Source of the DNA: Dehalococcoidia bacterium
Lineage (GTDB): Bacteria > Chloroflexota > Dehalococcoidia > Bin125
NCBI GenBank assembly: GCA_965200625.1
Contig: OZ241375.1
Coordinates: 8,234-72,233 of the forward strand
Direction of reading: 5' to 3'
Length of the DNA stretch: 64,000 nt
Under the pieces are notes generated by a model that worked only from the letters and a program-made list of their open reading frames with translations, ran no database searches and was not told the origin of the DNA. Shown here one piece after another: positions 1-64,000 of this stretch (positions within the stretch are counted from its first letter, which is position 1; each line of letters begins with the position of its first letter). A program made the translations under genes and the position numbers.

Positions 1-877
1 TGATCAGGACGACTGACTGGAAGACGGGATTGTCGCGAGCGAACAGCGAGGTGAGCACCTTGTTGCCGATGCCGGGGATGTTGAACATGTTCTCGAGGAT
101 GACCTGAGAGCCGATGATCGTGGCGATCGTGACGCCCATCACGGTGAGCACGGGCAGGAGCGCGTTGCGGAGGGCGTGACGCATGATCACGACCGACTCG
201 CGCAGGCCCTTGGCGCGGGCGGTGCGGACATAATCCTGGCGCAGGACCTCAAGCATCTGCGAACGCAGCAGGCGCATGGTCGTCGCGGTGCCGGCGAAGC
301 CGCCGGCGAACATCGGGATCAGGTACCAGGTGATCGCGCGCTCCGGGTCTTCCCAGAGGTGCGGCTGGCCGATCACGTCGATCAGGAAGAGGTCCCACTG
401 GAGGACGACGAGGGAGGCGATCGCGGCGGTCCAGAAGACGGGCGCGGCGAGCGCGAGGATGGCGAGGCCGCGCAGGGTGTAGTCGGCGGGCTTGTCCTGG
501 AAGATCGCCGATAACAGCCCGACGGGAATGGCGACGGTGAAGCCGACGATCATAATCAGCACGCCGAGCTCGATCGAGTAGGGCAGCGAGCGGCCGATCT
601 CGTACCAGACGGAGTTCTGGGTGAGGAAGGAGTTGCCGAGATCGAGGCGGACGGTGTCCCAAAGCCAGGTGGCGTACTGTTCGCCGATCGGTTTGTCGAG
701 GCCGAGGTCGGCCTTGCGCTGGGCGATGGTCTCCGCGTTGGCGGAGCCGGCGTCGAGGCCGAGCGAGGCGGTGGCGAAGTCGCCGGGCAGCACGCGGATC
801 GCGAAGAACGAGAACGTGCCGACGAGGAAGACGACGAAGACAGCGCCGATCACTCTGCGGATGATGTAGCCCTGCAT
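1..877 (-). CDS. ABC transporter permease, peptide/nickel (DppB/OppB-like) family. Partial: the start codon is inside the window and the C-terminus runs off the left edge.
   Basis: Reverse-complement translation from ATG at ~875-877 gives MQGYIIRRVIGAVFVVFLVGTFSFFAIRVLPGDF...LRSQMLEVLRQDYVRTARAKGL, the typical BPD_transp_1 permease fold of Opp/Dpp-type transporters. It is not in the ORF track because there is no in-window stop. Confidence 0.85.
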   Translation of the reverse strand, partial: MQGYIIRRVIGAVFVVFLVGTFSFFAIRVLPGDFATASLGLDAGSANAETIAQRKADLGLDKPIGEQYATWLWDTVRLDLGNSFLTQNSVWYEIGRSLPYSIELGVLIMIVGFTVAIPVGLLSAIFQDKPADYTLRGLAILALAAPVFWTAAIASLVVLQWDLFLIDVIGQPHLWEDPERAITWYLIPMFAGGFAGTATTMRLLRSQMLEVLRQDYVRTARAKGLRESVVIMRHALRNALLPVLTVMGVTIATIIGSQVILENMFNIPGIGNKVLTSLFARDNPVFQSVVLI

Positions 878-1001
878 CCTGCCGCCTGACTGCTGCGCCC
901 GCCGACGGCCTCACTGTGTCAGGAGGCCGCCGGCGGGAGCGTGGTGATTCGCCGATTGATTGCCGCTCAATGCCGATCGGTGGTGAGCCGCCGCGCTCCG
1001 C

Positions 1002-2993
1002 TCAGAGCGGCGTCGGCGACGGCGCCTGGCGCGTGGCGGCCGACGGGTCGTCGAGATCGAGGTAGTGCTCCATCGCCTGGAGGCTGACGGCGAGGAAGTT
1101 CCAGCCTTCTTCGTCCGTCTTCTTCTCGATCCTGTTGTAGTTGTAGCCGATCCACGGGTAGATGTAGTTGTAGCAGATGCTGCGACCGAACTGCCCGCGC
1201 TCCATGACGTACTCCTGCACGTCGCGGACCATCTGGTAGGCGGTTTCGTAGTCGAGCTCCTGCTTGGCGGCGATCAACGTCTCGTCGATGTAGGGGTCGG
1301 AGACTTCCCAGTAGTTGGAGCCGGCGCCGGTGGTGAAGGCGCCGATCATGTCGGCCCGCGCGTCGGGGATTTCGATGTTCGGAATCCAGCTGAAGAACGG
1401 GTCGAAGTCCTTGGCGATCCAGGACGGGATGATCTCCAGGTAGGGCTTGGTGATGCCGTTGAACTGGTCGGTGCCGAAGGCCTGGTTGAACATCTCGGCG
1501 ATGATGCCCGGCGTCGCCGACCAGGCGGCGCGGGAGGCCCAGAGTTCGGAGGTCACCCAGTCGATCTGGCCGAGTTCGGGACCGCCGGCGGCATCCCAGA
1601 GAGCGCGCGCCTCTTCGAGGTCGGCTTCCTTGTCGACGCGGTAGCCGGGGATCGTTTCCAGCTCTTCCTGCGGGATCGCCCAGGCTTCCTGCATCCAGGA
1701 GACGGGGCCGGAGACCTTGCCGAGGCCGTTGTGCAGCTGCTGGATCAGCTGGCGCCGGTTGATCGCCAGGTCGATGGCGCGGGTCAGGCGCAGGTCGTTC
1801 CAGGGCGCCTTGTTCGAGGGCGTGAAGATCGACACGGTGTTGGCGACGCCCTGGAAGGTGAGGTAGGTCTCGTCGATCAGGTCGTCGTGGATCGCCAGGA
1901 TCGTGTTCGGATCCGGGTCGGTCATCGAGTCGACCTGCTTCTGCTCGAAGGCGATGCGGTAGGCGTTGGGGTCCTGGAAGGTCTGCACCCAGACCCAGCC
2001 GTCGAGATGCGGTTTGTTGGGCAGGTCGTAGAAGTTGGGGTTCTGGACGGCGGAGATGCCCTCGCCCGGGTCCCAGCGGGTGAGGATGTTGGGGCCGGTG
2101 CCGATCACCTTGGAGGCGTCGACCTCGGTGTACTGGTCTTCGGTGCCGCCGACGAGCTCGGGCTGATTGATCAGGTTGAACTCGTTGGCGAAGCCCTGCA
2201 CGAAGGTGGCGTCGGGCTCGACCAGGTTGAGGCTGACGCTGTTGTCGACCTGGTCGATCGAGGCGACGCCGCCCCAGTAGGCGGAGCGGCCGAAGTTGCC
2301 GGCTTCCTCGCCGCTGGTCAGCAGCTTGTTGCGCTGGCGGTCGATGTTCCAGACGATGTCCTCGGTGGTCAGCGCGCGGCCGGCCGCGGCGGCCGGGTTG
2401 TTGGCGCCCGGGCCTTCGGCGTGCCAGGTGACGCCGTCGCGCAAGTTGAGCACGATGGTGGTCGGGTCGGGCGTTTCCCAGGTTTCCGCGAGGTCGCCGA
2501 CGAGGGTGCCGGTGTCGGGGTTGGCGAAGCGCAGCAGCTTGGACTGCACCCGCGCCAGCACCTGCAGCACCGGCGAGGCGACCGTGCGGTGCGAGTCGTA
2601 GGTCTCGTAGACGTTGGCCGACTGCTCAACGACCCAGCCGCCGTACTTCTTAGTCGAGGCGACCGCGGCCTGTTCCTGCATGGCCTGCTGCTGGGCCTGG
2701 TCTGCGGCGTCCTGCTCCTGGGCCTGCTGCTGCATGGCCTGTTGTTCAGCCTGCTGCTGCGCCTGCTGTTGCATGGCCTGCTGCTGTTGCTGCGGCTGCA
2801 TCGCCTGCTGTTGCATGGCCTGCTGCTGTTGCTGCTGGGTCTGGGCGACGGCCTGGCCGTCGTCGTCATCGTCGCCGCAGCCGACCAGCGCCAGGCCGGC
2901 CGCGCCGACGCCGGCGCGCGCCGAGGCGCGCAGGATGCCGCGCCGGCTCATCCGTTTGCGGTTCATCCGTTGCCAATAGGATCGCTCGCTCAT
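1002..2993 (-). CDS. ABC transporter substrate-binding protein, family 5 (peptide/nickel), Tat-signal lipoprotein with a Gln-rich linker
   Basis: ORF 1002..3041. N-terminus MSRRGILRASARAGVGAAGLALVGC has a twin-arginine motif plus a lipobox Cys. It is followed by QQQQQQAMQQQAMQPQQQQQAMQQQAQQQAEQQ low complexity and then a typical SBP_bac_5 body. Alternative starts at ~2966 or ~2951. Confidence 0.85.
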   Translation of the reverse strand: MSERSYWQRMNRKRMSRRGILRASARAGVGAAGLALVGCGDDDDDGQAVAQTQQQQQQAMQQQAMQPQQQQQAMQQQAQQQAEQQAMQQQAQEQDAADQAQQQAMQEQAAVASTKKYGGWVVEQSANVYETYDSHRTVASPVLQVLARVQSKLLRFANPDTGTLVGDLAETWETPDPTTIVLNLRDGVTWHAEGPGANNPAAAAGRALTTEDIVWNIDRQRNKLLTSGEEAGNFGRSAYWGGVASIDQVDNSVSLNLVEPDATFVQGFANEFNLINQPELVGGTEDQYTEVDASKVIGTGPNILTRWDPGEGISAVQNPNFYDLPNKPHLDGWVWVQTFQDPNAYRIAFEQKQVDSMTDPDPNTILAIHDDLIDETYLTFQGVANTVSIFTPSNKAPWNDLRLTRAIDLAINRRQLIQQLHNGLGKVSGPVSWMQEAWAIPQEELETIPGYRVDKEADLEEARALWDAAGGPELGQIDWVTSELWASRAAWSATPGIIAEMFNQAFGTDQFNGITKPYLEIIPSWIAKDFDPFFSWIPNIEIPDARADMIGAFTTGAGSNYWEVSDPYIDETLIAAKQELDYETAYQMVRDVQEYVMERGQFGRSICYNYIYPWIGYNYNRIEKKTDEEGWNFLAVSLQAMEHYLDLDDPSAATRQAPSPTPL
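2690..2860. repeat. imperfect CAG/CTG-rich 18-30 bp reiterations (encode the QAMQQQ units of the lipoprotein linker)
   Basis: Repeated ctgctgctgcatggcctg-like units are visible in the sequence. Confidence 0.6.
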
Positions 2994-3119
2994 CGATTCC
3001 TCCTGTGCCGAGCCTCCGCGCCCGCCGGCGGACTGGCTCATAAACTCTAACGATATCCTAAGCGCGGGTTACTGTGTTGTCGTTATCACGTCGGCGCGAA
3101 GCAATGGAGAGGAGCCGGG

Positions 3120-3437
3120 GTGGCCCGAGCCGTCCGCGAGCTAACGTTGCGCGCCGTGCCGATCTGGTTGCTGCGGCAGTATCTGGAGCAGCTGGGCGCG
3201 GCGGAGATCGCGCCGCCCAATCCCGGCGCGACCGATCCGGACGGCGTCGTCCGCCCCGACGGGGCGATGGCGGGCGAGGGCTGGACTGTCCTCTGGCGCA
3301 CTGAGCAGCGGTCGATGCATCCGCGTCTGCCGACGAAGATGGACGAGCATCACTTCGTCTTCACGGCGGAGTCGGAGGCGGCCCTGGAGTCATTGATGGA
3401 GCGCTTCATGCGCAAAGCCCATCGCGGCGGCGGTTGA
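3120..3437 (+). CDS. hypothetical small protein (copy A1 of a duplicated module)
   Basis: ORF track (GTG start). Third-codon positions are strongly G/C, consistent with coding. The C-terminal ~70 codons are ~95% identical at the DNA level to 4205-4415. Confidence 0.4.
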   Translation: MARAVRELTLRAVPIWLLRQYLEQLGAAEIAPPNPGATDPDGVVRPDGAMAGEGWTVLWRTEQRSMHPRLPTKMDEHHFVFTAESEAALESLMERFMRKAHRGGG

Positions 3438-3472
3438 GTTGGTATCGTTGGCGCAACCGGAGGAGCGCTCGC

Positions 3473-3691
3473 ATGACGACCGACGAACCAGCAGCCGACG
3501 AACGCCCCCTGCCACAAACCGTGGCGGAATGGGTCAAGGACCGGCGCGGCCCCATCCCGCCTGCCACTCCCGAAGTCGTGGACTGGGGTCTGATGACTCC
3601 GCGGGAGGTGCTCAGAATGCTGGCGCGGCAGATCAGGGAACGGCGGCTGGTCCTATACGAAGACGACGAAGACGGACGCGGCAAACAATAG
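3473..3691 (+). CDS. hypothetical small protein (72 aa, MTTDEPAADERPLPQ...)
   Basis: ATG-initiated sub-ORF of 3434..3691. Unique to copy 1, with weaker GC3 bias. Overlaps the 3' end of the convergent membrane gene by ~39 nt. Confidence 0.2.
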   Translation: MTTDEPAADERPLPQTVAEWVKDRRGPIPPATPEVVDWGLMTPREVLRMLARQIRERRLVLYEDDEDGRGKQ

Positions 3692-4117
3692 GACATCAAC
3701 CGCCCACAGCGCCGTCGCGACCGTGGTCATCTGGCGTTTGAATTGCAGCATTGGCTCATTGCGGCGAAATGCGGCCATGATCTGAATTCCGGCCCACTCG
3801 CGCTGTTCGGTGTCATCCAAGTCCTGACTGAGTGCCAACAGCGCGGGCAGTTCCGGCTGCAGGTTCATTCGCCGATCGAGATAGCCAACGAACGTCGTCA
3901 CAACCAGCAGGACGTAGACGAATCCGCCGGCAGCCCAGAGTCCGATTGCCGTGGTGGTGACGCTGTCGCGCTCAAAGCCCTGAAACGCGGCAAAGAGCAC
4001 CAGCAGCGCTGTCGCGGCGGTGAAGATGCCTGCCAGACGCGAATTCAGCTCACGCACCTGGGCCAGCTGCTGATCCAGCCGCCAGCGGGCGAGCTCGTAG
4101 TAGACCTGACGCACCAC
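3653..4117 (-). CDS. hypothetical membrane protein with 3 predicted TM helices (copy M1; SLATT-like topology, unconfirmed)
   Basis: ORF track. An N-terminal amphipathic helix ARWRLDQQLAQVRELNSRLAGIF precedes hydrophobic segments TAATALLVLFAAF, AIGLWAAGGFVYVLLVVTTFVGYL and TVATALWAVDVLLFAASVFVVFV. It is a paralogue of 4624..5148. Confidence 0.55.
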   Translation of the reverse strand: MVRQVYYELARWRLDQQLAQVRELNSRLAGIFTAATALLVLFAAFQGFERDSVTTTAIGLWAAGGFVYVLLVVTTFVGYLDRRMNLQPELPALLALSQDLDDTEQREWAGIQIMAAFRRNEPMLQFKRQMTTVATALWAVDVLLFAASVFVVFV

Positions 4118-4136
4118 TCTGCTCCTGAGCAGCAGC

Positions 4137-4209
4137 CTATGGCAGACCGATCATGGCGGCGGTGCGCGTTTTGAGCAGCCCGGCGTGGACCCGCGCACCT
4201 TGGGCGCGA
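4137..4209 (+). other. relic 5' fragment of the CoA-transferase gene (upstream region plus codons ~39-48, with an internal ~120 nt deletion) at the duplication junction
   Basis: ctatggcagaccgatcatggcggcgg and ttgagcagcccggcgtggacccgcgcaccttgggcgcg match 5137-5162 and 5287-5322 of the intact caiB-like gene. Confidence 0.6.
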
Positions 4210-4415
4210 CCGATCCGGACGGCGTCGTCCGCCCCGACGGGGAGATGGCGGGCGAGGGCTGGACCGGCCTCTGGCGCACTGAGCAGCGGTCGATGCATCC
4301 GCGTCTGCCGACGAAGATGGACGAGCATCACTTCGTCTTCACGGCGGAGTCGGAGGCGGCTCTGGAGTCGCTGCTGGAGCGCTTCATGCGCAAAGCCCAT
4401 CGCGGCGGCGGTTGA
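4185..4415 (+). pseudogene. chimeric duplicate of small ORF A: a caiB-like 5' fragment (VDPRTLGA) fused to the C-terminal 70 codons of A
   Basis: ORF track. The DNA at 4205-4415 is near-identical to 3230-3437, whereas the N-terminal codons derive from the CoA-transferase 5' region. Confidence 0.35.
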
Positions 4416-4623
4416 GTTGGTAAGCTGGCCGTGTAGCGGAAGAGGACCGGTGCGATGGATGAGGCGCCAGGCAGCGAGTCCAGTCGGGACGTTGCGGACG
4501 AGGTCTCGCCGTAGCAGGCGGCGAAGCCGCGCCGGCTCGGGCCAGCGTCGGTTGATCGAGGCCTGCCGTTGCCTTGGGATGGGCTGCGATTCCTGTGGTC
4601 AACGTGGCGCGAAGATCGACGAC

Positions 4624-5100
4624 TCAGAGCACAGAGCTCAGGGCAACCGCCACGAGCACGATGACATCGATCCCCCACAGCCAGATAGCAATGCCGGCAT
4701 AGATGGCCTTGCGCCGGATGTAGCCCTCGTTCGCATCGACGGCGTTGACAATCTCGTCCGCCACAAGTTGCTTCAAGCCGCTCTCTGCGTCATCGCCGGC
4801 GGAGTCGAGTGTGTTCAGTTCTCGTAGGACGCCCAGGTTGGGGCCGAGTTCCAGTCTTCGGTTTCGTAGTCCCAGAATGGTGGCGAGCACCAGGAGCGCG
4901 TAGATCGCTGCGCGGGCACCGAGAAGCGCAAATGTGGAGTTTCCGAGGTCGTCGTTGAATCCCTGAAAGGCGGCAAACAGGACGAGTAACGCGGTTGCCG
5001 CCGTGAACACTCCCGCCAATCTCGAATTCAGCTCGCGGATTTCCGTGAGCTGCTCGTCCAGACGCCACCGGGCGATGTCGTAGAACACCGGCCCCGTCAT
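4624..5100 (-). CDS. hypothetical 3-TM membrane protein (copy M2, paralogue of 3653..4117)
   Basis: ORF 4624..5148. The likely start is MTGPVFYDIARWRLDEQLTEIRELNSRLAGVFTAATALLVLFAAFQGF, with a conserved N-terminal ~45 aa and a divergent remainder. Confidence 0.55.
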   Translation of the reverse strand: MTGPVFYDIARWRLDEQLTEIRELNSRLAGVFTAATALLVLFAAFQGFNDDLGNSTFALLGARAAIYALLVLATILGLRNRRLELGPNLGVLRELNTLDSAGDDAESGLKQLVADEIVNAVDANEGYIRRKAIYAGIAIWLWGIDVIVLVAVALSSVL

Positions 5101-5180
5101 CGATCCTCCGCCCAGCTGGCTGCTCGCAGCCAATGGCAGACCTATCATGGCGGCGGACTGTTGTTTGAGGGGAGCTGGAG

Positions 5181-6392
5181 ATGGCCGGTCCGTTGGCTGG
5201 GGTGCGTGTCTTTGATCTGACGCTATGGATGGTCGGGCCGTGGGCGTCGATGCAGCTGGGCGCGTTGGGCGCGGATGTGATTCATATTGAGCAGCCAGGC
5301 GTGGACCCGCGCACGTTGGGCGCGGGCGTGCCGCCGGCGATCAATGGCACCTCGGTCGGCTACATCACCTGGAACATGAACAAGCGCGGACTCTTCCTCG
5401 ACCTCAAGTCGCCGGCTGACCGCCAGACCGCCTACGAGCTGCTGCAAACCTGCGACGTGTTCCTGATCAACATGCGGCCCGGCGCGGCGGAGCGGATGGG
5501 CGTGGGTTACGAACAGGTCGCGGCGGCGAATCCGAACATTGTCTACACCGCGATCACCGGTTGGGGCGAGGTCGGCCCGATGCGCGACAAGCCGGGCGCG
5601 GATGTGCAGTGTCAGTACTTCACCGGCTTCTGGTCGGTGAGCGGCAAGCGCGGCGGCTGGCCTGAGGTCTACCGCCACTTCACGCAGATGGACGCGAGCA
5701 CCGGCAACGTCGCCGCGCAGGCGGTGCTGATGGGTCTGCTGGCGCGCAAGCGGACGGGCCGCGGGCAGCGCATCCACGTGGGGATGCTGCGCGCCGGGAT
5801 GGCGCTCCAGAGCGGGAGGATCGCGGAGTATCTGGCCAGCGGCGTCCAAGCGCCGCCGTTGGGTTCGGCCGGCTACGCCGCCGCGCCGGATCAGGCGTTT
5901 CAGTGTCAGGGCGGCGACTGGATCGGCGTCGCAGCGACCTGCGAGTCGGAGTGGCGGCGGTTGTGCGAGGCGCTGGCCGCGTCGGAGGCGGAAGGTCTGG
6001 ACGACTTGGCGTCTGATCCCCGATTTGCGACAAACCTGGATCGCGTCGCCCACCGCGACGCGCTGGCGGCGATCTTGCAGAACGCCTTCGCGCAGCGGCC
6101 GCGGCATTACTGGATGCTGCGCCTCGCCGACGCGGGCGTGCCTTGCGGCTATCCGATTGCGTTTGAGTCGCTCCAGCATCACGCGCAGGCGATTGAGAAT
6201 GGCTATCTGCGCGAGGTGACGACCTCAGGTTGGGGCGACGTGTGGACGGGCGGGCCGCCGTGGACGTTGTCGCGCACGCCGGCGCGCTGGACGGGCACGC
6301 CGCTGCCGGGCGAGCACACGGGCGGCATCCTCGACGAGCTGGCGCAGCGGCAGGCGGCGGTTGCAGAGCCGACGCCGGTGATCGGCGACTAG
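5181..6392 (+). CDS. CoA-transferase family III (CaiB/BaiF-like)
   Basis: ORF track. MAGPLAGVRVFDLTLWMVGPWASMQLGALGADVIHIEQPG...INMRPG is a canonical family-III N-terminus. Confidence 0.9.
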   Translation: MAGPLAGVRVFDLTLWMVGPWASMQLGALGADVIHIEQPGVDPRTLGAGVPPAINGTSVGYITWNMNKRGLFLDLKSPADRQTAYELLQTCDVFLINMRPGAAERMGVGYEQVAAANPNIVYTAITGWGEVGPMRDKPGADVQCQYFTGFWSVSGKRGGWPEVYRHFTQMDASTGNVAAQAVLMGLLARKRTGRGQRIHVGMLRAGMALQSGRIAEYLASGVQAPPLGSAGYAAAPDQAFQCQGGDWIGVAATCESEWRRLCEALAASEAEGLDDLASDPRFATNLDRVAHRDALAAILQNAFAQRPRHYWMLRLADAGVPCGYPIAFESLQHHAQAIENGYLREVTTSGWGDVWTGGPPWTLSRTPARWTGTPLPGEHTGGILDELAQRQAAVAEPTPVIGD

Positions 6393-6393
6393 C

Positions 6394-7563
6394 GTGCCCG
6401 GTCCGCTGGAGGGTTACCGCATCATCGAGATCGCCGAAGGCGTCGCCGGCCCGTACACGGCGATGTCGCTGGGCGACGCCGGCGCGGACGTGATCAAGGT
6501 CGAGCCGCCGACGGGTGATCGGGCGCGCGGCTGGGCGCCGCCGGTTGAGGGCGGCGGCTCGGCGCTGTTCCAGGCGCTCAACCGCAGCAAGCGCGGGATC
6601 ACGCTGGACTGGTCGTCCGAGCGCGACATTGAGATCGCGCAGCAGTTGCTGGGTAGCGCCGACGTGGCAATCGTCGACAAGGCCGGCCTGCCCGCTCCTC
6701 TGCGCTGGGAAGCGCTGGACGCTCCGGGACTAGTCTACTGCGCGCTCTCCGGATTCGGGCCGCGCGGGCCCTGGCGGGAGCGGCCGGCGTCCGAGCTTGC
6801 GGCGCAGCTGGCCAGTGAAGCGACGGCGTCGCTGGGCAGCATTGGAGAGGAGCCGGTGCGGCACGGCGGCGATATCGGCTCGATGTACGCCGCCAACTAT
6901 GCGATTCAGGCGATCTGCGCGGCGCTCTACGCGCGCGACGACTCCGATCCGTCCGCGCCGACGGGCGGGCAGCGGATCGAGGTCTCGTTGTTCGGCAGTC
7001 TGCTAGCGATGCGCTCGACGCTCTGGGTGGCGCTCTCCAATCCCGATGAATGGTGGGGCTTTCACCTCGATTCCTACGTCAAGCCGCCCGATCACGGCTA
7101 TCAGTGCCGCGATCTGCCGATCTACTTCTCGCTGGCGCGCATTCGCGGGGATGCGTTTGAATCGTTGATTGACGAGTTGGGTATGGACTGGGCGCGGGCG
7201 CATCCCGACTTCGCGCGGCTGCGCACGGACGGGGCCGGCGGCGCGGGCCGCTATGCGGCGGAGCTCAAGCAGCTCTGGGAGCGCGGGTTCTCGAACTTCG
7301 ACGCCGAGCGAGTGATCGAGATCGTCGAGCGGCACGGCGGCTGGGCCTTCTCGATGCACGACTACGAGCGGCTCAGCCGCGATCCGCAGGTGGCGGCGGT
7401 GGACGCGATTATCGAGGTGGAGCAGGGCGACGGTTCGTCGCTGCGACAGGTTGCGCCGCCGTGGGACTTTGCCGGGACGCCGGTCGCGGCGCCGCGTCCC
7501 GCGCCCGCGCTGGGCGAGCATCAGCGGGAGGTGCTGGAGGAGCTCGACGTTCTGCGCCGCTGA
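6394..7563 (+). CDS. CoA-transferase family III (second copy)
   Basis: ORF track. MPGPLEGYRIIEIAEGVAGPYTAMSLGDAGADVIKVEPP. Confidence 0.9.
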   Translation: MPGPLEGYRIIEIAEGVAGPYTAMSLGDAGADVIKVEPPTGDRARGWAPPVEGGGSALFQALNRSKRGITLDWSSERDIEIAQQLLGSADVAIVDKAGLPAPLRWEALDAPGLVYCALSGFGPRGPWRERPASELAAQLASEATASLGSIGEEPVRHGGDIGSMYAANYAIQAICAALYARDDSDPSAPTGGQRIEVSLFGSLLAMRSTLWVALSNPDEWWGFHLDSYVKPPDHGYQCRDLPIYFSLARIRGDAFESLIDELGMDWARAHPDFARLRTDGAGGAGRYAAELKQLWERGFSNFDAERVIEIVERHGGWAFSMHDYERLSRDPQVAAVDAIIEVEQGDGSSLRQVAPPWDFAGTPVAAPRPAPALGEHQREVLEELDVLRR

Positions 7564-7571
7564 CTAGCTGA

Positions 7572-8018
7572 TTAGCTGCGGGCGGGACGGAAGACGGGCA
7601 GCGTGATCTCGTCGTTGACTTTGCGGAAATCGACCTCGACCGCGAGGTCGCAGCTGACGTCCCGGTCTTCGATCCCGACCAGCGTCGAGTACATATAGGG
7701 GCCTTCTTCGAGCTTGATCAGCGCGACGGTGTAGGGGTACTCGTCCGGCGACCAGCCGGGGAAGTACTGCTGCCACATCCGGATCCACGACCAGACGGTG
7801 CCATGCCCGGAGATGGGGCGCCACTCCCAGTCGTCCTGCAGACAGCGCGGACAGGCCTCGGCCGGAGGGAACCAGGGCAGGTCGCAGATGTTGCAGAACT
7901 GGATCTGGAGGATGCCCTCGCGGCAGCCGTCCCAGAAGGGCTTGGTCAGGCCCAGCACGGGGGGCAGCGGCTTGTCGTAGCTGTGTCCGGCGGGTTGGTC
8001 GTCGGTGGAGGTGGTCAT
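7572..8018 (-). CDS. Zn-ribbon/OB-fold DUF35 protein (partner of the thiolase-like protein)
   Basis: The likely start is MTTSTDDQPAGHSYDKPLPPVLGLTKPFWDGC. CxxC...CxxC zinc ribbon (CNICDLPWFPPAEACPRC). Overlaps the upstream stop (ATGA). Confidence 0.8.
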   Translation of the reverse strand: MTTSTDDQPAGHSYDKPLPPVLGLTKPFWDGCREGILQIQFCNICDLPWFPPAEACPRCLQDDWEWRPISGHGTVWSWIRMWQQYFPGWSPDEYPYTVALIKLEEGPYMYSTLVGIEDRDVSCDLAVEVDFRKVNDEITLPVFRPARS

Positions 8019-9193
8019 CGGTCGTCTCGCTTCAGGATGTGGCCGGTGGCGAGCGGGGCGGCGCAGGCGTAGAGGCCGTACTGCGCGTTGTGAACCTGCC
8101 GCTCGCCGCATTCCTGGCGCAGCTGGCGGACGGCCTCGACGTGCAGCGCCCAGCCTTGCATGTAGGACTCGCTGGTGTGGCCGCCGCCCGTGTTGAGCGG
8201 CAGCTCGCCGCGCAGGCCGATCCGCTCTGGCGTGATCCAGTCGCCGCCCGCGCCGCGTTCGCAGAAGCCCATCCCTTCGAGCGTGAACAGCATCGTCGGG
8301 GTGAAGTTGTCGTAGAGCTGGGCGAAGGCGAGATCCTCGCGCTGCGCCTCGGAGACGGCGAACAGGTCGTCCGCGATCTGCGACATCGGTTCGTGCCAGA
8401 AGTCGTCGGCGACGTAGACAGGGGTGATGTCGGAGGCCTGCGAGGTGGCGTGGATCAGGACGGGCGTGTGCTTGAGGTCGCGGGCGCGCTCGGCGGAGGT
8501 GACGATGAAGCAGACGCCGCCGTCGTTGATCAGGCAGTAGTCGAGCAGGCAGAGCGGCTCGGCGATGAAGCGGGCGGCGTGGTAGTCGTCCATCGTGATC
8601 GGCCGCTGCATGACGGCGTTGGGATTGAGCGCCGCGTTGGCGCGGTTGGAGATTGCCAGGTGGCCGAGCGCCTCAGTCGTGGTGCCGTAGCGGTACTGGT
8701 GGCGGCGGAACATCATCGAGGTCACCGCGCCGGGCGAGGTCATGCCGTAGGGCGCTTCAAACATCGCCTGGGTGGAAATGCCGAGATTCTCGCCGCCGTA
8801 GCGCGCGCCGGCGGAGAGGCCGTTGTTGCCGTAGATGCAGGAGACGACGTCGGCCAGCCCGTTGGCGACCGCGAGCGCGGCGTACTGCAGGGCGATGCCG
8901 GACTGACGGCCCTCGCCGGGCAGGACGTTGACGAAGCGCGGATGGCGCAGGCCGATCATCTCGCACATCCGCCCATAGTGGGGCAGCCGCGAAACGATCA
9001 CGCCGTCCACGTCAGTGCGCCTGAGGCCGGCGTCGCGCAGCGCCTCACGAAAGGCGATCAGCCCCAGCTCATAAGCGGAGCGTTCCGGGTCCAGGTCACG
9101 GTAGATAGCGCCAAACTCAGTCGTGCCCACCCCAACAATGGCGGTCTGGTCCTGCAGGTTGCGCAAGGCGCTGCGGTCGGGTTGAGTTGTCAT
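8015..9193 (-). CDS. thiolase-like (SCP-x/nonspecific lipid-transfer type) protein
   Basis: The likely start is MTTQPDRSAL at ~9193. Thiolase fold (TAIVGVGTTEFG...). The ORF-track N-terminal extension to 9427 runs through a repeat element and is rejected. Confidence 0.85.
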   Translation of the reverse strand: MTTQPDRSALRNLQDQTAIVGVGTTEFGAIYRDLDPERSAYELGLIAFREALRDAGLRRTDVDGVIVSRLPHYGRMCEMIGLRHPRFVNVLPGEGRQSGIALQYAALAVANGLADVVSCIYGNNGLSAGARYGGENLGISTQAMFEAPYGMTSPGAVTSMMFRRHQYRYGTTTEALGHLAISNRANAALNPNAVMQRPITMDDYHAARFIAEPLCLLDYCLINDGGVCFIVTSAERARDLKHTPVLIHATSQASDITPVYVADDFWHEPMSQIADDLFAVSEAQREDLAFAQLYDNFTPTMLFTLEGMGFCERGAGGDWITPERIGLRGELPLNTGGGHTSESYMQGWALHVEAVRQLRQECGERQVHNAQYGLYACAAPLATGHILKRDDR

Positions 9194-9254
9194 GATCGGA
9201 GTATAGGAAGGGCCACGGTCGCGGCCCTTGGTTGGGGTACGGTGCTGGGTGCTC

Positions 9255-9495
9255 AAGACTTCCCCCTTTGGGGGAGCGCTGACCACTTTCGTCATTGCCG
9301 CGCGCCGCCGCGGCAATCTCGATGCGTACAGCAGCGAGGTCCGTGCTCGACGCGGCGAGATACCCGCGACGTAGTCGCGGGTATGACGGGGGAGGGGGCG
9401 CGGGTATGACGGAGGAGGGTGTGGCAAGGGTGCGCGGCGACCCCGCTTCAGTCGCTGCGCGACAGCTTCCCCCCAGTGGGGGGCAGCGAGAGAGC
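9255..9495. repeat. composite REP/BIME-like repeat (hairpin units GTCATTGCCGCG..CGCGGCAATCTCG, ATACCCGCG..CGCGGGTATGACGGAGG, CCCCGCTTCAGTCGCTGCGCGACAGCTTCCCCCCAGTGGGGGG)
   Basis: Near-identical copies at 20775-20985. The element overlaps the 3' end of the CDS at 9448-10269. Confidence 0.8.
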
Positions 9496-10269
9496 CAGCG
9501 CCTCGAGGGCGGTTTGGAATTGGTGGCGGAGGGTTTGGAGGCGTTGGGGGTTGACTTGTTGGGTGGCGGGGTGGAACCAGGGTTCGCTGAGGTACCAGTT
9601 GCGGTTCATTTCGATTTGGATCCAGGGTGGGCCGCCTTCTTTGTAGCGTTGGCCGTGGCGTCGGGTGATGTGGCCGCCCTGGAAAGGGTCGTTGAGGTGG
9701 ATTTGGTCGGGAGGGCAGTGGAAACTTTGGCTGAGGGCTTGGGCGAGTTCGTGGAGGAGGGCGGCGGGAGCGGTTTGGCCGTTTGCGTTGCTGAGGCAGA
9801 AGCGCGGGCGCGGCTCGCCGGGGTGGGGCGCGATGGCGGGCGCGTACTCGGCCATTGAGTGGCAGTCGAGCGCCAGCCGTACCTCCGGGCGCGCCGCCAG
9901 CTGCTCCAGGCGTTGGTGATAGGGGCGCCAGTAGCGGGTCAGCAGGGTCTGCGTGAGGGCGGCGTCGGGGCCCGCGCCGTGCTTCCAGACGGGGACGCGG
10001 TCGGCGGTCAGCGACTTGACCACGCCATCGGGCTGCGCCGGCGGGAGCGCGGTCGGAGGGCGATTGAGGTCAACGACGGCGCGCGCGATGTCAGTCTGCT
10101 GGACGGCGGCGACGGCGCGGCCCAGGTCGTAGATCTCGCGCGTGCAAGCGTCGCCGTCGCTGAAGATGTCGCGCGGTCGGAGGGCGGAGTGGGGCGCGGC
10201 CTCGGGCGGGACGCGGTCGCCGCCGTGCGGGATCGAGAGCAGGATCGGTAGAGGCACGGCGCGGCTCAC
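9448..10269 (-). CDS. N-formylglutamate amidohydrolase (FGase) family protein
   Basis: ORF track. PILLSIPHGGDRVPPE resembles the N-terminus of the FGase/PF05013 family. The C-terminal ...GGKLSRSD is encoded by the repeat element. Confidence 0.65.
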   Translation of the reverse strand: MSRAVPLPILLSIPHGGDRVPPEAAPHSALRPRDIFSDGDACTREIYDLGRAVAAVQQTDIARAVVDLNRPPTALPPAQPDGVVKSLTADRVPVWKHGAGPDAALTQTLLTRYWRPYHQRLEQLAARPEVRLALDCHSMAEYAPAIAPHPGEPRPRFCLSNANGQTAPAALLHELAQALSQSFHCPPDQIHLNDPFQGGHITRRHGQRYKEGGPPWIQIEMNRNWYLSEPWFHPATQQVNPQRLQTLRHQFQTALEALALSLPPTGGKLSRSD

Positions 10270-10275
10270 TGAGTC

Positions 10276-11856
10276 TCACAGGGCCGGGTGCAGGCCGCTG
10301 GGGCCGGCGGCGGAGCCGTCGCGGCGCGGATCGGCGGCGCCCTGGAAGCCGTCCCCGCTCTGGCGGCGGAGGACGGCCTGGACGCAGCCGAGATAGAAGG
10401 CGTACGGGTCGAGCGGCTTGATCTGGTAGCCGGCGGCGCGCAGGCGCTCGGTAATCGCCGGCGCGAAGCGCTCCGCTTCGAGACTGACGAGGCCGTCAAT
10501 GCCGCAGTGCAGACGGGGCGCGTCAATGGAGGCGTCGAGCGGCGCGGAGCCGTCCACGACGCGGTTCAGCACCTGCGCGAGCGAGGAGAAGATGCGCTCG
10601 CTGCCGGGGCTGCCCAGGGCGAGCCAGGGCTGGCGTTCGCGGAAGACGATCGTCGGCGCGGCGGTGGACCAAGGCACCGCGCCGGGTCGCAGATAGTAGG
10701 GATGCGACGGCTCCGCCGTTTCCAGCGCGGAGAGGTAGTTGTTGTAGAGGAAGCCGAGGCCGTCGGCGGCGGCCTTGGAGCCGTAGACCAGCTCGATTGA
10801 CTGGGTGACGGCAATCGCGTTGCCCTCAGCGTCCATGACGGAGAAGTGCGTGGTCTCGCCGATGCCGTCGTGCTCGGGATCGATGGTGGGCAGGCTGGGG
10901 TCGACCTGATCGCGGATCGAGTCGGCGAGGCCGCGGGCGTAGGCGCGGCTGAGCAGCGTCTTGTTGCGCACCTGGGCGTAGGAGTTGGGGTCGAAGGGTC
11001 GGTCGATGCGGCGCAGGAAGGCCTTGCGCAAGGCCTCGGCGAGGAAGTGGACATTGGCGGGAGAGATCGTCGCCAGGGCTTGCGATTCGAGGTGGTTGAG
11101 CATCATCATCAGCAGGAGCAGAATGCGTCCCGCGCCGGGAGGCGGCATCGTGGCGAGGGTGACGCCGCGGTAGCGGCGGCGCAGCGGACGACGGACGATC
11201 GGCCAGGGGATGAGGGCGAGATCGTCGGCGCGGAGGAAGCCGTCGTGGCGGCGCATGTCGGCGTCGATCTGCGCGGCGACCTCGCCCTGGTAGAAAGCCT
11301 CGACGCCGAGGCGGGAGAGCAGCTCGAGCAGGTTGGCGAGGTCGGGCTGGCGGAAGCGGTCGCCGGGCGCGTAGGGCGTCTCGCCGTGCTTGAGGAAGTA
11401 GGCAGCGCCGGAGCGGCCGGCGATGCGGTTGAATTGCGGGAGCTCGCGCTCCTGCAGCTGGTGTTGGAGCGGGGTGATCGGGTAGCCGTCGCGGGCAAGC
11501 TCGAGGGCGGGGGCGAGCACGGCGCGCCAGGGCAGGCGGCCGTAGCGGGCGTGCAGCCAGGCGAGGGTCGCGGGCGTGCTCGGGACAGTGGTCGCGCGGT
11601 GGCCGAGCCGCAGTTCGCGGTCGCGCTCGATCCGTTCGGTGTGGGCCAGCGAGGGCACGCGGCTGGAGCCGTCGAGGGCGAACGTCTCGCCGCCGAGGTG
11701 CGCGAGGGCGACGGTCTGGCCGCCGAGTCCGCTGGCCTGCGGCTCGCAGACGCCGAGCGCGAAGCCGACGGCGCAGGCGGCGTCGGCGGCGTTGCCGCCC
11801 TCGGCGAGCATCCGCGCGCCGGCCTGCGTGGCGTGGGGGAAGGCGGAGGCGACCAT
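10276..11856 (-). CDS. ggt: gamma-glutamyltranspeptidase
   Basis: MVASAFPHATQAGARMLAEGGNAADAACAVGFALGVCEP is a GGT N-terminus, with the characteristic G-rich catalytic-region motifs further downstream. The start is chosen at ~11856 because the ORF-track start overlaps the upstream gene. Confidence 0.85.
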   Translation of the reverse strand: MVASAFPHATQAGARMLAEGGNAADAACAVGFALGVCEPQASGLGGQTVALAHLGGETFALDGSSRVPSLAHTERIERDRELRLGHRATTVPSTPATLAWLHARYGRLPWRAVLAPALELARDGYPITPLQHQLQERELPQFNRIAGRSGAAYFLKHGETPYAPGDRFRQPDLANLLELLSRLGVEAFYQGEVAAQIDADMRRHDGFLRADDLALIPWPIVRRPLRRRYRGVTLATMPPPGAGRILLLLMMMLNHLESQALATISPANVHFLAEALRKAFLRRIDRPFDPNSYAQVRNKTLLSRAYARGLADSIRDQVDPSLPTIDPEHDGIGETTHFSVMDAEGNAIAVTQSIELVYGSKAAADGLGFLYNNYLSALETAEPSHPYYLRPGAVPWSTAAPTIVFRERQPWLALGSPGSERIFSSLAQVLNRVVDGSAPLDASIDAPRLHCGIDGLVSLEAERFAPAITERLRAAGYQIKPLDPYAFYLGCVQAVLRRQSGDGFQGAADPRRDGSAAGPSGLHPAL

Positions 11857-11920
11857 CCCGCGCGGATCGGCTGCGTTGCGCTGGGGTTGACCGTCCGCCG
11901 CGCTGGGGCGGAAGCGGCCC

Positions 11921-14185
11921 TCAACTCGTTGCAGTCGCACGTTCGCTGTTCCTTCGGCGCGAGCGGCGGGGGCGCAGCTCGAGCAGCGTCTCCGCCAACA
12001 GCATCGCGCGTTCCACCAGCGAGTGGCGCAGGATGTACTCGTCGTCGGTGCGCGCGTCGCCGCCGACGGGGCCGAGCCCGTCAATGCGGGCGGCGCTGTC
12101 GGGCGCGAAGCAGATATCGGCGGCGGCCCAGCGGTGGCGGGCGGTGACGGGATGGCTGAGGTCGCGGGCAACGCTCTGGATCGTCTCGAGCAGGGCGCGA
12201 TCACGGTCGGTGGGCTGCAGCGGCGGGCGGCCGGGCCGCGCGGCGACCTGCATCCGCACGCCCGGCACCGTGCGCGCGTTGGCGATCCGTTCGACGTTCT
12301 GATCGAGCGGCGTCCCCGCGGCGGGGTCGGTGAAGCGCAGGATCAAGTCGGTCTCCGCCCGCCAGGGCAGGCGCGCGCCGCCGGCGTCGAAGCGGATGCG
12401 GGTGATGTGCGCGTGGACGCCGCCCTCGGGCTGCTCGGGCAGTGCCGGGTCGGTGTCGGCGTCGAGCGGCGTTGGGCCGCGGCTCAGCTCCTGCAGCGCC
12501 AGGATGCGGTTGCTGAAGTGGCGCAGGACCTGTTCGGCGGAGACGTCGCGGCGCTGGCGGCGGAAGGTGGATTCGAGGTGGTAGCGCTGCTCGCCGGCGC
12601 GGGCGCTGATCAGGGAGCCGTCCGGATCGCCGGATTTGAGGCCGATCACGTGGCGGGCGCGACGGGCGGCCGCGTCGATCAGCGACTGTCCGCCAGCGCC
12701 GTTGTGCGCGCCGTCGCTGGTGAGCAGCACGGCGACCCGCAGCTGGCGCAGACGGCGGATGTGGCGCAGCCCGCGCAGCGCCGCCAGGGCGACGGCGACG
12801 CCGCCCTTCGCTTCCGCCACGCCGGAGCCGTAGAGACGCCGGTCATCGGCGCGGAAGGGCGCCAATTCGCTGGTCGAGGCGCCGGTGTCCAGATGGCCGA
12901 GCAGCAGCACGTCGTCGGTGTCTTCGTGATGGTTGCGGGCGAGCAGGGCGTGGCCGAGCGCGACGCGGGGCAGGCGTTCGACACGGAAGTTGAGCGTTTC
13001 GAGCTGGCGCGCGATCCAGTCGCCGAGCTGGTTGACGCGGTCAACCGCGTCGGTCGGCGTACGGATTTCGACCATCCGCCGCACGCTGTCCTCGATCGTC
13101 GCGGCGCTGCTGCGGATGTGCGTGCGCATCCGCGCGCGGGGACGCTCGGTCTGGTTGGCGGCGGCGTCCGCCTGCTGCGACTCGCGCAGCCGCTCCGCGC
13201 CGAAGTAGCGGATTGCGGCGACGTCGAGCATCCGGTTGATCAGCCCCTCGTAGCTGTAGCCGGCAGTCTGGGCGGCGTGGACGTAGGTGCCAGTCAGGCC
13301 GAGCGAGGCCATCGAGTTGATTTCCAGGATGTAGGGGCGGTTCGCGGCGTCGAGGCGCAGATCGACGCGGGCGAAGTCGTAGAGCTCGAGGCTGCGGAAG
13401 GCGAGCCGCGCGAGCTGCTGCAGCTCGGCGGTCTGCTCATCGCTCAGCGGGGCCGGGCAGAGCTTCTCGCGCGGGCGGCGGAGCTTGTCGCTGTCGGTCT
13501 GAATCGCGTTGGGATCGCCTTCGAGGTCGATCTCGACGATCGGCAGCACCTCCGGGTCGCCGTTGCCGAGCAGGCCAATCGCCAGCTCGCGGCCGGCGAT
13601 GAACTCCTCGACCAGCACGTGCTGGCCAAACTCGTTGATGATCGTCGCCACCGCCTCGCGCAGATCGGTTTCGTTCTCGACGATCCGGATGCCGTAGGAG
13701 ACCGCCTCCATCTTGGGCTTGACGATCAGCGGATGCTCGGGCGTGCAGACGAGGTCGGCGAAGACGTCGTCGACGGAGGCGAAGTTCCAGAATTTGGCGG
13801 TCGGCAGGCCGGCGGCCTGGAACATGATCTTGGCGATCACCTTGTCGAGCGCCATCCCGTGCGCCTGCGGGCCGGAGCCGACGTAGGGCACGCCGAGCAT
13901 CTCGAGCATCGCGGGCAGGTGGGTGTAGCGCGAGACGCCCTGGATCCCGTAGGCCATGTTGAAGACCATCCCGGGCCGCTCGCCGGCGAGCACGCGGGGC
14001 ATGAAGTCCTGCAGGCGTTCGACGATGTGCATGTTGCCGTCGATGATCCGCACGGTGTGCCCGCCCGCCTCCAGCGCTCGCGCCACGCGCTCGACGGTGC
14101 GCGGGTTGTAGCGCTCGCGGTTCTGAGGGCCAAAGACATTGATCACCCCGCTCGCATCACGGTTGTGGACAATGGCGACGCGCAT
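11921..14185 (-). CDS. fusion protein: N-terminal D-Ala-D-Ala-ligase-like ATP-grasp domain plus C-terminal M20-family metallopeptidase (ArgE/DapE/CPG2-like)
   Basis: Start MRVAIVHNRDASGVINVFG, with a GGGGAAGG SD-like sequence upstream. The C-terminal domain has LLLGHLDTGAS...GVAEAKGG, as in M20 peptidases. Confidence 0.8.
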   Translation of the reverse strand: MRVAIVHNRDASGVINVFGPQNRERYNPRTVERVARALEAGGHTVRIIDGNMHIVERLQDFMPRVLAGERPGMVFNMAYGIQGVSRYTHLPAMLEMLGVPYVGSGPQAHGMALDKVIAKIMFQAAGLPTAKFWNFASVDDVFADLVCTPEHPLIVKPKMEAVSYGIRIVENETDLREAVATIINEFGQHVLVEEFIAGRELAIGLLGNGDPEVLPIVEIDLEGDPNAIQTDSDKLRRPREKLCPAPLSDEQTAELQQLARLAFRSLELYDFARVDLRLDAANRPYILEINSMASLGLTGTYVHAAQTAGYSYEGLINRMLDVAAIRYFGAERLRESQQADAAANQTERPRARMRTHIRSSAATIEDSVRRMVEIRTPTDAVDRVNQLGDWIARQLETLNFRVERLPRVALGHALLARNHHEDTDDVLLLGHLDTGASTSELAPFRADDRRLYGSGVAEAKGGVAVALAALRGLRHIRRLRQLRVAVLLTSDGAHNGAGGQSLIDAAARRARHVIGLKSGDPDGSLISARAGEQRYHLESTFRRQRRDVSAEQVLRHFSNRILALQELSRGPTPLDADTDPALPEQPEGGVHAHITRIRFDAGGARLPWRAETDLILRFTDPAAGTPLDQNVERIANARTVPGVRMQVAARPGRPPLQPTDRDRALLETIQSVARDLSHPVTARHRWAAADICFAPDSAARIDGLGPVGGDARTDDEYILRHSLVERAMLLAETLLELRPRRSRRRNSERATATS

Positions 14186-14299
14186 GAACACCTTCCCCTG
14201 AGCACTGGCCGCAATCAGCGCGTCCGGCGCACTGCGGGCACTGTATGAGCAGAGTGCAGCCGCAACTAGCGGCCCATGTAATATCTGGCTCCCTGCCCA

Positions 14300-14480
14300 G
14301 CGCTCTCCAGAGAGGGAGCGCTGACTTCCGTCGTTCCTGCGAACGCAGGAACCCATCCGGCGTAGCGCTCAGGCGCTCACAGTGGGCAGCCCGCACGGTG
14401 ACCGGATCATTCGTCTGGGTTCCCGCTTTCGCGGGAACGACGGAAGGGGGTGAGCGGAGAGATGATGGGGGGGGGGGTGC
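14300..14480. repeat. REP-like hairpin repeats (CGTCGTTCCTGCGAACGCAGGAACCCA; TGGGTTCCCGCTTTCGCGGGAACGACGG) ending in a G11 homopolymer (14467-14477)
   Basis: Inverted repeats are readable. The G-run lies ~65 bp upstream of the FN3 gene start codon. Confidence 0.75.
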
Positions 14481-14543
14481 TACCGTGCATTGACGGATTA
14501 TGGCGGCTGACCTGCTTGGGGTTGGCGTGGAAAGGGTTGGGCT

Positions 14544-16780
14544 ATGCGGCTCGTGCGACTGTTGGTGGGGTTGGCGGCGCTGGTGGCGGTTTTGGCGGGC
14601 GGCTCGCTGGCGTTGGGGCAGACCTATGACGCGGGGCTGAACGCGAGCGTATCGGGCACGTATGTGCACGTGACCTGGAACGGCGACGTGGACGCGCCAG
14701 GGGGAGAGCAGGCGACCGGGTTTGCGCTGCAGCGGGCGGTCGCAGGGACGGAGCTGGGCGAGTGCAGCGACGCTCCGAGCGCGAGCGTGAGTCGGTTCCC
14801 GGAGTCGGGAGAGCTGAGCAAGGACGACTTCCGGAACTACACCGCAGTCGCGCTGACGCCGGGACAGAGTACACCTTCCGGCTCTGCGGGGCGTACGGGA
14901 GCAACGATACGTCGTACGCCATTCAATCGGTGAACGCCACGACGACCAGTCCCGCCGCCCTCGAGGGGCTCACCCTGGAGAAGATGGGCGGCAGCGTGCG
15001 GCTCAGCTGGAACGAGTACTCGAACGCTGACGGCGAGACCGCAGACCGTTACCGCCTCAATTGGGGACCGCTGGACACCGCCGCCAGCGGCGATGCCCAG
15101 TACCGGCGCATCCGGGAGAGCCGGGCGACCAAGGCGCAGGACGACATCTGCGACGCCGACGGCCTCTGCGCCATGAACATCATCGGCTTGACGAACGGAA
15201 CCGCGTACGGGTTCTGGGTGTTCGCGACCTACGCCGGACAAGGCGGCGGTCATGCCGCGGAGACGGAGCCGCGGACGGAGACGCCGGAGCTGCTCGAGCT
15301 GAAAGGCTTGACGCTCAGCGGCACGGCGGACGGCAAGCTCCTGGTCGAATGGGCCAGTGGTCCGAGTGGGACACAGCACTACCACGTGCGCTGGAAGGAA
15401 ACCGGCAGCATCGGCTGGCAGGGCATCATGCTGGACAAAGACGAGCGCAGCGTGGAGCTCGGCGGGATCACGCTGGGACACGACGTCTCGGTGGAAGCGG
15501 AAGCGCTGGTCGCCCGCAACCCGAGCATTGTCGCGGCGCGGGCGGAGGGCGAGACCTCGGCGCACATCGCGGTCAGCGCCAGCGCCGAGGCGCGGACCGG
15601 CACGCTCCACGTCGCCTGGGAGGTGCCGGACGACGTGGATCTGAGGAACGACTGGGGCGTCAACCGCTGGTCGATCACCTGTAAGCCGACGGATCCGGCG
15701 CACGGGTCGGGCGGCGGCAACATCAACCCGCCGGCGGACCATGATCACACGCTGCCCGTCCTGCCGATCGTGGAGCATCAGGTCACGATCAAGGGGCTGA
15801 CCTCCGACAACCGAGTGGTGGCGATGGGCAGCGCGACCGGCACGCCGAATCCGCTGCCGACGGCGCCCGCGATCGTGCCGCTGGGCGCGGTCACGACGAC
15901 GACGGTCGCCGCGGAATTCCCCGCAGTCCCCTACGATCCCGAGAATCCCGACAACCCCGAGGCGGGACCCAGCGTGCCGCCCGGCATTCGGGTTGAGTGG
16001 GAGTTGCCTGCGGGCGTCGCCGCCAATGACGTCAGCGTCTGGCGGGTCTGTGTGGACGGGCTGTGCTACCCGAACAATACGGTGAGCTCGGGGAGCACCC
16101 TGCGCGTGGTCTGGATTGGCTGCACGGAGGACGCCAACGAGATCTGCGACCCGGGTGAGCACGTCGTCAGCCCGAATCATCCGATTCAGATGAACACCTG
16201 CCACGAGATCGAGGTCACGGCCCTGAACCAGCACGAGCAGGTGCTGACACAGGGCACGGGCGAGGGCTGGGTGCTGGATCACAACGGCAACCCACCCGCC
16301 TGCGCCCCAGCCCCGCCGGCAGACGAGGAAGAAGAAGCCGAGCCGGGCGGCAGCGGCAACAACGTCGGAGGCGGCGGTGACAGCGGTGGAGGCGGTAACA
16401 GTGGCAACACGTACACGCCGCCGACGTCCAACTACGTACCGCAGTCCGCGTCGCAGCCGACGCCTGCGCCGCAGCCGGCACCCAAGTTAGCGATTGAAAC
16501 GATTGATCTGAGCCTGAGCTCACAGACGACCCTGCTGCGGGAGGTCGTGACGGCGACCATCGCGCTGAGCACCAGCGCCGGCGCGGCCATTGACGATACG
16601 GTCATGATCGATGTCAGCGGCGATCTGAATCTGCGCGTGCTGGACGTTGATCTGGAGGCGGGCGTTGCGTCTACCAACGGTGAGGTGACGGTGAGCTTTG
16701 AGGTTGTCGGCGGCGGTGGCTCGTCGACGATTACGGCGATGGTCGGCGATGACGATGATCCGGTGACCGCCTCGGCGTAG
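14544..16780 (+). pseudogene. large secreted fibronectin-type-III repeat protein (signal peptide, multiple FN3 modules, Gly/Pro-rich region), interrupted by a -1 frameshift at ~14861
   Basis: ORF 14544..14933 (frame 0, signal peptide MRLVRLLVGLAALVAVLAGGSLALG) and ORF 14762..16780 (frame 2) overlap. The FN3 consensus ...ALTPG|TEYTFRLCGAYGS is restored if one G is added to the GGG run. Confidence 0.7.
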
Positions 16781-17038
16781 GTGACGTTGGAGGCGGATCT
16801 GGACTGTTTGGCCGCGCGAGAGTGGAAGCTGGATACGTTCATGGTCTGGGCTTGCGAAGGCGAGATCGGGGCGGCGGAACTGTACGACGCCCTGCAGGAC
16901 GTTGGCTCGAGCGCCATTCTCTACTGGGATCGGGAGTCCGGCTGGCAGCGGTATGCGCAGTTGGCGAACGGGCAGCAGGTACCGGGTTCGGTTGAGTTCC
17001 AGCTGTCGCAGCACAGCATCGTGTGGTTGGCGAGCTAG
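16781..17038 (+). CDS. hypothetical small protein (85 aa), GTG start abutting the upstream stop
   Basis: ORF track, with a strong GC3 bias. Confidence 0.35.
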   Translation: MTLEADLDCLAAREWKLDTFMVWACEGEIGAAELYDALQDVGSSAILYWDRESGWQRYAQLANGQQVPGSVEFQLSQHSIVWLAS

Positions 17039-17039
17039 C

Positions 17040-17135
17040 CCCGCCGTGGCTGGGGGGCAGCGTCCCCCCAGCCCCTCCCTCCCCCCCCCAGTCACTTCGT
17101 GAGAATTCCCCCAGAGAGGGAGCTCTTGCGGGGCG
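17040..17135. repeat. REP-like repeat with a C9 tract (17081-17089)
   Basis: CCCCCCCCCAGTCACTTCGTGAGAATTCCCCCAGAGAGGGAG motif. Confidence 0.7.
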
Positions 17136-17161
17136 TATGCTGGGGGAGTGAATGGGGGGTG

Positions 17162-17473
17162 ATGGCGATTTTCAATACGGCTCGGTTGATGGGGGTGTTG
17201 GTTCGGGGGCGGATTGCGGAGCCGGAGAGGCAGATGGAGGCGGCGTTGGCGGAGTATGGGAGGCTGGATCGGATGGAGGCGATGGAGGCGCGGATCCTGC
17301 AGGCGCTGGCTGGGGTGTTGGCGCAAATGGCTGAGTTGGAGGCGAAGGCGGCGGCGCGGGAGGCGCAGGCGGCGGCGCGGGAGACTCGGCAGGCTCGGCA
17401 TCTCAATCAGGCGGTGGGGGTGATCCTGGGGGGGATTGCGATTGCGGTGGGGTTGATTATTGGGCTGGGGTGA
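17162..17473 (+). CDS. hypothetical protein with a coiled-coil and a C-terminal TM helix (MAIFNTARLMGVLVRGR...GVILGGIAIAVGLIIGLG)
   Basis: Internal ATG of ORF 17099..17473. Confidence 0.4.
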   Translation: MAIFNTARLMGVLVRGRIAEPERQMEAALAEYGRLDRMEAMEARILQALAGVLAQMAELEAKAAAREAQAAARETRQARHLNQAVGVILGGIAIAVGLIIGLG

Positions 17474-17487
17474 GCTGGCGGGGTTTG

Positions 17488-17650
17488 GGCGGCCCCCCTC
17501 AGTCACTTCGTGACAGCTCCCCCAGCGGGGGAAGTGCCCCGTCAGGGGAGATGGGGGGCTCTCCGGAGGCGCGGGACTTGGGCTCCCCCTTTAATCGCTT
17601 TGCGACGGCTTCACCCTGCTGGGGCAGCGAGGGTTGGGGGGATGGGAGGT
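17488..17650. repeat. REP-like repeat cluster
   Basis: CCCCTCAGTCACTTCGTGACAGCTCCCCCAGCGGGGGAAGTGCCCCGTCAGGGG and related motifs. Confidence 0.7.
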
Positions 17651-17717
17651 GTTGCGGGTTGGGTGGGGGTGCGCTATTTTCGGGCTCACGGCGCGTTTGA
17701 TGCTGGAGGGTGGCGCT

Positions 17718-20700
17718 ATGCGGGGCTCCGATTTCCGATCTCTCTTCCCGATGGGGCGCTGTGCTTCCTTGTTCCTGCTGGTTCTGCTGGCGGTTGGGGG
17801 TGGGCTGAGCCTGGGTTCGCTGCCGGCTGGCGCCCACACGAGCAGCAACCACGGCTACGTCACGCTGCTCGAGACGACGATGGTTGCCAAAGAGGAAAAT
17901 CTTGGGGCCCGGATCGGCCACGTTCGAGATAACGGTGCTTTGGCGGCAAAGACTTTCATTTATAAGGGGATCGAATATCACATTGACGGTATGTACGAGG
18001 ATACACAGGGTGAGGATACATTTAAATTCAGGACAACAAGGCCGCCTTCCACCAACTCGGACATCGGTCTGACGGAGGTCAACAAACTCAAGATTGAGAT
18101 CGATGGCAAGACCTTTGAAGGAGGATTTACGGCAGATACCTTCAGCACGAGGTACACACAGGCCGACAAGGGGTTAGATCTCTCAGACAACAAGACCGAA
18201 GCCACGAAGGCGACCGTCAAGATCAGCACGAAGGAGGTCCACCACGTCGCGCCTACCAACATTGCGGCTACCGCGCAGGGGACCACGACGCTCAGAGTAA
18301 CGTGGAACGACCCCCCCCGGGGCGACGGGCTTTCAGATCAGGCATAAGGCCACGAGCACCAGTACCTGGGGCTCCTGGTCGACGGCCACATTGTCAAATC
18401 CGAGTGACATTACGGGCCTGACGAGGGGCACGTCGTATAACATCCAGGTGCGGGCGGGCACCAACTCGGAGCCGGGGAACTGGGGCGCCGGGATCACGGC
18501 GTCGACGCCGACCCTGGACGCGCCCACCGGCGTTGCGGCGACGTCGCCTTCTTCAAGCCAGCTCACGGTCACGTGGAACGCTGTGACCGATGCGGACAGC
18601 TACCAGGTACGGTACAAGGCGTCGGGGACCAACAGCTGGGGGCACTGGGGAACGGCGACCTCGCCCACACCATCAACAACCTGGCGGCGAACACGCAGTA
18701 CGACATCAGCGTGCGGGGGCGGGACGGCAGCGACGCGGGCGATGCCACGACAATCATGAACGTGAGGACTTTGCGGCTGGCGGCGCCGGGCAACCTGGCG
18801 GCGACGTCGTCCGTCTCCACCCAGCTGGTGGTCACGTGGAGCGCCGTGACCAACGCGGCCAACTATCAGCTCCGGTACAAGCTCAACAGCAGCAGCAGCT
18901 GGGGGAGCTGGGGGACGGCGACCTCGCCGCGCACGATTACGGGTCTGACGGCGAACACGCAGTACAACATCGAGGTGCGGGCGCGGGACAGCAGCAATAG
19001 CGAGGGGGACGCTGCCGCCGTCACGGCGAGGACGCTGCTGGCTCCGCCGACCAATGAGGCGGCGGCGGCGGCGGTCGCGACCGAGCTGACGGTGACGTGT
19101 ACGGCGGTGAGCGGCGCGGCCAGCTATGAGGTGCGGCACAAACGATCCAGCACGAGCTCCTGGGGGAGCTGGGGAGCGGCGTCCTCGCCGCACGAGATTA
19201 CGGGGCTGACGGCGAATACGGAGTACGACATCGGCGTTCGGGCGAAGGACAGCAGCAACAACGCGGGGGAGGTGGCGAGCATCACGAACGTGCGGACGCC
19301 GCTGTCGCCGCCGACGGGGTTGTGGCATCCGACGGATACGGATGACTATGACCCGCGGTTCGGCAGATTCGGCAGCGGCTGGTGGGATGAGGACATGATC
19401 ACCGTGTTCTGGAACGCGCTGACTGATGCGGCCTCCTATGAGATGCGCTATCGCGCGGTCAAGGGGACGCAGGAGGATACCTGGTCGGCCTGGGCGGACG
19501 CCGATGAGTTTGACCGCGAGCATGGGCTGACGCTGTCTGATCTGTTCCCGGCGTACGCGGGGATCGAGTACGAGATCGAATTGCGGGGCGTGCATAGCAG
19601 CAACCGCAAGGGCGAGGCGACGTCGTACACGGCGCAGACGAAGTACAACGCGCCGACGGCGGTGTCCAATGTGCGGGTGGCGTCGAACGACGGGGAGCTG
19701 GCGGTCGCCTGGACGCCGAGGCGCCACAATGAGAGTTGGAGCGTGCGGTCGGAGCGGTAGGATGTGAACCAGATCGCGTCGGTGTCGGCGTCCGCGCCAC
19801 ACACGACGCTCACGGAGCTGGAAAGTGGCGTGGCGTACGGGATCCGGGTGCAGGCGCAGCGGGATCTGGGGACGGATCCGTTTGGCACACATCACATCGT
19901 GACCACGGGTTGGAGCGCCGTTGTCTACAGTATGCCAATGACGGCGCCGGGGTCGCTGACGGTGACGCCGGTGACGACTCGGGATCCGGACTTGATCTAT
20001 CGGCCACGGTTCCCGCTGCTGCCGCCGGGCACGCCGCTGCCGCCGCTGCCGGGGCTGCGGCCGGATGACGAGATTGTGAAGGACGGAGAGGCGCTGGAGA
20101 TCAGTTGGGAGGCGGTCGCGGGCGCGGCGACGTACGGCGGCTATCAAGTGGCGTTCCATCCGGGGAACAAAGCGCCGTCGAGCTGGCATACGCTGCTGCT
20201 GGAGGGGACGTCGTTCACGGTCGCGGGGGTGGATCCGTTGTATGTGGTGAGCGTGCGGGCGGTGGCGCAGATGCCGGATGATTCGATAGTCTACGGGCCG
20301 TACGCGAGCACTAGCGGCGTGATCGGGGTGAATCCGTCACCCAGTCCGGGTCCCAGTCCCAGCCCGTCGCCGAGTCCCAGCCCGAGTCCGAGTCCGCCAC
20401 AGGAGCCGATTGTGAGTCCGCATCCACCGTCTGGGGTGCGGCCAGTGCAGCCGAGTCCGCCGGTTGAGCAGCCGGGGATCAAACCGCCGACGGAGGGCAA
20501 GCCGCAGGAGCCAGCGGAGAGGGAGAGGCGGACTGCGCCGCCGGGCGCGCCGCCGCCGGACGACGGGGTGGGGATTAATCCACCGGGTCCGCCGCCGGGG
20601 CCGCTGCCGGAGCCGCCGGAGGACAGGCCGCCACCGAACGATGAGCCGCGGCCGGGTCTGCCGGGTCCGCCGCCGGATGACCGAGCGGGCATCTTCGGCC

Positions 20701-20726
20701 TCCTGTCGGGGGGGATGGTGCACTAG
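17718..20726 (+). pseudogene. very large secreted FN3-repeat protein (signal peptide, ~7 FN3 modules, Pro/Ser-rich C-terminus). Disrupted by a +1 insertion in a C8 run (18311-18318), a -1 change at the CCC run at 18664-18666, and an in-frame TAG at 19758-19760.
   Basis: Consecutive ORFs 17634..18347 (frame 0), 18391..18759 (frame 1), 18573..19760 (frame 0) and 19764..20726 (frame 0) all carry the same FN3 periodicity (L.V.W...YQVRYK...WG.WG...ITGLTANTQY.I.VRA). The domains continue seamlessly across each break. Confidence 0.7.
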
Positions 20727-20734
20727 CTGGCTGC

Positions 20735-21350
20735 GGGGGGAGCCCCCCTCAGTCACTTCGTGACAGCTCCCCCGGTGGGGGAGCGCTGAGCACTTTCGTC
20801 ATTGCCGCGCTCCGCCGCGGCAATCTCGATGCGTACAGCAGCGAGGTCCGTGCTCGACGCGGCGAGATACCCGCGACGTAGTCGCGGGTATGACGGAGGA
20901 GGGCGCGCGGGTATGACGGAGGAGGGGGCGGCAAGGGTGCGCGGCGACCCCGCTTCAGTCGCTGCGCGGTAGCTTTCCCCTTTGGGTGAGCGCTGAACAC
21001 TTTCGTCATTGCCGCGCTCCGCCGCGGCAATCTCGGCGTGTACAGCAGAGTGGTCCGTGCTCGAAGCGTCGAGATACCCGCGGCAAGCGCGGGTATGACG
21101 GAGGTGGATGGCGCGGGAACGACGGAGGTTGGTGGGCGCGGAGCTGGTGGAGTAGAGCGGGGAGTCCCCTCAGTCCACCCTTCTGTCATTGCCGCGCGCC
21201 GCCGCGGCAATCTCGGCGCGTACAGCAGAGTGGTCCGTGCTCGAAGCGTCGAGATACCCGCGGCAAGCGCGGGTATGACGGAGGTTGGTGGGCGCGGGAA
21301 CGACGGAGGTGGTGGGTGCGGGGATGATGGGGCTCGCCTCCATTTGTGTG
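20735..21350. repeat. tandem array of four ~150-210 bp composite REP/BIME-like units
   Basis: Units start at about 20775, 20986 and 21181. Each contains the GTCATTGCCGCG(c/t)(c/g)CCGCCGCGGCAATCTCG and GAGATACCCGCG...CGCGGGTATGACGGAGG hairpins. Confidence 0.85.
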
Positions 21351-21357
21351 GGGGTGG

Positions 21358-22272
21358 TCAGCTGAGGCCGAGGCGGTGGCGGGCGTTGGTGGCTAGCACT
21401 TGGTCTAGTTCTTGGTCGGTGAGACCGCTGCGGAGGAGTTGGAGGATTTGTGGCTGTTGGTCGGCGCCGGGGGCGTCGGAGCCGAAGAGGACGCGCTCCA
21501 CGCCGAGCGTGCGGATCAGCCGGGCGGCGTCCTCGAGGGCGCAGGCGCGGCGGCCGTCGCGGCAGCGGAAATGGCCGTCGTCGAAGCCGCCGGCGGTGTC
21601 GAAGAGCACCTGGGGGAAGCGTCTGGCGATCGCCAGGCGCTGATCCCAGTACGCGCCGGGCATGTGCGCCATGATGAACGGGAGCCGCGGGAAGCGTTCG
21701 AAGACGGGGATGAAGTGGTCGGGCATCCCGTAGACGTCGGCGCCGGGGCCGCCGCGCAGGGCGCCGGTGTCGCTGAGGATGGGCAGGCCGAGCTCCTCGA
21801 GTCGGGCGTAGAGCGGGAGCATCCGTTCGTCGGCGGGGAAGTAGCGGCCCAGGCCCGGGTGCATCTTGACGCCGCGCGCGCCCAGGGCGACGCCGCGCTC
21901 TAACTCCTCCATCAGCAGGTCGGTCTCCGTCCAGGTGCCGATGTCACAGCAGAGGAAGGTGCGGATGCGCGGGTCGGCCTGCTGGCGTTCGAGCGTCCAG
22001 GTGTTGAAGTCGCGCACGCGCTGGCGGAGCATGGTGTGAATGTCGTCGTCCGACGCTTCGGGCCGGCGGGCGCGCTGCTGCTCGAACATTTCGGGGATGA
22101 CCATGTAGTTGAGGCCGACGATCGCCTCGACGTCGTTGCGGGTCATGTACTCCGCGCAGGCTTCGCCGTTGGCCCAGCGCCAGTCGAGCGGGAGGCCGGG
22201 GCGAGGGAAGACGATCGCCTCTTGCTGCGCGGTGCGGCAGAGGTGGACGTGGACATCGATCACGGTGGGCAT
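21358..22272 (-). CDS. amidohydrolase-2 family (TIM-barrel metal-dependent hydrolase, LigI/ACMSD-like)
   Basis: ORF track. MPTVIDVHVHL... is the typical PF04909 N-terminal HxH. Confidence 0.85.
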   Translation of the reverse strand: MPTVIDVHVHLCRTAQQEAIVFPRPGLPLDWRWANGEACAEYMTRNDVEAIVGLNYMVIPEMFEQQRARRPEASDDDIHTMLRQRVRDFNTWTLERQQADPRIRTFLCCDIGTWTETDLLMEELERGVALGARGVKMHPGLGRYFPADERMLPLYARLEELGLPILSDTGALRGGPGADVYGMPDHFIPVFERFPRLPFIMAHMPGAYWDQRLAIARRFPQVLFDTAGGFDDGHFRCRDGRRACALEDAARLIRTLGVERVLFGSDAPGADQQPQILQLLRSGLTDQELDQVLATNARHRLGLS

Positions 22273-22289
22273 AGGACAACCTCAGGGAT

Positions 22290-22390
22290 TCTTCGGCAGG
22301 CGGGCGGTGAGACAGTCCGTGTAGTGCGGGGTCTGATGCTCGGCGCTGCTCGCGTGCGCGCTGGCGCGTAGATGGATTGCACGCCCCGCG
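22290..22390. other. degenerate duplicate of the 3' end of the lutB/A gene (compare 23434-23545)
   Basis: Decaying sequence similarity continues beyond the 90 bp near-identical segment. Confidence 0.5.
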
Positions 22391-22391
22391 C

Positions 22392-23246
22392 TCAGCCCTC
22401 CGAGACGGCCACTCCCACGGTGATGACCCCTGTGTAGCCGTTCCTGTCTTCAGCGACCGAAGCGAGCAGATTCCATTCCTCGGGATTCCCCCGCAGCTCC
22501 CCGTCATTTTCGTTGCGGGTTGAGCGGTTGGGGCGATTGTTGTAGGGGGAGCGGAGGTAGACCTGATCCGTCAGTTCGTCGTCGAAGTAGAATTGCGAGG
22601 TCAAGAACGTCGTCCCGCGGTAGTGGACCTTGAAGTGGATGTGCGCGGTCCGTCCAGGGTACCAACCTGGGTAGACGGTCTCAAAGCGCGCGATGCCATC
22701 GGCGTCGGTCACCTGTACTCCGCGCAGGAAGGTCTCGCCGGACGTGTCCAGGCCCCCGAGTTGACCGCGGTATCCCGAGTAGACGCCATCGGCGTCGGCG
22801 TGCCACAGGTCGACCACGGCGTCTGGGAGCGGCGCGCAGGTATTGCCCATTCGCAGGACGCGGACCGCCATCGCCAGCGGGGCGCCGGAGCGGTCTTCAG
22901 TGATGTCGCGCCGGAGCATCTCGGTGTCGAAGTAGAACGGCCCTTCGGTTGCCTCCGGGGTGAGGATGCAGGCGGGCGGATCGGAGAGCGCGTCCGCCAC
23001 GGAGGCGGTGTCCGTCGTCGCGGTCTGCGCCGCGGCCCTTTCCCCACTCGCGGCCGTTGCGGAGCTGGCGGACGCCGGCTGAACCTCCTCCTCGACAGGG
23101 CCAGGGGCCGCCGTGCCGGGTTCTCCACTCCCGGGCACTCCCCGGCAGGCCGCCGCGAGCGCCACCGCGAGCCCGCCCACACCGAACGTCGCGAGGAAGT
23201 CACGCCGCGTGAATCGCGCTGACCACTGGCGGGCGTTCTTCATCAT
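22392..23246 (-). CDS. intradiol ring-cleavage dioxygenase family protein with a Tat signal peptide
   Basis: RRDFLATFGVGGLAVALAAACRG, and TEGPFYFD...VDLWHADADGVYS...GRTAHIHFKV (PF00775-like). Confidence 0.8.
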   Translation of the reverse strand: MMKNARQWSARFTRRDFLATFGVGGLAVALAAACRGVPGSGEPGTAAPGPVEEEVQPASASSATAASGERAAAQTATTDTASVADALSDPPACILTPEATEGPFYFDTEMLRRDITEDRSGAPLAMAVRVLRMGNTCAPLPDAVVDLWHADADGVYSGYRGQLGGLDTSGETFLRGVQVTDADGIARFETVYPGWYPGRTAHIHFKVHYRGTTFLTSQFYFDDELTDQVYLRSPYNNRPNRSTRNENDGELRGNPEEWNLLASVAEDRNGYTGVITVGVAVSEG

Positions 23247-23336
23247 CGCTGGCTCCGCTCTTCAGCCCACCGCGACCCTACCATCGTCGGCCCAAATGTC
23301 GAGCGAGTAGTAGCGACGGTTCCCGCCCCTCGGAGG

Positions 23337-23434
23337 CAGGGGCAGACGATCGCCTCTTGCTGCGCGGTGCGGCAGAGGTGGACGTGGACATCGATCACGG
23401 TGGGCATGGGACAACCTCAGGGATTGTTCGGCAG
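23337..23434. repeat. ~90 bp near-identical direct duplicate of 22188-22280, carrying the start and first ~20 codons of the amidohydrolase gene
   Basis: On the minus strand it reads MPTVIDVHVHLCRTAQQEAIV followed by unrelated sequence. It differs from copy 1 by 2-3 mismatches. Confidence 0.8.
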
Positions 23435-25597
23435 TCGCGCGGCGAGGAACTCGGCGTAGTGCAGGGTCTCGTGCGCCGCGCCGCGTGCGGCGGCTCCGGC
23501 GCGGAGGTGGAGGACGCAGCCGGGATTGTTGGTGAGCAGCGTGTCGCAGCCGCTCGCGGCGACGCAGTCGAGCTTGCGCTCGAGAATGCCCTCACCGACT
23601 TCGGGAGCGGCGAGCGAGGTGAGGCCACCGAAGCCGCAGCAGATCTCCGCCTCGTCCAACGGCAGCGCGGACTCGCCGGTGAGCCGCGCGGTCAGCTGAT
23701 CGATGCGCGAGCCGGGCTCGGCGCGGTTGGAGGCCTGACAGAAGCGGTGCGCCGTCCACGCGCTTGCTTCCGCCGCGGGGGCGCGGAGACCGCCGTCCGG
23801 CAGGCGGCCGGGGCCGTCGAGCCAGGCGGCGAGGTCGTGGACGCGCTCGCCGACCGCCGCGGCGCGCTCGCGCCAGGCGGGGTCATCGCGGAAGAGTTGC
23901 GGCCAGTGATCGCGCATCGCGATCACGCAGCTGGTCGCGGGCGTGACGATCGCGCGGTCGCTGGCTTCGAGCGCCTCGATGGTCTGCTGCGCCATTCGCC
24001 GCGCGGTTGGCCAGTCGCCGGCGTCGAAGGCGGGGAGGCCGCAGCAGTGCTGCGCGTCGGGCAGATTGACCGCTGCGCCGCCAGCCTCGATCAGCTTGGC
24101 GGCGGCGTCGACGGTGGAGGGCAGCAGGCGATCGGCGAGGCATTGGGCGAAGAGGTCGACGGTGCGGCCGTTCGCGGGCGACTCGGTGATTGGTTCCTGC
24201 GGCGGGCGGCTGCCGATCAGCGTCTGGCCGCTGCGCAGCGGGAGCGTCGGCACGGCGCGCCAGCGGAGGCGTTTGGGCAGCGGCAGGCGGAGGTGGTCGC
24301 GGCGCGCCAGGCCGAGCAGGCGGGCGGCGGCGGAGGCAAGCGCGCCGATCCCGAAGAGCGTCTGGAAGAGTGTTGGCTGCGACCAGAGGCGCAGGGCGAG
24401 CCGCTCCCAGCGCGGGGCGTGCCCGGACTCATGGGCGCGGCGGCGGACTTCGAGGATTTGCTGGGGCAGCGGGATCGCGACCGGGCAGACGGTCTCGCAG
24501 GCGCCGCAGGAGACGCACAGCCCCTGCGGGCCGGCGGCGTCGGCGACGCTGTGGTGGAAGGTCGTGTTGACCAGGCCGATCGCGCCCGTGTAGATGTGGC
24601 CGAAGGTGTGCCCGCCGACGACCTGGTAGGGCGGGCAGACGTTGGCGCACGCGCCGCAGCGGATGCAGCGCAGGGCGTCGCCGATCACGTCGTGATCGCG
24701 CATCGCGCGGCGGCCGTTGTCGAGCAGGATGATGTGCATCTCTTTGCCCGGTTGGGCGCCGGTGATGCAGGTCGTGTAGGTGCTCAGCGTCTGCGCAGTG
24801 GCGGAGCGGGGCAGGAGCTGGAGCTGGCGTTCGGCGTCGGCCCAGGTGGGGATCAGCTTCTCGATGCCGGCGGTGACGAAGTGCACGTCGGGCAGCGAGG
24901 TGGCGAGCCGCATGTTGCCCTCGTTGGTGACGACCATGATGCTGCCGCTCTCGGCGATCAGCGAGTTCGCGCCGGTGAGGCCGGCGCCGGCGGCGAGGTA
25001 ATGTCCGCGCAAGCCGTCCCGCGCGCTGGCGACCATCGCGGGGATGTCGTCGGGATCGAACTCGCGCCCCAGCTCGCGCCCGAGAATTTCGGCGACGTAT
25101 TGACGCTTTTGGTGAATCGCCGGCATCACCAGGTGCGACGGACGCTCCTCCGCCAGCTGCAGCAGCCACTCGCCGAGGTCGGTCTCGATCGCGGTGATCC
25201 CGCGCTGCTCCAGCGCGTGGTTGAGTTCGATCTCCTCGGAGACCATCGACTTGCTCTTGACGACCAGGTCGATGCCGCGCGCGCGGCAGACGGCGGCGAT
25301 GTAGTCGACCGCCTCGGCCGCGGTCGTGAGTTCGACGACCGTCGCGCCGGCGGCTTCGGCGTTGCTGCGGAACTCCGCGATGTAATCATCGAGGCGGGCG
25401 AGCGTCTGATCCTTGGTCGCGGCGAACGCCTGGCGGAGTTCGTCGAAGGGTTGCTCGGTGCGCTGTTCGAGGCGGCGCACCTGGGCGTCGCGGCTCTCGC
25501 GCCAGGAGCGCTGGAAGGCAAGCAGGCGGGGCCGCAAATCGGGATCGCGGACGGCGCGGCGGTAGCGCTCGCGGAAGGGCGCGGTGGCGGCGCTCAT
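23417..25597 (-). CDS. lutB: lactate utilization Fe-S protein, a LutB (DUF162/LUD plus 2x 4Fe-4S) and LutA (CCG domains) fusion
   Basis: CIRCGACANVCP and CVSCGACETVCP ferredoxin motifs. CCGLPAF and CCGFGG cysteine-rich domains. Confidence 0.85.
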   Translation of the reverse strand: MSAATAPFRERYRRAVRDPDLRPRLLAFQRSWRESRDAQVRRLEQRTEQPFDELRQAFAATKDQTLARLDDYIAEFRSNAEAAGATVVELTTAAEAVDYIAAVCRARGIDLVVKSKSMVSEEIELNHALEQRGITAIETDLGEWLLQLAEERPSHLVMPAIHQKRQYVAEILGRELGREFDPDDIPAMVASARDGLRGHYLAAGAGLTGANSLIAESGSIMVVTNEGNMRLATSLPDVHFVTAGIEKLIPTWADAERQLQLLPRSATAQTLSTYTTCITGAQPGKEMHIILLDNGRRAMRDHDVIGDALRCIRCGACANVCPPYQVVGGHTFGHIYTGAIGLVNTTFHHSVADAAGPQGLCVSCGACETVCPVAIPLPQQILEVRRRAHESGHAPRWERLALRLWSQPTLFQTLFGIGALASAAARLLGLARRDHLRLPLPKRLRWRAVPTLPLRSGQTLIGSRPPQEPITESPANGRTVDLFAQCLADRLLPSTVDAAAKLIEAGGAAVNLPDAQHCCGLPAFDAGDWPTARRMAQQTIEALEASDRAIVTPATSCVIAMRDHWPQLFRDDPAWRERAAAVGERVHDLAAWLDGPGRLPDGGLRAPAAEASAWTAHRFCQASNRAEPGSRIDQLTARLTGESALPLDEAEICCGFGGLTSLAAPEVGEGILERKLDCVAASGCDTLLTNNPGCVLHLRAGAAARGAAHETLHYAEFLAARLPNNP

Positions 25598-26118
25598 GCG
25601 AGCACCGCGGCGGTCAGGCGGCTCGGGCCCTGCACGCCGATGGTGAGCGAGCGCTCGATGTCGGCGGTGCGCGAGGGGCCGCTGACGAAGGTCGCGTAGG
25701 CGGCGGCGCGCGGCTGCTGCGCGAGCCAGCGGAAGCCGTCGGCGAGATCGTCCACGATGTCCGCCTCCGCCACGGCGACGATCAGGTGCTGCGTGAGCAG
25801 CGACACGGCGCGGTCAACGGGCGCGGGTTCGATCAGCAGCAGGGAGCCGGTCTCGGCGACGGCGAGCGTCGCCACGGTGATCCCGACCGGGTGGTCGGCG
25901 ATGGAGCGCAGCGGGTCGTCCGGCTCGGGCAGGCGTCCGCGCTGGAGGTGCGCATACGCGCTCGGCGAGACGGCGGGGAGCGCGTCGCTGAGCGACTCGG
26001 CGTACTGCCAGAGGTCGTCCCACGAGGCGCAGAACAGCGGCTCGCCCTGCACCGCCTGGAGGGCAGCGGCGAAGCTGGCGGTGCGACGGTTCGCGGGAGA
26101 CAGGGTGGGGTCGGGCAT
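25594..26118 (-). CDS. lutC: lactate utilization protein C (LUD domain)
   Basis: ORF track. There is a 4-bp ATGA overlap with lutB. Confidence 0.8.
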   Translation of the reverse strand: MPDPTLSPANRRTASFAAALQAVQGEPLFCASWDDLWQYAESLSDALPAVSPSAYAHLQRGRLPEPDDPLRSIADHPVGITVATLAVAETGSLLLIEPAPVDRAVSLLTQHLIVAVAEADIVDDLADGFRWLAQQPRAAAYATFVSGPSRTADIERSLTIGVQGPSRLTAAVLA

Positions 26119-26221
26119 GGGGGAATTCTACAAGCCGTCAGCGCGGCCTCCGGGGGCTCGGGCTCCAGCGCAGGTACGCTGGCGGCGAGGACTTGATGAT
26201 CCGACGAGGGGAGCGCAGGCG

Positions 26222-27376
26222 ATGATTGAGCTGACCGAGGCGCAGCGCCTGATCCAGCGGACCGTGCGCGATTTTACCCGCGATCAGATTGATCCGATTG
26301 CGGACAAGATAGACCGCGAGGATTACTTTCCCCGCCAGCTCTGGCCGCAGCTGGGTGCGCTCGGGCTGTTGGGCGTGACGATTGCGGAAGCGTACGGCGG
26401 CGCGGACGCGGGCCTGTTGGCGGGGGTGATCGCGACCGAGGAGATCGCGCGGGGGAGCGCGTCGATCGCGCTGTCCTACGGGGCGCACGCCAACCTCTGC
26501 GCGAACAACATCGCCGCGAACGGCTCGGAGGCGCAGAAGCGGCAGTATCTGCCCGGTCTCTGTGACGGCACGCAGATCGGCGCGCTGGCGCTGACCGAAC
26601 CGGAGGCGGGTTCGGACGCGCTGGGCATCCGCACGACCGCTGTGCGCGACGGCGACGTCTACCGCCTCAACGGCAGCAAGATGTTCATTACAAACGGGTC
26701 GGTGGCGGACACGCTGGTGCTCTACGCGAAGACTGACCCGGCGGCCGGCTCGCGCGGGGTGACAGCGTTCATCGTCGAGTCAGCGTTTGCGGGGTTCCGC
26801 GTCGGGCAGGTGCTGGACAAGGTGGGCCACCGCGGCTCGCCGACGGCGGAGCTGATTCTCGAGGACTGCATCGTGCCGGCCGCGAACGTGCTGCGCCGCG
26901 AGGGCGGCGGCGCGGGCGTGATGATGCAGGGGCTGGCGGTCGAGCGGGCGTTCCTCGCGGGCGAGCCGCTGGGGATCGCGCAGGCGGCGCTTGATGAAGC
27001 GGTCGAGTACGCGCGCAACCGCCGGCAGTTCGGTCAGCGGATCGGCGATTTCCAGCTGATCCAGGCGATGCTGGCGGATATGTACACGGAGCTGGAGGCG
27101 GCGCGCTGGCTGGTCTATCGGACGGCGCATCTGGTCGAGCAGGCGGCGGCGCGCGGCGAGCGCAGCAACAAGGAGGCGGCTGCGGCAATCCTCTATTCCG
27201 CCGAGATGTCCAGTCGGGTGGCGGACAAGGCCGTGCAAATCCACGGCGGCTACGGCTACATGAGCGAGAGCCGAGTCGCCCGCTACGTCCGCGACGCCAA
27301 GCTGCTCGAGATCGGCGCGGGCACGTCAGAGATTCGGCGGATGCTGATCGGGCGGGAGTTGATTGGTCCCGAGTGA
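26222..27376 (+). CDS. acyl-CoA dehydrogenase
   Basis: Internal ATG MIELTEAQRLIQRTVRDFTRDQI...YGGYGY. The ORF-track upstream extension is antisense to lutC. Confidence 0.9.
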   Translation: MIELTEAQRLIQRTVRDFTRDQIDPIADKIDREDYFPRQLWPQLGALGLLGVTIAEAYGGADAGLLAGVIATEEIARGSASIALSYGAHANLCANNIAANGSEAQKRQYLPGLCDGTQIGALALTEPEAGSDALGIRTTAVRDGDVYRLNGSKMFITNGSVADTLVLYAKTDPAAGSRGVTAFIVESAFAGFRVGQVLDKVGHRGSPTAELILEDCIVPAANVLRREGGGAGVMMQGLAVERAFLAGEPLGIAQAALDEAVEYARNRRQFGQRIGDFQLIQAMLADMYTELEAARWLVYRTAHLVEQAAARGERSNKEAAAAILYSAEMSSRVADKAVQIHGGYGYMSESRVARYVRDAKLLEIGAGTSEIRRMLIGRELIGPE

Positions 27377-27394
27377 CGGAGCTACGTCAAGAGC

Positions 27395-27795
27395 CCGCTT
27401 TCCCTGAGGGGAGCCCCCCTCAGTCGCTCCGCGACAGCTCCCCCAGAGGGGGGAGCACTGATTCCATCGTTCCTGCGCAAGCAGGAACCCAAGCGGAGTC
27501 GCGTTTCCGCCGGTGTCGCTCGGTCACGTCGTCAATGCGGCGCTCTCGCTGCTTGGGGGGTGATTTCGGCCATCGTATGGGTTCCCGCGTTCGCGGGAAC
27601 GACGGTGGGGGTGGACGCGCGGATGATGGGGTGTTCGCCTCCCCCTTCCGTCGTTCCTGCGCAAGCAGGAACCCAGACGGTGGGAGTGGGCGCGAGGGTG
27701 ATGGGGTGCTCGCCAGCTTCGGGAGCCCCCCTTCAGTCGCTGCGCGACAGCTTCCCCCAGAGGGGGGCAGCGGGGGATTTGGTTAGCTGCTGAGG
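27395..27795. repeat. dense cluster of REP-like hairpin repeats (CCCCTCAGTCGCTCCGCGACAGCTCCCCCAGAGGGGGG; CGTCGTTCCTGCGCAAGCAGGAACCCA x2; TGGGTTCCCGCGTTCGCGGGAACGACGG)
   Basis: Readable inverted repeats shared with 14300-14480, 57975-58215 and other sites. Confidence 0.85.
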
Positions 27796-28310
27796 AGGAT
27801 GCGGCGGCCTTGCTCGTAGGCGTCAAGGGCGCGGGCCTGGAGTTCTTCGGGGCTGGCGCTGCCGATGGGGTGGTTGACGAGGGCGTAGCGGAAGTCGGGC
27901 ATGCCGAGGGTCTTGGCGATCATTCGCCCGGTTGGGTCGAAGGGGTGCGTGCAGAGGACGAGGCCGGGCTTGCCGTACTGCTCGAAGGAGATGCCGTCGT
28001 GCACACTGCACGTGGAGCAGGAGCCTCAATCGCCGACCGCGGTGATCAGGAAATCGACGTCATTGGCGATCCGTTCCAACACCTGCGGCTCGGCGATGCG
28101 GCTGGCGTTGCGCTTGCCGCTGTCGATCACGATGCGGCAGTCCGCCTCGCGCTCGAACACTTCGGCGGTGTAGCGCAGCAGCCGGTCGGCGTTGACCTTG
28201 CCGTTGGAAAACAGGCCGATCCGCAGGCCGTCGAGCGCAGTCAGGCGCGGCGCGGCGCGGAAGCCGGTGGGTGTGGGGTCGCCGGTCGGGTCGAAGAGTT
28301 CCAGGGCCAT
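27783..28310 (-). CDS. candidate UGSC-family selenoprotein (~175 aa) with selenocysteine encoded by an in-frame TGA at 28026-28028
   Basis: ORFs 28026..28310 and 27783..28004 are in the same frame, separated only by TGA. The context ...FLITAVGD-U-GSCSTCS... gives a U-G-S-C / UxxCxxC motif. A hairpin lies 13 nt downstream. Confidence 0.5.
27998..28012 (-). promoter_or_regulatory. candidate minimal bacterial SECIS hairpin (mRNA CGUGCA-GUG-UGCACG) 13 nt 3' of the UGA
   Basis: A perfect 6-bp stem with a GUG loop, read from the sequence. Confidence 0.35.
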
Positions 28311-28334
28311 CAGTTGCTCCGTCTGAGATTCGGG

Positions 28335-29393
28335 TCAGCAGTCGAGGCAGACGCCGATCGCTTTGGTTTGGTAGATCGAGTTGCGCCCGCGGCTCCAGGA
28401 GGGGAGGAAGGCGGAGTGCCCGCCCGCTTCGCCGCCGGCGACGACGAGCAAGATGTCCTCGGGGCGGCGGCCGCGGTGGAACGCGCCGTTGCCGCGTTCG
28501 CCCTCGGCGAGGCCGTCTTGCGGGCGGCCGGCGGGCCATTTGCCCTTGCTCAGCATCTCCTCCGGTGGGCGGTTGGCGTGCTCGAACAGGTACTGCTGGA
28601 CGTCCTGCTTGCGGAAGCCGCTGGAGGCCGCGATCTGGGCGTGCTCGGGCGACATCACGACCAGCGACTGGCCGTCGGTCAGCGCGCCGAGCGAGGCCAT
28701 GGCGTCGGCGAAGGTGTCGAGCAGGCGCTCGGGATCGCTGGTGTAGTGATTTTCGATGTTGTAGAAGCCGGAGGCGGCGAAGACCGTGGCGGTGCTGACC
28801 TCGGGCGGGAAGCCGAGCGATTCGTGCAGCGGTTCCCAGGGGCTGTGGAGGATGTTCTCGGCGATGCAGCAGGCGTACTTGCCCGGCCAGCCCGTGGTCG
28901 AACGGTCGGAGATGCCCGGGATCATCTGGAAGATGTTCATGATGATCAGGCGGAGCGCGCGGCCGATGGTGGCGTTGGCGCGGTTGCCGGGGCCGAAGAC
29001 GTTGACGCTGGCGTTCATGCCGATTTCGTCGCGGATGTCGCCGGAGACGATCACGACCGGGGCGGAGCCGCCGGTGCTGGCGGTGGAGCCGTGGAAGTTG
29101 TAGGCGTCCTCGTTGAGGCCTTCGAGCGCGGCCAGCACGGTGGGGAAGTACTGGGGCAGACAGCCGGCCATGACGGCGTTGACGGCGGCCGACTGGACGC
29201 TGCACTCGCGGCCGGTGGCGGGATGACGGGCGACGATCTCCTCGGGCGGACGGCCCGCGGCGGCGAGGAAGCGTTCGACCCGCTCGCGCGCGGGCGGGAC
29301 GACGGGCAGGCCGTCGGTCCAGCCCTGTTCGTAGCACCAGTCGATGGCGGAGAGTTCGTCGGTCAGCGTGTGGGTCGGGGTGGAGGAGCTCAT
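28335..29393 (-). CDS. conserved hypothetical protein (352 aa), family not recognised
   Basis: ORF track. Good GC3 bias. GSTASTGGSAPVVIVSG and NVFGPGNRANATIGRALRL motifs. 24 nt downstream of the selenoprotein candidate. Confidence 0.55.
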   Translation of the reverse strand: MSSSTPTHTLTDELSAIDWCYEQGWTDGLPVVPPARERVERFLAAAGRPPEEIVARHPATGRECSVQSAAVNAVMAGCLPQYFPTVLAALEGLNEDAYNFHGSTASTGGSAPVVIVSGDIRDEIGMNASVNVFGPGNRANATIGRALRLIIMNIFQMIPGISDRSTTGWPGKYACCIAENILHSPWEPLHESLGFPPEVSTATVFAASGFYNIENHYTSDPERLLDTFADAMASLGALTDGQSLVVMSPEHAQIAASSGFRKQDVQQYLFEHANRPPEEMLSKGKWPAGRPQDGLAEGERGNGAFHRGRRPEDILLVVAGGEAGGHSAFLPSWSRGRNSIYQTKAIGVCLDC

Positions 29394-29573
29394 GCTGCGA
29401 GTCTAGAGGCACGGCGAGGGACGCGGAGGGTCAGGCGGCGGAAGCGGCTCACGAACGCGCGCAGGGATTGGTTCGTCGAACCGAACTGACCATCTAAACT
29501 GGCAGCGGCGGCGCGGCGGGACGGATCCGGACGCGCGGCGAGCGGTTGTCAACGCGGCGGTCAAGGGGCGGCG

Positions 29574-31322
29574 ATGGCGCAGCGCAACGGGTCGGCTCCG
29601 CGCTCTCCGCGCCCTCCGCGCACGGGAGGAGCGCCCGCCGGGGATGACGATCGGCCGCTAGTCGTCGGCCCGTCGCTGGGGCGGATTCCCTACTACTGGG
29701 TCGCGGCGATCGTCGTCTGTTTCGGCACCTTCTGGGGGGTGATCGACAACTCGATCACGAACATCGCCATCCCCACGCTGATGGACGAGTTCGACCGTCC
29801 CTTCGACGACGTGATCTGGGTGCCGCTCTCGTTCATCGTGGTCAGCACCGGGCTGTCGTTGACGATGGGTCGGTTGGGCGATCTCTACGGCCGCAAGATG
29901 CTCTACGTCGTCGGCTTCGCGCTGCTGACGCTCGCCACGCTCCTGTCCGCGATTGCGGGAACGCTGGAAGAGCTCGTCGCCACCCGCGTCCTGCAGGCGG
30001 TCGGCTCGGCGATGACGATGGCGAACGGGGCGGCGATCATCACCGCCGCGTTCCCGCCCTCGAAGCGGGGCACGGGTCTGGGGCTGATCGTCTCGACAGT
30101 CGGCGCGGGAGCGGCCTGCGGGCCGATCATGGGCGGCGTGCTGATCGACATCTTCGACTGGCGCGCGATCTTCTGGACGCGGGTGCCGTTCGGGCTGATC
30201 GGCGCGTTCCTCGCCTCGCGCTTGCTCGTCGATGCGGCGCCGGAGCAGCGCCCCAAAGGGCTGGACATTCCTGGCGCGATCCTGCTGTTCGGGACGCTGA
30301 GCTTCCTCACCTTCGGGATCAACCGCCTGCGCGACCTCGGCCTCAGCTCGCCGTTCGTGGTGACGGCGCTGATCGGCGGCGCGCTCTTCATGCTCGTCTT
30401 CATCGTTGTGGAGCGGCGCTCGCCGTCGCCGGTGGTCGATCTGGAGTTATTCAAGGGACGCGGCTTCAGCTTCGGGATCATGGCGGCGATCCTGCAGTTC
30501 TTCGGGATGAGTTTCTCCTTATATCTGTCGCCGACGATGCTGCAGGACGGGCGCGGCTTCAGCCCGACCGATACCGCGCTGATGATGATGACGATGCCGA
30601 TGATGATGCTGCTCTGGTCGCCGATCTCCGGGCGGCTGTCGGATCGCTTCGGCTCGCGGCCGCTGACGACGGCGGGGATCGTGATGGTGCTGATCTCGCT
30701 GGCGTTGTTATCGCAGGTGAACGCGGAGACGACGCCGGTCGATTTTGCGATGCGGATGCTGCTGCTGGGGCTGGGCTCGGCTACATTCAGCTCGCCCAAC
30801 ACGGCGGTGATCATGTCGGCGGTGCCGCCCCAGCGGTTGGGCACCGCCTCCGCCTCGCAGACGACGGCGCGGACGATCGGCAACGCCTTCGGCGCGTCGG
30901 TGGGCGTGGCGATCATGACGTCGGTCGCGGCCGGCTTCGCGGTCGACCAGGGCGTTGCATCGGAGACCGGCGGCGCGGTGATTGAGGGCTACCGCTCGGC
31001 GCTGCTCGTGGCGGCGCTGGTCGGGATTCCGGCCGTGCTGTTCTCGCTGGTCGGCGGGCAGCGCGGCATCCGCGCCGCGGCCGGCAAGGCGGCGGAGGGG
31101 GTGCAGGTCGTGCGCGAGGCGATTGAGCTGGAGGTCGGGGCGATGGTGCCGCTCTTCCGCGGACAGAAATCGCGGCTGTACAGCGGCACTCCCAACCGTA
31201 ATCACAGCGGCAGCAGCAATGGACTGAGCAGCGGCAACGGCTTGCGCGGCGCGGACAGCGCCTCAGACGCGGCAAGCGCATCGGGCGCGCCGACAAGCTC
31301 GGGGAAGCGGGAGTTGACGTGA
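29574..31322 (+). CDS. MFS transporter, DHA2 (EmrB/QacA-like) 14-TMS family
   Basis: ORF track. Hydrophobic periodicity, with a GRLGDLYGRK-type motif. Confidence 0.85.
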   Translation: MAQRNGSAPRSPRPPRTGGAPAGDDDRPLVVGPSLGRIPYYWVAAIVVCFGTFWGVIDNSITNIAIPTLMDEFDRPFDDVIWVPLSFIVVSTGLSLTMGRLGDLYGRKMLYVVGFALLTLATLLSAIAGTLEELVATRVLQAVGSAMTMANGAAIITAAFPPSKRGTGLGLIVSTVGAGAACGPIMGGVLIDIFDWRAIFWTRVPFGLIGAFLASRLLVDAAPEQRPKGLDIPGAILLFGTLSFLTFGINRLRDLGLSSPFVVTALIGGALFMLVFIVVERRSPSPVVDLELFKGRGFSFGIMAAILQFFGMSFSLYLSPTMLQDGRGFSPTDTALMMMTMPMMMLLWSPISGRLSDRFGSRPLTTAGIVMVLISLALLSQVNAETTPVDFAMRMLLLGLGSATFSSPNTAVIMSAVPPQRLGTASASQTTARTIGNAFGASVGVAIMTSVAAGFAVDQGVASETGGAVIEGYRSALLVAALVGIPAVLFSLVGGQRGIRAAAGKAAEGVQVVREAIELEVGAMVPLFRGQKSRLYSGTPNRNHSGSSNGLSSGNGLRGADSASDAASASGAPTSSGKRELT

Positions 31323-32797
31323 CCCATGTGATCGTGGTTGGAGCGGGGAATGCGGCGCTGTGCGCGGCGCTGTCGGCGCGGGAGCACGGCGCGGAGGTGA
31401 CCGTGCTGGAGAAAGCGCCGGCAGGCGAGCGCGGCGGCAACACCTATTTCACCGGCGGCGGCTTTCGCTTCCCGTACAACGGGATCGGCGACCTCCTGCG
31501 GATCATCCCCGACCTCAGCGAGGCGGAGCAGGCGCGGGTGGACGTGGGCGCGTATCCGACGGCGCAGTTCCGCTCCGACCTGGCGCGGGTGACGGACGGG
31601 CTGGTTGATGACGGGATGGCCTCAGCGCTCGTGCGCGAGGCCGCGCCGACGATGGAGTGGTTGCACGCGCAAGGCGTGCGCTTCGCCCTGATGACCGGCC
31701 GCCAGGCGAACGAGGTCGGCGGCAAGCTGGTCTTCTACGGCGGGCTGACGGTCGAGGCGGTCGGGGCGGGCAAGGGGCTCTCGGATCAGGAGTTCGACGC
31801 GGCGGAGCGGGTCGGCGTCCGCGTCCGCTACGGCTGCAAGGTGGTCGATCTGCTGCGAGAGGGTCGGCGGATTACGGGCGTTGAGCTGTGGACGGATGAC
31901 GCGGTCGAACAGCTGGAGGCGGACGCGGTCGTGCTGGCGGCGGGCGGCTTTGAGGCGAATCCGGAGATGCGCACCTGCTATCTGGGTCCGGGCTGGGACA
32001 TGGCCAAGGTGCGCGGCACGCGGTTCAACACGGGCGACGCGATTCGCGCGGCAATCGACGCCGGCGCGCAGCCGTTCGGCAACTGGTCGGGCGCGCACGC
32101 GGTCGCCTGGGACCTCAACGCCCCGCCGACCGGCAACCGCATCGTCGCTGATCTCTATCAGAAGCACTCCTATCCCTACGGGCTGATCGTCAATCTCGAG
32201 GGCGAGCGCTTCGTGGACGAGGGCGCGGATCTGCGCAACTACACCTACGCGCGTTACGGCCGCGCGATTCTCGCGCAGCCTCAGCGGGCGGCGTTTCAAC
32301 TGTTCGATCAGCGCACGGCGCATCTGCTCCGCGATGAGTATCACGTGCGCCAGGTGACGATGGCGCAGGCGGATACCATCGCCGAACTGGCGGAGGCGCT
32401 CGGCGTCGATGCGCCCGGGCTGGAGCGGACGGTCACGGTGTACAACGCCGCCTGTCCGTCCGACGGCGCGGCGCGGTTCAATCCGTCGGCGCTGGACGGC
32501 GTCGGGACGATGGGGCTGCGGCCGCCGAAGTCGAACTGGGCGCTGCCCTTCGACTCGCCGCCGTATCAGGGCTACGCGGTGACCTGTGGGATCACCTTCA
32601 CCTTCGGCGGCCTGAAGATCGATCCGCGCCGCGGTCAGGTGCTGGACACGGAAGAGCGGCCGATGGCCGGGCTGTACGCCGCCGGCGAGTTGGTCGGCGG
32701 CCTGTTCTACAACAACTACGCAGGCGGTTCGGGACTGATGGCGGGCAGCGTGTTCGGACGGATCGCGGGAAGGAGCGCCGCCGATGCCAGCGTCTGA
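31319..32797 (+). CDS. FAD-binding dehydrogenase (TcuA / fumarate-reductase-flavoprotein-like)
   Basis: VIVVGAGNAALCAALSAREHGAEVTVLEKAP...RGGN is a Rossmann FAD motif very similar to TcuA-type proteins. Confidence 0.75.
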   Translation: MTHVIVVGAGNAALCAALSAREHGAEVTVLEKAPAGERGGNTYFTGGGFRFPYNGIGDLLRIIPDLSEAEQARVDVGAYPTAQFRSDLARVTDGLVDDGMASALVREAAPTMEWLHAQGVRFALMTGRQANEVGGKLVFYGGLTVEAVGAGKGLSDQEFDAAERVGVRVRYGCKVVDLLREGRRITGVELWTDDAVEQLEADAVVLAAGGFEANPEMRTCYLGPGWDMAKVRGTRFNTGDAIRAAIDAGAQPFGNWSGAHAVAWDLNAPPTGNRIVADLYQKHSYPYGLIVNLEGERFVDEGADLRNYTYARYGRAILAQPQRAAFQLFDQRTAHLLRDEYHVRQVTMAQADTIAELAEALGVDAPGLERTVTVYNAACPSDGAARFNPSALDGVGTMGLRPPKSNWALPFDSPPYQGYAVTCGITFTFGGLKIDPRRGQVLDTEERPMAGLYAAGELVGGLFYNNYAGGSGLMAGSVFGRIAGRSAADASV

Positions 32798-33527
32798 GCG
32801 GGGCGAGGCGCTCCTACGCGAGATCCTGGATTCGCCCGCGGTACTGATGACGCCGCAGTTGCGTCGGATTGCGCGGCGAGAGGCTCGCGCGTTGCAGTCG
32901 GCGTCCGGCGAAGATGCGCTGGCGCTCTGCAACTTTCTGATTGAGCACGGCGGCCGCGGCAGAGCACGTCGAGCGGAGCATGGTCCGGCGTATGAGTCGC
33001 GGATGGTGGCGTTCGACCTGGCCTGGATGCACCGCGCGGCGTTTGCGCTGCTGCACTGGCAGGAACTCGAGCGCCTGGGGCGGACGCTGGATGGCTGGGC
33101 GTCGGTCGATCACTTCGCTCGCAAGCTGAGCGGCCCGGCCTGGCAGCAGGGGCAGATCACGGATCGACGGGTGATGGTCTGGGCGGCGTCGGAGGATGAG
33201 TGGTGGCGGCGAGTGGCGCTCGTCTCGACGATTGCGCTCAACGAGCGGCATCGGGGTCGCGGCGACGCGGCGCGCACGCTGGCAGTCTGCGAGCGCTTCG
33301 TCGACGACGGCAACCGATTGCAGCGCAAGGCGCTGAGCTGGGCGCTGCGCGAGCTGACGGTGCGTGATCCGCAGCCGGTGGAGGCGTTTCTGGAGGCTCA
33401 CGCCGATCAGCTGGCGCCGGCGATCGTGCGCGAGGTGCGCAACAAGATCGAGACTGGCCACAAGCTGGGCAAGCAGTCGGAGGCGATGCGCCGGCGGATG
33501 GCGTCACGCCCGCGCGCGCGGGCGTGA
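32784..33527 (+). CDS. DNA alkylation repair protein (AlkC/AlkD-like HEAT-repeat glycosylase family)
   Basis: ORF track. W/R-rich helical repeats typical of PF08713. Confidence 0.6.
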   Translation: MPASERGEALLREILDSPAVLMTPQLRRIARREARALQSASGEDALALCNFLIEHGGRGRARRAEHGPAYESRMVAFDLAWMHRAAFALLHWQELERLGRTLDGWASVDHFARKLSGPAWQQGQITDRRVMVWAASEDEWWRRVALVSTIALNERHRGRGDAARTLAVCERFVDDGNRLQRKALSWALRELTVRDPQPVEAFLEAHADQLAPAIVREVRNKIETGHKLGKQSEAMRRRMASRPRARA

Positions 33528-33565
33528 CGCCTGTCCCCCGACTGACCGGCTGTCCGAGCGGGCGT

Positions 33566-34836
33566 CTAGGGGCCGAGGCCGGCCAGCCCCAGCAGCGCCT
33601 CGTACTGAGTGGGGCTGAGCGAGCCGACCAACGCCTGGATGCGTTCGAGGTCGTAGATCACCGGCTCGATGAGGATCACCGCGCCGCCGATCTCCAGGAA
33701 CGGCTGGCCGGTGACGAGCAGGTAGGGGAGCCCCTGCAGGTGAGCGATCAGCATCCCCTGCAGGTCAGGCTGGTCCCAGACGACCATCGTGATGCGGCCG
33801 CTGAGGATCGGCCCCAGCATCGCCGGCGATCCGCCGAACCCGATCAGCTGGATATCGTCGCGGCCGGCCTGATCGAGGCCGCCGGCGACGGCCAGGGTCG
33901 TGTTGGTGTTCAGCGTGACGATGGCGCCGATGTCGGCGTCGGGCAGCTGCGCCATGGTCGCGCCGAGGTCGTCGGCGACGTTGAGCCGGACCACGTCGCC
34001 GCCTGCGTAGGTCGCTTCGAGGCTGTGGCAGCGCTCTTGCAGGCCGGTGTTCTCCCGCTCGTGGATCAGACACCAGACCGTGCCGCTGGCCCCGTCGGCG
34101 TTCAGCCGCTCGCCGACGAGTTCGCCGCCGCGCGAGTCATCGAGGGCGAGGTGGAGCGCCGCGCCGACGTTCACCCGGTCCGCGGGCTGGGAGTTGTAGG
34201 TCATGATGTGCACGCCGGCCGCCGCGGCCTCGCGCAAGGCGCCGGCGACCGCGTCCGGATCGGCGAGCGTCGCGGAGATCACCGTGGTGCCGTCGGCGGC
34301 GCATTGGCGGATCGCCGCCGCCTGCTCCGCGCCGTCGGGATCGGAGAAGATGCGCACGTTGAGGCGGGCGCTGTAGGCCGCTTCAACAGAAGCGTGATTC
34401 GCAGCCTCCCAGAAGTAGTCGGCCTGCGCGCCGTGATTGATGGTGCAGTGCAGAGGGAAGTCAAACAAGCCTTCGGTGCCGATCCAGGTCGCCGCTGCCG
34501 AGAAAGGCGGGCGGTAGGCGGGCACGCCCACGCTGGAGCTGTACAGGGGCACGCCGGCGTCGGCGTCGGCGGGCACGAAGCGGGCGCTCGGCAGCTGTGT
34601 GGCCTGCCACTGGCCGCGCTGTTGGTACTGGATGCCGACCTCCACGCGGCCGTCGTCCAGTTTCTGGGCGACCACGCGGGCCGGCGCATCGCCGGGGGTG
34701 ACCTCCGCTGTCGCCGTGTTCAGGCCGGGCGTGAACCGCATGATTGCCATCCCCACGGCGATCGCGGCCAGAAGCGCCAGGGCGAACAACAGCAGCTGCC
34801 GCCTGATCCAGTCCAATCCGAACGTGCTGCTTCGCA
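33566..34836 (-). CDS. membrane-anchored protein: N-terminal TM helix, a novel ~40 aa motif (AQKLDDGRVEVGIQYQQRGQW...RFVP), then a periplasmic-binding-protein type-1 (sugar-binding-like) domain
   Basis: Start MRSSTFGLDWIRRQLLLFALALLAAIAVG. PBP1-like ...DIQLIGFGGSPAMLG. The N-terminal motif is shared with 59350.. and 60560... Confidence 0.6.
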
Positions 34837-34988
34837 TCGGCGTCCTCCTCGCTTGCCGTACCGGCCTGTCCGTCTTGACGGCGCACTCGAGGCTCTCGCC
34901 CGCCACTCGGCGCCACTCGGCACCATTCGACGCTAGGAGCGTCGTGAGCGCAGGATAGCTACTGCGCGACGGGTTGGCGGCGCGCCGC

Positions 34989-36551
34989 CTAGACGCAGGT
35001 GGGCCAGCTGGCGAGCTCTTTGGTGTCGCCTCGGCGGGGCGGGCGGACGGGGAAACGCTGGAGCGATTCGAGCAGCCAGCGGCGGGTGTCGGCCGGGTCG
35101 ATGATCTCGTCGAGATTCATGATCCCGGCTGCGCCCCACGGTTCGTGGCCGAGCGTCCATTCGTCAATCAGGCGCTGTCGTTCCGCCTCGGGATTGGCCG
35201 CGTGGGCGATGTCACGGGCGTGGACGACGTTGACGCCGACGCCGGGGTCCATGAACGAGATCTCCGCGCCCGGCCAGGCGGTGATCAGGTCGTTGTTCAT
35301 GCTGTTGCCGGAGAGCGAGAAGTAGGCCAGGCCGAAGGCCTTGCGCAGGACGACGGTGAGGCGCGGCACGGTCATCAGCGCCAGCGCCTCCATGAACATG
35401 ATCGCCTTGTGCAGCAGCCGCGCGTGTTCGGGCTGCGAGCCGACGATGAAGCCGGGCACGTCCTGCAGCCAGACCGTCGGGATGTTGAAGGCCTCGCACA
35501 GACAGACGAACTGCGTGGCCTTGTCGCACGTATTCGGATCGAGCGCGCCGGCGTTGAACATCGGGTTGCTGGCCAGGATCCCGACCGTCTGGCCGCCGAT
35601 GCGGGCCAGCGTCGTGATCAGCGACCGACCGAAGCGCGGCTTGAGCTCGAACAGCTCGCCGTCGTCGACAATGCGCTCCAGCACGCGGTGCATGTCGTAG
35701 GCGCGCTGGCGGCGGGTGGGCACGAGGTTGGCGAGCGTCTGGTCGGGTTCGGCCTGGTCAAAGCCGCTGCGCACGGGCGGCAGCTCCCAACAGTTCTGCG
35801 GCAGATACGAGAGGAACGTCTTGAGCTGGGCGATGGCGTCGTCCTCATCCTCCGCCGCGCGGTCGATCTGCCCGGTCAGATCGAGGTGGATGTCGACGCC
35901 GCCGAGGTCTTGGAGGCTGATCTGCTCGCCCGTGGCGATCTCGATCACGCGCGGCGAGGAGACGTTGAGCGCCGAGCCGCGCACCTGGACGGTGAAGTCG
36001 GAGTAGGCGCTGTGGAAGCTGGAGCCGCCGAACGACTCGCCGACGATTGCGGTCGCCATCGGAATCCGCCGCCGCCGTCGGGCCGACTCGATGCCGGGCG
36101 GAATCTTGCTGAAGCCCTCGGAGCCGAGCGCGTCGGGCAGGCGCGCGCCGCCGGTCTCGCCGAAGTAGACGTAGGGCACGCCCTGCTTGAGCGCCTGCTC
36201 GTAGATGCGTTTCATCCGCTTGCCGCCGACCACGGAGGAGGAGCCGTGCAGCACGGTCACGTCGTCGCCGCAGGCGGTGGCGGCGCGGCCGTCGATCGTC
36301 CCCCAGCCGCCGATCTTGCCGTCGCCCGGTGTGCGATCGCGCACCTCGGGCATTTCAGACATCGCAAACGTGCCGATTTCGCGGAAGCTGCCGGGGTCGA
36401 AGAGCCGGTCGAGCCGTTCGCGGATGGTCAGGCGGCCTTTGGCGTGTTGGCGGGCGATGCGCTCGGGCGAGCCCATCTCGGCGACGATCTTCTGCCGCCG
36501 CATGAGCAGGTCCGCGCGAATCTGCTGGGGCGTGGGCGGGGTGACGGCCAT
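34989..36551 (-). CDS. acyl-CoA carboxylase carboxyltransferase (beta) subunit (propionyl-CoA carboxylase family)
   Basis: ORF track, with canonical PccB-type sequence throughout. Confidence 0.9.
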   Translation of the reverse strand: MAVTPPTPQQIRADLLMRRQKIVAEMGSPERIARQHAKGRLTIRERLDRLFDPGSFREIGTFAMSEMPEVRDRTPGDGKIGGWGTIDGRAATACGDDVTVLHGSSSVVGGKRMKRIYEQALKQGVPYVYFGETGGARLPDALGSEGFSKIPPGIESARRRRRIPMATAIVGESFGGSSFHSAYSDFTVQVRGSALNVSSPRVIEIATGEQISLQDLGGVDIHLDLTGQIDRAAEDEDDAIAQLKTFLSYLPQNCWELPPVRSGFDQAEPDQTLANLVPTRRQRAYDMHRVLERIVDDGELFELKPRFGRSLITTLARIGGQTVGILASNPMFNAGALDPNTCDKATQFVCLCEAFNIPTVWLQDVPGFIVGSQPEHARLLHKAIMFMEALALMTVPRLTVVLRKAFGLAYFSLSGNSMNNDLITAWPGAEISFMDPGVGVNVVHARDIAHAANPEAERQRLIDEWTLGHEPWGAAGIMNLDEIIDPADTRRWLLESLQRFPVRPPRRGDTKELASWPTCV

Positions 36552-36617
36552 GTGCTGCTCCTGCGGCGATTGATGGTCAGCGGTGGGGATTCGCTCCGAC
36601 GATAGCGGCTGACGCAG

Positions 36618-39600
36618 TTATGAGGCAGGCGCATCCGCGAGCGGCACGCGGAGGGACTCACCGGTAGCGGTGAGCAACATATACGCTTCCGCAACATGTA
36701 TATCTGAGGCGGCAAGCATTGCCGTATACGCCTGGATTTGCTGGTTATAGTGTTCGCGCCGTTCGGCGGGCAGGGTGGTATCCGACTTGTAGTCAACGAG
36801 GATCCAGCGATCCTGTTCGGCAAAGAGCAGGTCGGCGACGCCCTCGGTGATTGTCGTTGCGCCGTCTGCGGTGGCGATCGTGGTCAGCGGCAACTCGCGG
36901 TGGACGACCGCGGCGCGGGCGGCGCGTTGGAGGAGCTCCGATTGCAGCGCCCGCTCGACGTGCTCCAGCACGGGTTCGGGCGGCAGCTGACGGGCGCGGC
37001 AGATGCGCCGGGCGCGTTGAAGGGTGATCTCGGATCGCGCGAAGTCGGCGGCTTCGAGCGCCTCGTGCACGGCGCTGCCGAAGTCGAGCGGACTGAGCGC
37101 GACGCTGTCTGATTCGTTCGGCTCGTCCGACTCGTTCGACTGGTTCGGTTCGTCGTCGGCGGCTGGCGTCCAGGGATGGAGGCTCGAGGGCGTGCGCGGC
37201 GTGATTTGGCGGAGGCCGCCGGCGAGGGCGTCGGCGTGCCGCGCGCGCCACGCCTGGCGCAGCTCGTCGAGCGGCGGGAGGCGCAGCACGGGCCGCGGCG
37301 CGGGGGCGGCGTCGAAGCGGTGCGGCGCGACGACCGCGGTGTCGCGGTTGGCGCGGTCGGTGAGCCAGTGCGGATCGGCGTCGTCGAGGTAGGTGTGGAA
37401 CGAGACGCGCTGGCGAATGCTGTCGGCGGGGAAGGAGGGCAGGATCAGCCAGTCGCGGGCGCGGGTGGCGGCGACATAGAGCATCCGCCGCGCTTCGGCG
37501 TCGGCGTAGACGCGGTCGCGGCGCTGGGCGCTGAGGTAGCCGGACGTGCGGAAGTAGGGATGGTCGCGGCCGTCGCCAATCTGGAATTCGACGCGGTCAT
37601 TGGGCCGGTCAACGATGCACTCGACGCCCCCGCCGGGCTGGTCTTGCAGCTTGGGCAGGATCACGATCGGGAACTCCAACCCCTTGGCCTGGTGGATGGT
37701 GAGGATGCGCACGGCGTCGTCGTCGGCTTCGGTGGTGGGCGACTCAGACTCGGGCAGGTTGCGGACGCCGCGTTGGGTGAGCCAGCGGACGAAGGGGCGC
37801 AGGCTGTCTTCGTCGTTGTCGGCGAAGTGGGCGGCGCGTTGGACGAGCATCCGCAGGTTGGCCTGCCGCTGGCGCATCTGCGCCGGGCTGGCGCCGACCG
37901 CCTGCGCGGGCAGCAGGCCGGAGTCGCGGATCACATGATCGACCAGCTCGGGCAGACGGAATCGAGGCAGCGCGCGGCGCAGCGCGGCGAGCGCCGCCAG
38001 CGGCTCGCGCAGCCGACCGGTGTAGGCCTCGGGCAGCGGCTCGGCGTCAAGCGTGAGCGGCCGGCCGTCGAGCGCCGCGCGCAGCTGGTACAGCTCAGCA
38101 TCGGAGGCGGCAGCGAGCGGTGATTTGAGCACGGCGAGGACGGCCGCCTCGTCGGTCGGATCGTCCAGCACTTGCAGCAGCCGCGCGACGGCGCGAATCT
38201 CCGGCTGCTGGTAGAAGCCTTGTCCGCTGTCGAAGTGGTAGGGGACGCCGGCGCGGTCGAGGGCGGCGGTGTAGAGCTCCGCGCCCGTGCGGGTGCGGAG
38301 GAGCACGGCAATGTCGCGGTATTGGGGACGTCGGGTTTCCTCGCCCTCGGGTAGCGCACCCAGCGGGGCGTCCGCTTCGCGGAGGGCGGTGATCAGGTTG
38401 GCGATCAGCGCCGCCTCGCCCTCGCGCGCCTCGCCGGCGCGGCGGAATTGGCGGCGGCTGGGGATCACGGCGACGCCGACCTCCGCGTCCGTCCGATACG
38501 GCACGGTCGGCTCCCAGCGCGCCTGGGCGCGCGGATAGTGCGGGTCGGGCTGGAGCGCCGCGCGGAGAATGCGGTTCTGCCAGTCGATCAGCTGCGGTCG
38601 GGCGCGGAAGTTGACGCTCAGCGTGGCCAGCGCGGCGGTCTCGGGCGAGGCCGCGAAGCGGTCGCGGACCTGTTCGTAGATGTCGATGTCGGCGCGGCGG
38701 AAGCGGTAGATCGACTGCTTGGGATCGCCAGCGAGCACCAGGCGGCCGGGTCCGGGCCGCGCCTGCGTCCAGTCGTCGGTATCGGGCTCGGCGGCGAGCA
38801 GCAGCGCGATCTGGGCTTGCAATGGATCTGTGTCCTGGAACTCGTCAATCAGGATCGTGCGGTAGCGCGCGCGCAGGCCGCGCCGCGCCTCGGCCGAGCG
38901 CGCGAGCAGGTCGCGGGTTTCGAGCAGCAGGTCGTCATAACTGAGCAGACCGGCGCGGCGGCGCTGCGCCGCGTCCGCCTCGATCAGCTCGCGCAGGCCC
39001 ACGGTCAGCGCGGCCAGGACGCGGTCGCGCTCGCGCTGCTCCGGCGCGTCGTCGGTGGACGCTTCTAGCGGTTCGGAGGACTCGGAGTGGACGTAGTCGG
39101 CGGTCAGGTCGCGGTGGCGGGCGAGCTGTTCGGCGGCGGCGCGGAGATCGCGCAGTTGCAGGCCGAGATCGAGCGCCCGCGCGAGGTCCGCCTGCGGCGG
39201 TTGGCTGCTCCACAGCCAGGAGCGCCAGGATTGGGCGAAGCGCAGGTCGGCCTGGAGTTGGTCGAGGACGCGGAAGTCAGGATCGAGCCCGGCCTCGAGC
39301 GCCCGCTCACGCAGGAGGTTGGCGGCGAAGGCGTGGATTGTCTGGATCGGCGCGGCGTCAACGTCGCGCAGCGCGCTAACCAGGCCGGCGGCGGCGAGTT
39401 CGGCGCGGATGCGCTCGCGCAGCTCGGCGGCGGCCTTCTCCGTGAAGGTAATGGCGACGATCTCGGGCAACGCGCGTCCTTGCCGCACCAGATTGACGAC
39501 CCGCGCGACGAGCACCGAGGTCTTGCCCGAGCCGGCGCCCGCCTCAAGGAAGAAGGAGGTGTCCAGGTCGTGGATGATGCGTTCGCGCACCTCGTGGTCG

Positions 39601-39623
39601 GCGGGTCGCGGCGGGTCAGTCAC
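36618..39623 (-). CDS. addA: AddA-type ATP-dependent helicase/nuclease subunit A (UvrD-like helicase plus C-terminal PD-(D/E)xK nuclease)
   Basis: GAGSGKTSVL Walker A, UvrD motifs, RecB-type nuclease C-terminus. Confidence 0.85.
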   Translation of the reverse strand: MTDPPRPADHEVRERIIHDLDTSFFLEAGAGSGKTSVLVARVVNLVRQGRALPEIVAITFTEKAAAELRERIRAELAAAGLVSALRDVDAAPIQTIHAFAANLLRERALEAGLDPDFRVLDQLQADLRFAQSWRSWLWSSQPPQADLARALDLGLQLRDLRAAAEQLARHRDLTADYVHSESSEPLEASTDDAPEQRERDRVLAALTVGLRELIEADAAQRRRAGLLSYDDLLLETRDLLARSAEARRGLRARYRTILIDEFQDTDPLQAQIALLLAAEPDTDDWTQARPGPGRLVLAGDPKQSIYRFRRADIDIYEQVRDRFAASPETAALATLSVNFRARPQLIDWQNRILRAALQPDPHYPRAQARWEPTVPYRTDAEVGVAVIPSRRQFRRAGEAREGEAALIANLITALREADAPLGALPEGEETRRPQYRDIAVLLRTRTGAELYTAALDRAGVPYHFDSGQGFYQQPEIRAVARLLQVLDDPTDEAAVLAVLKSPLAAASDAELYQLRAALDGRPLTLDAEPLPEAYTGRLREPLAALAALRRALPRFRLPELVDHVIRDSGLLPAQAVGASPAQMRQRQANLRMLVQRAAHFADNDEDSLRPFVRWLTQRGVRNLPESESPTTEADDDAVRILTIHQAKGLEFPIVILPKLQDQPGGGVECIVDRPNDRVEFQIGDGRDHPYFRTSGYLSAQRRDRVYADAEARRMLYVAATRARDWLILPSFPADSIRQRVSFHTYLDDADPHWLTDRANRDTAVVAPHRFDAAPAPRPVLRLPPLDELRQAWRARHADALAGGLRQITPRTPSSLHPWTPAADDEPNQSNESDEPNESDSVALSPLDFGSAVHEALEAADFARSEITLQRARRICRARQLPPEPVLEHVERALQSELLQRAARAAVVHRELPLTTIATADGATTITEGVADLLFAEQDRWILVDYKSDTTLPAERREHYNQQIQAYTAMLAASDIHVAEAYMLLTATGESLRVPLADAPAS

Positions 39624-42600
39624 AGGCGTCGCCGGCGGTAGCTTTCGAGCTCTCGGACAGCGTCCTGGTGTTGGCGTGACTTGTGCTCGTAGCGGCGGCC
39701 GAGATCGGCGGTGCAGGCCGACTCATATGGGCAGCGGACGCAGTTGGGCCGCGCCTGCGGCGGATTGCCGGGATAGGGGATGAAGTTGGCGGCTTCCAGC
39801 TGATCGGCGAGCAGCGCGAGGGCGTCGCGCAGCCGCTCGCCGTCGCTGGCCGCGCCGCGCCCGCCGCGCCCGCCGCGTCTGGTCAGCGACTCCCCGGTGA
39901 TCCTCTGCGACTGAAACTGGCCGCGGCTCGTGATCGAGCGGTGCTCCACCTCTGCCGCCCGGATCAACGCGCCGCGGGCGGTCAGACCGCTCAGGCTGAC
40001 GACCGACTGGAACGAGGAGCCGTTGATGAAGCCGCGCACGTCGGGCAGCGTCTCGCCGCTGAAGAACTGGAGCGCGCGCTGGCGGCCGTCGGCGTGGACG
40101 TCGATGCGGTCGATGACGCCGCGCAGGCGCAGCGTCCGTCCGCCGCTCACGCGGAGCGGGGCGTCGGCGAAGGCGGCGTTGACCGCGAGCGGCCGCCAGC
40201 CGGCGCGGGCGTCCTCGACCTCGCGGCGGCGGACGCGGTCGAGGTCGTGGAGCAGCTCGCGGCGGACGGCAGCGACAGCGGCCGGCGGGCCGAGCGCGCC
40301 GCGCTCCGCCGCCGCGTCGAGGCTGGGTTGAGCGACGGCGTCCAGCCGGTGGGCATCGTTGGCGTAGTCCAGCCAGCTGTAGTCGGACTGGAGCGGCTCA
40401 TGCGCACGCGCCCAGCGGGCGAGGATGCGGCGCAGCAGCTGGCCGCGCTCGCGGCGCTGCTGCTCGTCGGGGCGTTCTGCCTCGGCGTCGGCCGGGACGC
40501 CGAGCAGGTACCGCAGATAGAAGCGGTAAGGGCAGACGGCATACGTTTCCAACGCCGCCGCAGTCCAGACGCGCTCCAGCGGACGCCACTCGCCGTCGGC
40601 GGCGACGCTCGGCTCGAGCAGGCCGTCGTAGTCGGTGAAGCGGGCGGCGTTGCGCTGACGGCGAGCGCGGTCGGTCGGGTCGGCGGCAGGCCAGAGCTGC
40701 GGCAGCAGCGCCCCCAGATCGACGTCTGGCGCGGTCAGCAGGGCCAGGTCGAGGCTGCGTTCGTCGGTCGCGTGCAGCGCGCTCGCCCAGTCGTCGGCCT
40801 CGCGCTCGGCGGCTGCCGTTGGCGGCGCGGCGGTAGCAGTGGCAATCCGCTCCAGCCGCCCGCTGGCGATCAACTCCGCTTCGGTCAGCAACGCGGCGGA
40901 GTCGGTCAGCGGCGCGGCGGCGGCCTCGAGGATCAGCGAGGAGGGCCGCGACGGTCCGCCGACGGCGGTGCTGCGCCGACTCCAGCTGGCGCTGAACTGC
41001 TGGACGGCGGCGCGGCGGGCGAGCGCCCAGGCGTGACGATCGCTGTCTCCGCGCTCGCGCTGGAGCGCGAGGGCGTCAGGGATGCGCGTGTTGATTCGCG
41101 CGCGCGCATCGTCGCCGAGCAGCGGGTCCTCGCGGCCGACGGCGGGCAAGACGCGCTCGGCGGCGCCGGCGACGAAGACGGCGTCATAACGGATGCCCCG
41201 CGCCGGCCCGCTCACCGCGCCGACATTGACCCCGCCGATCAGTCGGCGCGGATCGCGCACCGTCCGCGAGCGGAAGGCGCGCTGGAGCGCGGTCAGGCCG
41301 TCCGCCGCCGACCAGTCCGCACCGAGCGCACCATGCGCACCAGCCGCACCGTGCGCATCATGGGCGCGAAGCTGATCGAGGACATCATGCACGGCGCTTT
41401 GGAGATCTGCGTCTGGATCGTCCTGCGAATCGCCGAGATAGGCGCGGCTCGCCTCGAGCAGCAGGTCGGCGGCGGTCTGCCAGGAGTCGGCGGCGGTCAG
41501 AGCTTGACTGCGTGCGCAGAGGTCAGTGGTGAGCGCGATCAGATCGCGGTGTTCGCTGTCCTCGTCGTTAGTGAACTGGGCGGCGAGGCGCTGAGCCATG
41601 GCCTCCAGTCCGCGCGTCCAGCCGGCCCCGATCGCGAGCTGCTCCCAGCGGGCCGGGCGGCGAACGATCCCCAGCGGCTGCGCCCGCAGAGAGCGGTGGG
41701 CGAGCCAGTCGAGCAGCTCGCTGCGCTCGACCGCGTCGGGGGCGAGCAGGACACGCGCCAGGCCGAGCGCGGCGCGGCCGGGCGGGGTGTCGACGAGTTG
41801 GCGGCCGCCGATCCGCCAGGCGGGGACGCCGGCGCGGGCGAGGGCGGCGCAGATGCGTTCGTCGGCGGGCGCGCCCTGCTGATGCAGCACGGCGATGCGG
41901 TGGAAGGCGACGCCCTGCCGACCCAGCTGCAGGATGCGGCTGGCGAGCTCGTCCGCTTCAGCGGTCGGATCGCCGACGCTGAAGTAGCGGTCCGGGGCGA
42001 GCGGCGCGGGCGCGAGGGTGGACTGAATGACGCGCAGGTTCAGCTCGCGCCGCAGCGCGTCGAGCGTGCGCCGCGGCGGACTGACAGGATCGAGAGTGGG
42101 ATCGAGCGCAGGCGCGACAAGCAGCATCCGCACGTCGGCGGCGCGGGCGAGGCGGGCGATCAGCAGCCGCTGGATGCGGGTCAGGTCGTAGATCCCGGAG
42201 ATGATCAGCGGCGCGCCGCCCAGCGCTTCGCGGAACGCGCGATCGGGCGTGGCCGGGCTGATCGCGTCTTCGTAGCGCGAGGTGCGGTCGGCGGCGACGG
42301 CCACGACCTCGCGCCAGGCGGCGAAGACGGTCTGCAGATCGCTGAGCGGTAGGTCACTGGGTAGGTCACTGGGTAGGTCACTGGGTAGGTCACTGGGCGG
42401 CAGGTCGGCGGGCGCGAGCGCCGCCTCGCGGAGGTCGGTGAGGGTGCGCAGCAGGGCGGCGGGGACGCCGGGCGCGTCCGGATTCAGCCGGCGCAGCGGC
42501 AGTCCGCGCAGGACGCGGCGCAGGGAGGCGAGGTCGGCGCCGGCCGGCCAGGCGCGCCGCGCGGGCGCATCGCCGCGCTGGGCCGCGGCCTGGGCGAGGT

Positions 42601-42799
42601 CAACGGGCGTGAAGCCGTAGACGGCGGCCAGCGCGCCCCCGTTCGCCTCGGCCAGCAAACGCTGCACGGCCAGCCGTTGGAGGGCGGAGCCGTGCAGAAC
42701 ATTGAGCCGCGCCAGCGGAGCCGAGCGTTCACCAACCAGCTGAATCAAACGCCGCTCATTCGCAGCCGGGTCAGGCAGCAGCTCAATCGTCAGGGGCAT
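39620..42799 (-). CDS. addB: AddB-type helicase/nuclease subunit B (RecB-family nuclease with a Cys-rich Fe-S motif CVRCPYESAC at the C-terminus)
   Basis: ORF track. 4-bp overlap with addA. Four cysteines in a CxxCPYxxxC arrangement. Confidence 0.8.
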   Translation of the reverse strand: MPLTIELLPDPAANERRLIQLVGERSAPLARLNVLHGSALQRLAVQRLLAEANGGALAAVYGFTPVDLAQAAAQRGDAPARRAWPAGADLASLRRVLRGLPLRRLNPDAPGVPAALLRTLTDLREAALAPADLPPSDLPSDLPSDLPSDLPLSDLQTVFAAWREVVAVAADRTSRYEDAISPATPDRAFREALGGAPLIISGIYDLTRIQRLLIARLARAADVRMLLVAPALDPTLDPVSPPRRTLDALRRELNLRVIQSTLAPAPLAPDRYFSVGDPTAEADELASRILQLGRQGVAFHRIAVLHQQGAPADERICAALARAGVPAWRIGGRQLVDTPPGRAALGLARVLLAPDAVERSELLDWLAHRSLRAQPLGIVRRPARWEQLAIGAGWTRGLEAMAQRLAAQFTNDEDSEHRDLIALTTDLCARSQALTAADSWQTAADLLLEASRAYLGDSQDDPDADLQSAVHDVLDQLRAHDAHGAAGAHGALGADWSAADGLTALQRAFRSRTVRDPRRLIGGVNVGAVSGPARGIRYDAVFVAGAAERVLPAVGREDPLLGDDARARINTRIPDALALQRERGDSDRHAWALARRAAVQQFSASWSRRSTAVGGPSRPSSLILEAAAAPLTDSAALLTEAELIASGRLERIATATAAPPTAAAEREADDWASALHATDERSLDLALLTAPDVDLGALLPQLWPAADPTDRARRQRNAARFTDYDGLLEPSVAADGEWRPLERVWTAAALETYAVCPYRFYLRYLLGVPADAEAERPDEQQRRERGQLLRRILARWARAHEPLQSDYSWLDYANDAHRLDAVAQPSLDAAAERGALGPPAAVAAVRRELLHDLDRVRRREVEDARAGWRPLAVNAAFADAPLRVSGGRTLRLRGVIDRIDVHADGRQRALQFFSGETLPDVRGFINGSSFQSVVSLSGLTARGALIRAAEVEHRSITSRGQFQSQRITGESLTRRGGRGGRGAASDGERLRDALALLADQLEAANFIPYPGNPPQARPNCVRCPYESACTADLGRRYEHKSRQHQDAVRELESYRRRRL
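42349..42396. repeat. perfect 12-bp tandem repeat (gtaggtcactgg) x4 plus a degenerate fifth unit, inside addB, encoding (PSDL)n
   Basis: Visible directly in the sequence. In frame (12 nt). Confidence 0.9.
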
Positions 42800-42811
42800 G
42801 GATTGAGGGTA

Positions 42812-44212
42812 TTACCCCTGCTCCGCCTGCAACCGCCGGCGCAGCTCCGCCATCAAACGATTGCCCTTCTTCACGTTGCAGGTGCGGCAGAGCAGTTGGA
42901 CGTTTTCCCAGATGTGCTCTCCGCCTCTGGAGCGGGGGATGACGTGATCGAGGTCCGTCGTGTCGATCCAGTCTTCCGGGATCACGCGGCGGCAGCCGTT
43001 GCAGCGCTCGTCCTGCTCCCGCCACAACCGCTCAAGGACGGTGAGGCGTGGTTGGGTGATGGGCGTGCCCGCGGGCAAGTCGGTGCGGAGCGGTTCGTCG
43101 GTGCGCTGGATGGGATCGTGATACGGGATGCCGAAGTTGGTCTGGCCCGTGTCATTCTGCATCCGCCTGATGCGCTCATCACAGAGCGTGACGGCCAGGG
43201 ACGACACGTCAATCCCAATCCAGCGCCGGCCCAGCTGCTCCGCGGCGACGCAGGCGGTGGCTCAGCCGCAGAAGGGGTCGAGCACGATGTCGCCGGGGTT
43301 GGAGGACGCCTGCACGATCCGTTCCAGCAGCTTGAGCGGCTTCTGCGTCGGATAGCCAACGCGCTCCGTTTGATTCGTGAGCGGCGCGATGTCGCTCCAC
43401 CAATCCTCCGGCACTTTGCCTCGGCCGAACAGCTCCTCCACTGTTTCCGGCGTGCGTCGGCCTTCCGTTTCCACAGACGGCGCGATGATGCTCTCCGCGC
43501 CTTCGGTCCGCCCCCGACGCGCGATCGTTTCGGCGCTGAACGGGATGCGGACGGCGTCAGCGTTGAAGTTCGCCTGGTTGGACGCGGCGTACAGTAGAAG
43601 AATGTCGTGCTTACGTTTAAAGTGACGCTTGACGTTCCCCGGCCCCGTGTAGCACCAAGCGATTTCATTGCGAAAATTAGATCTGCCGAAGACGGCGTCC
43701 AGGAGTTGTTTCAGGTAGTGGCTTGCAGTGGGATCGCAATGCAAGTACAGACTGCCGGAGGGCTTCAGAATACGCTGCATCTCGACCAGACGCATCGCCA
43801 TGAAGGCCAGGTAGGCGCCCATCTGCTCGCCGGCGGTGGACTCGGCGGTTTCGATCAGGGCGCGAACGGGAGACGCCACGTGGAGCGCATCGAGCCATTG
43901 CCGTTTCACCGACTCTTCGAACGCGCCGGCCGCTGATTCTGCCGCGGTGATCGTGTCGTCCCAGGTCCAGATGTCATTGAAGGACGCGCCTTCCGCGTCT
44001 GAGCCGATCGGCGCGTGCCACATCTTGCCGGTGTTGAAGGGCGGATCGAGATAGATCAGGTCAACGGATTGAGAGTCGATCCCCCGCAGGATCGGCAGAT
44101 TGTCGCTAGTAAAGATGGTGCGGTTGGCGGGCTGCGTGCCTTGTCCGTCCTCGTGCTGCGCGGTGATGCGGCGAGACGGGAAGGGTGGATCGGAGAGGGG
44201 GCTCGTCAACAC
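42812..44212 (-). pseudogene. beta-class DNA methyltransferase (N6-Ade/N4-Cyt, motif IV DPPF) fused in-frame to a C-terminal HNH endonuclease domain, interrupted by an in-frame TGA (43262-43264) inside MTase motif I. The HNH part (42812-43207) also exists as a GTG-initiated ORF.
   Basis: ORFs 43262..44455 (...DLIYLDPPFNTGK...DIVLDPFCG*) and 42812..43207 (HNH: DLDHVIPRSRGGEHIWENVQLLCRTCNVKKGN) are in the same frame. The 18 codons between them read ATACVAAEQLGRRWIGID, the rest of AdoMet motif I. The MTase start is placed at GTG ~44212 because ORF-track M 44455 would overlap glnB. Confidence 0.65.
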
Positions 44213-44336
44213 ATCGCCCTGTCGTTTGGCTGCGTTCCTCCGGCTCACTGTAGCGGGGACGCGGGAAGCGGGGGCGGCTCTTTCGAGCTGCCCCCGCTCC
44301 AACCGGTCCCCGCGGAGGGGGCTGGGCCGCCGGTGC

Positions 44337-44675
44337 TTAGACAGCGGCCGGGCCCCGTTCGCGGGTGCGCACGCGGACGGCGTCCTCGACGGGCAGGACG
44401 AAGATCTTGCCGTCCCCGATTTGGCCACTCGCCGCGTTCTCGACAATCGCGTCAATCACGTCGTCCAGGGGCGTCGTGTGGATCACGATTTCGATCTTGA
44501 TCTTGGGCAGGTAATCAACCTGCACCTGCTGGCCACGGAATTCCTGGACGACGCCCTTCTGCGCGCCGCGGCCGCGGACTTCGGAGATGGTCATCGAGAC
44601 GATCCCGATTGCTTCGAGCGCCGTGCGCACGACGGAGAGACGCTCGGGGCGGATGATGGCGATCACCAGTTTCAT
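44337..44675 (-). CDS. glnB: nitrogen regulatory protein P-II
   Basis: MKLVIAIIRPERL...RGRGAQKG...GDGKIFV is unmistakable P-II. Confidence 0.9.
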   Translation of the reverse strand: MKLVIAIIRPERLSVVRTALEAIGIVSMTISEVRGRGAQKGVVQEFRGQQVQVDYLPKIKIEIVIHTTPLDDVIDAIVENAASGQIGDGKIFVLPVEDAVRVRTRERGPAAV

Positions 44676-44765
44676 GGTCGGGTTCCTTTCTGGGGGAACG
44701 GAAGCGGCGGCGGACGGCGGGCGGGATACGGCCCGCCGCCCGCCGCCGGAATGGGCGCGCGGCGC

Positions 44766-46250
44766 TCAGTCGCCGCCGGCCGGGCTGGCGGCGGGCAGTT
44801 CCTCCAGGGCGGAGACTTCGACCGCCGTGCCGGGCGCGACCGTCGGGAACTCGGGGTAGGCGCCGATGCCGTGCTCCTGGACGTCGAGGCCGGCCAGCTC
44901 TTCCTGCTCCGAGACGCGCAGCCCGATGGTGTGCTTGATCACGAAGAAGAGGATGCCTGCAGTCACGGTGGTCCAGGCGAAGATCGAGAGCACGCCGATC
45001 AGCTGTTCGAGCAGGGCGCGGAAGCCGCCGCCCATGAACAGACCGTAGCCGGGCGCGCCCCAGGCCTCGGCCGCGCCGGCGGTAGCGAAGAGGCCGACCG
45101 CCATTGTGCCCCAGACGCCGCACACGCCGTGCACGGAAATTGCGCCGACCGGGTCGTCGACGCGAATGCGGTCGAACGTCTCCACCGCGAAGACCACGAG
45201 GCCGCCGCCGATCGCGCCGATGAGGAGCGCGGCCCAGGGCTCGACGAAGCCGCAGCCGGCGGTGATTGAGACGAGCCCGGCGAGCGCGCCGTTGAGGGTG
45301 AGGCCGAGGTCGGCCTTGCCGTAGCGCAGCTTGGCGACGGCCATGGCAATAATCGCGCCCGCGCCGGCGGCGAGGGTGGTGTTGATTGCGATCCAGGCGG
45401 CCTCGGTCGCCAGTCCGCCGGAGAGGCCCAGCGTGGAGCCAGGGTTGAAACCGTACCAGCCGAACCAGAGGATGAACATCCCGAGCGAGGCGAGCGTCAT
45501 GTTGTGGCCGGGAATGGCGCGGACTTCGGTCCCGACGTATTTCCCAATCCGCGGGCCGACGAGGATCGCGCCCATCAGCCCGGCCCAGGCGCCGACCGTG
45601 TGGACGAGGGTGGAGCCGGCATAGTCCATGAAGCCGCGCTCGCCGAGCCAGCCGCCGCCCCAGCCCCAGTGAATCACGATCGGGTAGATGATTCCGGTGA
45701 CGAACACGGTGTAGAACAGGTAGGCGCTGAACTTGGTGCGCTCCGCCAGCGCGCCGGAGATGATCGTCGCAGCGGTGGCTGCGAAGGCCCACTGGAAGAA
45801 GAAGACGGCCGCCTTGGAGACGCCGTCCGTCTCGGTCAGGCCGCCGAGTCCGGGGAAGAACGAGTCGCCGCCAATCAGTCCGCCCTGTGAGCCGCCGAAG
45901 GCGAAGCCGAAGCCGACCGCCCACCAGACGACCGCGCCGAGCGAGGCGTCGAGCACGTTCTTCATCAGGATGTTGGTGGTGTTCTTGACCCGCACGAAGC
46001 CAGCCTCGAGCAAGCCGAAGCCGGCCTGCATGAAGAACACCAGGATGCCGGCGATCACGAACCAGATCGTGTCAACGGCGAGGACGAGGTCGGCGAGGCT
46101 GTCGGCCAGCTCCTCGACCTCCTGCGCGCCAGCGACGCTGAGCGTCGCCAGCAGTCCCGTTGCCATGCCGAGGAACAACCCCAGTCCAGGCTTGCGGACA
46201 GCGCCAAGCGAGCGGGGCGTCGTCCTGACCATTCGGGCAAGTGTCATCAT
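44766..46250 (-). CDS. amt: ammonium transporter (Amt family) with signal peptide
   Basis: This is the C-terminal 494 codons of the 1252-aa minus ORF. The start is MMTLARM, directly preceded by an AGGGAGG SD sequence. The remaining upstream part of that ORF is antisense to other genes and is rejected. Confidence 0.9.
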   Translation of the reverse strand: MMTLARMVRTTPRSLGAVRKPGLGLFLGMATGLLATLSVAGAQEVEELADSLADLVLAVDTIWFVIAGILVFFMQAGFGLLEAGFVRVKNTTNILMKNVLDASLGAVVWWAVGFGFAFGGSQGGLIGGDSFFPGLGGLTETDGVSKAAVFFFQWAFAATAATIISGALAERTKFSAYLFYTVFVTGIIYPIVIHWGWGGGWLGERGFMDYAGSTLVHTVGAWAGLMGAILVGPRIGKYVGTEVRAIPGHNMTLASLGMFILWFGWYGFNPGSTLGLSGGLATEAAWIAINTTLAAGAGAIIAMAVAKLRYGKADLGLTLNGALAGLVSITAGCGFVEPWAALLIGAIGGGLVVFAVETFDRIRVDDPVGAISVHGVCGVWGTMAVGLFATAGAAEAWGAPGYGLFMGGGFRALLEQLIGVLSIFAWTTVTAGILFFVIKHTIGLRVSEQEELAGLDVQEHGIGAYPEFPTVAPGTAVEVSALEELPAASPAGGD

Positions 46251-46493
46251 TGCCTCCCTTCCCGAGTGCCGGTCTGATCGCAACCTATGGACGGCTTGGC
46301 CTGCGCTGGTTTCGCTGGAGTTGCGCGCAGATGTCGGTTCGGTTGCGTTGAGATTGCGAACATGTGTCCCCCGGTTACGACTGTGTTTCCGACCCGTCTC
46401 ACACATTGACGCGCAGAGCCGGATAGCGGTTCGGTACGATTGGGCGCAGGACGTCGGGGATTCGCAAGGCTCGGGAGTGAGTGGAGGCTGTCC

Positions 46494-48092
46494 ATGCGGG
46501 AGACGCCGGTGTTGGTGGTTGGCGGCAGCCTGATTGGCCTGACCTGCTCGCTGCTGCTCTCCAGCCTGGGCATTGAGCACGTCCTCGTGGATCGGCGGCC
46601 GCACACGAGCGATCATCCGCGGGCGCGGCTCTATGACCGCCGCACGCTGGAGCTGCTGCGCCGCTTTGGCGTCCAGCACGACGTGGAAGCGACCGGCATC
46701 GGCGATCTGTGGACGCGGCAGAACCGCTGGATTCACAGCCTCAGCGGGGCGCAGATCGCCTCCGTGCCGACCGAGTCGTTCCAGATGGCGCCGGTTGACT
46801 ACAGCCCCAGCATCCCGGTGATGGGCGCGCAGGACCTGATCGAGGAGACGCTCTGGCAGGCGGCGCGCGAGCAGGCGTCGGCCGATGTCCGCTTCCACAC
46901 GATCGCGGAAGACCTGGAGCAGGACGCTGACGGCTGCCGCGCCCGGCTGCGCGATCGCGATACCGACCAGGTGGAGGCAATTCATGCGCAGTACGTCGTC
47001 GCCGCGGACGGCGTGCACAGCGGTACGCGGGAACTGATCGGCTGCCCGCTTGGCGGTCAGACGTTCAACGTCTACATGCAGGACATCCTCTTCCAGGCCG
47101 ACCTCTCGCGCTGGGTCGGCAATCGCGTGGGCGGTCTGCTGTTCATGTTGACCCAGTACGGACTCGGCGTGTACCAGCCGATGGACGGCGCGCTGCGCTG
47201 GCGCGTCCAGCTGCCCAACTGGGATCCGGAACGCGGCGACCTTCCCGTAGAGACGGCGCGCGACTACATCGTTGAGGCGGTCGGCGTGGACGCCGCCGAG
47301 CTTGACCTCGAGATCCAGAGCATTCGCCCCTGGCGCTTCATCGCCGGGTTGGCGAAGCGGTTCGCCAACAACCGCATTTTTCTCGCGGGCGACGCGGCGC
47401 ACGCCTTTATCCCGACCGGCGGGATGGGGAGCAACACCGGGTTCAGCGGCGCGCATAACCTGATCTGGAAGCTGGCGTATGTGCTGCGCGGACACTCGTC
47501 GGTCTCGCTGCTCGATACCTACGAGGGCGAGCACCGCCCGATCGCGGAGCGGCGGGTGGCGCTCCGCATCGAGAATGGGCAGCTGGCTGCGGCGATCGTG
47601 CGGACGTACATGAGCGGCGGCGACATGGCGGCGGCGGAGCGCAACTGTCATCAGTACGGCAGCTATGAGGGCATGATCATGGCGTACGAGTATCAGTCGG
47701 CGCTCTGTCAGGCTGATTCGGAGCCGCCGCCGTAAGTCGAGAATGAGCACCGCGACTTCATCCCCGTCGTGCGCGGCGGCCGCCGCGCGCCGCACGCGTG
47801 GTTGGATCCGCACCGCTCGGTCTCGACCCTCGACTGGTTCGGGACGGACTACGTCGTGATGCTCTGCCAGGGCGAGCGGGCGGACTGGCGAGCCTGGGAA
47901 GCGGCTGTGGACGCCTGCCGGACGCGCGGTTTCCCGATCCGGATTGAGCCGATGCGGCACGGCGCGAACACGCCGTACGCGGAGTCGGAGGCGGTCGTCG
48001 TGCGCCCGGACGGCGTGGTCGCGGCGCACACTACTGCCGCTGATCCGCGCTCGCCGCAAGAGGTGCTGGAGCGCTATCTGCCGATGGCGTAA
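46494..48092 (+). pseudogene. FAD-dependent aromatic-ring monooxygenase (PheA/TfdB-like), interrupted by an in-frame TAA (47733-47735) between the FAD domain and the C-terminal thioredoxin-like domain
   Basis: ORFs 46440..47735 (MRETPVLVVGGSLIGL... GD.xHxxxPxGGxGxNxG) and 47769..48092 (RAPHAWLD...STLDWFG) share a frame. ...SEPPP*VENEHRDFIPVVRGGRRAPHAWLD is contiguous in homologues. Confidence 0.75.
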
Positions 48093-48144
48093 TCCGCTGG
48101 AACGCGCTGGAAATCCGGCGGCAGGAGAGAATTGAGGCGCACGC

Positions 48145-48557
48145 ATGGGACCACGAACGATTCGGATCATCACGCGGCTGCTGCAGCCGTTCTTTACGCT
48201 GCTGCGTGGACGGAAGCAGATGGTGCCGACGCTGCGGCTATGACGACCGGGCGGAAGTCGGGCAAGGAGCGTTCGGTGCTGCTGCTCTATCTGGACGACG
48301 GGCCGCGCGTGGTCGTGGTCGCCTCGTACGGCGGCCACTCGGAGCATCCGCAATGGTGGAAGAATCTGCAGGCCGAGCCGCGCTGCCGCGTCTGGAGCGC
48401 GCGGCGCGGCGCGGAGGCGATGCTGGCCTCGGAGCTGGAGGGCGAGGAGCGCGAAGCCGTCTGGGAGCGCCTCTTGCAGATCTACCCGAACTATGCGGAC
48501 TATCAGGCGAAGACGACGCGGCAAATCCCGCTAGTCGCGCTGACGCCCTCCGAGTGA
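48145..48557 (+). pseudogene. deazaflavin(F420)-dependent nitroreductase family (Ddn/PNPOx-like) with a -1 frameshift near 48238-48241
   Basis: Frame-1 MGPRTIRIITRLLQPFFTLLRGRKQMVPTLRL* runs into frame-0 ...MTTGRKSGKERSVLLLYLDDGPRVVVVASYGGHSEHPQWWKNLQA...YPNYADYQAKTTRQIPLVAL (ORF 48132..48557). Together they reconstitute a complete Ddn-type protein. Confidence 0.65.
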
Positions 48558-48681
48558 CTTGGCCGGTGATGCATCAAGCAACACCGCCCACGGCGGCGGC
48601 TGATAGGCTGGGGATAGTTCAGGGTGGAATCTGCGCGGGATGCGCATAGCTGCGGTGGATGGTTTGAGTTTCTTTCGACGC

Positions 48682-50340
48682 ATGATCAGCAAGTCGGATC
48701 CGGCAGAACGCCGGGAATCAGCCAGCCCACCCGCTCCGCCACCACCACCGCCCGCTCCACCGCCGCCGCCCGCCCAGTCCACCCAGTCGCACGCTGCGAA
48801 CGGCGCTCCGCCGACGGAGTCGCGCCCGCGCCGCCGACGGAGGCGCAGGCCGGCCTCGGCGCAGCCGGAGGGGGCCATGGCGTCCCCCGCGCCAGCACCG
48901 CCGCCAGCGCAGTCCGGACCGACCGAGCAGCCGCGTCCGCGCCGTCGGCGTAAGCCGCGCTCGGCGCGGCCCGCGGCCTCCACGCCTGCGCCCGCTCCAC
49001 CGCCGGCCTCAACCCCAGCCTCACCGCCGCGCTCGACCCCGGAGGGCGCGTCCCGCACCCCGCGGCGGCGGCGCCACCGCTCCGGCAGCAGCGCGAGCAA
49101 CGGCCGCCCCGCCGCTCCCCAGAGCGCCCAACAAACCGCCACACAGAAGGCGCTGCTCTCGGGCGGCTATCAGCTGCCGCCGCTGGATGAGCTGGATCGG
49201 GTGCCGCCCGAGTCCTGGCCGGCGGCGTTTGCGGCGCTGGGGCTTTCGGAGCGGATGCTGGCGGCGCTGACGGCGCTCAAGTTTGAGGAGCCGACGCCGA
49301 TCCAGGCGCAGTCGATCCCGCTGTTGCTGGACGGGCAGGACGTGGTCGGGCAGGCACAGACGGGAACGGGCAAGACCGTCGCCTTCGGGCTGCCGGCGGT
49401 CGAGTGCTGCGATCGCGAGCTGGGCGAGTGCCAGGCGATCGTGCTCACCCCGACGCGCGAGCTCGCCCAGCAGGTCGGCTCGGTGATGGACTTCTTCGCG
49501 CGGGCGCAGGGTCTGGAGGCGACCGTATTGATGGGCGGTCGGCGGCTCCGCGACGACTTCGCCAACCTCGAGCGGCGGCCGCAGATTGTCGTCGGCACGC
49601 CGGGCCGCGTGATCGACCACCTGGATCGCCGCACGCTGCGCCTCAACCACGTGCGGATGGCGGTGCTCGATGAGGCCGACCGGATGCTCGACATCGGCTT
49701 TTTCCCCGATATGCGGAAGATCCTGCGGCGCTGTCCGGACGATCGCCAGACGGCGCTGTTCTCGGCGACGATCCCGACGCCGATCAAGTCGCTGATTCAC
49801 CAGTTCATGCGCGAACCCGCGCACGTGCACATCGCGCCGGAGGTGGCGACAGCGGAGGGCATCAACCAGTGCTACTACGAGGTCGCCGGCCGCGACAAGA
49901 TTCGCGCCGTCGAGGAGCTGCTGCCGGAGCTGTCGGGGCGGACGCTGATCTTCTGCAACATGAAGGTGACGGTTGACCGGCTGGAGCGGCGGCTCCTGGC
50001 GCGCGGGCTGGACGCTGATGCAATCCACGGCGACCGCACTCAGAGCCAGCGCGACAATGTCATGGGCGCGTTCCGCGCCGGCGAGTTGCAGTTCCTGATC
50101 GCCACCGACGTCGCCGCGCGCGGCCTCGACATCCCCGACGTGCAGCACGTGGTCAACTTCGATCTGCCCCAGACGCCCGAGGACTACGTCCACCGCATCG
50201 GCCGCACCGGCCGCGCGGGCGCGGAAGGCTCGGCGATTTCCTTCGTCGGCGAGTGGGACTTCGATCAGCTGGAGAAGATCCTCAAGCTGGTCGGCGACGA
50301 TCTGGAGCGCGGCGAACTCAAGCTCTACGCCGCCGATTAG
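48682..50340 (+). CDS. DEAD-box ATP-dependent RNA helicase with a ~170-aa Pro/Arg/Ala-rich N-terminal extension
   Basis: Q-motif, AQTGTGKT, DEAD, SAT and HRIGRTGRAG motifs. ATG at 48682. Confidence 0.85.
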   Translation: MISKSDPAERRESASPPAPPPPPPAPPPPPAQSTQSHAANGAPPTESRPRRRRRRRPASAQPEGAMASPAPAPPPAQSGPTEQPRPRRRRKPRSARPAASTPAPAPPPASTPASPPRSTPEGASRTPRRRRHRSGSSASNGRPAAPQSAQQTATQKALLSGGYQLPPLDELDRVPPESWPAAFAALGLSERMLAALTALKFEEPTPIQAQSIPLLLDGQDVVGQAQTGTGKTVAFGLPAVECCDRELGECQAIVLTPTRELAQQVGSVMDFFARAQGLEATVLMGGRRLRDDFANLERRPQIVVGTPGRVIDHLDRRTLRLNHVRMAVLDEADRMLDIGFFPDMRKILRRCPDDRQTALFSATIPTPIKSLIHQFMREPAHVHIAPEVATAEGINQCYYEVAGRDKIRAVEELLPELSGRTLIFCNMKVTVDRLERRLLARGLDADAIHGDRTQSQRDNVMGAFRAGELQFLIATDVAARGLDIPDVQHVVNFDLPQTPEDYVHRIGRTGRAGAEGSAISFVGEWDFDQLEKILKLVGDDLERGELKLYAAD

Positions 50341-50346
50341 CGCCGC

Positions 50347-51180
50347 TCAGTGGATGTGCCAGCCAGAGGCGGTCCAGAGTTGGCGCGCCTCGCTGTGGAT
50401 CGCGGGGCGCGCGGCGATCAGGCCGCGGATCGACGGCTCCACCTGGTTGAATTGCAGCGGCCGCCCCTCAATGTCGCTGACCGTCGCGCCGGCGGCCTGG
50501 AGCAGCGCCGCGCCGGCGGCGAGGTCCCACTCGCTGCGTCGGCCGGGCGTGAAGATCAGGCAGCCCTGACCCGTGGCCAGCAACGCCATGCGGTAGGCGA
50601 TCGAGCCGACGGGCATCACTTTGGTGCCCTGCGGGACGGGCGGGAGGTCGCCGTAATGCCACTCGCCGCGGCCGACGAGCATGAAGCTGTCCGCTAGCCG
50701 CTCCGCCGCGTGCAGCTGGAAACGCTCGTCCGCCGCGTCGCGGGCGGCGGCGTACAGTTCGTCGGCGTCGGGGTTGTAGACGACGCCGAGCACGGCCTGG
50801 CCGTTCAGCGCCAGGGCGATTGAGACCGCGTACTCGGGAACGCCCTGGAGAAACTCGCGCGTGCCATCGAGCGGATCGACGATCCAGACGCGCCGTTGGA
50901 GCAGGCGCTCGCGGTTGTCGTGCCCTTCCTCCGAGAGCCAGGCGTCGTCGGGGAATGCGCCGAGCAGCGTCTCGCGCAGGGCGGCGTCCACCTCGACGTC
51001 CGCTTCGGAGACGACCTCATAGCTGAACCCGCCGTGCCCGCGCGCGGCGCTGCTGCTCTGCTTCCAGCCGTAGCGCGCGCCCGATGCCTGGTAGCGCTGC
51101 AGGATCGCGCCGCCGCGCCGGGCGGCTTCGCAGGCGGCCTCGAGTTCGGCGGCGAAGGCGGACGCGGGCGAGTCGATCAG
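50347..51180 (-). CDS. inositol monophosphatase / CysQ family. The N-terminal ~63 codons upstream of the ORF-track GTG (50991) are in frame and family-typical but contain no ATG/GTG/TTG.
   Basis: WLSEEG, WIVDPLDGT and ...YEVVSEADVEVD motifs. The in-frame upstream translation LIDSPASAFAAELEAACEAARRGGAILQRYQ matches the IMPase N-terminal helix. Confidence 0.65.
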   Translation of the reverse strand: MIDSPASAFAAELEAACEAARRGGAILQRYQASGARYGWKQSSSAARGHGGFSYEVVSEADVEVDAALRETLLGAFPDDAWLSEEGHDNRERLLQRRVWIVDPLDGTREFLQGVPEYAVSIALALNGQAVLGVVYNPDADELYAAARDAADERFQLHAAERLADSFMLVGRGEWHYGDLPPVPQGTKVMPVGSIAYRMALLATGQGCLIFTPGRRSEWDLAAGAALLQAAGATVSDIEGRPLQFNQVEPSIRGLIAARPAIHSEARQLWTASGWHIH

Positions 51181-52145
51181 AACCCCGCCTGCTTGTCGAC
51201 CCGGCCGACCAGTTCGCGCTGGCCGCGGTAGCGGCGCAGATTCTCACAGAAGCGCTCGAGGTTGCGTCCGGAGCGCAGCTGGGAAGCGCCGGCGGTGTGC
51301 GGGGTCATCACGATGTTCTCGATCTCGAACACGCGGTGGTCAGACGGCAGCGGTTCTCCCTCGACCACGTCCAGCGCCGCGCCGCGCAGATGGCCCGATT
51401 CGACCGCCTCGATCAGCGCCTCCAGTTCGATGATCTCGCCGCGCGTGACGTTGACCAGCACCGCGCCGGGCTTCATCTTGGCGATCGTCTCGCGGTTGAA
51501 GAGGTGGTGCGTCTCGGCGGTCAGCGGCGTGCAGACGGCGACCACGTCGGACTTGGCGAGCAGAGTGTCGAGCTGGTTCATGTGGCCGACGACGGGGACG
51601 AGCGGCGTGCCGCGCACGGCGACGGCGTCCACGGCGCGGAGCGCCATGCCGAAGCCGGCGGCGCGCTCGGAGATCGCGCGGCCCGTGCCGCCGAAGCCGA
51701 CGATGCCCATCGTCAGGCCGGAGAGCTCGAAGGCGGCGCGGCGCATCGGCACGCGGCCGTCCCAGGCCTCGCCCTTGAGCCGCATCGCCGGCTTGAGCGA
51801 GCGCGCCAGCGCCAGCAGCAGCGCGAAGGCGTGGTCGGCGAGGTGCGGCCCGACCAGCCCCTTCTCGCCGGTCAAGGGAATGTCCGCGTCCTTGAAGGCG
51901 TCGAACAGGTAGCCGTCGACGCCGGAGGCGGTGGCGTGGACCCACTTGAGCTGTTTGGCCTCGGCGAACAGGTCGGGCGTGAGGTAGCCGAGCAGGACTT
52001 CCGCATCCGCGATCAGCTCCATCGCGTCCTCGCGGTTGTGGGCGACGACGACATCAGCCTCCGGGCCGGCGGCGGCGCGGATCGCGTTGAGCTGGGCGTC
52101 GGAGACTTCGGGCAAAGTCAGGCCGGGCATCACGAGTACGCGCAT
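51177..52145 (-). CDS. D-isomer-specific 2-hydroxyacid dehydrogenase (PGDH-like)
   Basis: GIVGFGGTGRAI NAD motif. ORF track. Confidence 0.85.
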   Translation of the reverse strand: MRVLVMPGLTLPEVSDAQLNAIRAAAGPEADVVVAHNREDAMELIADAEVLLGYLTPDLFAEAKQLKWVHATASGVDGYLFDAFKDADIPLTGEKGLVGPHLADHAFALLLALARSLKPAMRLKGEAWDGRVPMRRAAFELSGLTMGIVGFGGTGRAISERAAGFGMALRAVDAVAVRGTPLVPVVGHMNQLDTLLAKSDVVAVCTPLTAETHHLFNRETIAKMKPGAVLVNVTRGEIIELEALIEAVESGHLRGAALDVVEGEPLPSDHRVFEIENIVMTPHTAGASQLRSGRNLERFCENLRRYRGQRELVGRVDKQAGF

Positions 52146-52304
52146 GGTCTTGATCGCTCCTGAGTGCAGTTGGGGCGCGGTCGGACAGCGTCAACGGTCA
52201 GGGTATCACCGCCGCCAGACGTCCCAACAGCGCCCCGACCGGGCTCAGGGCGCGCCTAGACTGGCGGCGGCGAACAGGGAATCAGCGAGCGAAAGGACGG
52301 CCTC

Positions 52305-53237
52305 ATGGCAGAAGTGCAGTTTGGCGCGCAGGTTTCGGCGTATCTCACGTCGTGGGACGAGATTCGCGCGGTCGCGCAGACGATGGACGCGGGGCGCTAC
52401 GACTCGATCTGGTTCGCCGATCACTTCGTCCCGCCCAACCGCGGCAAGGCGGTCGAAGGCCGCGAGGCGTTCGAGGCGTTCGCGCTGGCCGCCGCGGTGG
52501 CGGCGGCGACGGAGACGCTGCGAATCGGCCATCTGGTGCTGGGCAACACCTACCGCAATCCCGGACTGGTGGCGAAGATCGCCGGGTCGGTCGATCACAT
52601 CTCGCACGGACGCTTCACGCTGGGCATCGGCGCGTCCTGGTTCCGCCGCGAGCACGCCGCCTACGGTTGGGCGTTCCCGAGTATGCGGGAGCGGCAGGAC
52701 CGCTTCGAGGAAGCGTGCAAGATGCTGCGCCAGATCATTCACAACGACGGCGCGCGCGTAACCTTCAACGGCGAGTACTACGCCCTGGACGACGCCCCGC
52801 TCTCGCCGGGCAGTTACAACCGACCGATTCCGATCCTGGTCGGCGGCACCGGGCCGAAGCGAACGCTCCGCACGCTGGCGATGTATGGGGACATCTTCAA
52901 CCTCGACGGCTGGGCGGGACGGGGGATGTCGGTCGAACTACTGAAAGAAAAGGTAGACATTCTCCACGCCCACTGCGAGACGGTCGGCCGCGATCCGGCG
53001 GAGATCAACATCACCGCCCTGATGCCCTGTCTGCTCACCGACGACGAGGCGGAAGCCAAAGCCTGGGAGGAACGGATCGGCCCCGGCACGCTCAACGGGA
53101 GCGCAGACCAGATCGTGCAACGGATTGGAGAGTTCATAGATTTCGGCATAGACGAAATCATGTTCGGCCGCCGCGGCGACAACGACCCCGAGTACTTCCA
53201 ACGCTTGGACGACGAAGTGATTTCACAGTTCCGCTAG
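52305..53237 (+). CDS. LLM-class (luciferase-like) F420/flavin-dependent oxidoreductase
   Basis: ORF track. Bacterial-luciferase fold sequence features. Confidence 0.8.
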   Translation: MAEVQFGAQVSAYLTSWDEIRAVAQTMDAGRYDSIWFADHFVPPNRGKAVEGREAFEAFALAAAVAAATETLRIGHLVLGNTYRNPGLVAKIAGSVDHISHGRFTLGIGASWFRREHAAYGWAFPSMRERQDRFEEACKMLRQIIHNDGARVTFNGEYYALDDAPLSPGSYNRPIPILVGGTGPKRTLRTLAMYGDIFNLDGWAGRGMSVELLKEKVDILHAHCETVGRDPAEINITALMPCLLTDDEAEAKAWEERIGPGTLNGSADQIVQRIGEFIDFGIDEIMFGRRGDNDPEYFQRLDDEVISQFR

Positions 53238-53347
53238 AGCGGGCTGTTAAGCAAGAGCGCATCGATGTCCAGACATCTGTACCCGGTGCGCGCTGAAGCA
53301 ATCTGGCGCAGTGCCGCGCTGCTGATGGCGTCGAGATTGGGTAATCT

Positions 53348-53677
53348 GTGGTGAACGGGGAAACGCTGGCGGGAACGGATCGGGCGATGCAGGCGAAGGA
53401 GGCCGTGCGGGCGGCGAAGGGCTGGATTGTTGATCTGTTTGACGAGGAGGACATCTCCGATGTCCTGCTGGAGGAGATCGTCCGGCGCGATGAGTCTCCG
53501 CCCGGCTGGCGCGTCACGATCGGGTTCAACCGTCCCAACCCGGTTCGCGCGGCAAACTCGCCTGTGATCGCGGCGTTGTCGCCGCCGCGCAACCGCGTCT
53601 ATAAGGTGGTGGCCATCGCCGATCATGATGGCCGCGTCGTTTCTGTAGAGGATCGACTGCTGCCGGAGCGGAAGTAA
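53348..53677 (+). CDS. hypothetical protein (109 aa) in a lower-GC islet
   Basis: ORF track. Confidence 0.35.
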   Translation: MVNGETLAGTDRAMQAKEAVRAAKGWIVDLFDEEDISDVLLEEIVRRDESPPGWRVTIGFNRPNPVRAANSPVIAALSPPRNRVYKVVAIADHDGRVVSVEDRLLPERK

Positions 53678-53683
53678 GACGGC

Positions 53684-54001
53684 GTGGCGTCTGAGTGCAT
53701 CATTGACGCCAACCTCCTGGTGCTGTTGGTTGTGGGCAGCGTGCGGCGCGACTGGGTGGCTCGCCACCGGCGCCTCGACAGCTTTACTGTCGAAGATTAT
53801 GATCTACTTATCGAACTGCTGTCAGACGCTGCCAAGAGCTGGGTGACGGCGGCCGCTCGCCGATGGAGTCGGTCGCTTCGTCGAGACCGGTATCGAAGTA
53901 TACGTGCCCAGCCGCAGGGCGGCGGAACCCCCTCAGCCTTCGGCAGCTCCCCCTGCGAGGGGGATCCCTGGAACAGGGGTAGGCTGCTCGTAGGCATCTG
54001 A
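53684..54001 (+). CDS. hypothetical protein with a PIN-like N-terminus (CIIDANLLVLLVVG); the 3' end overlaps two short hairpins
   Basis: ORF track. Begins 6 nt after the previous stop. Confidence 0.3.
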   Translation: MASECIIDANLLVLLVVGSVRRDWVARHRRLDSFTVEDYDLLIELLSDAAKSWVTAAARRWSRSLRRDRYRSIRAQPQGGGTPSAFGSSPCEGDPWNRGRLLVGI

Positions 54002-54016
54002 TGGAGAAAGGGACGG

Positions 54017-55021
54017 ATGATGCGGCATCGACGCATGGGACGGACGGGGTTGCGGGTCTCCGAGATCTGCCTCGGGACGATGACGTTTGGCTTCCAGACG
54101 GAGGCGGAGGACGCCTTTCGGATTCTGGACGCCGCCTTTGACGGCGGGGTGAACTTCATCGACACCGCCGACGTCTACCCGATTGGCACCGACGAGGTCG
54201 GGACGACGGAGTCGATTGTTGGGCGTTGGCTGGCCGGGCGGCCGCGCGATCAGGTCGTGCTGGCGACCAAGTGCGTCGGCGCGATGGGTCCGTCGCCGAA
54301 CCAGCGCGGCGCGTCGCGGCAGCACATCCTCTCCGCCGTTGACGAGTCGCTGCGGCGGCTGGGCACGGACTACATCGACCTCTACCAGCTGCACGGTCCC
54401 GATCCGCGCACGCCGATCGAGGAGACGATGCGCGCCCTGGACGACCTCGTGCGCTGGGGCAAGGTGCGCTACGTGGGCGCGTCCAACTACCGCGCCTGGC
54501 AGTTGGCGTTGGCGCTGGGCGCGTCGGACCGGGCGGGCCTCGCCCGCTTCGACTGCGATCAGCCGCGCTACAACATTCTCTGGCGCGACATCGAGGCGGA
54601 TCTGCTGCCGCTCTGCCGCGATCAGGGCGTGGGGATCATCGCCTACAACCCGCTGGCCGGCGGCTTCCTGACCGGCAAGTACCGCAACACCGCCGATCTG
54701 CAGGCCGGCACGCGCTTCACGCTGGGCAACGCAGCGCAGCGCTACCAGAACCGCTACTGGGACGCCCTCCAGTTCGAGCAGGTCGCGCGCCTCCAGCGCT
54801 ACTTCGCCGAGCGCGAGATTTCGATCACGCACGCGGCGATCGCCTGGGTGCTGGCGCAGGACGGGATCACGTCCGCCATCGTGGGCGCGTCCCGGGTGGA
54901 GCAGATCGAGGATTCCCTGAAGTACGCCGAGGTCGAGCTGAGCGAGGCGGACCTCGAGTTCTGCAACCAGCCGTGGCATCAAATCCCGCGGCCGATGGAT
55001 CCCGAAGTGGCGATGCGCTAG
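54017..55021 (+). CDS. aldo/keto reductase
   Basis: MMRHRRMGRTGLRVSEICLGTMTFG is a canonical AKR N-terminus. Confidence 0.9.
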   Translation: MMRHRRMGRTGLRVSEICLGTMTFGFQTEAEDAFRILDAAFDGGVNFIDTADVYPIGTDEVGTTESIVGRWLAGRPRDQVVLATKCVGAMGPSPNQRGASRQHILSAVDESLRRLGTDYIDLYQLHGPDPRTPIEETMRALDDLVRWGKVRYVGASNYRAWQLALALGASDRAGLARFDCDQPRYNILWRDIEADLLPLCRDQGVGIIAYNPLAGGFLTGKYRNTADLQAGTRFTLGNAAQRYQNRYWDALQFEQVARLQRYFAEREISITHAAIAWVLAQDGITSAIVGASRVEQIEDSLKYAEVELSEADLEFCNQPWHQIPRPMDPEVAMR

Positions 55022-55215
55022 GGGCGGTCACAGCTCCCCCCTTGGGGGAGCTGTCGCGGAGCGGTTTCAGAGCTCCCCCCCTTGGGGGAGCTGTCGCGGA
55101 GCGACTGAGGGGGGCTCGTGCGTGCCTCGCTGCCGGCGGCCGCCCTCCGCCCCTTCGGGGCGCCTCCCCCGGAGGGGGAGGTCTTGCTTTCGGAGCTCTC
55201 CTAGAGAAGGGGGAA
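54990..55215. repeat. REP-like repeats (CCCCCTTGGGGGAGCTGTCGCGGAGCG x2 and others)
   Basis: Readable palindromes. Confidence 0.75.
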
Positions 55216-55232
55216 GCGATTTACTCCCTGAC

Positions 55233-56624
55233 CTACAGCCAGACAGGTTCGTGGGTTCCGGGTTTCACGGTTCGGCTCCACTGGGGCTGGATGTCGCTGA
55301 ACTGGATGGGGAAGCGGAGCCTGGTGAGCGCTCCGTAGTCGGAGGCGACCGTTTCGCTGTATTGGTCTGCCAGGCGGAAGCCCTCTTGGGGATCGGCGGC
55401 GGCGATCGCGTGGGGCGCGCCGAGCCGGAGGAACCAGGCGGCGGTCTGGCCGAGCGCGACCTGGACGTGCCAGCTACCGCCCTCCACCGCGCGGCGGCGC
55501 AGCGCGGCGAGTGCTCCGTACGCGCCCCAGTAGCCGGTGCCGTAGTCGTTGAGCGCCATCGCCGGACCGTCGGAGATGAGGGCGGTCGGGTCCTCCCGCT
55601 GGTGGAGATGGTGGATGCCCGAGGCGGCCTGGACGTTGCCGTCGAAGCCGCGCTTCTCCTGCCAGAGACCGAATTGGCCGTAGGCGTTCTCGGAGATGTA
55701 GATGATGCCCGGCCGACGCTCCGCCAGCGCCTCCGGACTGAGGCCGCGCCGCGCCAGCGACCGGGCGCGGTAGGACTGACTGAAGACGTCCGCCCCGTCG
55801 ATCAGATTCCAGAGCGCGTCCTGACCCTCCGCGGTCTCAAGGTCGACGAAGGCGCGGCGCTTGCCGTGTCCGGTGTCGGCCTGAGCGGCCTGCATATCGA
55901 CGACGTGCGGCGAGCCGATGTGCAGGACGTCTGCGCCCAGCGCGGCGAGCGTGCGGGAGATCGTCGGGCCGGCGAGGACGCGGGTGCTGTCGATTACGCG
56001 GACGCCGTGGAGCGGCAGCTCGCCGCCGGGGATCGGCTGGGGCGGCGCGTCGCCGATCTTCTCGATCTTCACAGCGGGCGAGTCGGCGAGCATTGCGCCC
56101 TGCGGATGCGCTTGCCACTCCTCGGGCGTGCGCACCACGACGCCGGTGAGCTGCGCCTCGACGAGCCTGGCCTCCAGCGCGTCGGCGTCGTGGGCGGCGA
56201 CGTGCTCGGCGAGCGTCTCGGACGTGCAGCCGAGCGCGTCCAGCGTGCGCTCAACGATGTGCGGGAAGCCGCTGAGCAGGTAGAGGTAGCGGCCGTCGCG
56301 GGTGGGAAAGATGCCCTGGCCCGGCGCAATCGAGTCGGGCAGCGAGGCGAGCGCGTTCTGGCCGTCAATCTCCAGCACCCACATCGACGAGATGCCGATC
56401 GCCGCCTGACCCAGATGAATCTGTGCGCTCTGCCGTTGACCGGTCTGCTGAGCGCGGATGTCGTCAACGAGCCCGGCGATGTTGCCGAGAATCGAGGCGG
56501 TGCCCGCCGCGAGCCGCAGCGGGGAGGGGAAGATCGGGTCGCCCTCGCCGACGAACTGGAGGTCGGCGGCGGTCGGTTCCACGCCAGCGGCGCGGGTGAT
56601 CGCTTCAAACTCAGCGCGTTCCAT
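55233..56624 (-). CDS. CoA-transferase family III (third copy)
   Basis: Start MERAEFEAITRAAG. Family-III fold motifs. Confidence 0.85.
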   Translation of the reverse strand: MERAEFEAITRAAGVEPTAADLQFVGEGDPIFPSPLRLAAGTASILGNIAGLVDDIRAQQTGQRQSAQIHLGQAAIGISSMWVLEIDGQNALASLPDSIAPGQGIFPTRDGRYLYLLSGFPHIVERTLDALGCTSETLAEHVAAHDADALEARLVEAQLTGVVVRTPEEWQAHPQGAMLADSPAVKIEKIGDAPPQPIPGGELPLHGVRVIDSTRVLAGPTISRTLAALGADVLHIGSPHVVDMQAAQADTGHGKRRAFVDLETAEGQDALWNLIDGADVFSQSYRARSLARRGLSPEALAERRPGIIYISENAYGQFGLWQEKRGFDGNVQAASGIHHLHQREDPTALISDGPAMALNDYGTGYWGAYGALAALRRRAVEGGSWHVQVALGQTAAWFLRLGAPHAIAAADPQEGFRLADQYSETVASDYGALTRLRFPIQFSDIQPQWSRTVKPGTHEPVWL

Positions 56625-56741
56625 GCTCCGTCCCTTCCCTGTTAGTCGTGCGCAGGCTAACGAACCGCCGCTCAGTGACAGGCGTAGCTCCATATGCTGT
56701 ACGCCGATCAGATGCTCAGGAATTGCGAGGGAGAGCGACCG

Positions 56742-57974
56742 ATGCCCCGCCGCGATTCGGACCGGGAAGAAGACGCGCTGTGGCAGCTGGCCCGCGCGCG
56801 GGGGCTGAGCCGCCGCCGGTTTCTGGCGCTGCTGTTGGCCGGGGGCGCGGCCTCGGTGTTGATGGCCTGCGGCGACCCAATTCCCGAGCGTTCAGCTGAA
56901 GCGCAGATGCAGGCGGTCAGAATCTTCAAAGACCCGGCGCCGTTCACTCGGCATGGAGCAGCGGGCCTGGAGTCGCGCCTGGAGCTGCTGGGCGGCGAGT
57001 TTCTGACGCCGACCGAGCGGTTCTTCGTGCGCAACAACTCGCGCAGCCTGGACATCGACGCCGATCGCTGGTCGCTGACGGTTGAGGGCGACGCAGTCCG
57101 GCGTCCGCAGCAGCTGAGTCTCGAATTGCTCAACGAATTGACGCGAGTGACCGTGACCGCCTACCTGGAGTGCGCGGGCAACCAGCGGGCGATGTTCAAA
57201 CTGCTGCACGGACAGGCGGGCAAGGGGACGCAGTGGGGGCGCGGCGCGGTCGGCAACGCGGATTGGACCGGCGTCCCGCTGCGCGATGTCCTGACGCTGG
57301 CCGAGCTCGACGCTGACGCCGTCAGCGTGCTCCTGATCGGCCTGGACGCGGAGAGTCCGGAGGAGGGCTTCCGCCGCGTGCTGCCCGTCGACAAGGCGAT
57401 GCACCCCGACACGCTGCTCGCCTACACGATGAACGGCGAGCCGCTGACCAAAGATCACGGCTATCCGCTGCGCGCGATTGCGCCCGGCTGGGTCGGCGCG
57501 TCGCAGATCAAGTGGCTGGACCGGATTGTGGTCTCGAAGGAAGCACGGTGGACGCGGAACAACACCACGTCGTACGTCCTGATCGGGGACGAGTATCCAG
57601 CAGAGGGCGAGGCAACCGGGCAGGTCGTGACCGTGCAGTCGATCAAGAGCGCGTTGGCGCTGCCCTGGCCGGCGCGGCTGTCGGCGGGAACGGTCACGCT
57701 GCAAGGCTTCGCGCACTCGGGGCACGGCGCAATCGCTCAGGTGGAGTGGAGCGTTGACGGCGGCGTCAGCTGGCAGGAGGCGCTGGTTGGCCAGCAGGAG
57801 GACTACTCCTGGGCGCCATTCGAGTTCGAGTGGTCGGCGACGTCGGGCGAGTACGAGCTCATGACCCGCGCCACCGACATCAAGGGAAACACCCAGCCCG
57901 CCACCATCCCCTTCAACGAGAAGGGCTACCTCTTCAATCAACCGCTGCCCCATCCCATCTCCGTGAGCGCATAA
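56742..57974 (+). CDS. sulfite-oxidase-family molybdopterin oxidoreductase with a Tat signal
   Basis: MPRRDSD...SRRRFLALLLAGGAASVLMACG, plus Oxidored_molyb and dimerisation-domain features. Confidence 0.85.
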   Translation: MPRRDSDREEDALWQLARARGLSRRRFLALLLAGGAASVLMACGDPIPERSAEAQMQAVRIFKDPAPFTRHGAAGLESRLELLGGEFLTPTERFFVRNNSRSLDIDADRWSLTVEGDAVRRPQQLSLELLNELTRVTVTAYLECAGNQRAMFKLLHGQAGKGTQWGRGAVGNADWTGVPLRDVLTLAELDADAVSVLLIGLDAESPEEGFRRVLPVDKAMHPDTLLAYTMNGEPLTKDHGYPLRAIAPGWVGASQIKWLDRIVVSKEARWTRNNTTSYVLIGDEYPAEGEATGQVVTVQSIKSALALPWPARLSAGTVTLQGFAHSGHGAIAQVEWSVDGGVSWQEALVGQQEDYSWAPFEFEWSATSGEYELMTRATDIKGNTQPATIPFNEKGYLFNQPLPHPISVSA

Positions 57975-58215
57975 GACCTCCCCCTCCGGGGGAGGCGCCC
58001 CATAGGGGCGGAGGGGGGCGCTCCGCTGGTGCCTGAGCGCGCGTGCGGGGCCTCTCAGTCGCTGCGCGACAGTTCCCCCGTCTCACTTCCGTCATTCCCG
58101 CGAAAGCGGGAATCCACAAGTGCAACTGACAACGCGCCAAGCAATGGGTTCCCCTGTGCAAGCCAGGGGCAGGCTCTGCTTTCGCAGGAACGACGGAGAA
58201 GAGGGGGAGCGCTTG
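57975..58215. repeat. REP-like repeat cluster (CGTCATTCCCGCGAAAGCGGGAATCCAC; GGGTTCCCCTGTGCAAGCCAGGGGCAGGCTCTGCTTTCGCAGGAACGACGG)
   Basis: The second unit recurs at 60185-60240. Confidence 0.8.
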
Positions 58216-58262
58216 GAGGCTGCGCTACCCTGCGGACATCAGACGATCTGGAAGGGACTGCC

Positions 58263-59357
58263 ATGCGCGCTGCGGTACTTGAGGCTCCGAACACTCCGTT
58301 GGTGATCAAGGATCTGGTTCAGGACGAACCGCAATACGGTGAAGTGCTGGTGCGGATGGGCGCGGCCGGGATTTGCGCCTCCGACCACCACATCATGGAA
58401 GGCACCGCCGCGTTTCCGCTGCCGTCGGTGTTGGGCCATGAGGGCGCGGGCACGATTGAGGCGGTTGGCCCGGGCGTCGCCGAGCTGCAGCCCGGCGACC
58501 GCTGCATCCTCTCCTTTGTCACCCCCTGCGGGCAGTGTCCGACCTGCCGCAAAGGCTCGCCGCAGCTCTGCGACCTGCACCAGGCGACCGGCTCGCGCCT
58601 GCTTGACGGCACCGTCCGCCTACACGACCAGGACGGCTCCGAGGTCTTCCAGATGGGCAAGCTCGGCGTCTTCGGCAAGCACGTCGTGACCGCCCAGCAG
58701 GCCTGCTTCCCGATTCCCGACGCCGTGCCAATGGACGTCGCGGCGCTGATCGGCTGCTCGGTAACGACCGGCGTGGGCGCGGTGATTAACCAGCCGACCG
58801 CCGAGGCGGGGATGACCGTCGCGGTGATCGGCGCGGGCGGCGTCGGCCTGAACGCGATTCAGGGCGCGCGGATGCTCAACGCCTCGCGGATCATCGCCGT
58901 CGACATCCACGACCACAAGCTGGAGTTCGCCCGCCGCTTCGGCGCGACCGACACGGTCAACGCCCGCGAGGTGAACGTCGGCGCGGCGGTGCGCGAGCTG
59001 TCCAACGGCGGCGTAGACTTCGCCTTCGACACGTTCGGCTCGGACGTCACCGCGAACCAGGTCTTCGACTCGCTGGGCAAGGGCGGCACGGGCGTAATCG
59101 TCGGGATCGCGCCGACCGAGGCGGTCGGCTCGTTCGACCTGGTCGACATGGTGCGCAAGCAGAAGACGATGGTCGGCTCGTACTACGGCTCGGCCTCGCC
59201 GCACCGCACGTTCCAGAAGCTGGTCGACATGTACGTGACCGGGCGCATCGAGATCGACCACATCGTCCAGCGCCGCTACCCGCTGGACGAGATCAACGAA
59301 GCCTTCCACGCCCTCGAACGCGGCGAAGACGGCCGCGGCGTGATCGTCTATGACTAG
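58263..59357 (+). CDS. zinc-dependent alcohol dehydrogenase
   Basis: MRAAVLEAPNTPLVIKDL...GHEGAG...GAGGVG. Confidence 0.9.
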   Translation: MRAAVLEAPNTPLVIKDLVQDEPQYGEVLVRMGAAGICASDHHIMEGTAAFPLPSVLGHEGAGTIEAVGPGVAELQPGDRCILSFVTPCGQCPTCRKGSPQLCDLHQATGSRLLDGTVRLHDQDGSEVFQMGKLGVFGKHVVTAQQACFPIPDAVPMDVAALIGCSVTTGVGAVINQPTAEAGMTVAVIGAGGVGLNAIQGARMLNASRIIAVDIHDHKLEFARRFGATDTVNAREVNVGAAVRELSNGGVDFAFDTFGSDVTANQVFDSLGKGGTGVIVGIAPTEAVGSFDLVDMVRKQKTMVGSYYGSASPHRTFQKLVDMYVTGRIEIDHIVQRRYPLDEINEAFHALERGEDGRGVIVYD

Positions 59358-60092
59358 GTTCGCTAGCCGGCCCGTCTTGCTGATTGCTCTGGTCGCGGCG
59401 ATCATCGGTGGTGTGGCGACCTATGGCGTGTCCGCACTGACGGAGAGCGCGAAGCAAGAGGTCCGGATAACGGCGCAGCGCCTGGAAGACGGCAGAGTCG
59501 AATTCGGCCTGCAGCAGCGTGAGGGCGATGGGACGTGGGGCGCGAGAATGCTGCCGGCGCGGCGGTATTTCCCAGCGCAGGGTTTCCTCAACCGCTGGGC
59601 AAACTCACGCCCATAGAGATCGACTCCGCGCTGCCTCTCTATGTGAACACGACGCAACCGCAGAAATCCCTGACAGTCGGCGAGTATGTGGCGTCGTGTG
59701 GATTCGACGCGACCGTGTTGACCGAATCCGGCCTGATTGAGGATGCCGACATCGCTCAATTTCAGGCTCTTGAGATTGAGGCGGGAGAGGCCACGACGTG
59801 GGGCGTCTATTTCACCGTTGTTGACCTCGGACTGACAGCCGCGAAGATCATCGATCCCCCAGATGACCTGGCGGAGTATCACCAGGCCCAGGTCGCGCTG
59901 TTGACGCTCGTTGCACAGTACGCATTCGCACAACCGTCCGACGTAGAGTTCGATCCATGGGAGCTACTGGGTCTCGGCTTGATCGCCGCTGGTCTTGTGC
60001 AGCAAGCGGAGGAAAGCCTCACTCCCGATCTGCGCCAAAGGTTGGTGGATGGAGGATGCATCACGGAGGAGCAAGTCGGTTGGGACGAGTAG
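59350..60092 (+). pseudogene. membrane-anchored hypothetical protein (paralogue of 60587..61351) with a -1 frameshift at ~59607
   Basis: ORFs 59350..59616 (TM helix plus the ITAQRLEDGRVEFGLQQREGDGTWG motif) and 59535..60092 are in different frames. They align colinearly to the intact tandem paralogue. Confidence 0.5.
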
Positions 60093-60179
60093 GTACACCA
60101 CTATCCGCCGACAAGATCGATGGGCTCTTCCACCCGCTCGATCGCGGAGCGATCGCGTACGGTTGCTCCGCCCGCCGCG

Positions 60180-60250
60180 CCTGTATGGGTTCCCCTGTTC
60201 AAGCCAGGGGCAGGCTCTGCTTTCGCAGGAACGACGGAGGTGAGGGGGCG
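60180..60250. repeat. REP-like unit shared with 58150-58200
   Basis: GGGTTCCCCTGTTCAAGCCAGGGGCAGGCTCTGCTTTCGCAGGAACGACGG. Confidence 0.75.
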
Positions 60251-60586
60251 TTGCTGAATCTGCGGAGCGGTGGTGGCGCGGGGCGCGCGATTGGCTAGGA
60301 TTGACTCGGGAGGGATGCTGATGTCCCGTTCGGTCGCGATTACGTGGGCGGTTGCCGTTGCCGTGGTTCTGATTTCGGTGGTGGCGATCCTGGCGGCGTT
60401 GGGGATGGAGGCGGAGGCGCGGGCCAGCTGTCGGCTGCGGTTTGGCCGCGGCTCGCAGCGGTCGCTGACGATTGGGACGGCGGGCGCGGACGATGAGTCT
60501 CGCGGCGGCCAGGGTCGGCTCGCCGGTGGAGGACGCTACGTCAATCGGCCTACCCAGAATTGACTCCAGAGATTGGTGAGTCGCCG

Positions 60587-61351
60587 ATGAATCGCAACCT
60601 GGTGTTGGTCGTGCTGACGGCGCTGGTCGCCGCCCTGATTGGCGGGTCGGCCGCCTATGCCGTGCTGACCCGAACGCAGACGGAGACGACCGAGATCCGG
60701 ATCGTCGCGCAGCGGCGGCCAGGCGGCCTGATCGAGTTCGCTGTCCAACAGCGCGAGGCGGACGGCAGCTGGGGCGAGCGCCAGGAGCCGCGCGCGAATC
60801 GGATGCGGGCGGAGGGCAGGCTGGAGCGCTGGCAGGTCAGTACGCCGGTGGAGATCGAGGTGGAGGTCGAGATTGAAGTGGCGGAGACGGAAGCGCCGCC
60901 AGTCGTTGACGAGCCGGCCGGCGACCCCCTCCCGCCGAGCGTCGCGATGTCGCGCGAGGCCTATCTGGAGCTGATGTGCGGCGGCTCGATCCAGATCGAC
61001 GGCCTGCCCATCACCGGCGCCGGCGCGACGATCACGGTCGTGCCAACCTGGCAGATGTTCTTCGAGACGTACGACTCCCTGTCCGCGATGTTCTACACGA
61101 TCATCCCGCCGGCGGAGTTGGGCACCTGGCACGAACTGCTGATCATGGCCACGTCGGTCTACGCGCAGTACGCGCTCCTGCAACCGTCGGACGCGCTGGT
61201 CGGGCCGACCGAGCTGTTGCCTCTGACCAGTGTGATGCAAGGCGAGGCGCTGCTCACGGTGCAATCGCTGTCAGCCGAGCTGCGGGCGGAGCTGGAAGCC
61301 GCTGGCTGCAACCTCAGCGCGCTCGGGGGCAATGTCAGCGGGGCTGGGTAG
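60587..61351 (+). CDS. membrane-anchored hypothetical protein: N-terminal TM, an IVAQRRPGGLIEFAVQQREADGSWG motif, an acidic VEIEVEVEIEV linker and an uncharacterised C-terminal domain
   Basis: Start MNRNLVLVVLTALVAALIGGSAAYAV inside ORF 60560..61351. Confidence 0.55.
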   Translation: MNRNLVLVVLTALVAALIGGSAAYAVLTRTQTETTEIRIVAQRRPGGLIEFAVQQREADGSWGERQEPRANRMRAEGRLERWQVSTPVEIEVEVEIEVAETEAPPVVDEPAGDPLPPSVAMSREAYLELMCGGSIQIDGLPITGAGATITVVPTWQMFFETYDSLSAMFYTIIPPAELGTWHELLIMATSVYAQYALLQPSDALVGPTELLPLTSVMQGEALLTVQSLSAELRAELEAAGCNLSALGGNVSGAG

Positions 61352-61369
61352 GGTCGAGGTTCCCACGCG

Positions 61370-61565
61370 CGCAGAAGCCCCTCAGTCGCTCCCGCGAGAG
61401 CGGTAAGCCAAGACTTCCCCCTTTGGGGAAAGTGCCCCGAAGGGGCGAAGGGGGGCTCGCTGATGACCGAGGGAAGCCTCCCTCAGTCGCTCCGCGACCG
61501 CCCCCCACTCACGTCCGTCATTCCCGCGCAAACGGGAATCCATCGCTCAGAGCGCCACTTGTCGC
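61370..61565. repeat. REP-like repeat cluster
   Basis: ACTTCCCCCTTTGGGGAAAGTGCCCCGAAGGGGCGAAGGGG; CGTCATTCCCGCGCAAACGGGAATCCA. Confidence 0.75.
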
Positions 61566-61612
61566 GCGCTGGCCTCGTGGGTCCACGACCGGGCGGGCAG
61601 AGCGTCGGCGGA

Positions 61613-62707
61613 CTACTCCAGCGTGGCGATGTGCTGGCGTTGGATCAGCTCCCAGTCGATCTCGTAGCCGAGGCCGGGCTTGGTGGGGGCGTGCACCTTG
61701 CCGCCGGACATGTCGATGTCCTCGACGAGGCCGTAGACGAAGCCGCCGGTGCTGGGGAAGTACTCGTAGAACTCGCAGTTGGGCACGGCCATGATCACGT
61801 GCAGGTTGGCGACGTTGTTGAGGCTGTTGCCGCCGTGGTGGATTTCGCACTTCATCTGGAAGCCCTCGGCCAGATGGCAGAGGCGGACGAGCGGCGTGAT
61901 CCCGCCGGTCACGGCGACGTCGCCGCGCAGGATGTCGGTGGCGTACTGCGTAATCCACTGGGTCATCCCGTAGTACGTGCCGGGCGCGTACTCGGTGGAC
62001 ATAATCGGAATGTCCAGCTTCTGGTGCAGCTTCACGTAGCTGTAGAGGTCTTCCTCGCGCAGCGGATCCTCGTACCAGTAGAAGTCCAGCTCCTCAATCG
62101 CCCGCCCGACCCGCATCGCGTCCTCGTACTGGTATGACCACATGCTGTCGAGCATCAGGATCATGTCCGGCCCGACCGCTTCGCGCACCGCGCGGCAGAT
62201 CTCGATATCGGGCTGCGCGACGCCGTGCGGATGGAGCTTGTGCGCGATCCAGCCGTCGGCCTGGAACTTGAGCGCCTCCTCCGCATATTCCGCGGGCGTT
62301 TCCCACCAGGCGGTGGAGGAGTAGACCGGCACTTCGTCCTTGCAGGTGCCGAGCAGGTGGTGGATCGGCTGACCCGCGAGCTTGCCGTTGATGTCCCAGA
62401 GCGCGATATCGACCGCGCCGATGGCGGCGTTGGAGACGGCGCGGTTCTGCTTGTAGCAGTCCGCCCAGATGCGGCCGATGTCCTGCGCGTTCTGGCCCAG
62501 CAGGCGCGGCTTGAGGATGTCCAGCAGCGGCCGCGCCTGATGCTGCGGGCGCGAGAGAAACGCATGGCCGTCAACGCCGGCATCGGTCGCGATCGTCAGC
62601 ACCGAAAGCTGATTCGCGCCGCCAAAGCGCATCCCCGACCCCACCCGCCAGTTCGGCGTCTCCCAGTTGAAAACATCAATCTTGACATCGGTGATCTTGG
62701 GCGACAT
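61613..62707 (-). CDS. mandelate racemase / muconate lactonizing enzyme family (enolase superfamily) protein
   Basis: ORF track. MR/MLE fold motifs (KxK ... D..E..D metal ligands spacing). Confidence 0.85.
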   Translation of the reverse strand: MSPKITDVKIDVFNWETPNWRVGSGMRFGGANQLSVLTIATDAGVDGHAFLSRPQHQARPLLDILKPRLLGQNAQDIGRIWADCYKQNRAVSNAAIGAVDIALWDINGKLAGQPIHHLLGTCKDEVPVYSSTAWWETPAEYAEEALKFQADGWIAHKLHPHGVAQPDIEICRAVREAVGPDMILMLDSMWSYQYEDAMRVGRAIEELDFYWYEDPLREEDLYSYVKLHQKLDIPIMSTEYAPGTYYGMTQWITQYATDILRGDVAVTGGITPLVRLCHLAEGFQMKCEIHHGGNSLNNVANLHVIMAVPNCEFYEYFPSTGGFVYGLVEDIDMSGGKVHAPTKPGLGYEIDWELIQRQHIATLE

Positions 62708-62739
62708 GGATCTCCACCTACTCTCTGCTCTCCCCTGGA

Positions 62740-62815
62740 GGAGCGGCGCACCCCTTCAGTCCCTACGGGACAGCTTCCCCCCCCAACGGGGGCAGCGGGG
62801 AATTTAGCGGCCGCG
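62740..62815. repeat. REP-like repeat with a C8 tract (62777-62784)
   Basis: CCCCTTCAGTCCCTACGGGACAGCTTCCCCCCCCAACGGGGGCAGCGGGG. Confidence 0.7.
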
Positions 62816-63619
62816 GAATTGGGCGGGGCGTTTTTCGAGGAAGCTGTCGATCCCCTCTTGCCGATCCTCGGATCTGCCGGTGATGCTCAGACCCCACGCC
62901 TCGCGCTCGACCTGCATGTCGAAGTTGGGCGCGCTGGTGTTGACCAGCCGCTTGGTCAGCTCGATGGCCAGCGACGGCCCGCGCGCGATCTTCTCCGCCA
63001 ACGCCAACGCCTCGTCGAGCAACGTCTCCGGATCGAGCGTACGGTTGACGAGGCCGTAGCGCTCCGCGTCGGCGGCGCTGAGCGGATCGCCCGTGTACAT
63101 CAGCTCCAGCGCGCGGCCCTTGCCGATCATCTGCGGCAGATAGTACGTGCTGCCCGTGTCGGGGACGATCGCGCGGTGGACGAAGGCGCTGATGAAGCGC
63201 GCGTTGGTGCTCGCCAGGCGGATGTCGCAGGCCAACGCCAATGACATGCCCGCGCCCGCCGCCGCTCCGTTGACCGCGGCGATGATCGGCTTCGGGTAGT
63301 CGTTGAGCGCGGCAAACAGCACGCCGTAGTGCCCGATCGGCGCTTCCGTGTGGCGGCGGTAGCTGTCGGCGTCGATCAGTTCGCGGGTCAGGCGGGCAGC
63401 CTCGGCACCGCCCGAGACGTCCGCGCCCGCGCAGAACCCGCGTCCCGCGCCGGTCACGACCATCGCCCGGACGGAGTCGTCATGGCGCGTCGCTTGGAGC
63501 ACGTCCAACAGCTCATGCACGAGCCGCGGACCCATCGCATTCATCTTCTCAGGCCGCTGCAGGGTGACAAGCGCCACCCCATCGCGCCGCTCGAGGCTCA
63601 GGTCTTCATAGGTGGACAT
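62804..63619 (-). CDS. enoyl-CoA hydratase/isomerase (crotonase family)
   Basis: MSTYEDLSLERRDGVALVTLQRPEKMNA...GAGRGFCAGAD. Confidence 0.9.
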   Translation of the reverse strand: MSTYEDLSLERRDGVALVTLQRPEKMNAMGPRLVHELLDVLQATRHDDSVRAMVVTGAGRGFCAGADVSGGAEAARLTRELIDADSYRRHTEAPIGHYGVLFAALNDYPKPIIAAVNGAAAGAGMSLALACDIRLASTNARFISAFVHRAIVPDTGSTYYLPQMIGKGRALELMYTGDPLSAADAERYGLVNRTLDPETLLDEALALAEKIARGPSLAIELTKRLVNTSAPNFDMQVEREAWGLSITGRSEDRQEGIDSFLEKRPAQFRGR

Positions 63620-63659
63620 CCACAAATCCTTCCACTGCTCTCCGCCATGCTACGCGACT

Positions 63660-63850
63660 GCGCGCTTCCGCCAGTGGGAGGGCAGTGAGGAGACTTCCCC
63701 TCTGGGGGAAGTGCCCCGAAGGGGCGAAGGGGCTCTCCGATGGCCGTCGCGAGCGTCAAATGCGTGTTGGTTCCTGCCTTCGCCGGAACGACGGTAGGGA
63801 ACGGGGAGCTGCCGAGGAGCGACTGAGGGGCTGCCCGCGCGCCTATACTG
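63660..63850. repeat. REP-like repeat cluster
   Basis: ACTTCCCCTCTGGGGGAAGTGCCCCGAAGGGGCGAAGGGG; GGTTCCTGCCTTCGCCGGAACGACGG. Confidence 0.75.
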
Positions 63851-63855
63851 ACCGC

Positions 63856-64000
63856 ATGACCACTGAAACCGATCCCCAAATCGACGTCTGGTCCGACCGT
63901 CTCGAGGAAGAGCTGGTCGAGGTGGGCATGGAGCCGCCTCAGGCCCGCGCCTTTGCCCGTGCCTTCGAGCTCGGTATGAACCGCGTGCTCTCAGTCGTTG
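63856..64000 (+). CDS. hypothetical protein, 5' partial at the window edge (MTTETDPQIDVWSDRLEEELVEVG...)
   Basis: ATG at 63856 after the repeat. Runs off the window. Confidence 0.3.
   Translation, partial: MTTETDPQIDVWSDRLEEELVEVGMEPPQARAFARAFELGMNRVLSVV

Follow-up and report, generated by a model that had tools for sequence, protein, structure and literature searches.

The repeat clusters in the intergenic gaps of the analysed DNA, a 64-kb stretch of a Dehalococcoidia genome referred to here as the window, are probably (probability of about 0.6) mosaics of short hairpin repeats that have their role at the level of DNA, are recognised by a protein through an Ssn-type mechanism, and form arrays resembling NIMEs and BIMEs. 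Sequence comparison assigns the GTC-prefixed hairpin at the core of the clusters to the NTS/dRS3/SRM family. Hairpins of this family are targets of Ssn, a small GIY-YIG nuclease that in Neisseria and Wolbachia binds and cuts them only as single-stranded DNA, and that was first described with its targets in 2025 (Chenal et al., PMC11893778). Our literature search found no follow-up papers on SRMs. What is new here is a Chloroflexota example of a known hairpin family, joined to an undescribed element, module A, that is found in very different bacteria.

The window has a GC content of 69%, and its closest protein relatives are Chloroflexota/Dehalococcoidia MAGs. The closest relatives of the source MAG are presumably sponge-associated, judging by their accession series. 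According to a rough gene map, the window is mostly coding, and 38 of the 39 module matches fall at twelve sites, each of which carries hairpin modules, as had been predicted from the sequence. Contrary to another part of that prediction, the repeats do not occupy most intergenic spaces: modules are present in 13 of the 33 gaps that measure 30 nt or more (about 40%). All four large convergent gaps and two divergent gaps contain modules, and most copies outside the large convergent gaps sit just 3′ of a gene. The repeats are not the single family of the original prediction; they divide into at least three unrelated modules with differing distributions: the GTC-prefixed hairpin (hereafter SRM), module A, and module B. 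A search of the whole window against Rfam at the gathering threshold gave zero matches. Permissive scans of two clusters returned generic long-hairpin miRNA models and BjrC68, which was rejected (it scores 20.7 bits where the gathering threshold is 39, with the alignment carried by a terminator-like stem). A tRNA scan found no tRNA.

Sequence and pairing of the GTC-prefixed hairpin

The window contains 16 full copies of the SRM together with half-sites. The SRM is oriented and has a length of 26–31 nt: YCCGTC precedes the first arm of a 9-bp stem, the loop and the second arm come next, and a C follows. The 5′ arm CCGTCRTWSCYGCG, with at most one mismatch allowed, has 23 matches in the window against 1.4 expected; 22 of these are at the twelve sites, and 22 of the 23 are positioned within intergenic gaps or at their borders. 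Among the 16 hairpins, 98.5% of the stem cells are paired, and four of the nine stem pairs display two-sided compensatory changes (AT/GC, TA/AT, CG/GC, and CG/TA). The stem covariation score of 0.356, compared to 0.125 in shuffles, was reached by none of 500 shuffles. The predicted compensatory changes are therefore real, base pairing is strongly supported, and the covariation indicates that selection or a maintenance mechanism preserves the stems. Covariation is not proof of a single-stranded DNA hairpin, because palindromes can also be kept by template-switch repair, or be read as duplex DNA by dimeric proteins. Single SRMs fold as single-stranded DNA with calculated energies of −5.6 to −13.3 kcal/mol. 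Long C/G runs (C7–C9 and G11), previously placed in the loops, are located in or beside the stem arms.

The non-palindromic flanks of the SRM, GTC at the 5′ side and C after the stem, are also retained: alignment positions T10, C11, and C36 never vary, and G9 hardly does. Such flanks govern cleavage and binding by Ssn (PMC11893778). The copy at 58090–58117 differs from the NTS consensus CGTCATTCCCGCGMAVGCGGGAATCYRG by one mismatch, with 0.00 matches expected by chance; at most one mismatch was the search criterion of PMC11893778. The copies at 61516–61543 and 14415–14442 have two mismatches each. Two sites, 58089–58114 and 61515–61540, match dRS3 exactly, against zero expected, and the degenerate pattern HGTCWYN(0-2)YYVSBRHN(0-5)WNVSBRGN(0-2)RNCYNB has five matches, four of them real copies, compared to 0.78 in shuffles. 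Most of the window copies, with GTCGTT, ATTGCC, and ATACCC arms, fall outside the strict published SRM pattern or dRS3. The GTCG-type copies miss the published pattern at its W position, yet hairpins of this type flank GIY-YIG genes at loci L006, L037, and L104 of other genomes.

Doublets, the three-unit array, and variation among relatives

The main arrangement of SRMs is a convergent SRM(+)/spacer/SRM(−) doublet, a geometry shared with other phyla. The window contains six adjacent convergent pairs with 94–111 nt between their outer edges, and elsewhere 45 of 77 adjacent SRM pairs are convergent, at 62–102 nt. The architecture of hairpin, 40–110-nt spacer, and hairpin is present in the window, and the doublet spacers have the same sequence within an array and are unrelated between sites. 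The doublet that ends in a G11 run (Table 1) folds with −46.9 kcal/mol (z = −7.9). By analogy to the REPIN doublets of REPs, we read the SRM doublets as gene-less counterparts of an SRM–ssn–SRM unit; ssn genes typically carry inverted copies of the same hairpin on both flanks (PMC11893778). More speculatively, the doublets could be non-autonomous elements that Ssn itself moves, in which case a new class of mobile element would have Ssn as its nuclease. Against a role of Ssn in spreading the repeats, GIY-YIG nucleases have no known ligase activity, and PMC11893778 itself notes that repeat multiplication by Ssn is unexplained.

Table 1. Positions of repeat elements and neighbouring genes in the window
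Feature	Position	Strand	Details
Dispersed composite unit	9255–9490	+	9261–9473 is 95% identical to 20768–20980
Full module A closing site 9255–9490			Supplies stop codon of FGase-domain ORF 9448–10269(−)
Convergent SRM doublet	14314–14449	.	SRM(+) 14328–14353, SRM(−) 14418–14443, then G11 run
Repeat site with small ORF	17076–17640	+	Degenerate module A 17076–17121, then small ORF 17126–17473
Right part of site 17076–17640			Modules A and B 17487–17561, second degenerate A ~17578–17634
fn3-protein gene, left neighbour of array	19764–20726	+	Pfam; gene calls on contig L120
Convergent gap with array, 631 nt	20727–21357	.	Repeat throughout; gene calls on contig L120, Pfam, sequence reading
Composite unit 1	20735–20944	+	Module A 20737–20786
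Unit 1 hairpins			SRM(+) 20796–20825, 40-nt spacer, SRM(−) 20866–20896, SRM 5′-half site 20906–20919, then tail
Composite unit 2	20945–21150	+	Degenerate module A 20945–20990
Unit 2 hairpins			SRM(+) 21003–21032, SRM(−) 21073–21101, half site 21112–21125, then tail
Composite unit 3	21151–21340	+	Truncated module A head ~21160–21175
Unit 3 hairpins			SRM(+) 21183–21212, SRM(−) 21253–21281, half site 21293–21306, then GGGGATGATGGGGCTCGCC tail
amidohydrolase_2 gene, right neighbour of array	21358–22272	−	Pfam; gene calls on contig L120
Mosaic in convergent gap	27408–27766	.	A(+) 27408–27456, SRM(+) 27464–27489, SRM(−) 27580–27605
Mosaic 27408–27766, remainder			SRM(+) 27648–27673, A(+) 27721–27766
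1.9 tandem module A copies(−) and B-like module(−)	55022–55232	−	
Cluster with NTS-type SRM	57977–58207	+	B(+) 57977–58001, A(+) 58043–58088, NTS-type SRM(+) 58089–58114
Interrupted SRM(−)	58144–58207	−	Stem broken by inserted hairpin
Second interrupted SRM(−)	60185–60248	−	95% identical to 58144–58207
Cluster with A/SRM hybrid head	61383–61543	+	Hybrid head, B(+) 61414–61438, A(+) 61471–61516, SRM(+) 61515–61540
Solitary module A	62744–62789	+	Compensated H1 stem variant GTCCC/GGGAC; adjoins C8 run
Cluster of B, SRM, and A	63694–63826	.	B(+) 63694–63717, SRM(−) 63769–63794, A(−) 63807–63826

The tandem array at 20727–21357 contains three composite units, starting at about 20735, 20945, and 21151, and not the four that had been predicted. 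The cores of the units have a length of 115 nt and are spaced by 207 and 180 nt. The units are 75–94% identical, and the spacers were duplicated together with the hairpins. The composite core is bounded by terminal inverted repeats of 21 nt with 81% complementarity. The core of unit 1 (20790–20904) folds as single-stranded DNA with −38.9 kcal/mol (z = −4.7), and that of unit 2 with −37.2 kcal/mol (z = −5.0). A CRISPR array was considered for the locus and rejected, as the spacers are not unique but repeated along with the hairpins. A 213-nt unit is shared between this array and a site 11.5 kb away (Table 1).

The clusters vary among related genomes. The cluster at 55022–55232, located in the convergent gap that separates an aldo/keto reductase (AKR) gene from a CoA-transferase family III (CaiB-like) gene, occupies 211 nt, whereas the orthologous gap in the syntenic locus of a related MAG (L034) is 35 nt long and repeat-free. 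Downstream of the amidohydrolase gene, three relatives have no module, so that clusters are missing from related genomes at two orthologous sites. The near-identical contig L120 differs from the window by one additional 107-nt unit of modules A and B at site 17076–17640.

The array may have started from one heterologous doublet, composed of an ATTGCC-arm and an ATACCC-arm hairpin, with a half site and a module A head. Tandem duplication or unequal recombination of this composite would have produced the three-unit array, and the composite would also have been copied once to 9255–9490. We propose that the genome encodes, outside the window, an Ssn-type nuclease that recognises the hairpins in DNA that becomes single-stranded, which may happen during replication, repair, or DNA uptake, and that the stems persist because this recognition requires a folded hairpin. 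Recognition could either drive the spread of the repeats, or the repeats could be used to modulate recombination.

Modules A and B and GIY-YIG genes in other genomes

Modules A and B are conserved hairpin modules in their own right, which join the SRMs in the clusters. Module A, the "GELSRSD" element, has a conserved CCCCTCA lead and two hairpins, in the order CCCCTCA, GTCRC-NNN-GYGAC, A, and GCTCCCC-loop-GGGGAGC, and is often followed by its companion, module B. With at most three mismatches to TCAGTCRCTNCGYGACAGCT, there are 11 matches in the window, compared to 0.09 expected. The module folds with −22 kcal/mol. An additional upstream hairpin, H0 (TGAGGGG/CCCCTCA), folds in some window copies and was rejected as a general feature (6 of 114 copies, compared to four in the control). 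As predicted, the repeats overlap gene 3′ ends and give rise to "GELSRSD" ORF ends: the FGase-domain (N-formylglutamate amidohydrolase) ORF has the C-terminus ...GGKLSRSD*, which lies inside module A. The repeats thus generate spurious ORFs ending in ...GELSRSD* and may provide stop codons to real genes, which is relevant to the annotation of MAGs.

The sequence of module A is almost invariant across genomes that range from AT-rich to 74% GC. The module is found in the window, in high-GC clusters of phage-head-like genes, in contigs carrying a human gut label, and in other high-GC contigs. The IMG/VR matches are phage-head-like gene clusters in which the module occupies short gaps between genes; we interpret these clusters as gene transfer agent (GTA) loci of Alphaproteobacteria, and the matches give no pointer to a phage-borne partner. 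Module A has no match in Rfam, and literature searches with its strings or "GELSRSD" returned no relevant paper. Clustering of the ORFs neighbouring module A recovered nothing but the repeat and LysR regulators, the genes enclosed by inverted module A pairs are unrelated, and 805 kb of metagenome loci with module A contain no GIY-YIG gene. Module A is joined to the SRM by a fixed junction, GGGGGAGCGCTGA..CTTYCGTC. This fixed junction to a cross-phylum module that has neither an Rfam family nor a neighbouring partner gene suggests a further hairpin system. Tentatively, module A could be a hairpin element of a kind not described before, recognised by a protein and paired with a putative cognate enzyme of its own, parallel to SRM and Ssn. 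If so, the mosaics would be spots where at least two independent single-stranded DNA hairpin systems insert side by side with a fixed junction.

The SRMs, too, occur in large numbers in genomes and metagenomes other than the source and are therefore not an artefact of this locus. The variant CGTCGTTCCYGCG-NNN-GCRGGAAC is present in at least 119 genome stretches among the matches listed, and the hosts among these matches include Massilia, Cupriavidus, Lysobacter, Alphaproteobacteria, and many Dehalococcoidia/Chloroflexota. At four loci, a cd10448-type GIY-YIG protein of about 95 residues is encoded between SRM-type hairpins, which are positioned about 30–135 nt from the gene. All four of the GIY-YIG genes found at variant-bearing loci are flanked in this way on both sides, and one of the loci (L104) is from Dehalococcoidia. 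The homologues of the protein belong to the Pfam family GIY-YIG (PF01541); among the best 120 of 2949, one is named Chloroflexota, and no protein is from the source contig. No GIY-YIG gene was detected in the window with a GIY-YIG query and Pfam scans of about 50 ORFs. The Dehalococcoidia MAG L118 (OY282355.1) contains a tandem array of nine SRM copies with a 59-nt period, for which CRISPR was rejected, as the spacers are identical.

Alternative explanations and known systems

The repeats could alternatively function in RNA, as terminators that lack a U-tract or as 3′ stabilisers against exonucleases, a role described for some REP elements, and the stems would then reflect RNA structure. We consider this rather unlikely. 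The placement in convergent gaps and 3′ of genes agrees with such a function, as do the very stable folds of module A and the doublets (z = −4.7 to −7.9) and the termination of a real FGase-domain gene inside module A. However, the scanned region 14000–28500 contains zero terminator-like sites (a stem with a T run) at repeats, module A and SRMs point either way with respect to the upstream gene, and divergent gaps are occupied as well. The conservation of the unpaired flanks CCGTC and CCCCTCA across phyla fits recognition by a protein better. Furthermore, RNA is not a substrate of Ssn (PMC11893778). The absence of Rfam family matches also speaks against an RNA element.

Two alternatives at the DNA level differ from the Ssn-type reading in the enzyme involved. 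Inverted doublets and mosaic clusters of extragenic palindromes are the architecture of REPINs and BIMEs, and the window repeats share it, including the imperfect palindromes and copy-number dynamics. It is nevertheless improbable that a RAYT, a Y1 transposase of the IS200/IS605 type from another part of the genome, mobilises the doublets as REPINs: the sequences fit NTS/SRM and have a CCGTC head instead of a GTAG-type one, the flanked gene encodes a GIY-YIG protein and not a Y1 transposase at all four loci with a flanked gene, and none of the approximately 50 scanned window ORFs matches Y1_Tnp. REPs are usually lineage-specific, whereas the SRM motif is nearly identical across phyla. The original description of REP/BIME-like structured repeats thus holds for the class of extragenic mosaic hairpins, but their identity is NTS/dRS3/SRM and not classical REP. 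The dispersed copies and terminal inverted repeats of the composite core are reminiscent of MITEs, deletion derivatives of insertion sequences moved by a DDE transposase. It is very doubtful that the clusters are of this kind, as inspection of the doublet borders revealed no target-site duplications, the window has no transposase, and the "terminal repeats" are themselves complete hairpins of a family linked to a nuclease gene. Moreover, the doublet spacers of different sites are unrelated, which is also the case for the RS elements of NIMEs.

Among known systems, the window clusters are close to that of NTS/dRS3/SRM and Ssn, with which they share the oriented hairpin (CGTC, ATTCCCGCG-type arm, short loop, complementary arm, and C) and the extragenic multicopy habit; at the four loci found in other genomes with the same variant, inverted copies enclose the GIY-YIG gene. 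In contrast to the repeats described in PMC11893778, the host is a Chloroflexota MAG, a phylum absent from the main text of that paper. Compared to published SRMs, the arm variants here are mostly GTTCCY, ATTGCC, and ATACCC, and the hairpins are organized into doublets and a tandem array and fused to other modules. The four arm variants, half sites, and interrupted hairpin provide natural material for tests of Ssn specificity and repeat spread.

NIMEs are arrays of dRS3-type hairpins with 50–150-bp spacer repeats of many families located beside genes; they were defined on ATTCCC-N8-GGGAAT and, in 2007, stated to be unobserved outside Neisseria (PMC1797815). The window clusters resemble them in the hairpin arrays with spacers, the gene-adjacent positions, and a copy number that varies between genomes. 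However, the array here is built from ATTGCC/ATACCC variants that form convergent doublets accompanied by half sites, its spacers repeat one sequence owing to tandem duplication, and modules A and B take part. As their host is outside Neisseria, the clusters are an analogue of NIMEs and not a member. They extend NIME-like arrays beyond that genus. REP, BIME, and REPIN elements are likewise extragenic palindromes with long-hairpin inverted doublets, mosaics, and a repeat-flanked cognate gene, but they differ in the Y1 transposase in place of a GIY-YIG nuclease, the GTAG-type head, and a species-specific instead of a cross-phylum motif. The array of MAG L118 is similar in its high-GC Dehalococcoidia host and in the head-to-tail amplification of an SRM-containing unit; its unit is a single hairpin in one orientation, whereas that of the window is a 180–207-nt composite with an inverted doublet.

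Hairpin repeats, composite units and their genomic setting

The window has a GC content of 65–75% with a positive GC skew throughout, and carries genes of ordinary metabolism (CoA-transferases, acyl-CoA dehydrogenase, luciferase-like monooxygenase, amidohydrolase_2, enolase-superfamily, AddA/AddB and fn3 proteins). The named members of one cluster of related proteins, at 86–89% identity, are from "Chloroflexi/Chloroflexota bacterium" MAGs, and the next named matches are from Dehalococcoidia. The hairpin repeats are real and far exceed chance: the arm pattern CCGTCRTWSCYGCG with at most one mismatch has 23 matches versus 1.4 expected, and the module A pattern TCAGTCRCTNCGYGACAGCT with at most three mismatches has 11 versus 0.09 expected. 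The 12 sites listed in the original prediction hold 38 of the 39 module matches, only one of which lies well inside a gene. Its statement that the repeats occupy most intergenic spaces was too strong, since modules are present in 13 of the 33 gaps that measure 30 nt or more on an approximate gene map of the window. On this map, they are found in all four large convergent gaps versus two of the eight divergent gaps.

The array at 20735–21350 contains three composite units, not the four proposed. The 115-nt unit cores begin at positions 20790, 20997, and 21177, with spacings of 207 and 180 nt. Each unit is headed by module A, in full, degenerate or truncated form; a Ssn-related motif (SRM) hairpin in the plus orientation with the arm ATTGCCGCG follows, then a 40-nt spacer, SRM(-) with the arm ATACCCGCG, a 5′-half SRM, and finally a G-rich tail. 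Outside the array, 11.5 kb away at 9261–9473, lies a fourth unit, with 95% identity over 213 nt. The reading frames ending in GELSRSD* do exist, and correspond to the reverse complement of module A, which supplies the final residues and stop codon of an FGase-domain ORF. The long C/G homopolymers (C7–C9, G11), previously placed in the loops, were found in or beside the stem arms instead.

The window also contains repeats and gene arrangements of other kinds. The 12-nt repeat inside the AddB-like ORF is in frame, with four codons per unit, and its length could vary. The HNH endonuclease and DNA methylase genes directly upstream of AddB/AddA (42812–44455) may form a small restriction-modification-like or mobile module. 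Three consecutive ORF fragments at 27783–29402 have coding-like GC3 and may represent one gene split by stop codons or sequencing errors; a Pfam scan of 28335–29393 from the last of them gave no match.

Coordinates of features in the window
Feature	Position	Strand	Remark
Focal convergent gap, entire	20727-21357	.	between fn3 protein and amidohydrolase genes
fn3 protein gene	19764-20726	+	left border of gap
Amidohydrolase gene	21358-22272	-	right border of gap
FGase-domain ORF	9448-10269	-	
Tandem duplication, ~980 nt	3225-5089		small ORFs without Pfam matches
Segments of the duplication	3225-3444, 4203-4422		97% identity, 220 nt
Segments of the duplication	3951-4106, 4934-5089		71% identity
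Internal direct repeats of fn3-domain genes	18514-19286		~261-263 nt, 3 copies, 67-89% identical; repeated fn3 domains
177-nt direct repeat, copy 1	22200-22376		84% identical to copy 2, not related to hairpin modules; amidohydrolase gene 5′ end and upstream region
177-nt direct repeat, copy 2	23335-23511		gap upstream of dioxygenase gene and LUD/Fer4 gene 3′ end
ORF fragments	27783-28025, 28026-28334, 28335-29402	-	
AddB-like ORF	39620-42799	-	
12-nt tandem repeat	42348-42397		perfect, GGTAGGTCACTG x 4.2
HNH endonuclease gene	42812-43207	-	
N6/N4 DNA methylase gene	43262-44455	-	

The main hairpin and its relation to NTS/dRS3 and ssn genes

In an alignment of the sixteen full hairpins, YCCGTC precedes the first arm of 9 bp, the loop measures 3–7 nt, and the second arm is followed by C; the flanks are conserved and oriented. 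The compensatory stem changes reported earlier were borne out: 98.5% of cells pair on the named stem, two-sided changes (AT/GC, TA/AT, CG/GC, and CG/TA) occur in four of nine pairs, and no shuffle or slid register comes near the observed covariation score. A literature string search with the arm sequence led to the study of Chenal et al. 2025 (PMC11893778). The Neisseria Transformation Sequence (NTS), 28 nt long (CGTCATTCCCGCGMAVGCGGGAATCYRG), encompasses dRS3, and is bound and cut only as ssDNA by SsnA, a 94-aa GIY-YIG protein (PMC11893778). Cleavage is governed by the bases 5′ of the palindrome and binding by the C after it, and Ssn homologues (cd10448) from various phyla are flanked by related hairpins, the SRMs (PMC11893778). 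The window contains an NTS match with one mismatch at 58090–58117, two exact dRS3 sites, and five matches to the published SRM pattern versus 0.78 expected; the pattern does not cover the GTCG-type and ATTGCC-arm copies. At 58144–58207 and 60185–60248, a 23-nt hairpin (CCCCTG-gcttgca-CAGGGG) has been inserted into the SRM stem and interrupts it, and the presence of this form twice at 95% identity indicates that the interrupted form was itself copied.

A scan with CGTCGTTCCYGCGNNNGCRGGAAC, using one genome per species, matched at least 119 stretches, and the hosts among the matches listed include Massilia, Duganella, Cupriavidus, Lysobacter, Luteibacter, Alphaproteobacteria, and about 30 Dehalococcoidia/Chloroflexota MAGs. 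A tblastn search with an approximate GIY-YIG query identified four genes in roughly 900 kb of the loci listed, and all four have SRM-type hairpins on both sides within about 30–135 nt. In the Dehalococcoidia locus L104, ssn is preceded by SRM(+) and followed by SRM(-), and the two ends are almost perfectly symmetrical; homologues of the encoded protein carry the GIY-YIG domain of Pfam (PF01541), and one of them bears a Chloroflexota name. The same tblastn query and Pfam scans of about 50 ORFs detected no GIY-YIG gene in the 64-kb window; among genomes that carry over 200 SRMs, 81% are reported to have an ssn gene (PMC11893778). Neighbouring hairpins in other genomes are mostly convergent (45 of 77 pairs among the matches listed, outer distance 62–102 nt), and the window has six convergent doublets of 94–111 nt. 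Because of this geometry and the SRM-flanked ssn genes elsewhere, we read the doublets as probable gene-less counterparts of SRM-ssn-SRM, comparable to REPIN doublets and RAYT genes. The doublets may descend from such units, and a putative Ssn-type nuclease of the source organism would recognize the hairpins as ssDNA.

Modules A and B

The conserved core of module A consists of CCCCTCA, GTCRC-NNN-GYGAC, A, and GCTCCCC-loop-GGGGAGC, and some window copies fold as three small hairpins. Module A is joined to SRM(+) by a recurring junction, GGGGGAGCGCTGA..CTTYCGTC, at least five times in the window. A metagenome scan found at least 120 stretches with module A. Among the 119 metagenome copies analysed, the second hairpin is present in 118, and the R/Y positions of the first form Watson-Crick pairs in 116 (86 G..C, 30 A..T). 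GC content differs widely among the hosts, which include contigs of 56–63%, several of them labelled human gut (for example L128, L137, L161), contigs of about 70%, and at least one AT-rich contig (L123), where module A lies within the 84 nt that separate two genes. In the 56–63% GC contigs (L126, 9285–9745, and about 30 others), module A is embedded in a longer repeat (about 460 nt) that recurs in many contigs. Module B, a separate hairpin, lies about 40 nt from module A in high-GC metagenome loci. Matches in IMG/VR are mostly in small intergenic gaps of high-GC (71–74%) "viral" contigs (L247, L260, L272, and about 10 related ones) with phage-head-like clusters (portal, protease, capsid, terminase-like), which we interpret as gene transfer agent (GTA) loci of Alphaproteobacteria, not as free phages. 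For module A, neither a recurrent neighbouring gene nor a neighbouring GIY-YIG gene was found in the loci examined, and searches of Rfam and, by sequence string, of the literature gave no match. Modules A and B are the more novel remainder of the finding.

Differences between relatives and nature of the repeats

Relatives differ in the presence and copy number of the repeats. The Dehalococcoidia MAG locus L034 is syntenic with the window (nucleotide identity of 83% for the aldo/keto reductase (AKR) gene and 75% for the CoA-transferase family III (CaiB-like) gene). The convergent gap between these genes is 35 nt long and repeat-free in L034, whereas that of the window holds a 211-nt A/B cluster; L034 has a 370-nt A/B/SRM cluster on the opposite side of AKR. 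No module is present downstream of the amidohydrolase gene in three relatives (82–89% amino-acid identity of the amidohydrolase). The ENA metagenome contig L120 (10.5 kb) is essentially identical to 12109–22494 of the window; however, the 107-nt module A+B unit at 17496–17603, single in the window, occurs there as two tandem copies (4892–5106). The junction of the extra unit resembles the product of recombination between adjacent copies of module A. The discrepancy may reflect polymorphism in copy number or the assembly; the contig name suggests low (3x) coverage, so an assembly artefact is possible. The array of the window may have grown by tandem duplication or unequal recombination.

A role at the RNA level, in termination lacking a U-tract or in 3′ protection, is possible, as the clusters are located at gene 3′ ends and fold strongly. 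Nevertheless, the module orientation is mixed, T runs are absent at the repeats within 14000–28500, unpaired bases are conserved across phyla, and Ssn is inactive on RNA (PMC11893778). Classical REP/RAYT elements and MITEs both fail as explanations on those of their defining features that are testable. The finding is genuine, and its central element is Ssn-related hairpin repeats in NIME/BIME-like arrays in a Chloroflexota MAG, a known kind that was recently characterised.

The high-GC Dehalococcoidia MAG OY282355.1 (L118, 1177–1700) contains nine tandem copies, head to tail at a period of 59 nt, of a unit composed of an NTS-type hairpin and a GTCATCCCCGCC half site; a CRISPR was ruled out by the identical spacers. 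In Neisseria, NIME arrays consist of dRS3 hairpins with RS spacers between them and differ between genomes, and none had been observed outside Neisseria as of 2007 (PMC1797815). The clusters of the window and its relatives show the properties reported for these neisserial arrays.

Follow-up and report, generated by a model that had tools for sequence, protein, structure and literature searches.

The family of selenoproteins to which the present gene belongs was named 'UGSC-containing protein' in the metagenome surveys of Zhang and Gladyshev (PMC2398784). Forms with selenocysteine (Sec) greatly outnumber forms with cysteine, the GOS survey having counted 255 Sec against 21 Cys forms (PMC2398784). 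A "Trx-like fold" was suggested for the family in the 2008 survey (PMC2398784), and reviews of 2022 and 2026 list the family without a function. In the Geodermatophilaceae the tRNA-Sec carries the anticodon CUA, and selenoproteins with the UGSC motif reportedly use the Sec codon that pairs with it (Mukai et al. 2016, as cited in PMC5330540). Bacterial SECIS elements are hairpins situated just 3' of the UGA and inside the coding sequence, with an apical G and U and a compensated stem. The bSECISearch model of such elements is mentioned in PMC9312934.

Here we analyse a 64-kb stretch of DNA with 68.7% GC (the window, by which we mean the whole stretch) that very probably encodes a member of this family. 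In our reading, positions 27783-28310 form one gene for a 175-residue UGSC selenoprotein, in which UGA is decoded as Sec by means of a hairpin, and which is paired with a gene for a 352-aa partner protein. Translation bore out the original prediction of two adjacent minus-strand ORFs in one frame. As translated, they occupy 28026..28310 (94 codons plus the TGA at 28028-28026) and 27783..28025, with the TGA as their sole separator. The single gene (27783..28310, minus strand) begins with ATG at 28310-28308, reaches the in-frame TGA (U95; 28026..28028, minus strand) at codon 95, and then stays open for 80 codons to the TAA at 27785-27783. The position of the Sec codon was read from the aligned codons of orthologues and from Cys homologues. 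The joined product is ...DVDFLITAVGD-[TGA]-GSCSTCSVHDGISFEQYGKPG..., the junction reading FLITAVGD-[TGA]-GSCSTCSVHDG, with the motif VGD-U-GSC. Six nucleotides upstream of the ATG, within the 24-nt gap that follows the partner gene, the sequence reads GGAG (28317..28320, minus strand), which may act as a Shine-Dalgarno-like motif. A scan of the region for promoters and terminators, a method that is uninformative for this phylum, found neither. Thirteen nucleotides after the TGA begins the candidate minimal bacterial SECIS hairpin (27998..28012, minus strand), a 6-bp stem of CGUGCA (28012-28007) and UGCACG (28003-27998) closed by the loop GUG (28006-28004), at the place and with the sequence originally predicted.

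Taken alone, the window sequence would not set this pattern apart from chance. Elsewhere in the window, too, several neighbouring ORFs are in frame with each other and divided by just one stop. The stability of the hairpin is unexceptional when compared with shuffled sequences (z = +0.64 for 86 nt and z = -0.65 for 42 nt), and Rfam yielded no family at gathering thresholds over the whole window and no SECIS family in E-value mode over 27930-28080. These observations together place the single sequence within what chance can produce; comparative evidence and a Pfam domain that spans the junction lift it above that level. As had also been claimed, TGA is a functional stop elsewhere in the window: it ends about 20 of the 46 coding-like ORFs listed there, including the 352-aa gene directly upstream, and is thus an ordinary stop in this genome. 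The codon at 28026..28028 might accordingly be a real stop as well, in a pseudogene or through an assembly error, with at most a 94-residue N-terminal fragment being made. The division of homologues into two ORFs by gene callers would fit such a reading, as would the lack of any sign of Sec machinery in the 64 kb, where ARAGORN found no tRNA gene and Pfam scans of 37 window ORFs detected no SelA, SelB or SelD. The evidence from related genes argues otherwise.

For comparison with curated family models, Cys was put in place of Sec in the joined protein. Pfam PF24696 ("UGSC family") matched residues 5-172 of 175, at profile positions 2-170 of 172, with E = 5.3e-47 and a score of 160.6 bits against a cut-off of 25, which upholds the family assignment made in the original prediction. 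With Cys in place of Sec, the score against NCBIfam NF041046 ("UGSC family (seleno)protein") was 124.2 bits, the curated cut-off of 125 being 0.8 bits higher. Because the PF24696 domain spans the TGA junction, the two ORFs constitute one gene; that the 80 downstream codons complete a single Pfam domain also counts against a real stop. The Cys homologues P0002 and P0003 and more than 100 full-length Cys forms, many of them from Actinomycetes, align straight through the junction with Cys opposite the TGA, in the motif DCGSC, as had been expected of CGSC homologues. These Cys forms are single polypeptides; those with a name come from Actinomycetes and are entered at NCBI as 'UGSC family (seleno)protein'. 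A search of 1.84 billion representatives, with a profile of the N-terminal half only, gave 2,838 representatives of the UGSC family. About 95% of the best 150 of these 2,838 are 92-105 aa long, a length indicating gene calls that end at the Sec codon, and homologues are indeed split into two ORFs by gene callers. No consistent second Pfam family emerged among remote relatives of UGSC, and a sequence search of the PDB gave no hit. In its full-length domain, in U-G-S-C at the aligned position, in the excess of Sec over Cys forms and in its size of about 175-180 aa, the window gene resembles the NF041046/PF24696 family. It is well supported, then, that the gene is a member of an already catalogued selenoprotein family, and the gene itself is routine.

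Orthologues were collected by scanning one genome per species with the 352-aa neighbour protein, which gave 80 loci from many phyla. The UGSC genes located in these loci, together with the window gene and that of a syntenic metagenome contig (L001), make up a set of 76. At the aligned codon, 73 of the 76 have TGA, two have TGC (Cys forms) and one, from Geodermatophilus ruber DSM 45317, has TAG. No sense codon other than that for Cys was found at the junction, as the original prediction required. The motif U-G-S-C is invariant in all 74 Sec forms, so that this part of the originally proposed U-G-S-C and UxxCxxC arrangement holds; the third Cys is a feature of the family in 53 of the 74 only, the others having W, G, S or A, and to that extent the UxxCxxC part does not.

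The contig L001, at 88-90% protein identity to the window, keeps the TGA and an unchanged hairpin. Around the TGA it differs by the synonymous changes GGC>GGA, TGC>TGT and TCC>TCA, and over the 80 codons 3' of the TGA it shows 24 synonymous and 8 non-synonymous changes relative to the window. From this pattern, the 80 downstream codons are translated and held under purifying selection, contrary to what a true stop at codon 95 would entail. TGA recurs at this codon in 73 of the 76 orthologues, which come from distant phyla, and this conservation argues in the same direction, as does the restriction of the covarying hairpin described below to genes with TGA or TAG. We consider a pseudogene or an assembly error extremely unlikely.

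The single TAG gene is informative in another respect. The G. ruber gene has TAG followed by CGGCCA-GUU-UGGCCG, and the tRNA-Sec of its family has the anticodon CUA, from which it follows that the Sec codon tracks the tRNA-Sec anticodon. We regard this match as strong independent evidence, from sequence comparison, for selenocysteine at this position. The window gene is like the UAG-encoded UGSC selenoproteins of the Geodermatophilaceae in family, Sec position and hairpin, but uses the canonical UGA. Taken together, the comparative evidence on which the predicted Sec decoding rests is very strong.

The original prediction of a SECIS-like element was examined in an alignment of 57 nt around the Sec codon of the 74 Sec-form genes, which needed no indels. 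The stem begins 13 nt after the Sec codon, without indels, in all 74. Standard pairs fill 444 of 444 stem cells (100%), with compensatory changes in three of the six pairs and double changes in 24 cells; one stem position varies among UA, AU, GC and GU, and two others show CG/GC swaps. The covariation score was reached by none of 500 shuffles, pairing dropped to 7-70% in a control in which the 3' arm was slid along the alignment, and RNAalifold independently predicts the same helix. In the loop, columns G32 and T33, which are nucleotides 23 and 24 from the U of the UGA, are invariant in all 74 Sec forms. The Ser codon of the loop is AGT in 73 of 74 genes, as against 3.3% of the Ser codons in window genes. 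Changes in the stem are accompanied by changes of amino acid, TCSVHD becoming SSSVLD, AASVAD or SWSLHD, which indicates that the RNA helix is conserved beyond what the protein requires.

Cys forms served as controls (n = 84: 4 genes from genomes and 80 from metagenomes). The GU loop is present in 74 of 74 Sec forms and in none of the 84 Cys forms, whereas the full 6-bp stem, found in all 74 Sec forms, is retained in 11 of the 84. The covariation within Sec forms and the absence of the GU loop from every Cys form both uphold the SECIS-like nature of the element. A search for an extended lower stem, pairing columns 19-22 with 43-46, led to its rejection, since only 62% of cells were paired. The hairpin has no bulge, and the conserved element is the apical hairpin alone.

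The element resembles the SECIS of E. coli fdhF and the bSECISearch consensus in that a hairpin within the coding sequence follows the UGA directly, with an apical G and U and a compensated stem. In the E. coli fdhF element the loop G and U stand at the same distance from the UGA, as nucleotides 23 and 24. The E. coli element carries a bulged U and a lower helix; the window element, in contrast, is very short (6 bp and a nominal 3-nt loop) and lacks both the bulged U and a conserved lower helix. To our knowledge, the lower helix and bulge are features of the E. coli element and not of bacterial SECIS elements in general. The hairpin probably functions as a SECIS, for which the support is wholly comparative, and it is predicted to bind SelB.

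With the hairpin defined, two further readings of the locus can be weighed. The first would have two small genes without recoding, one of 94 aa and one of 73 aa starting from an internal GTG (28004), so that the UGSC domain would be split between two polypeptides. There is such an in-frame GTG 24 nt after the TGA, and the ORF of 73-76 aa that gene callers place there does carry PF24696. A start at this GTG, however, would drop the invariant G-S-C and all other residues between the TGA and the GTG, the most conserved stretch of the family (U-G-S-C in 74 of 74), and no Shine-Dalgarno-like motif precedes it. In many orthologues the codon is one for Leu or Met (CTG, TTG, ATG) or Ile (ATC), and the Cys forms, as noted, are single polypeptides. 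Two separate genes are scarcely credible on these grounds. The second reading accepts one gene and translation through the UGA, but supposes that a near-cognate or suppressor tRNA inserts a standard amino acid (Cys, Trp or Gly), the hairpin being a generic stimulator of read-through. It draws on the fact that the Sec machinery of this genome is assumed and that Cys is acceptable at the position in some homologues. It does not account for an apical GU that is invariant both in itself and in its spacing from the UGA, the hallmark of SECIS elements that bind SelB, nor for the switch to TAG in Geodermatophilus, which parallels the CUA tRNA-Sec and ties the position to tRNA-Sec; the family is, moreover, curated as a selenoprotein family. 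We judge insertion of a standard residue very unlikely, and continue with selenocysteine as the residue at codon 95.

The fold of the protein was predicted from a Cys homologue, P0002, which is 44% identical to the window protein. An AF2 model based on a 62-row alignment (pLDDT 92.9) has five beta-alpha units, and residue 100, the Cys/Sec position, falls between strand 3 (92-96) and helix 3 (101-116). The UGSC protein is therefore modelled as a small Rossmann-like domain, in which the Sec follows strand 3 immediately and begins helix 3, the invariant Cys at +3 lying in the first helical turn. Redox centres of the UxxC/CxxC type usually have their U-x-x-C placed in this way, at the N-terminus of a helix, and the residues would be expected to form such a centre, cycling between selenolate/thiol and selenenyl-sulfide. 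In this arrangement, with U-x-x-C at a helix N-terminus after a beta-strand, the protein seems to be like the Trx-, Prx- and DsbA-like selenoproteins, but its predicted fold differs from theirs. The thioredoxin-like fold suggested in 2008 finds no support here: the P0002 model is not thioredoxin-like, no thioredoxin occurs among the top 60 structural matches listed, and no family of the Pfam thioredoxin clan gave a hit for UGSC even at E = 5.

The gene directly upstream of the UGSC gene (28335..29393, minus strand) encodes the conserved 352-aa protein and ends with TGA at 28337-28335, 24 nt before the UGSC ATG. Its product, which the original prediction had put forward as a possible partner, is marked by the conserved motifs GWTDGLPVVPP, NAVMAGC, STASTGG, GPGNRANATIGRA, PGKY, SPEHA and GGHSAF.PSWSR and by a C-terminal CxDC. 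Homologues form more than 7,900 clusters at 90% identity, none of them with a Pfam domain; the closest relatives are from Chloroflexi/Chloroflexota MAGs, which makes an uncultured member of the Chloroflexota the probable source of the window, and identity between Chloroflexota and Gammaproteobacteria is about 60%. Searches of Pfam and NCBIfam with 55 members returned nothing, even at E = 5, nor did an HMM search of the PDB.

The association of the two genes was followed in both directions. Starting from the partner, a UGSC gene adjoins it in 72 of the 80 genome loci, usually immediately downstream and on the same strand. For the reverse direction, 80 metagenome loci were anchored on Cys-form UGSC genes, of which 75 were usable, 5 having too little flanking sequence; a partner homologue is directly adjacent on the same strand in 62 of the 75. 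Adjacency is thus conserved whichever gene is taken as the anchor, which strengthens the case for the upstream neighbour as a partner. About 13 of the 75 have no partner nearby, 6 of these with 3 kb on both sides. The pairing of UGSC and partner is strong but not obligatory. The module was seen in Chloroflexota, Pseudomonadota, Actinomycetota, Acidobacteriota, Methylomirabilota, Binatia and other phyla, and the isolate Pseudoclavibacter endophyticus, a carrier of the Cys form, has two UGSC-partner pairs in which the stop and start codons overlap and which flank acyl-CoA genes. Apparent fusions of partner and UGSC that arose in ORF clustering proved to be artefacts of upstream ORF extension.

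No neighbour other than the partner is conserved across the loci. Genes for an acyl-CoA dehydrogenase, an MFS transporter, a luciferase-like monooxygenase and SDR proteins recur in subsets of loci only.

An AF2 model of the partner (pLDDT 80.5, pTM 0.85) is least confident in the regions that are most conserved, STASTGG and the loop 160-172. In this model STASTGG and the loop could form an active site that depends on a ligand or on UGSC. Class I fumarate hydratases consistently rank first in Foldseek searches with the model, at a TM of about 0.27 and an identity of about 10%. The class I (Fe-S) fumarate hydratase, in its alpha-subunit/N-terminal domain, is the closest structural neighbour of the partner. 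We make no claim that the partner belongs with this enzyme, the TM being too weak to assign it and there being no relation at the sequence level. Of the Cys residues, the two actinobacterial homologues of the partner that were examined (L084) retain only Cys78, in NAVMAGC, so that a three-Cys [4Fe-4S] site is not a feature of the partner family.

From these observations a course of events can be proposed. In the mRNA the UGA would stand at codon 95, and the 6-bp hairpin 13 nt downstream would display its loop G and U (nucleotides 23 and 24). Acting as the characterised bacterial SECIS elements do, the hairpin would recruit SelB.GTP.Sec-tRNA(Sec) to a ribosome paused at the UGA, and insertion of selenocysteine would replace termination. 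The UGSC gene is probably co-transcribed with the 352-aa gene, and its product probably works with the 352-aa protein, perhaps through direct contact. Our working hypothesis is that the partner would be the substrate-binding or catalytic subunit and UGSC its dedicated redox subunit. We suggest tentatively, and with slightly more doubt than conviction, that the two proteins form an obligate two-subunit selenoenzyme of an undescribed kind, with UGSC as a Rossmann-like Sec redox subunit. The most conserved partner loops, STASTGG and D163-K172 (DRSTTGWPGK in the window) are predicted to be disordered when the protein is modelled alone, as if awaiting a ligand or UGSC. With regard to a substrate, the sporadic presence nearby of genes for an acyl-CoA dehydrogenase, a CoA ligase, a MaoC dehydratase and an MFS transporter gives a hint that aerobic heterotrophs use the enzyme for a reductive step in the breakdown of organic acids or acyl-CoA compounds.

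As a gene, the window's UGSC selenoprotein has little novelty; its value lies in an unusually clean comparative proof of a minimal SECIS and in the linkage to the partner. UGSC ranks among the most abundant selenoprotein families of the environment, and since gene callers still split it, a correction of its annotation is useful. The family also provides a natural experiment for the minimal SECIS, a 15-nt hairpin with a GU loop being present in all Sec forms and the GU loop in no Cys form. UGSC has been without an assigned function since the marine metagenome surveys, and its tight link to a large unannotated family offers a handle on that function. The conserved two-gene module is the part most worth following, as it makes the function of UGSC experimentally approachable.

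The association of UGSC genes with the gene for the 352-residue partner protein, which in the window lies immediately upstream (28335-29393, minus strand), is strong but not universal. At several loci (L046, L070, L080 and L084) two UGSC genes are found a few kb apart. The last of these, from Pseudoclavibacter endophyticus, carries two complete UGSC-partner pairs, which flank genes for an acyl-CoA dehydrogenase, an acyl-CoA ligase and a MaoC dehydratase. No partner homologue was detected within 3 kb on either side of the Cys-form UGSC genes (Cys in place of selenocysteine) of L110, L119, L147, L149, L150 and L155. In a locus of Candidatus Poriferisodalis sp. (L024), a UGSC-like ORF at 6810-7151 adjoins a truncated match to the partner and lacks the entire strand-3/U-G-S-C segment; this ORF may be a degenerate copy. 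The AlphaFold2 model of the partner itself is good overall, with its lowest confidence at residues 104-108 and 160-172, which are the best-conserved motifs of the protein, STASTGG and the loop DRSTTGWPGKY.

On its 3' side, the UGSC gene (27783-28310, minus strand) is separated from a convergent acyl-CoA dehydrogenase gene by a gap of 406 nt (27377-27782), whereas the same gap spans only about 33 nt in L001, a syntenic metagenome contig from a relative. The gap is dense in repeats, with three pairs of direct repeats of 35-40 nt each and an inverted repeat of 42 nt, and resembles an inserted element of the REP or MITE type. CoA-linked catabolic genes are abundant in the window (5169-7563, 25700-27376, 34989-36617, 55233-56891 and 62804-63649) and include three family-III CoA transferases, an enoyl-CoA hydratase, an acyl-CoA dehydrogenase and a carboxyl transferase; we regard them as context only for the UGSC pair.

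Other ORFs of the window also share a frame across a stop codon. An in-frame TAA (47733-47735) appears to divide an aromatic-ring hydroxylase gene (46410-48092, plus strand), with the FAD_binding_3 domain upstream of this codon and Rng_hyd_C directly after it in the same frame; a pseudogene, a sequencing error or a natural split may account for this. Two fibronectin type III ORFs (18441-19760 and 19761-20726, plus strand) lie in one frame with a single TAG between them, and the ORFs at 14630-16780 and 16781-17038 are similarly arranged.

The UGSC orthologue of Geodermatophilus ruber DSM 45317 has TAG at the selenocysteine position (L073, 5738-5740), followed on its 3' side by an intact SECIS hairpin, CGGCCA-GUU-UGGCCG. 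This combination agrees with the recoding of UAG as selenocysteine published for the Geodermatophilaceae (PMC5330540).
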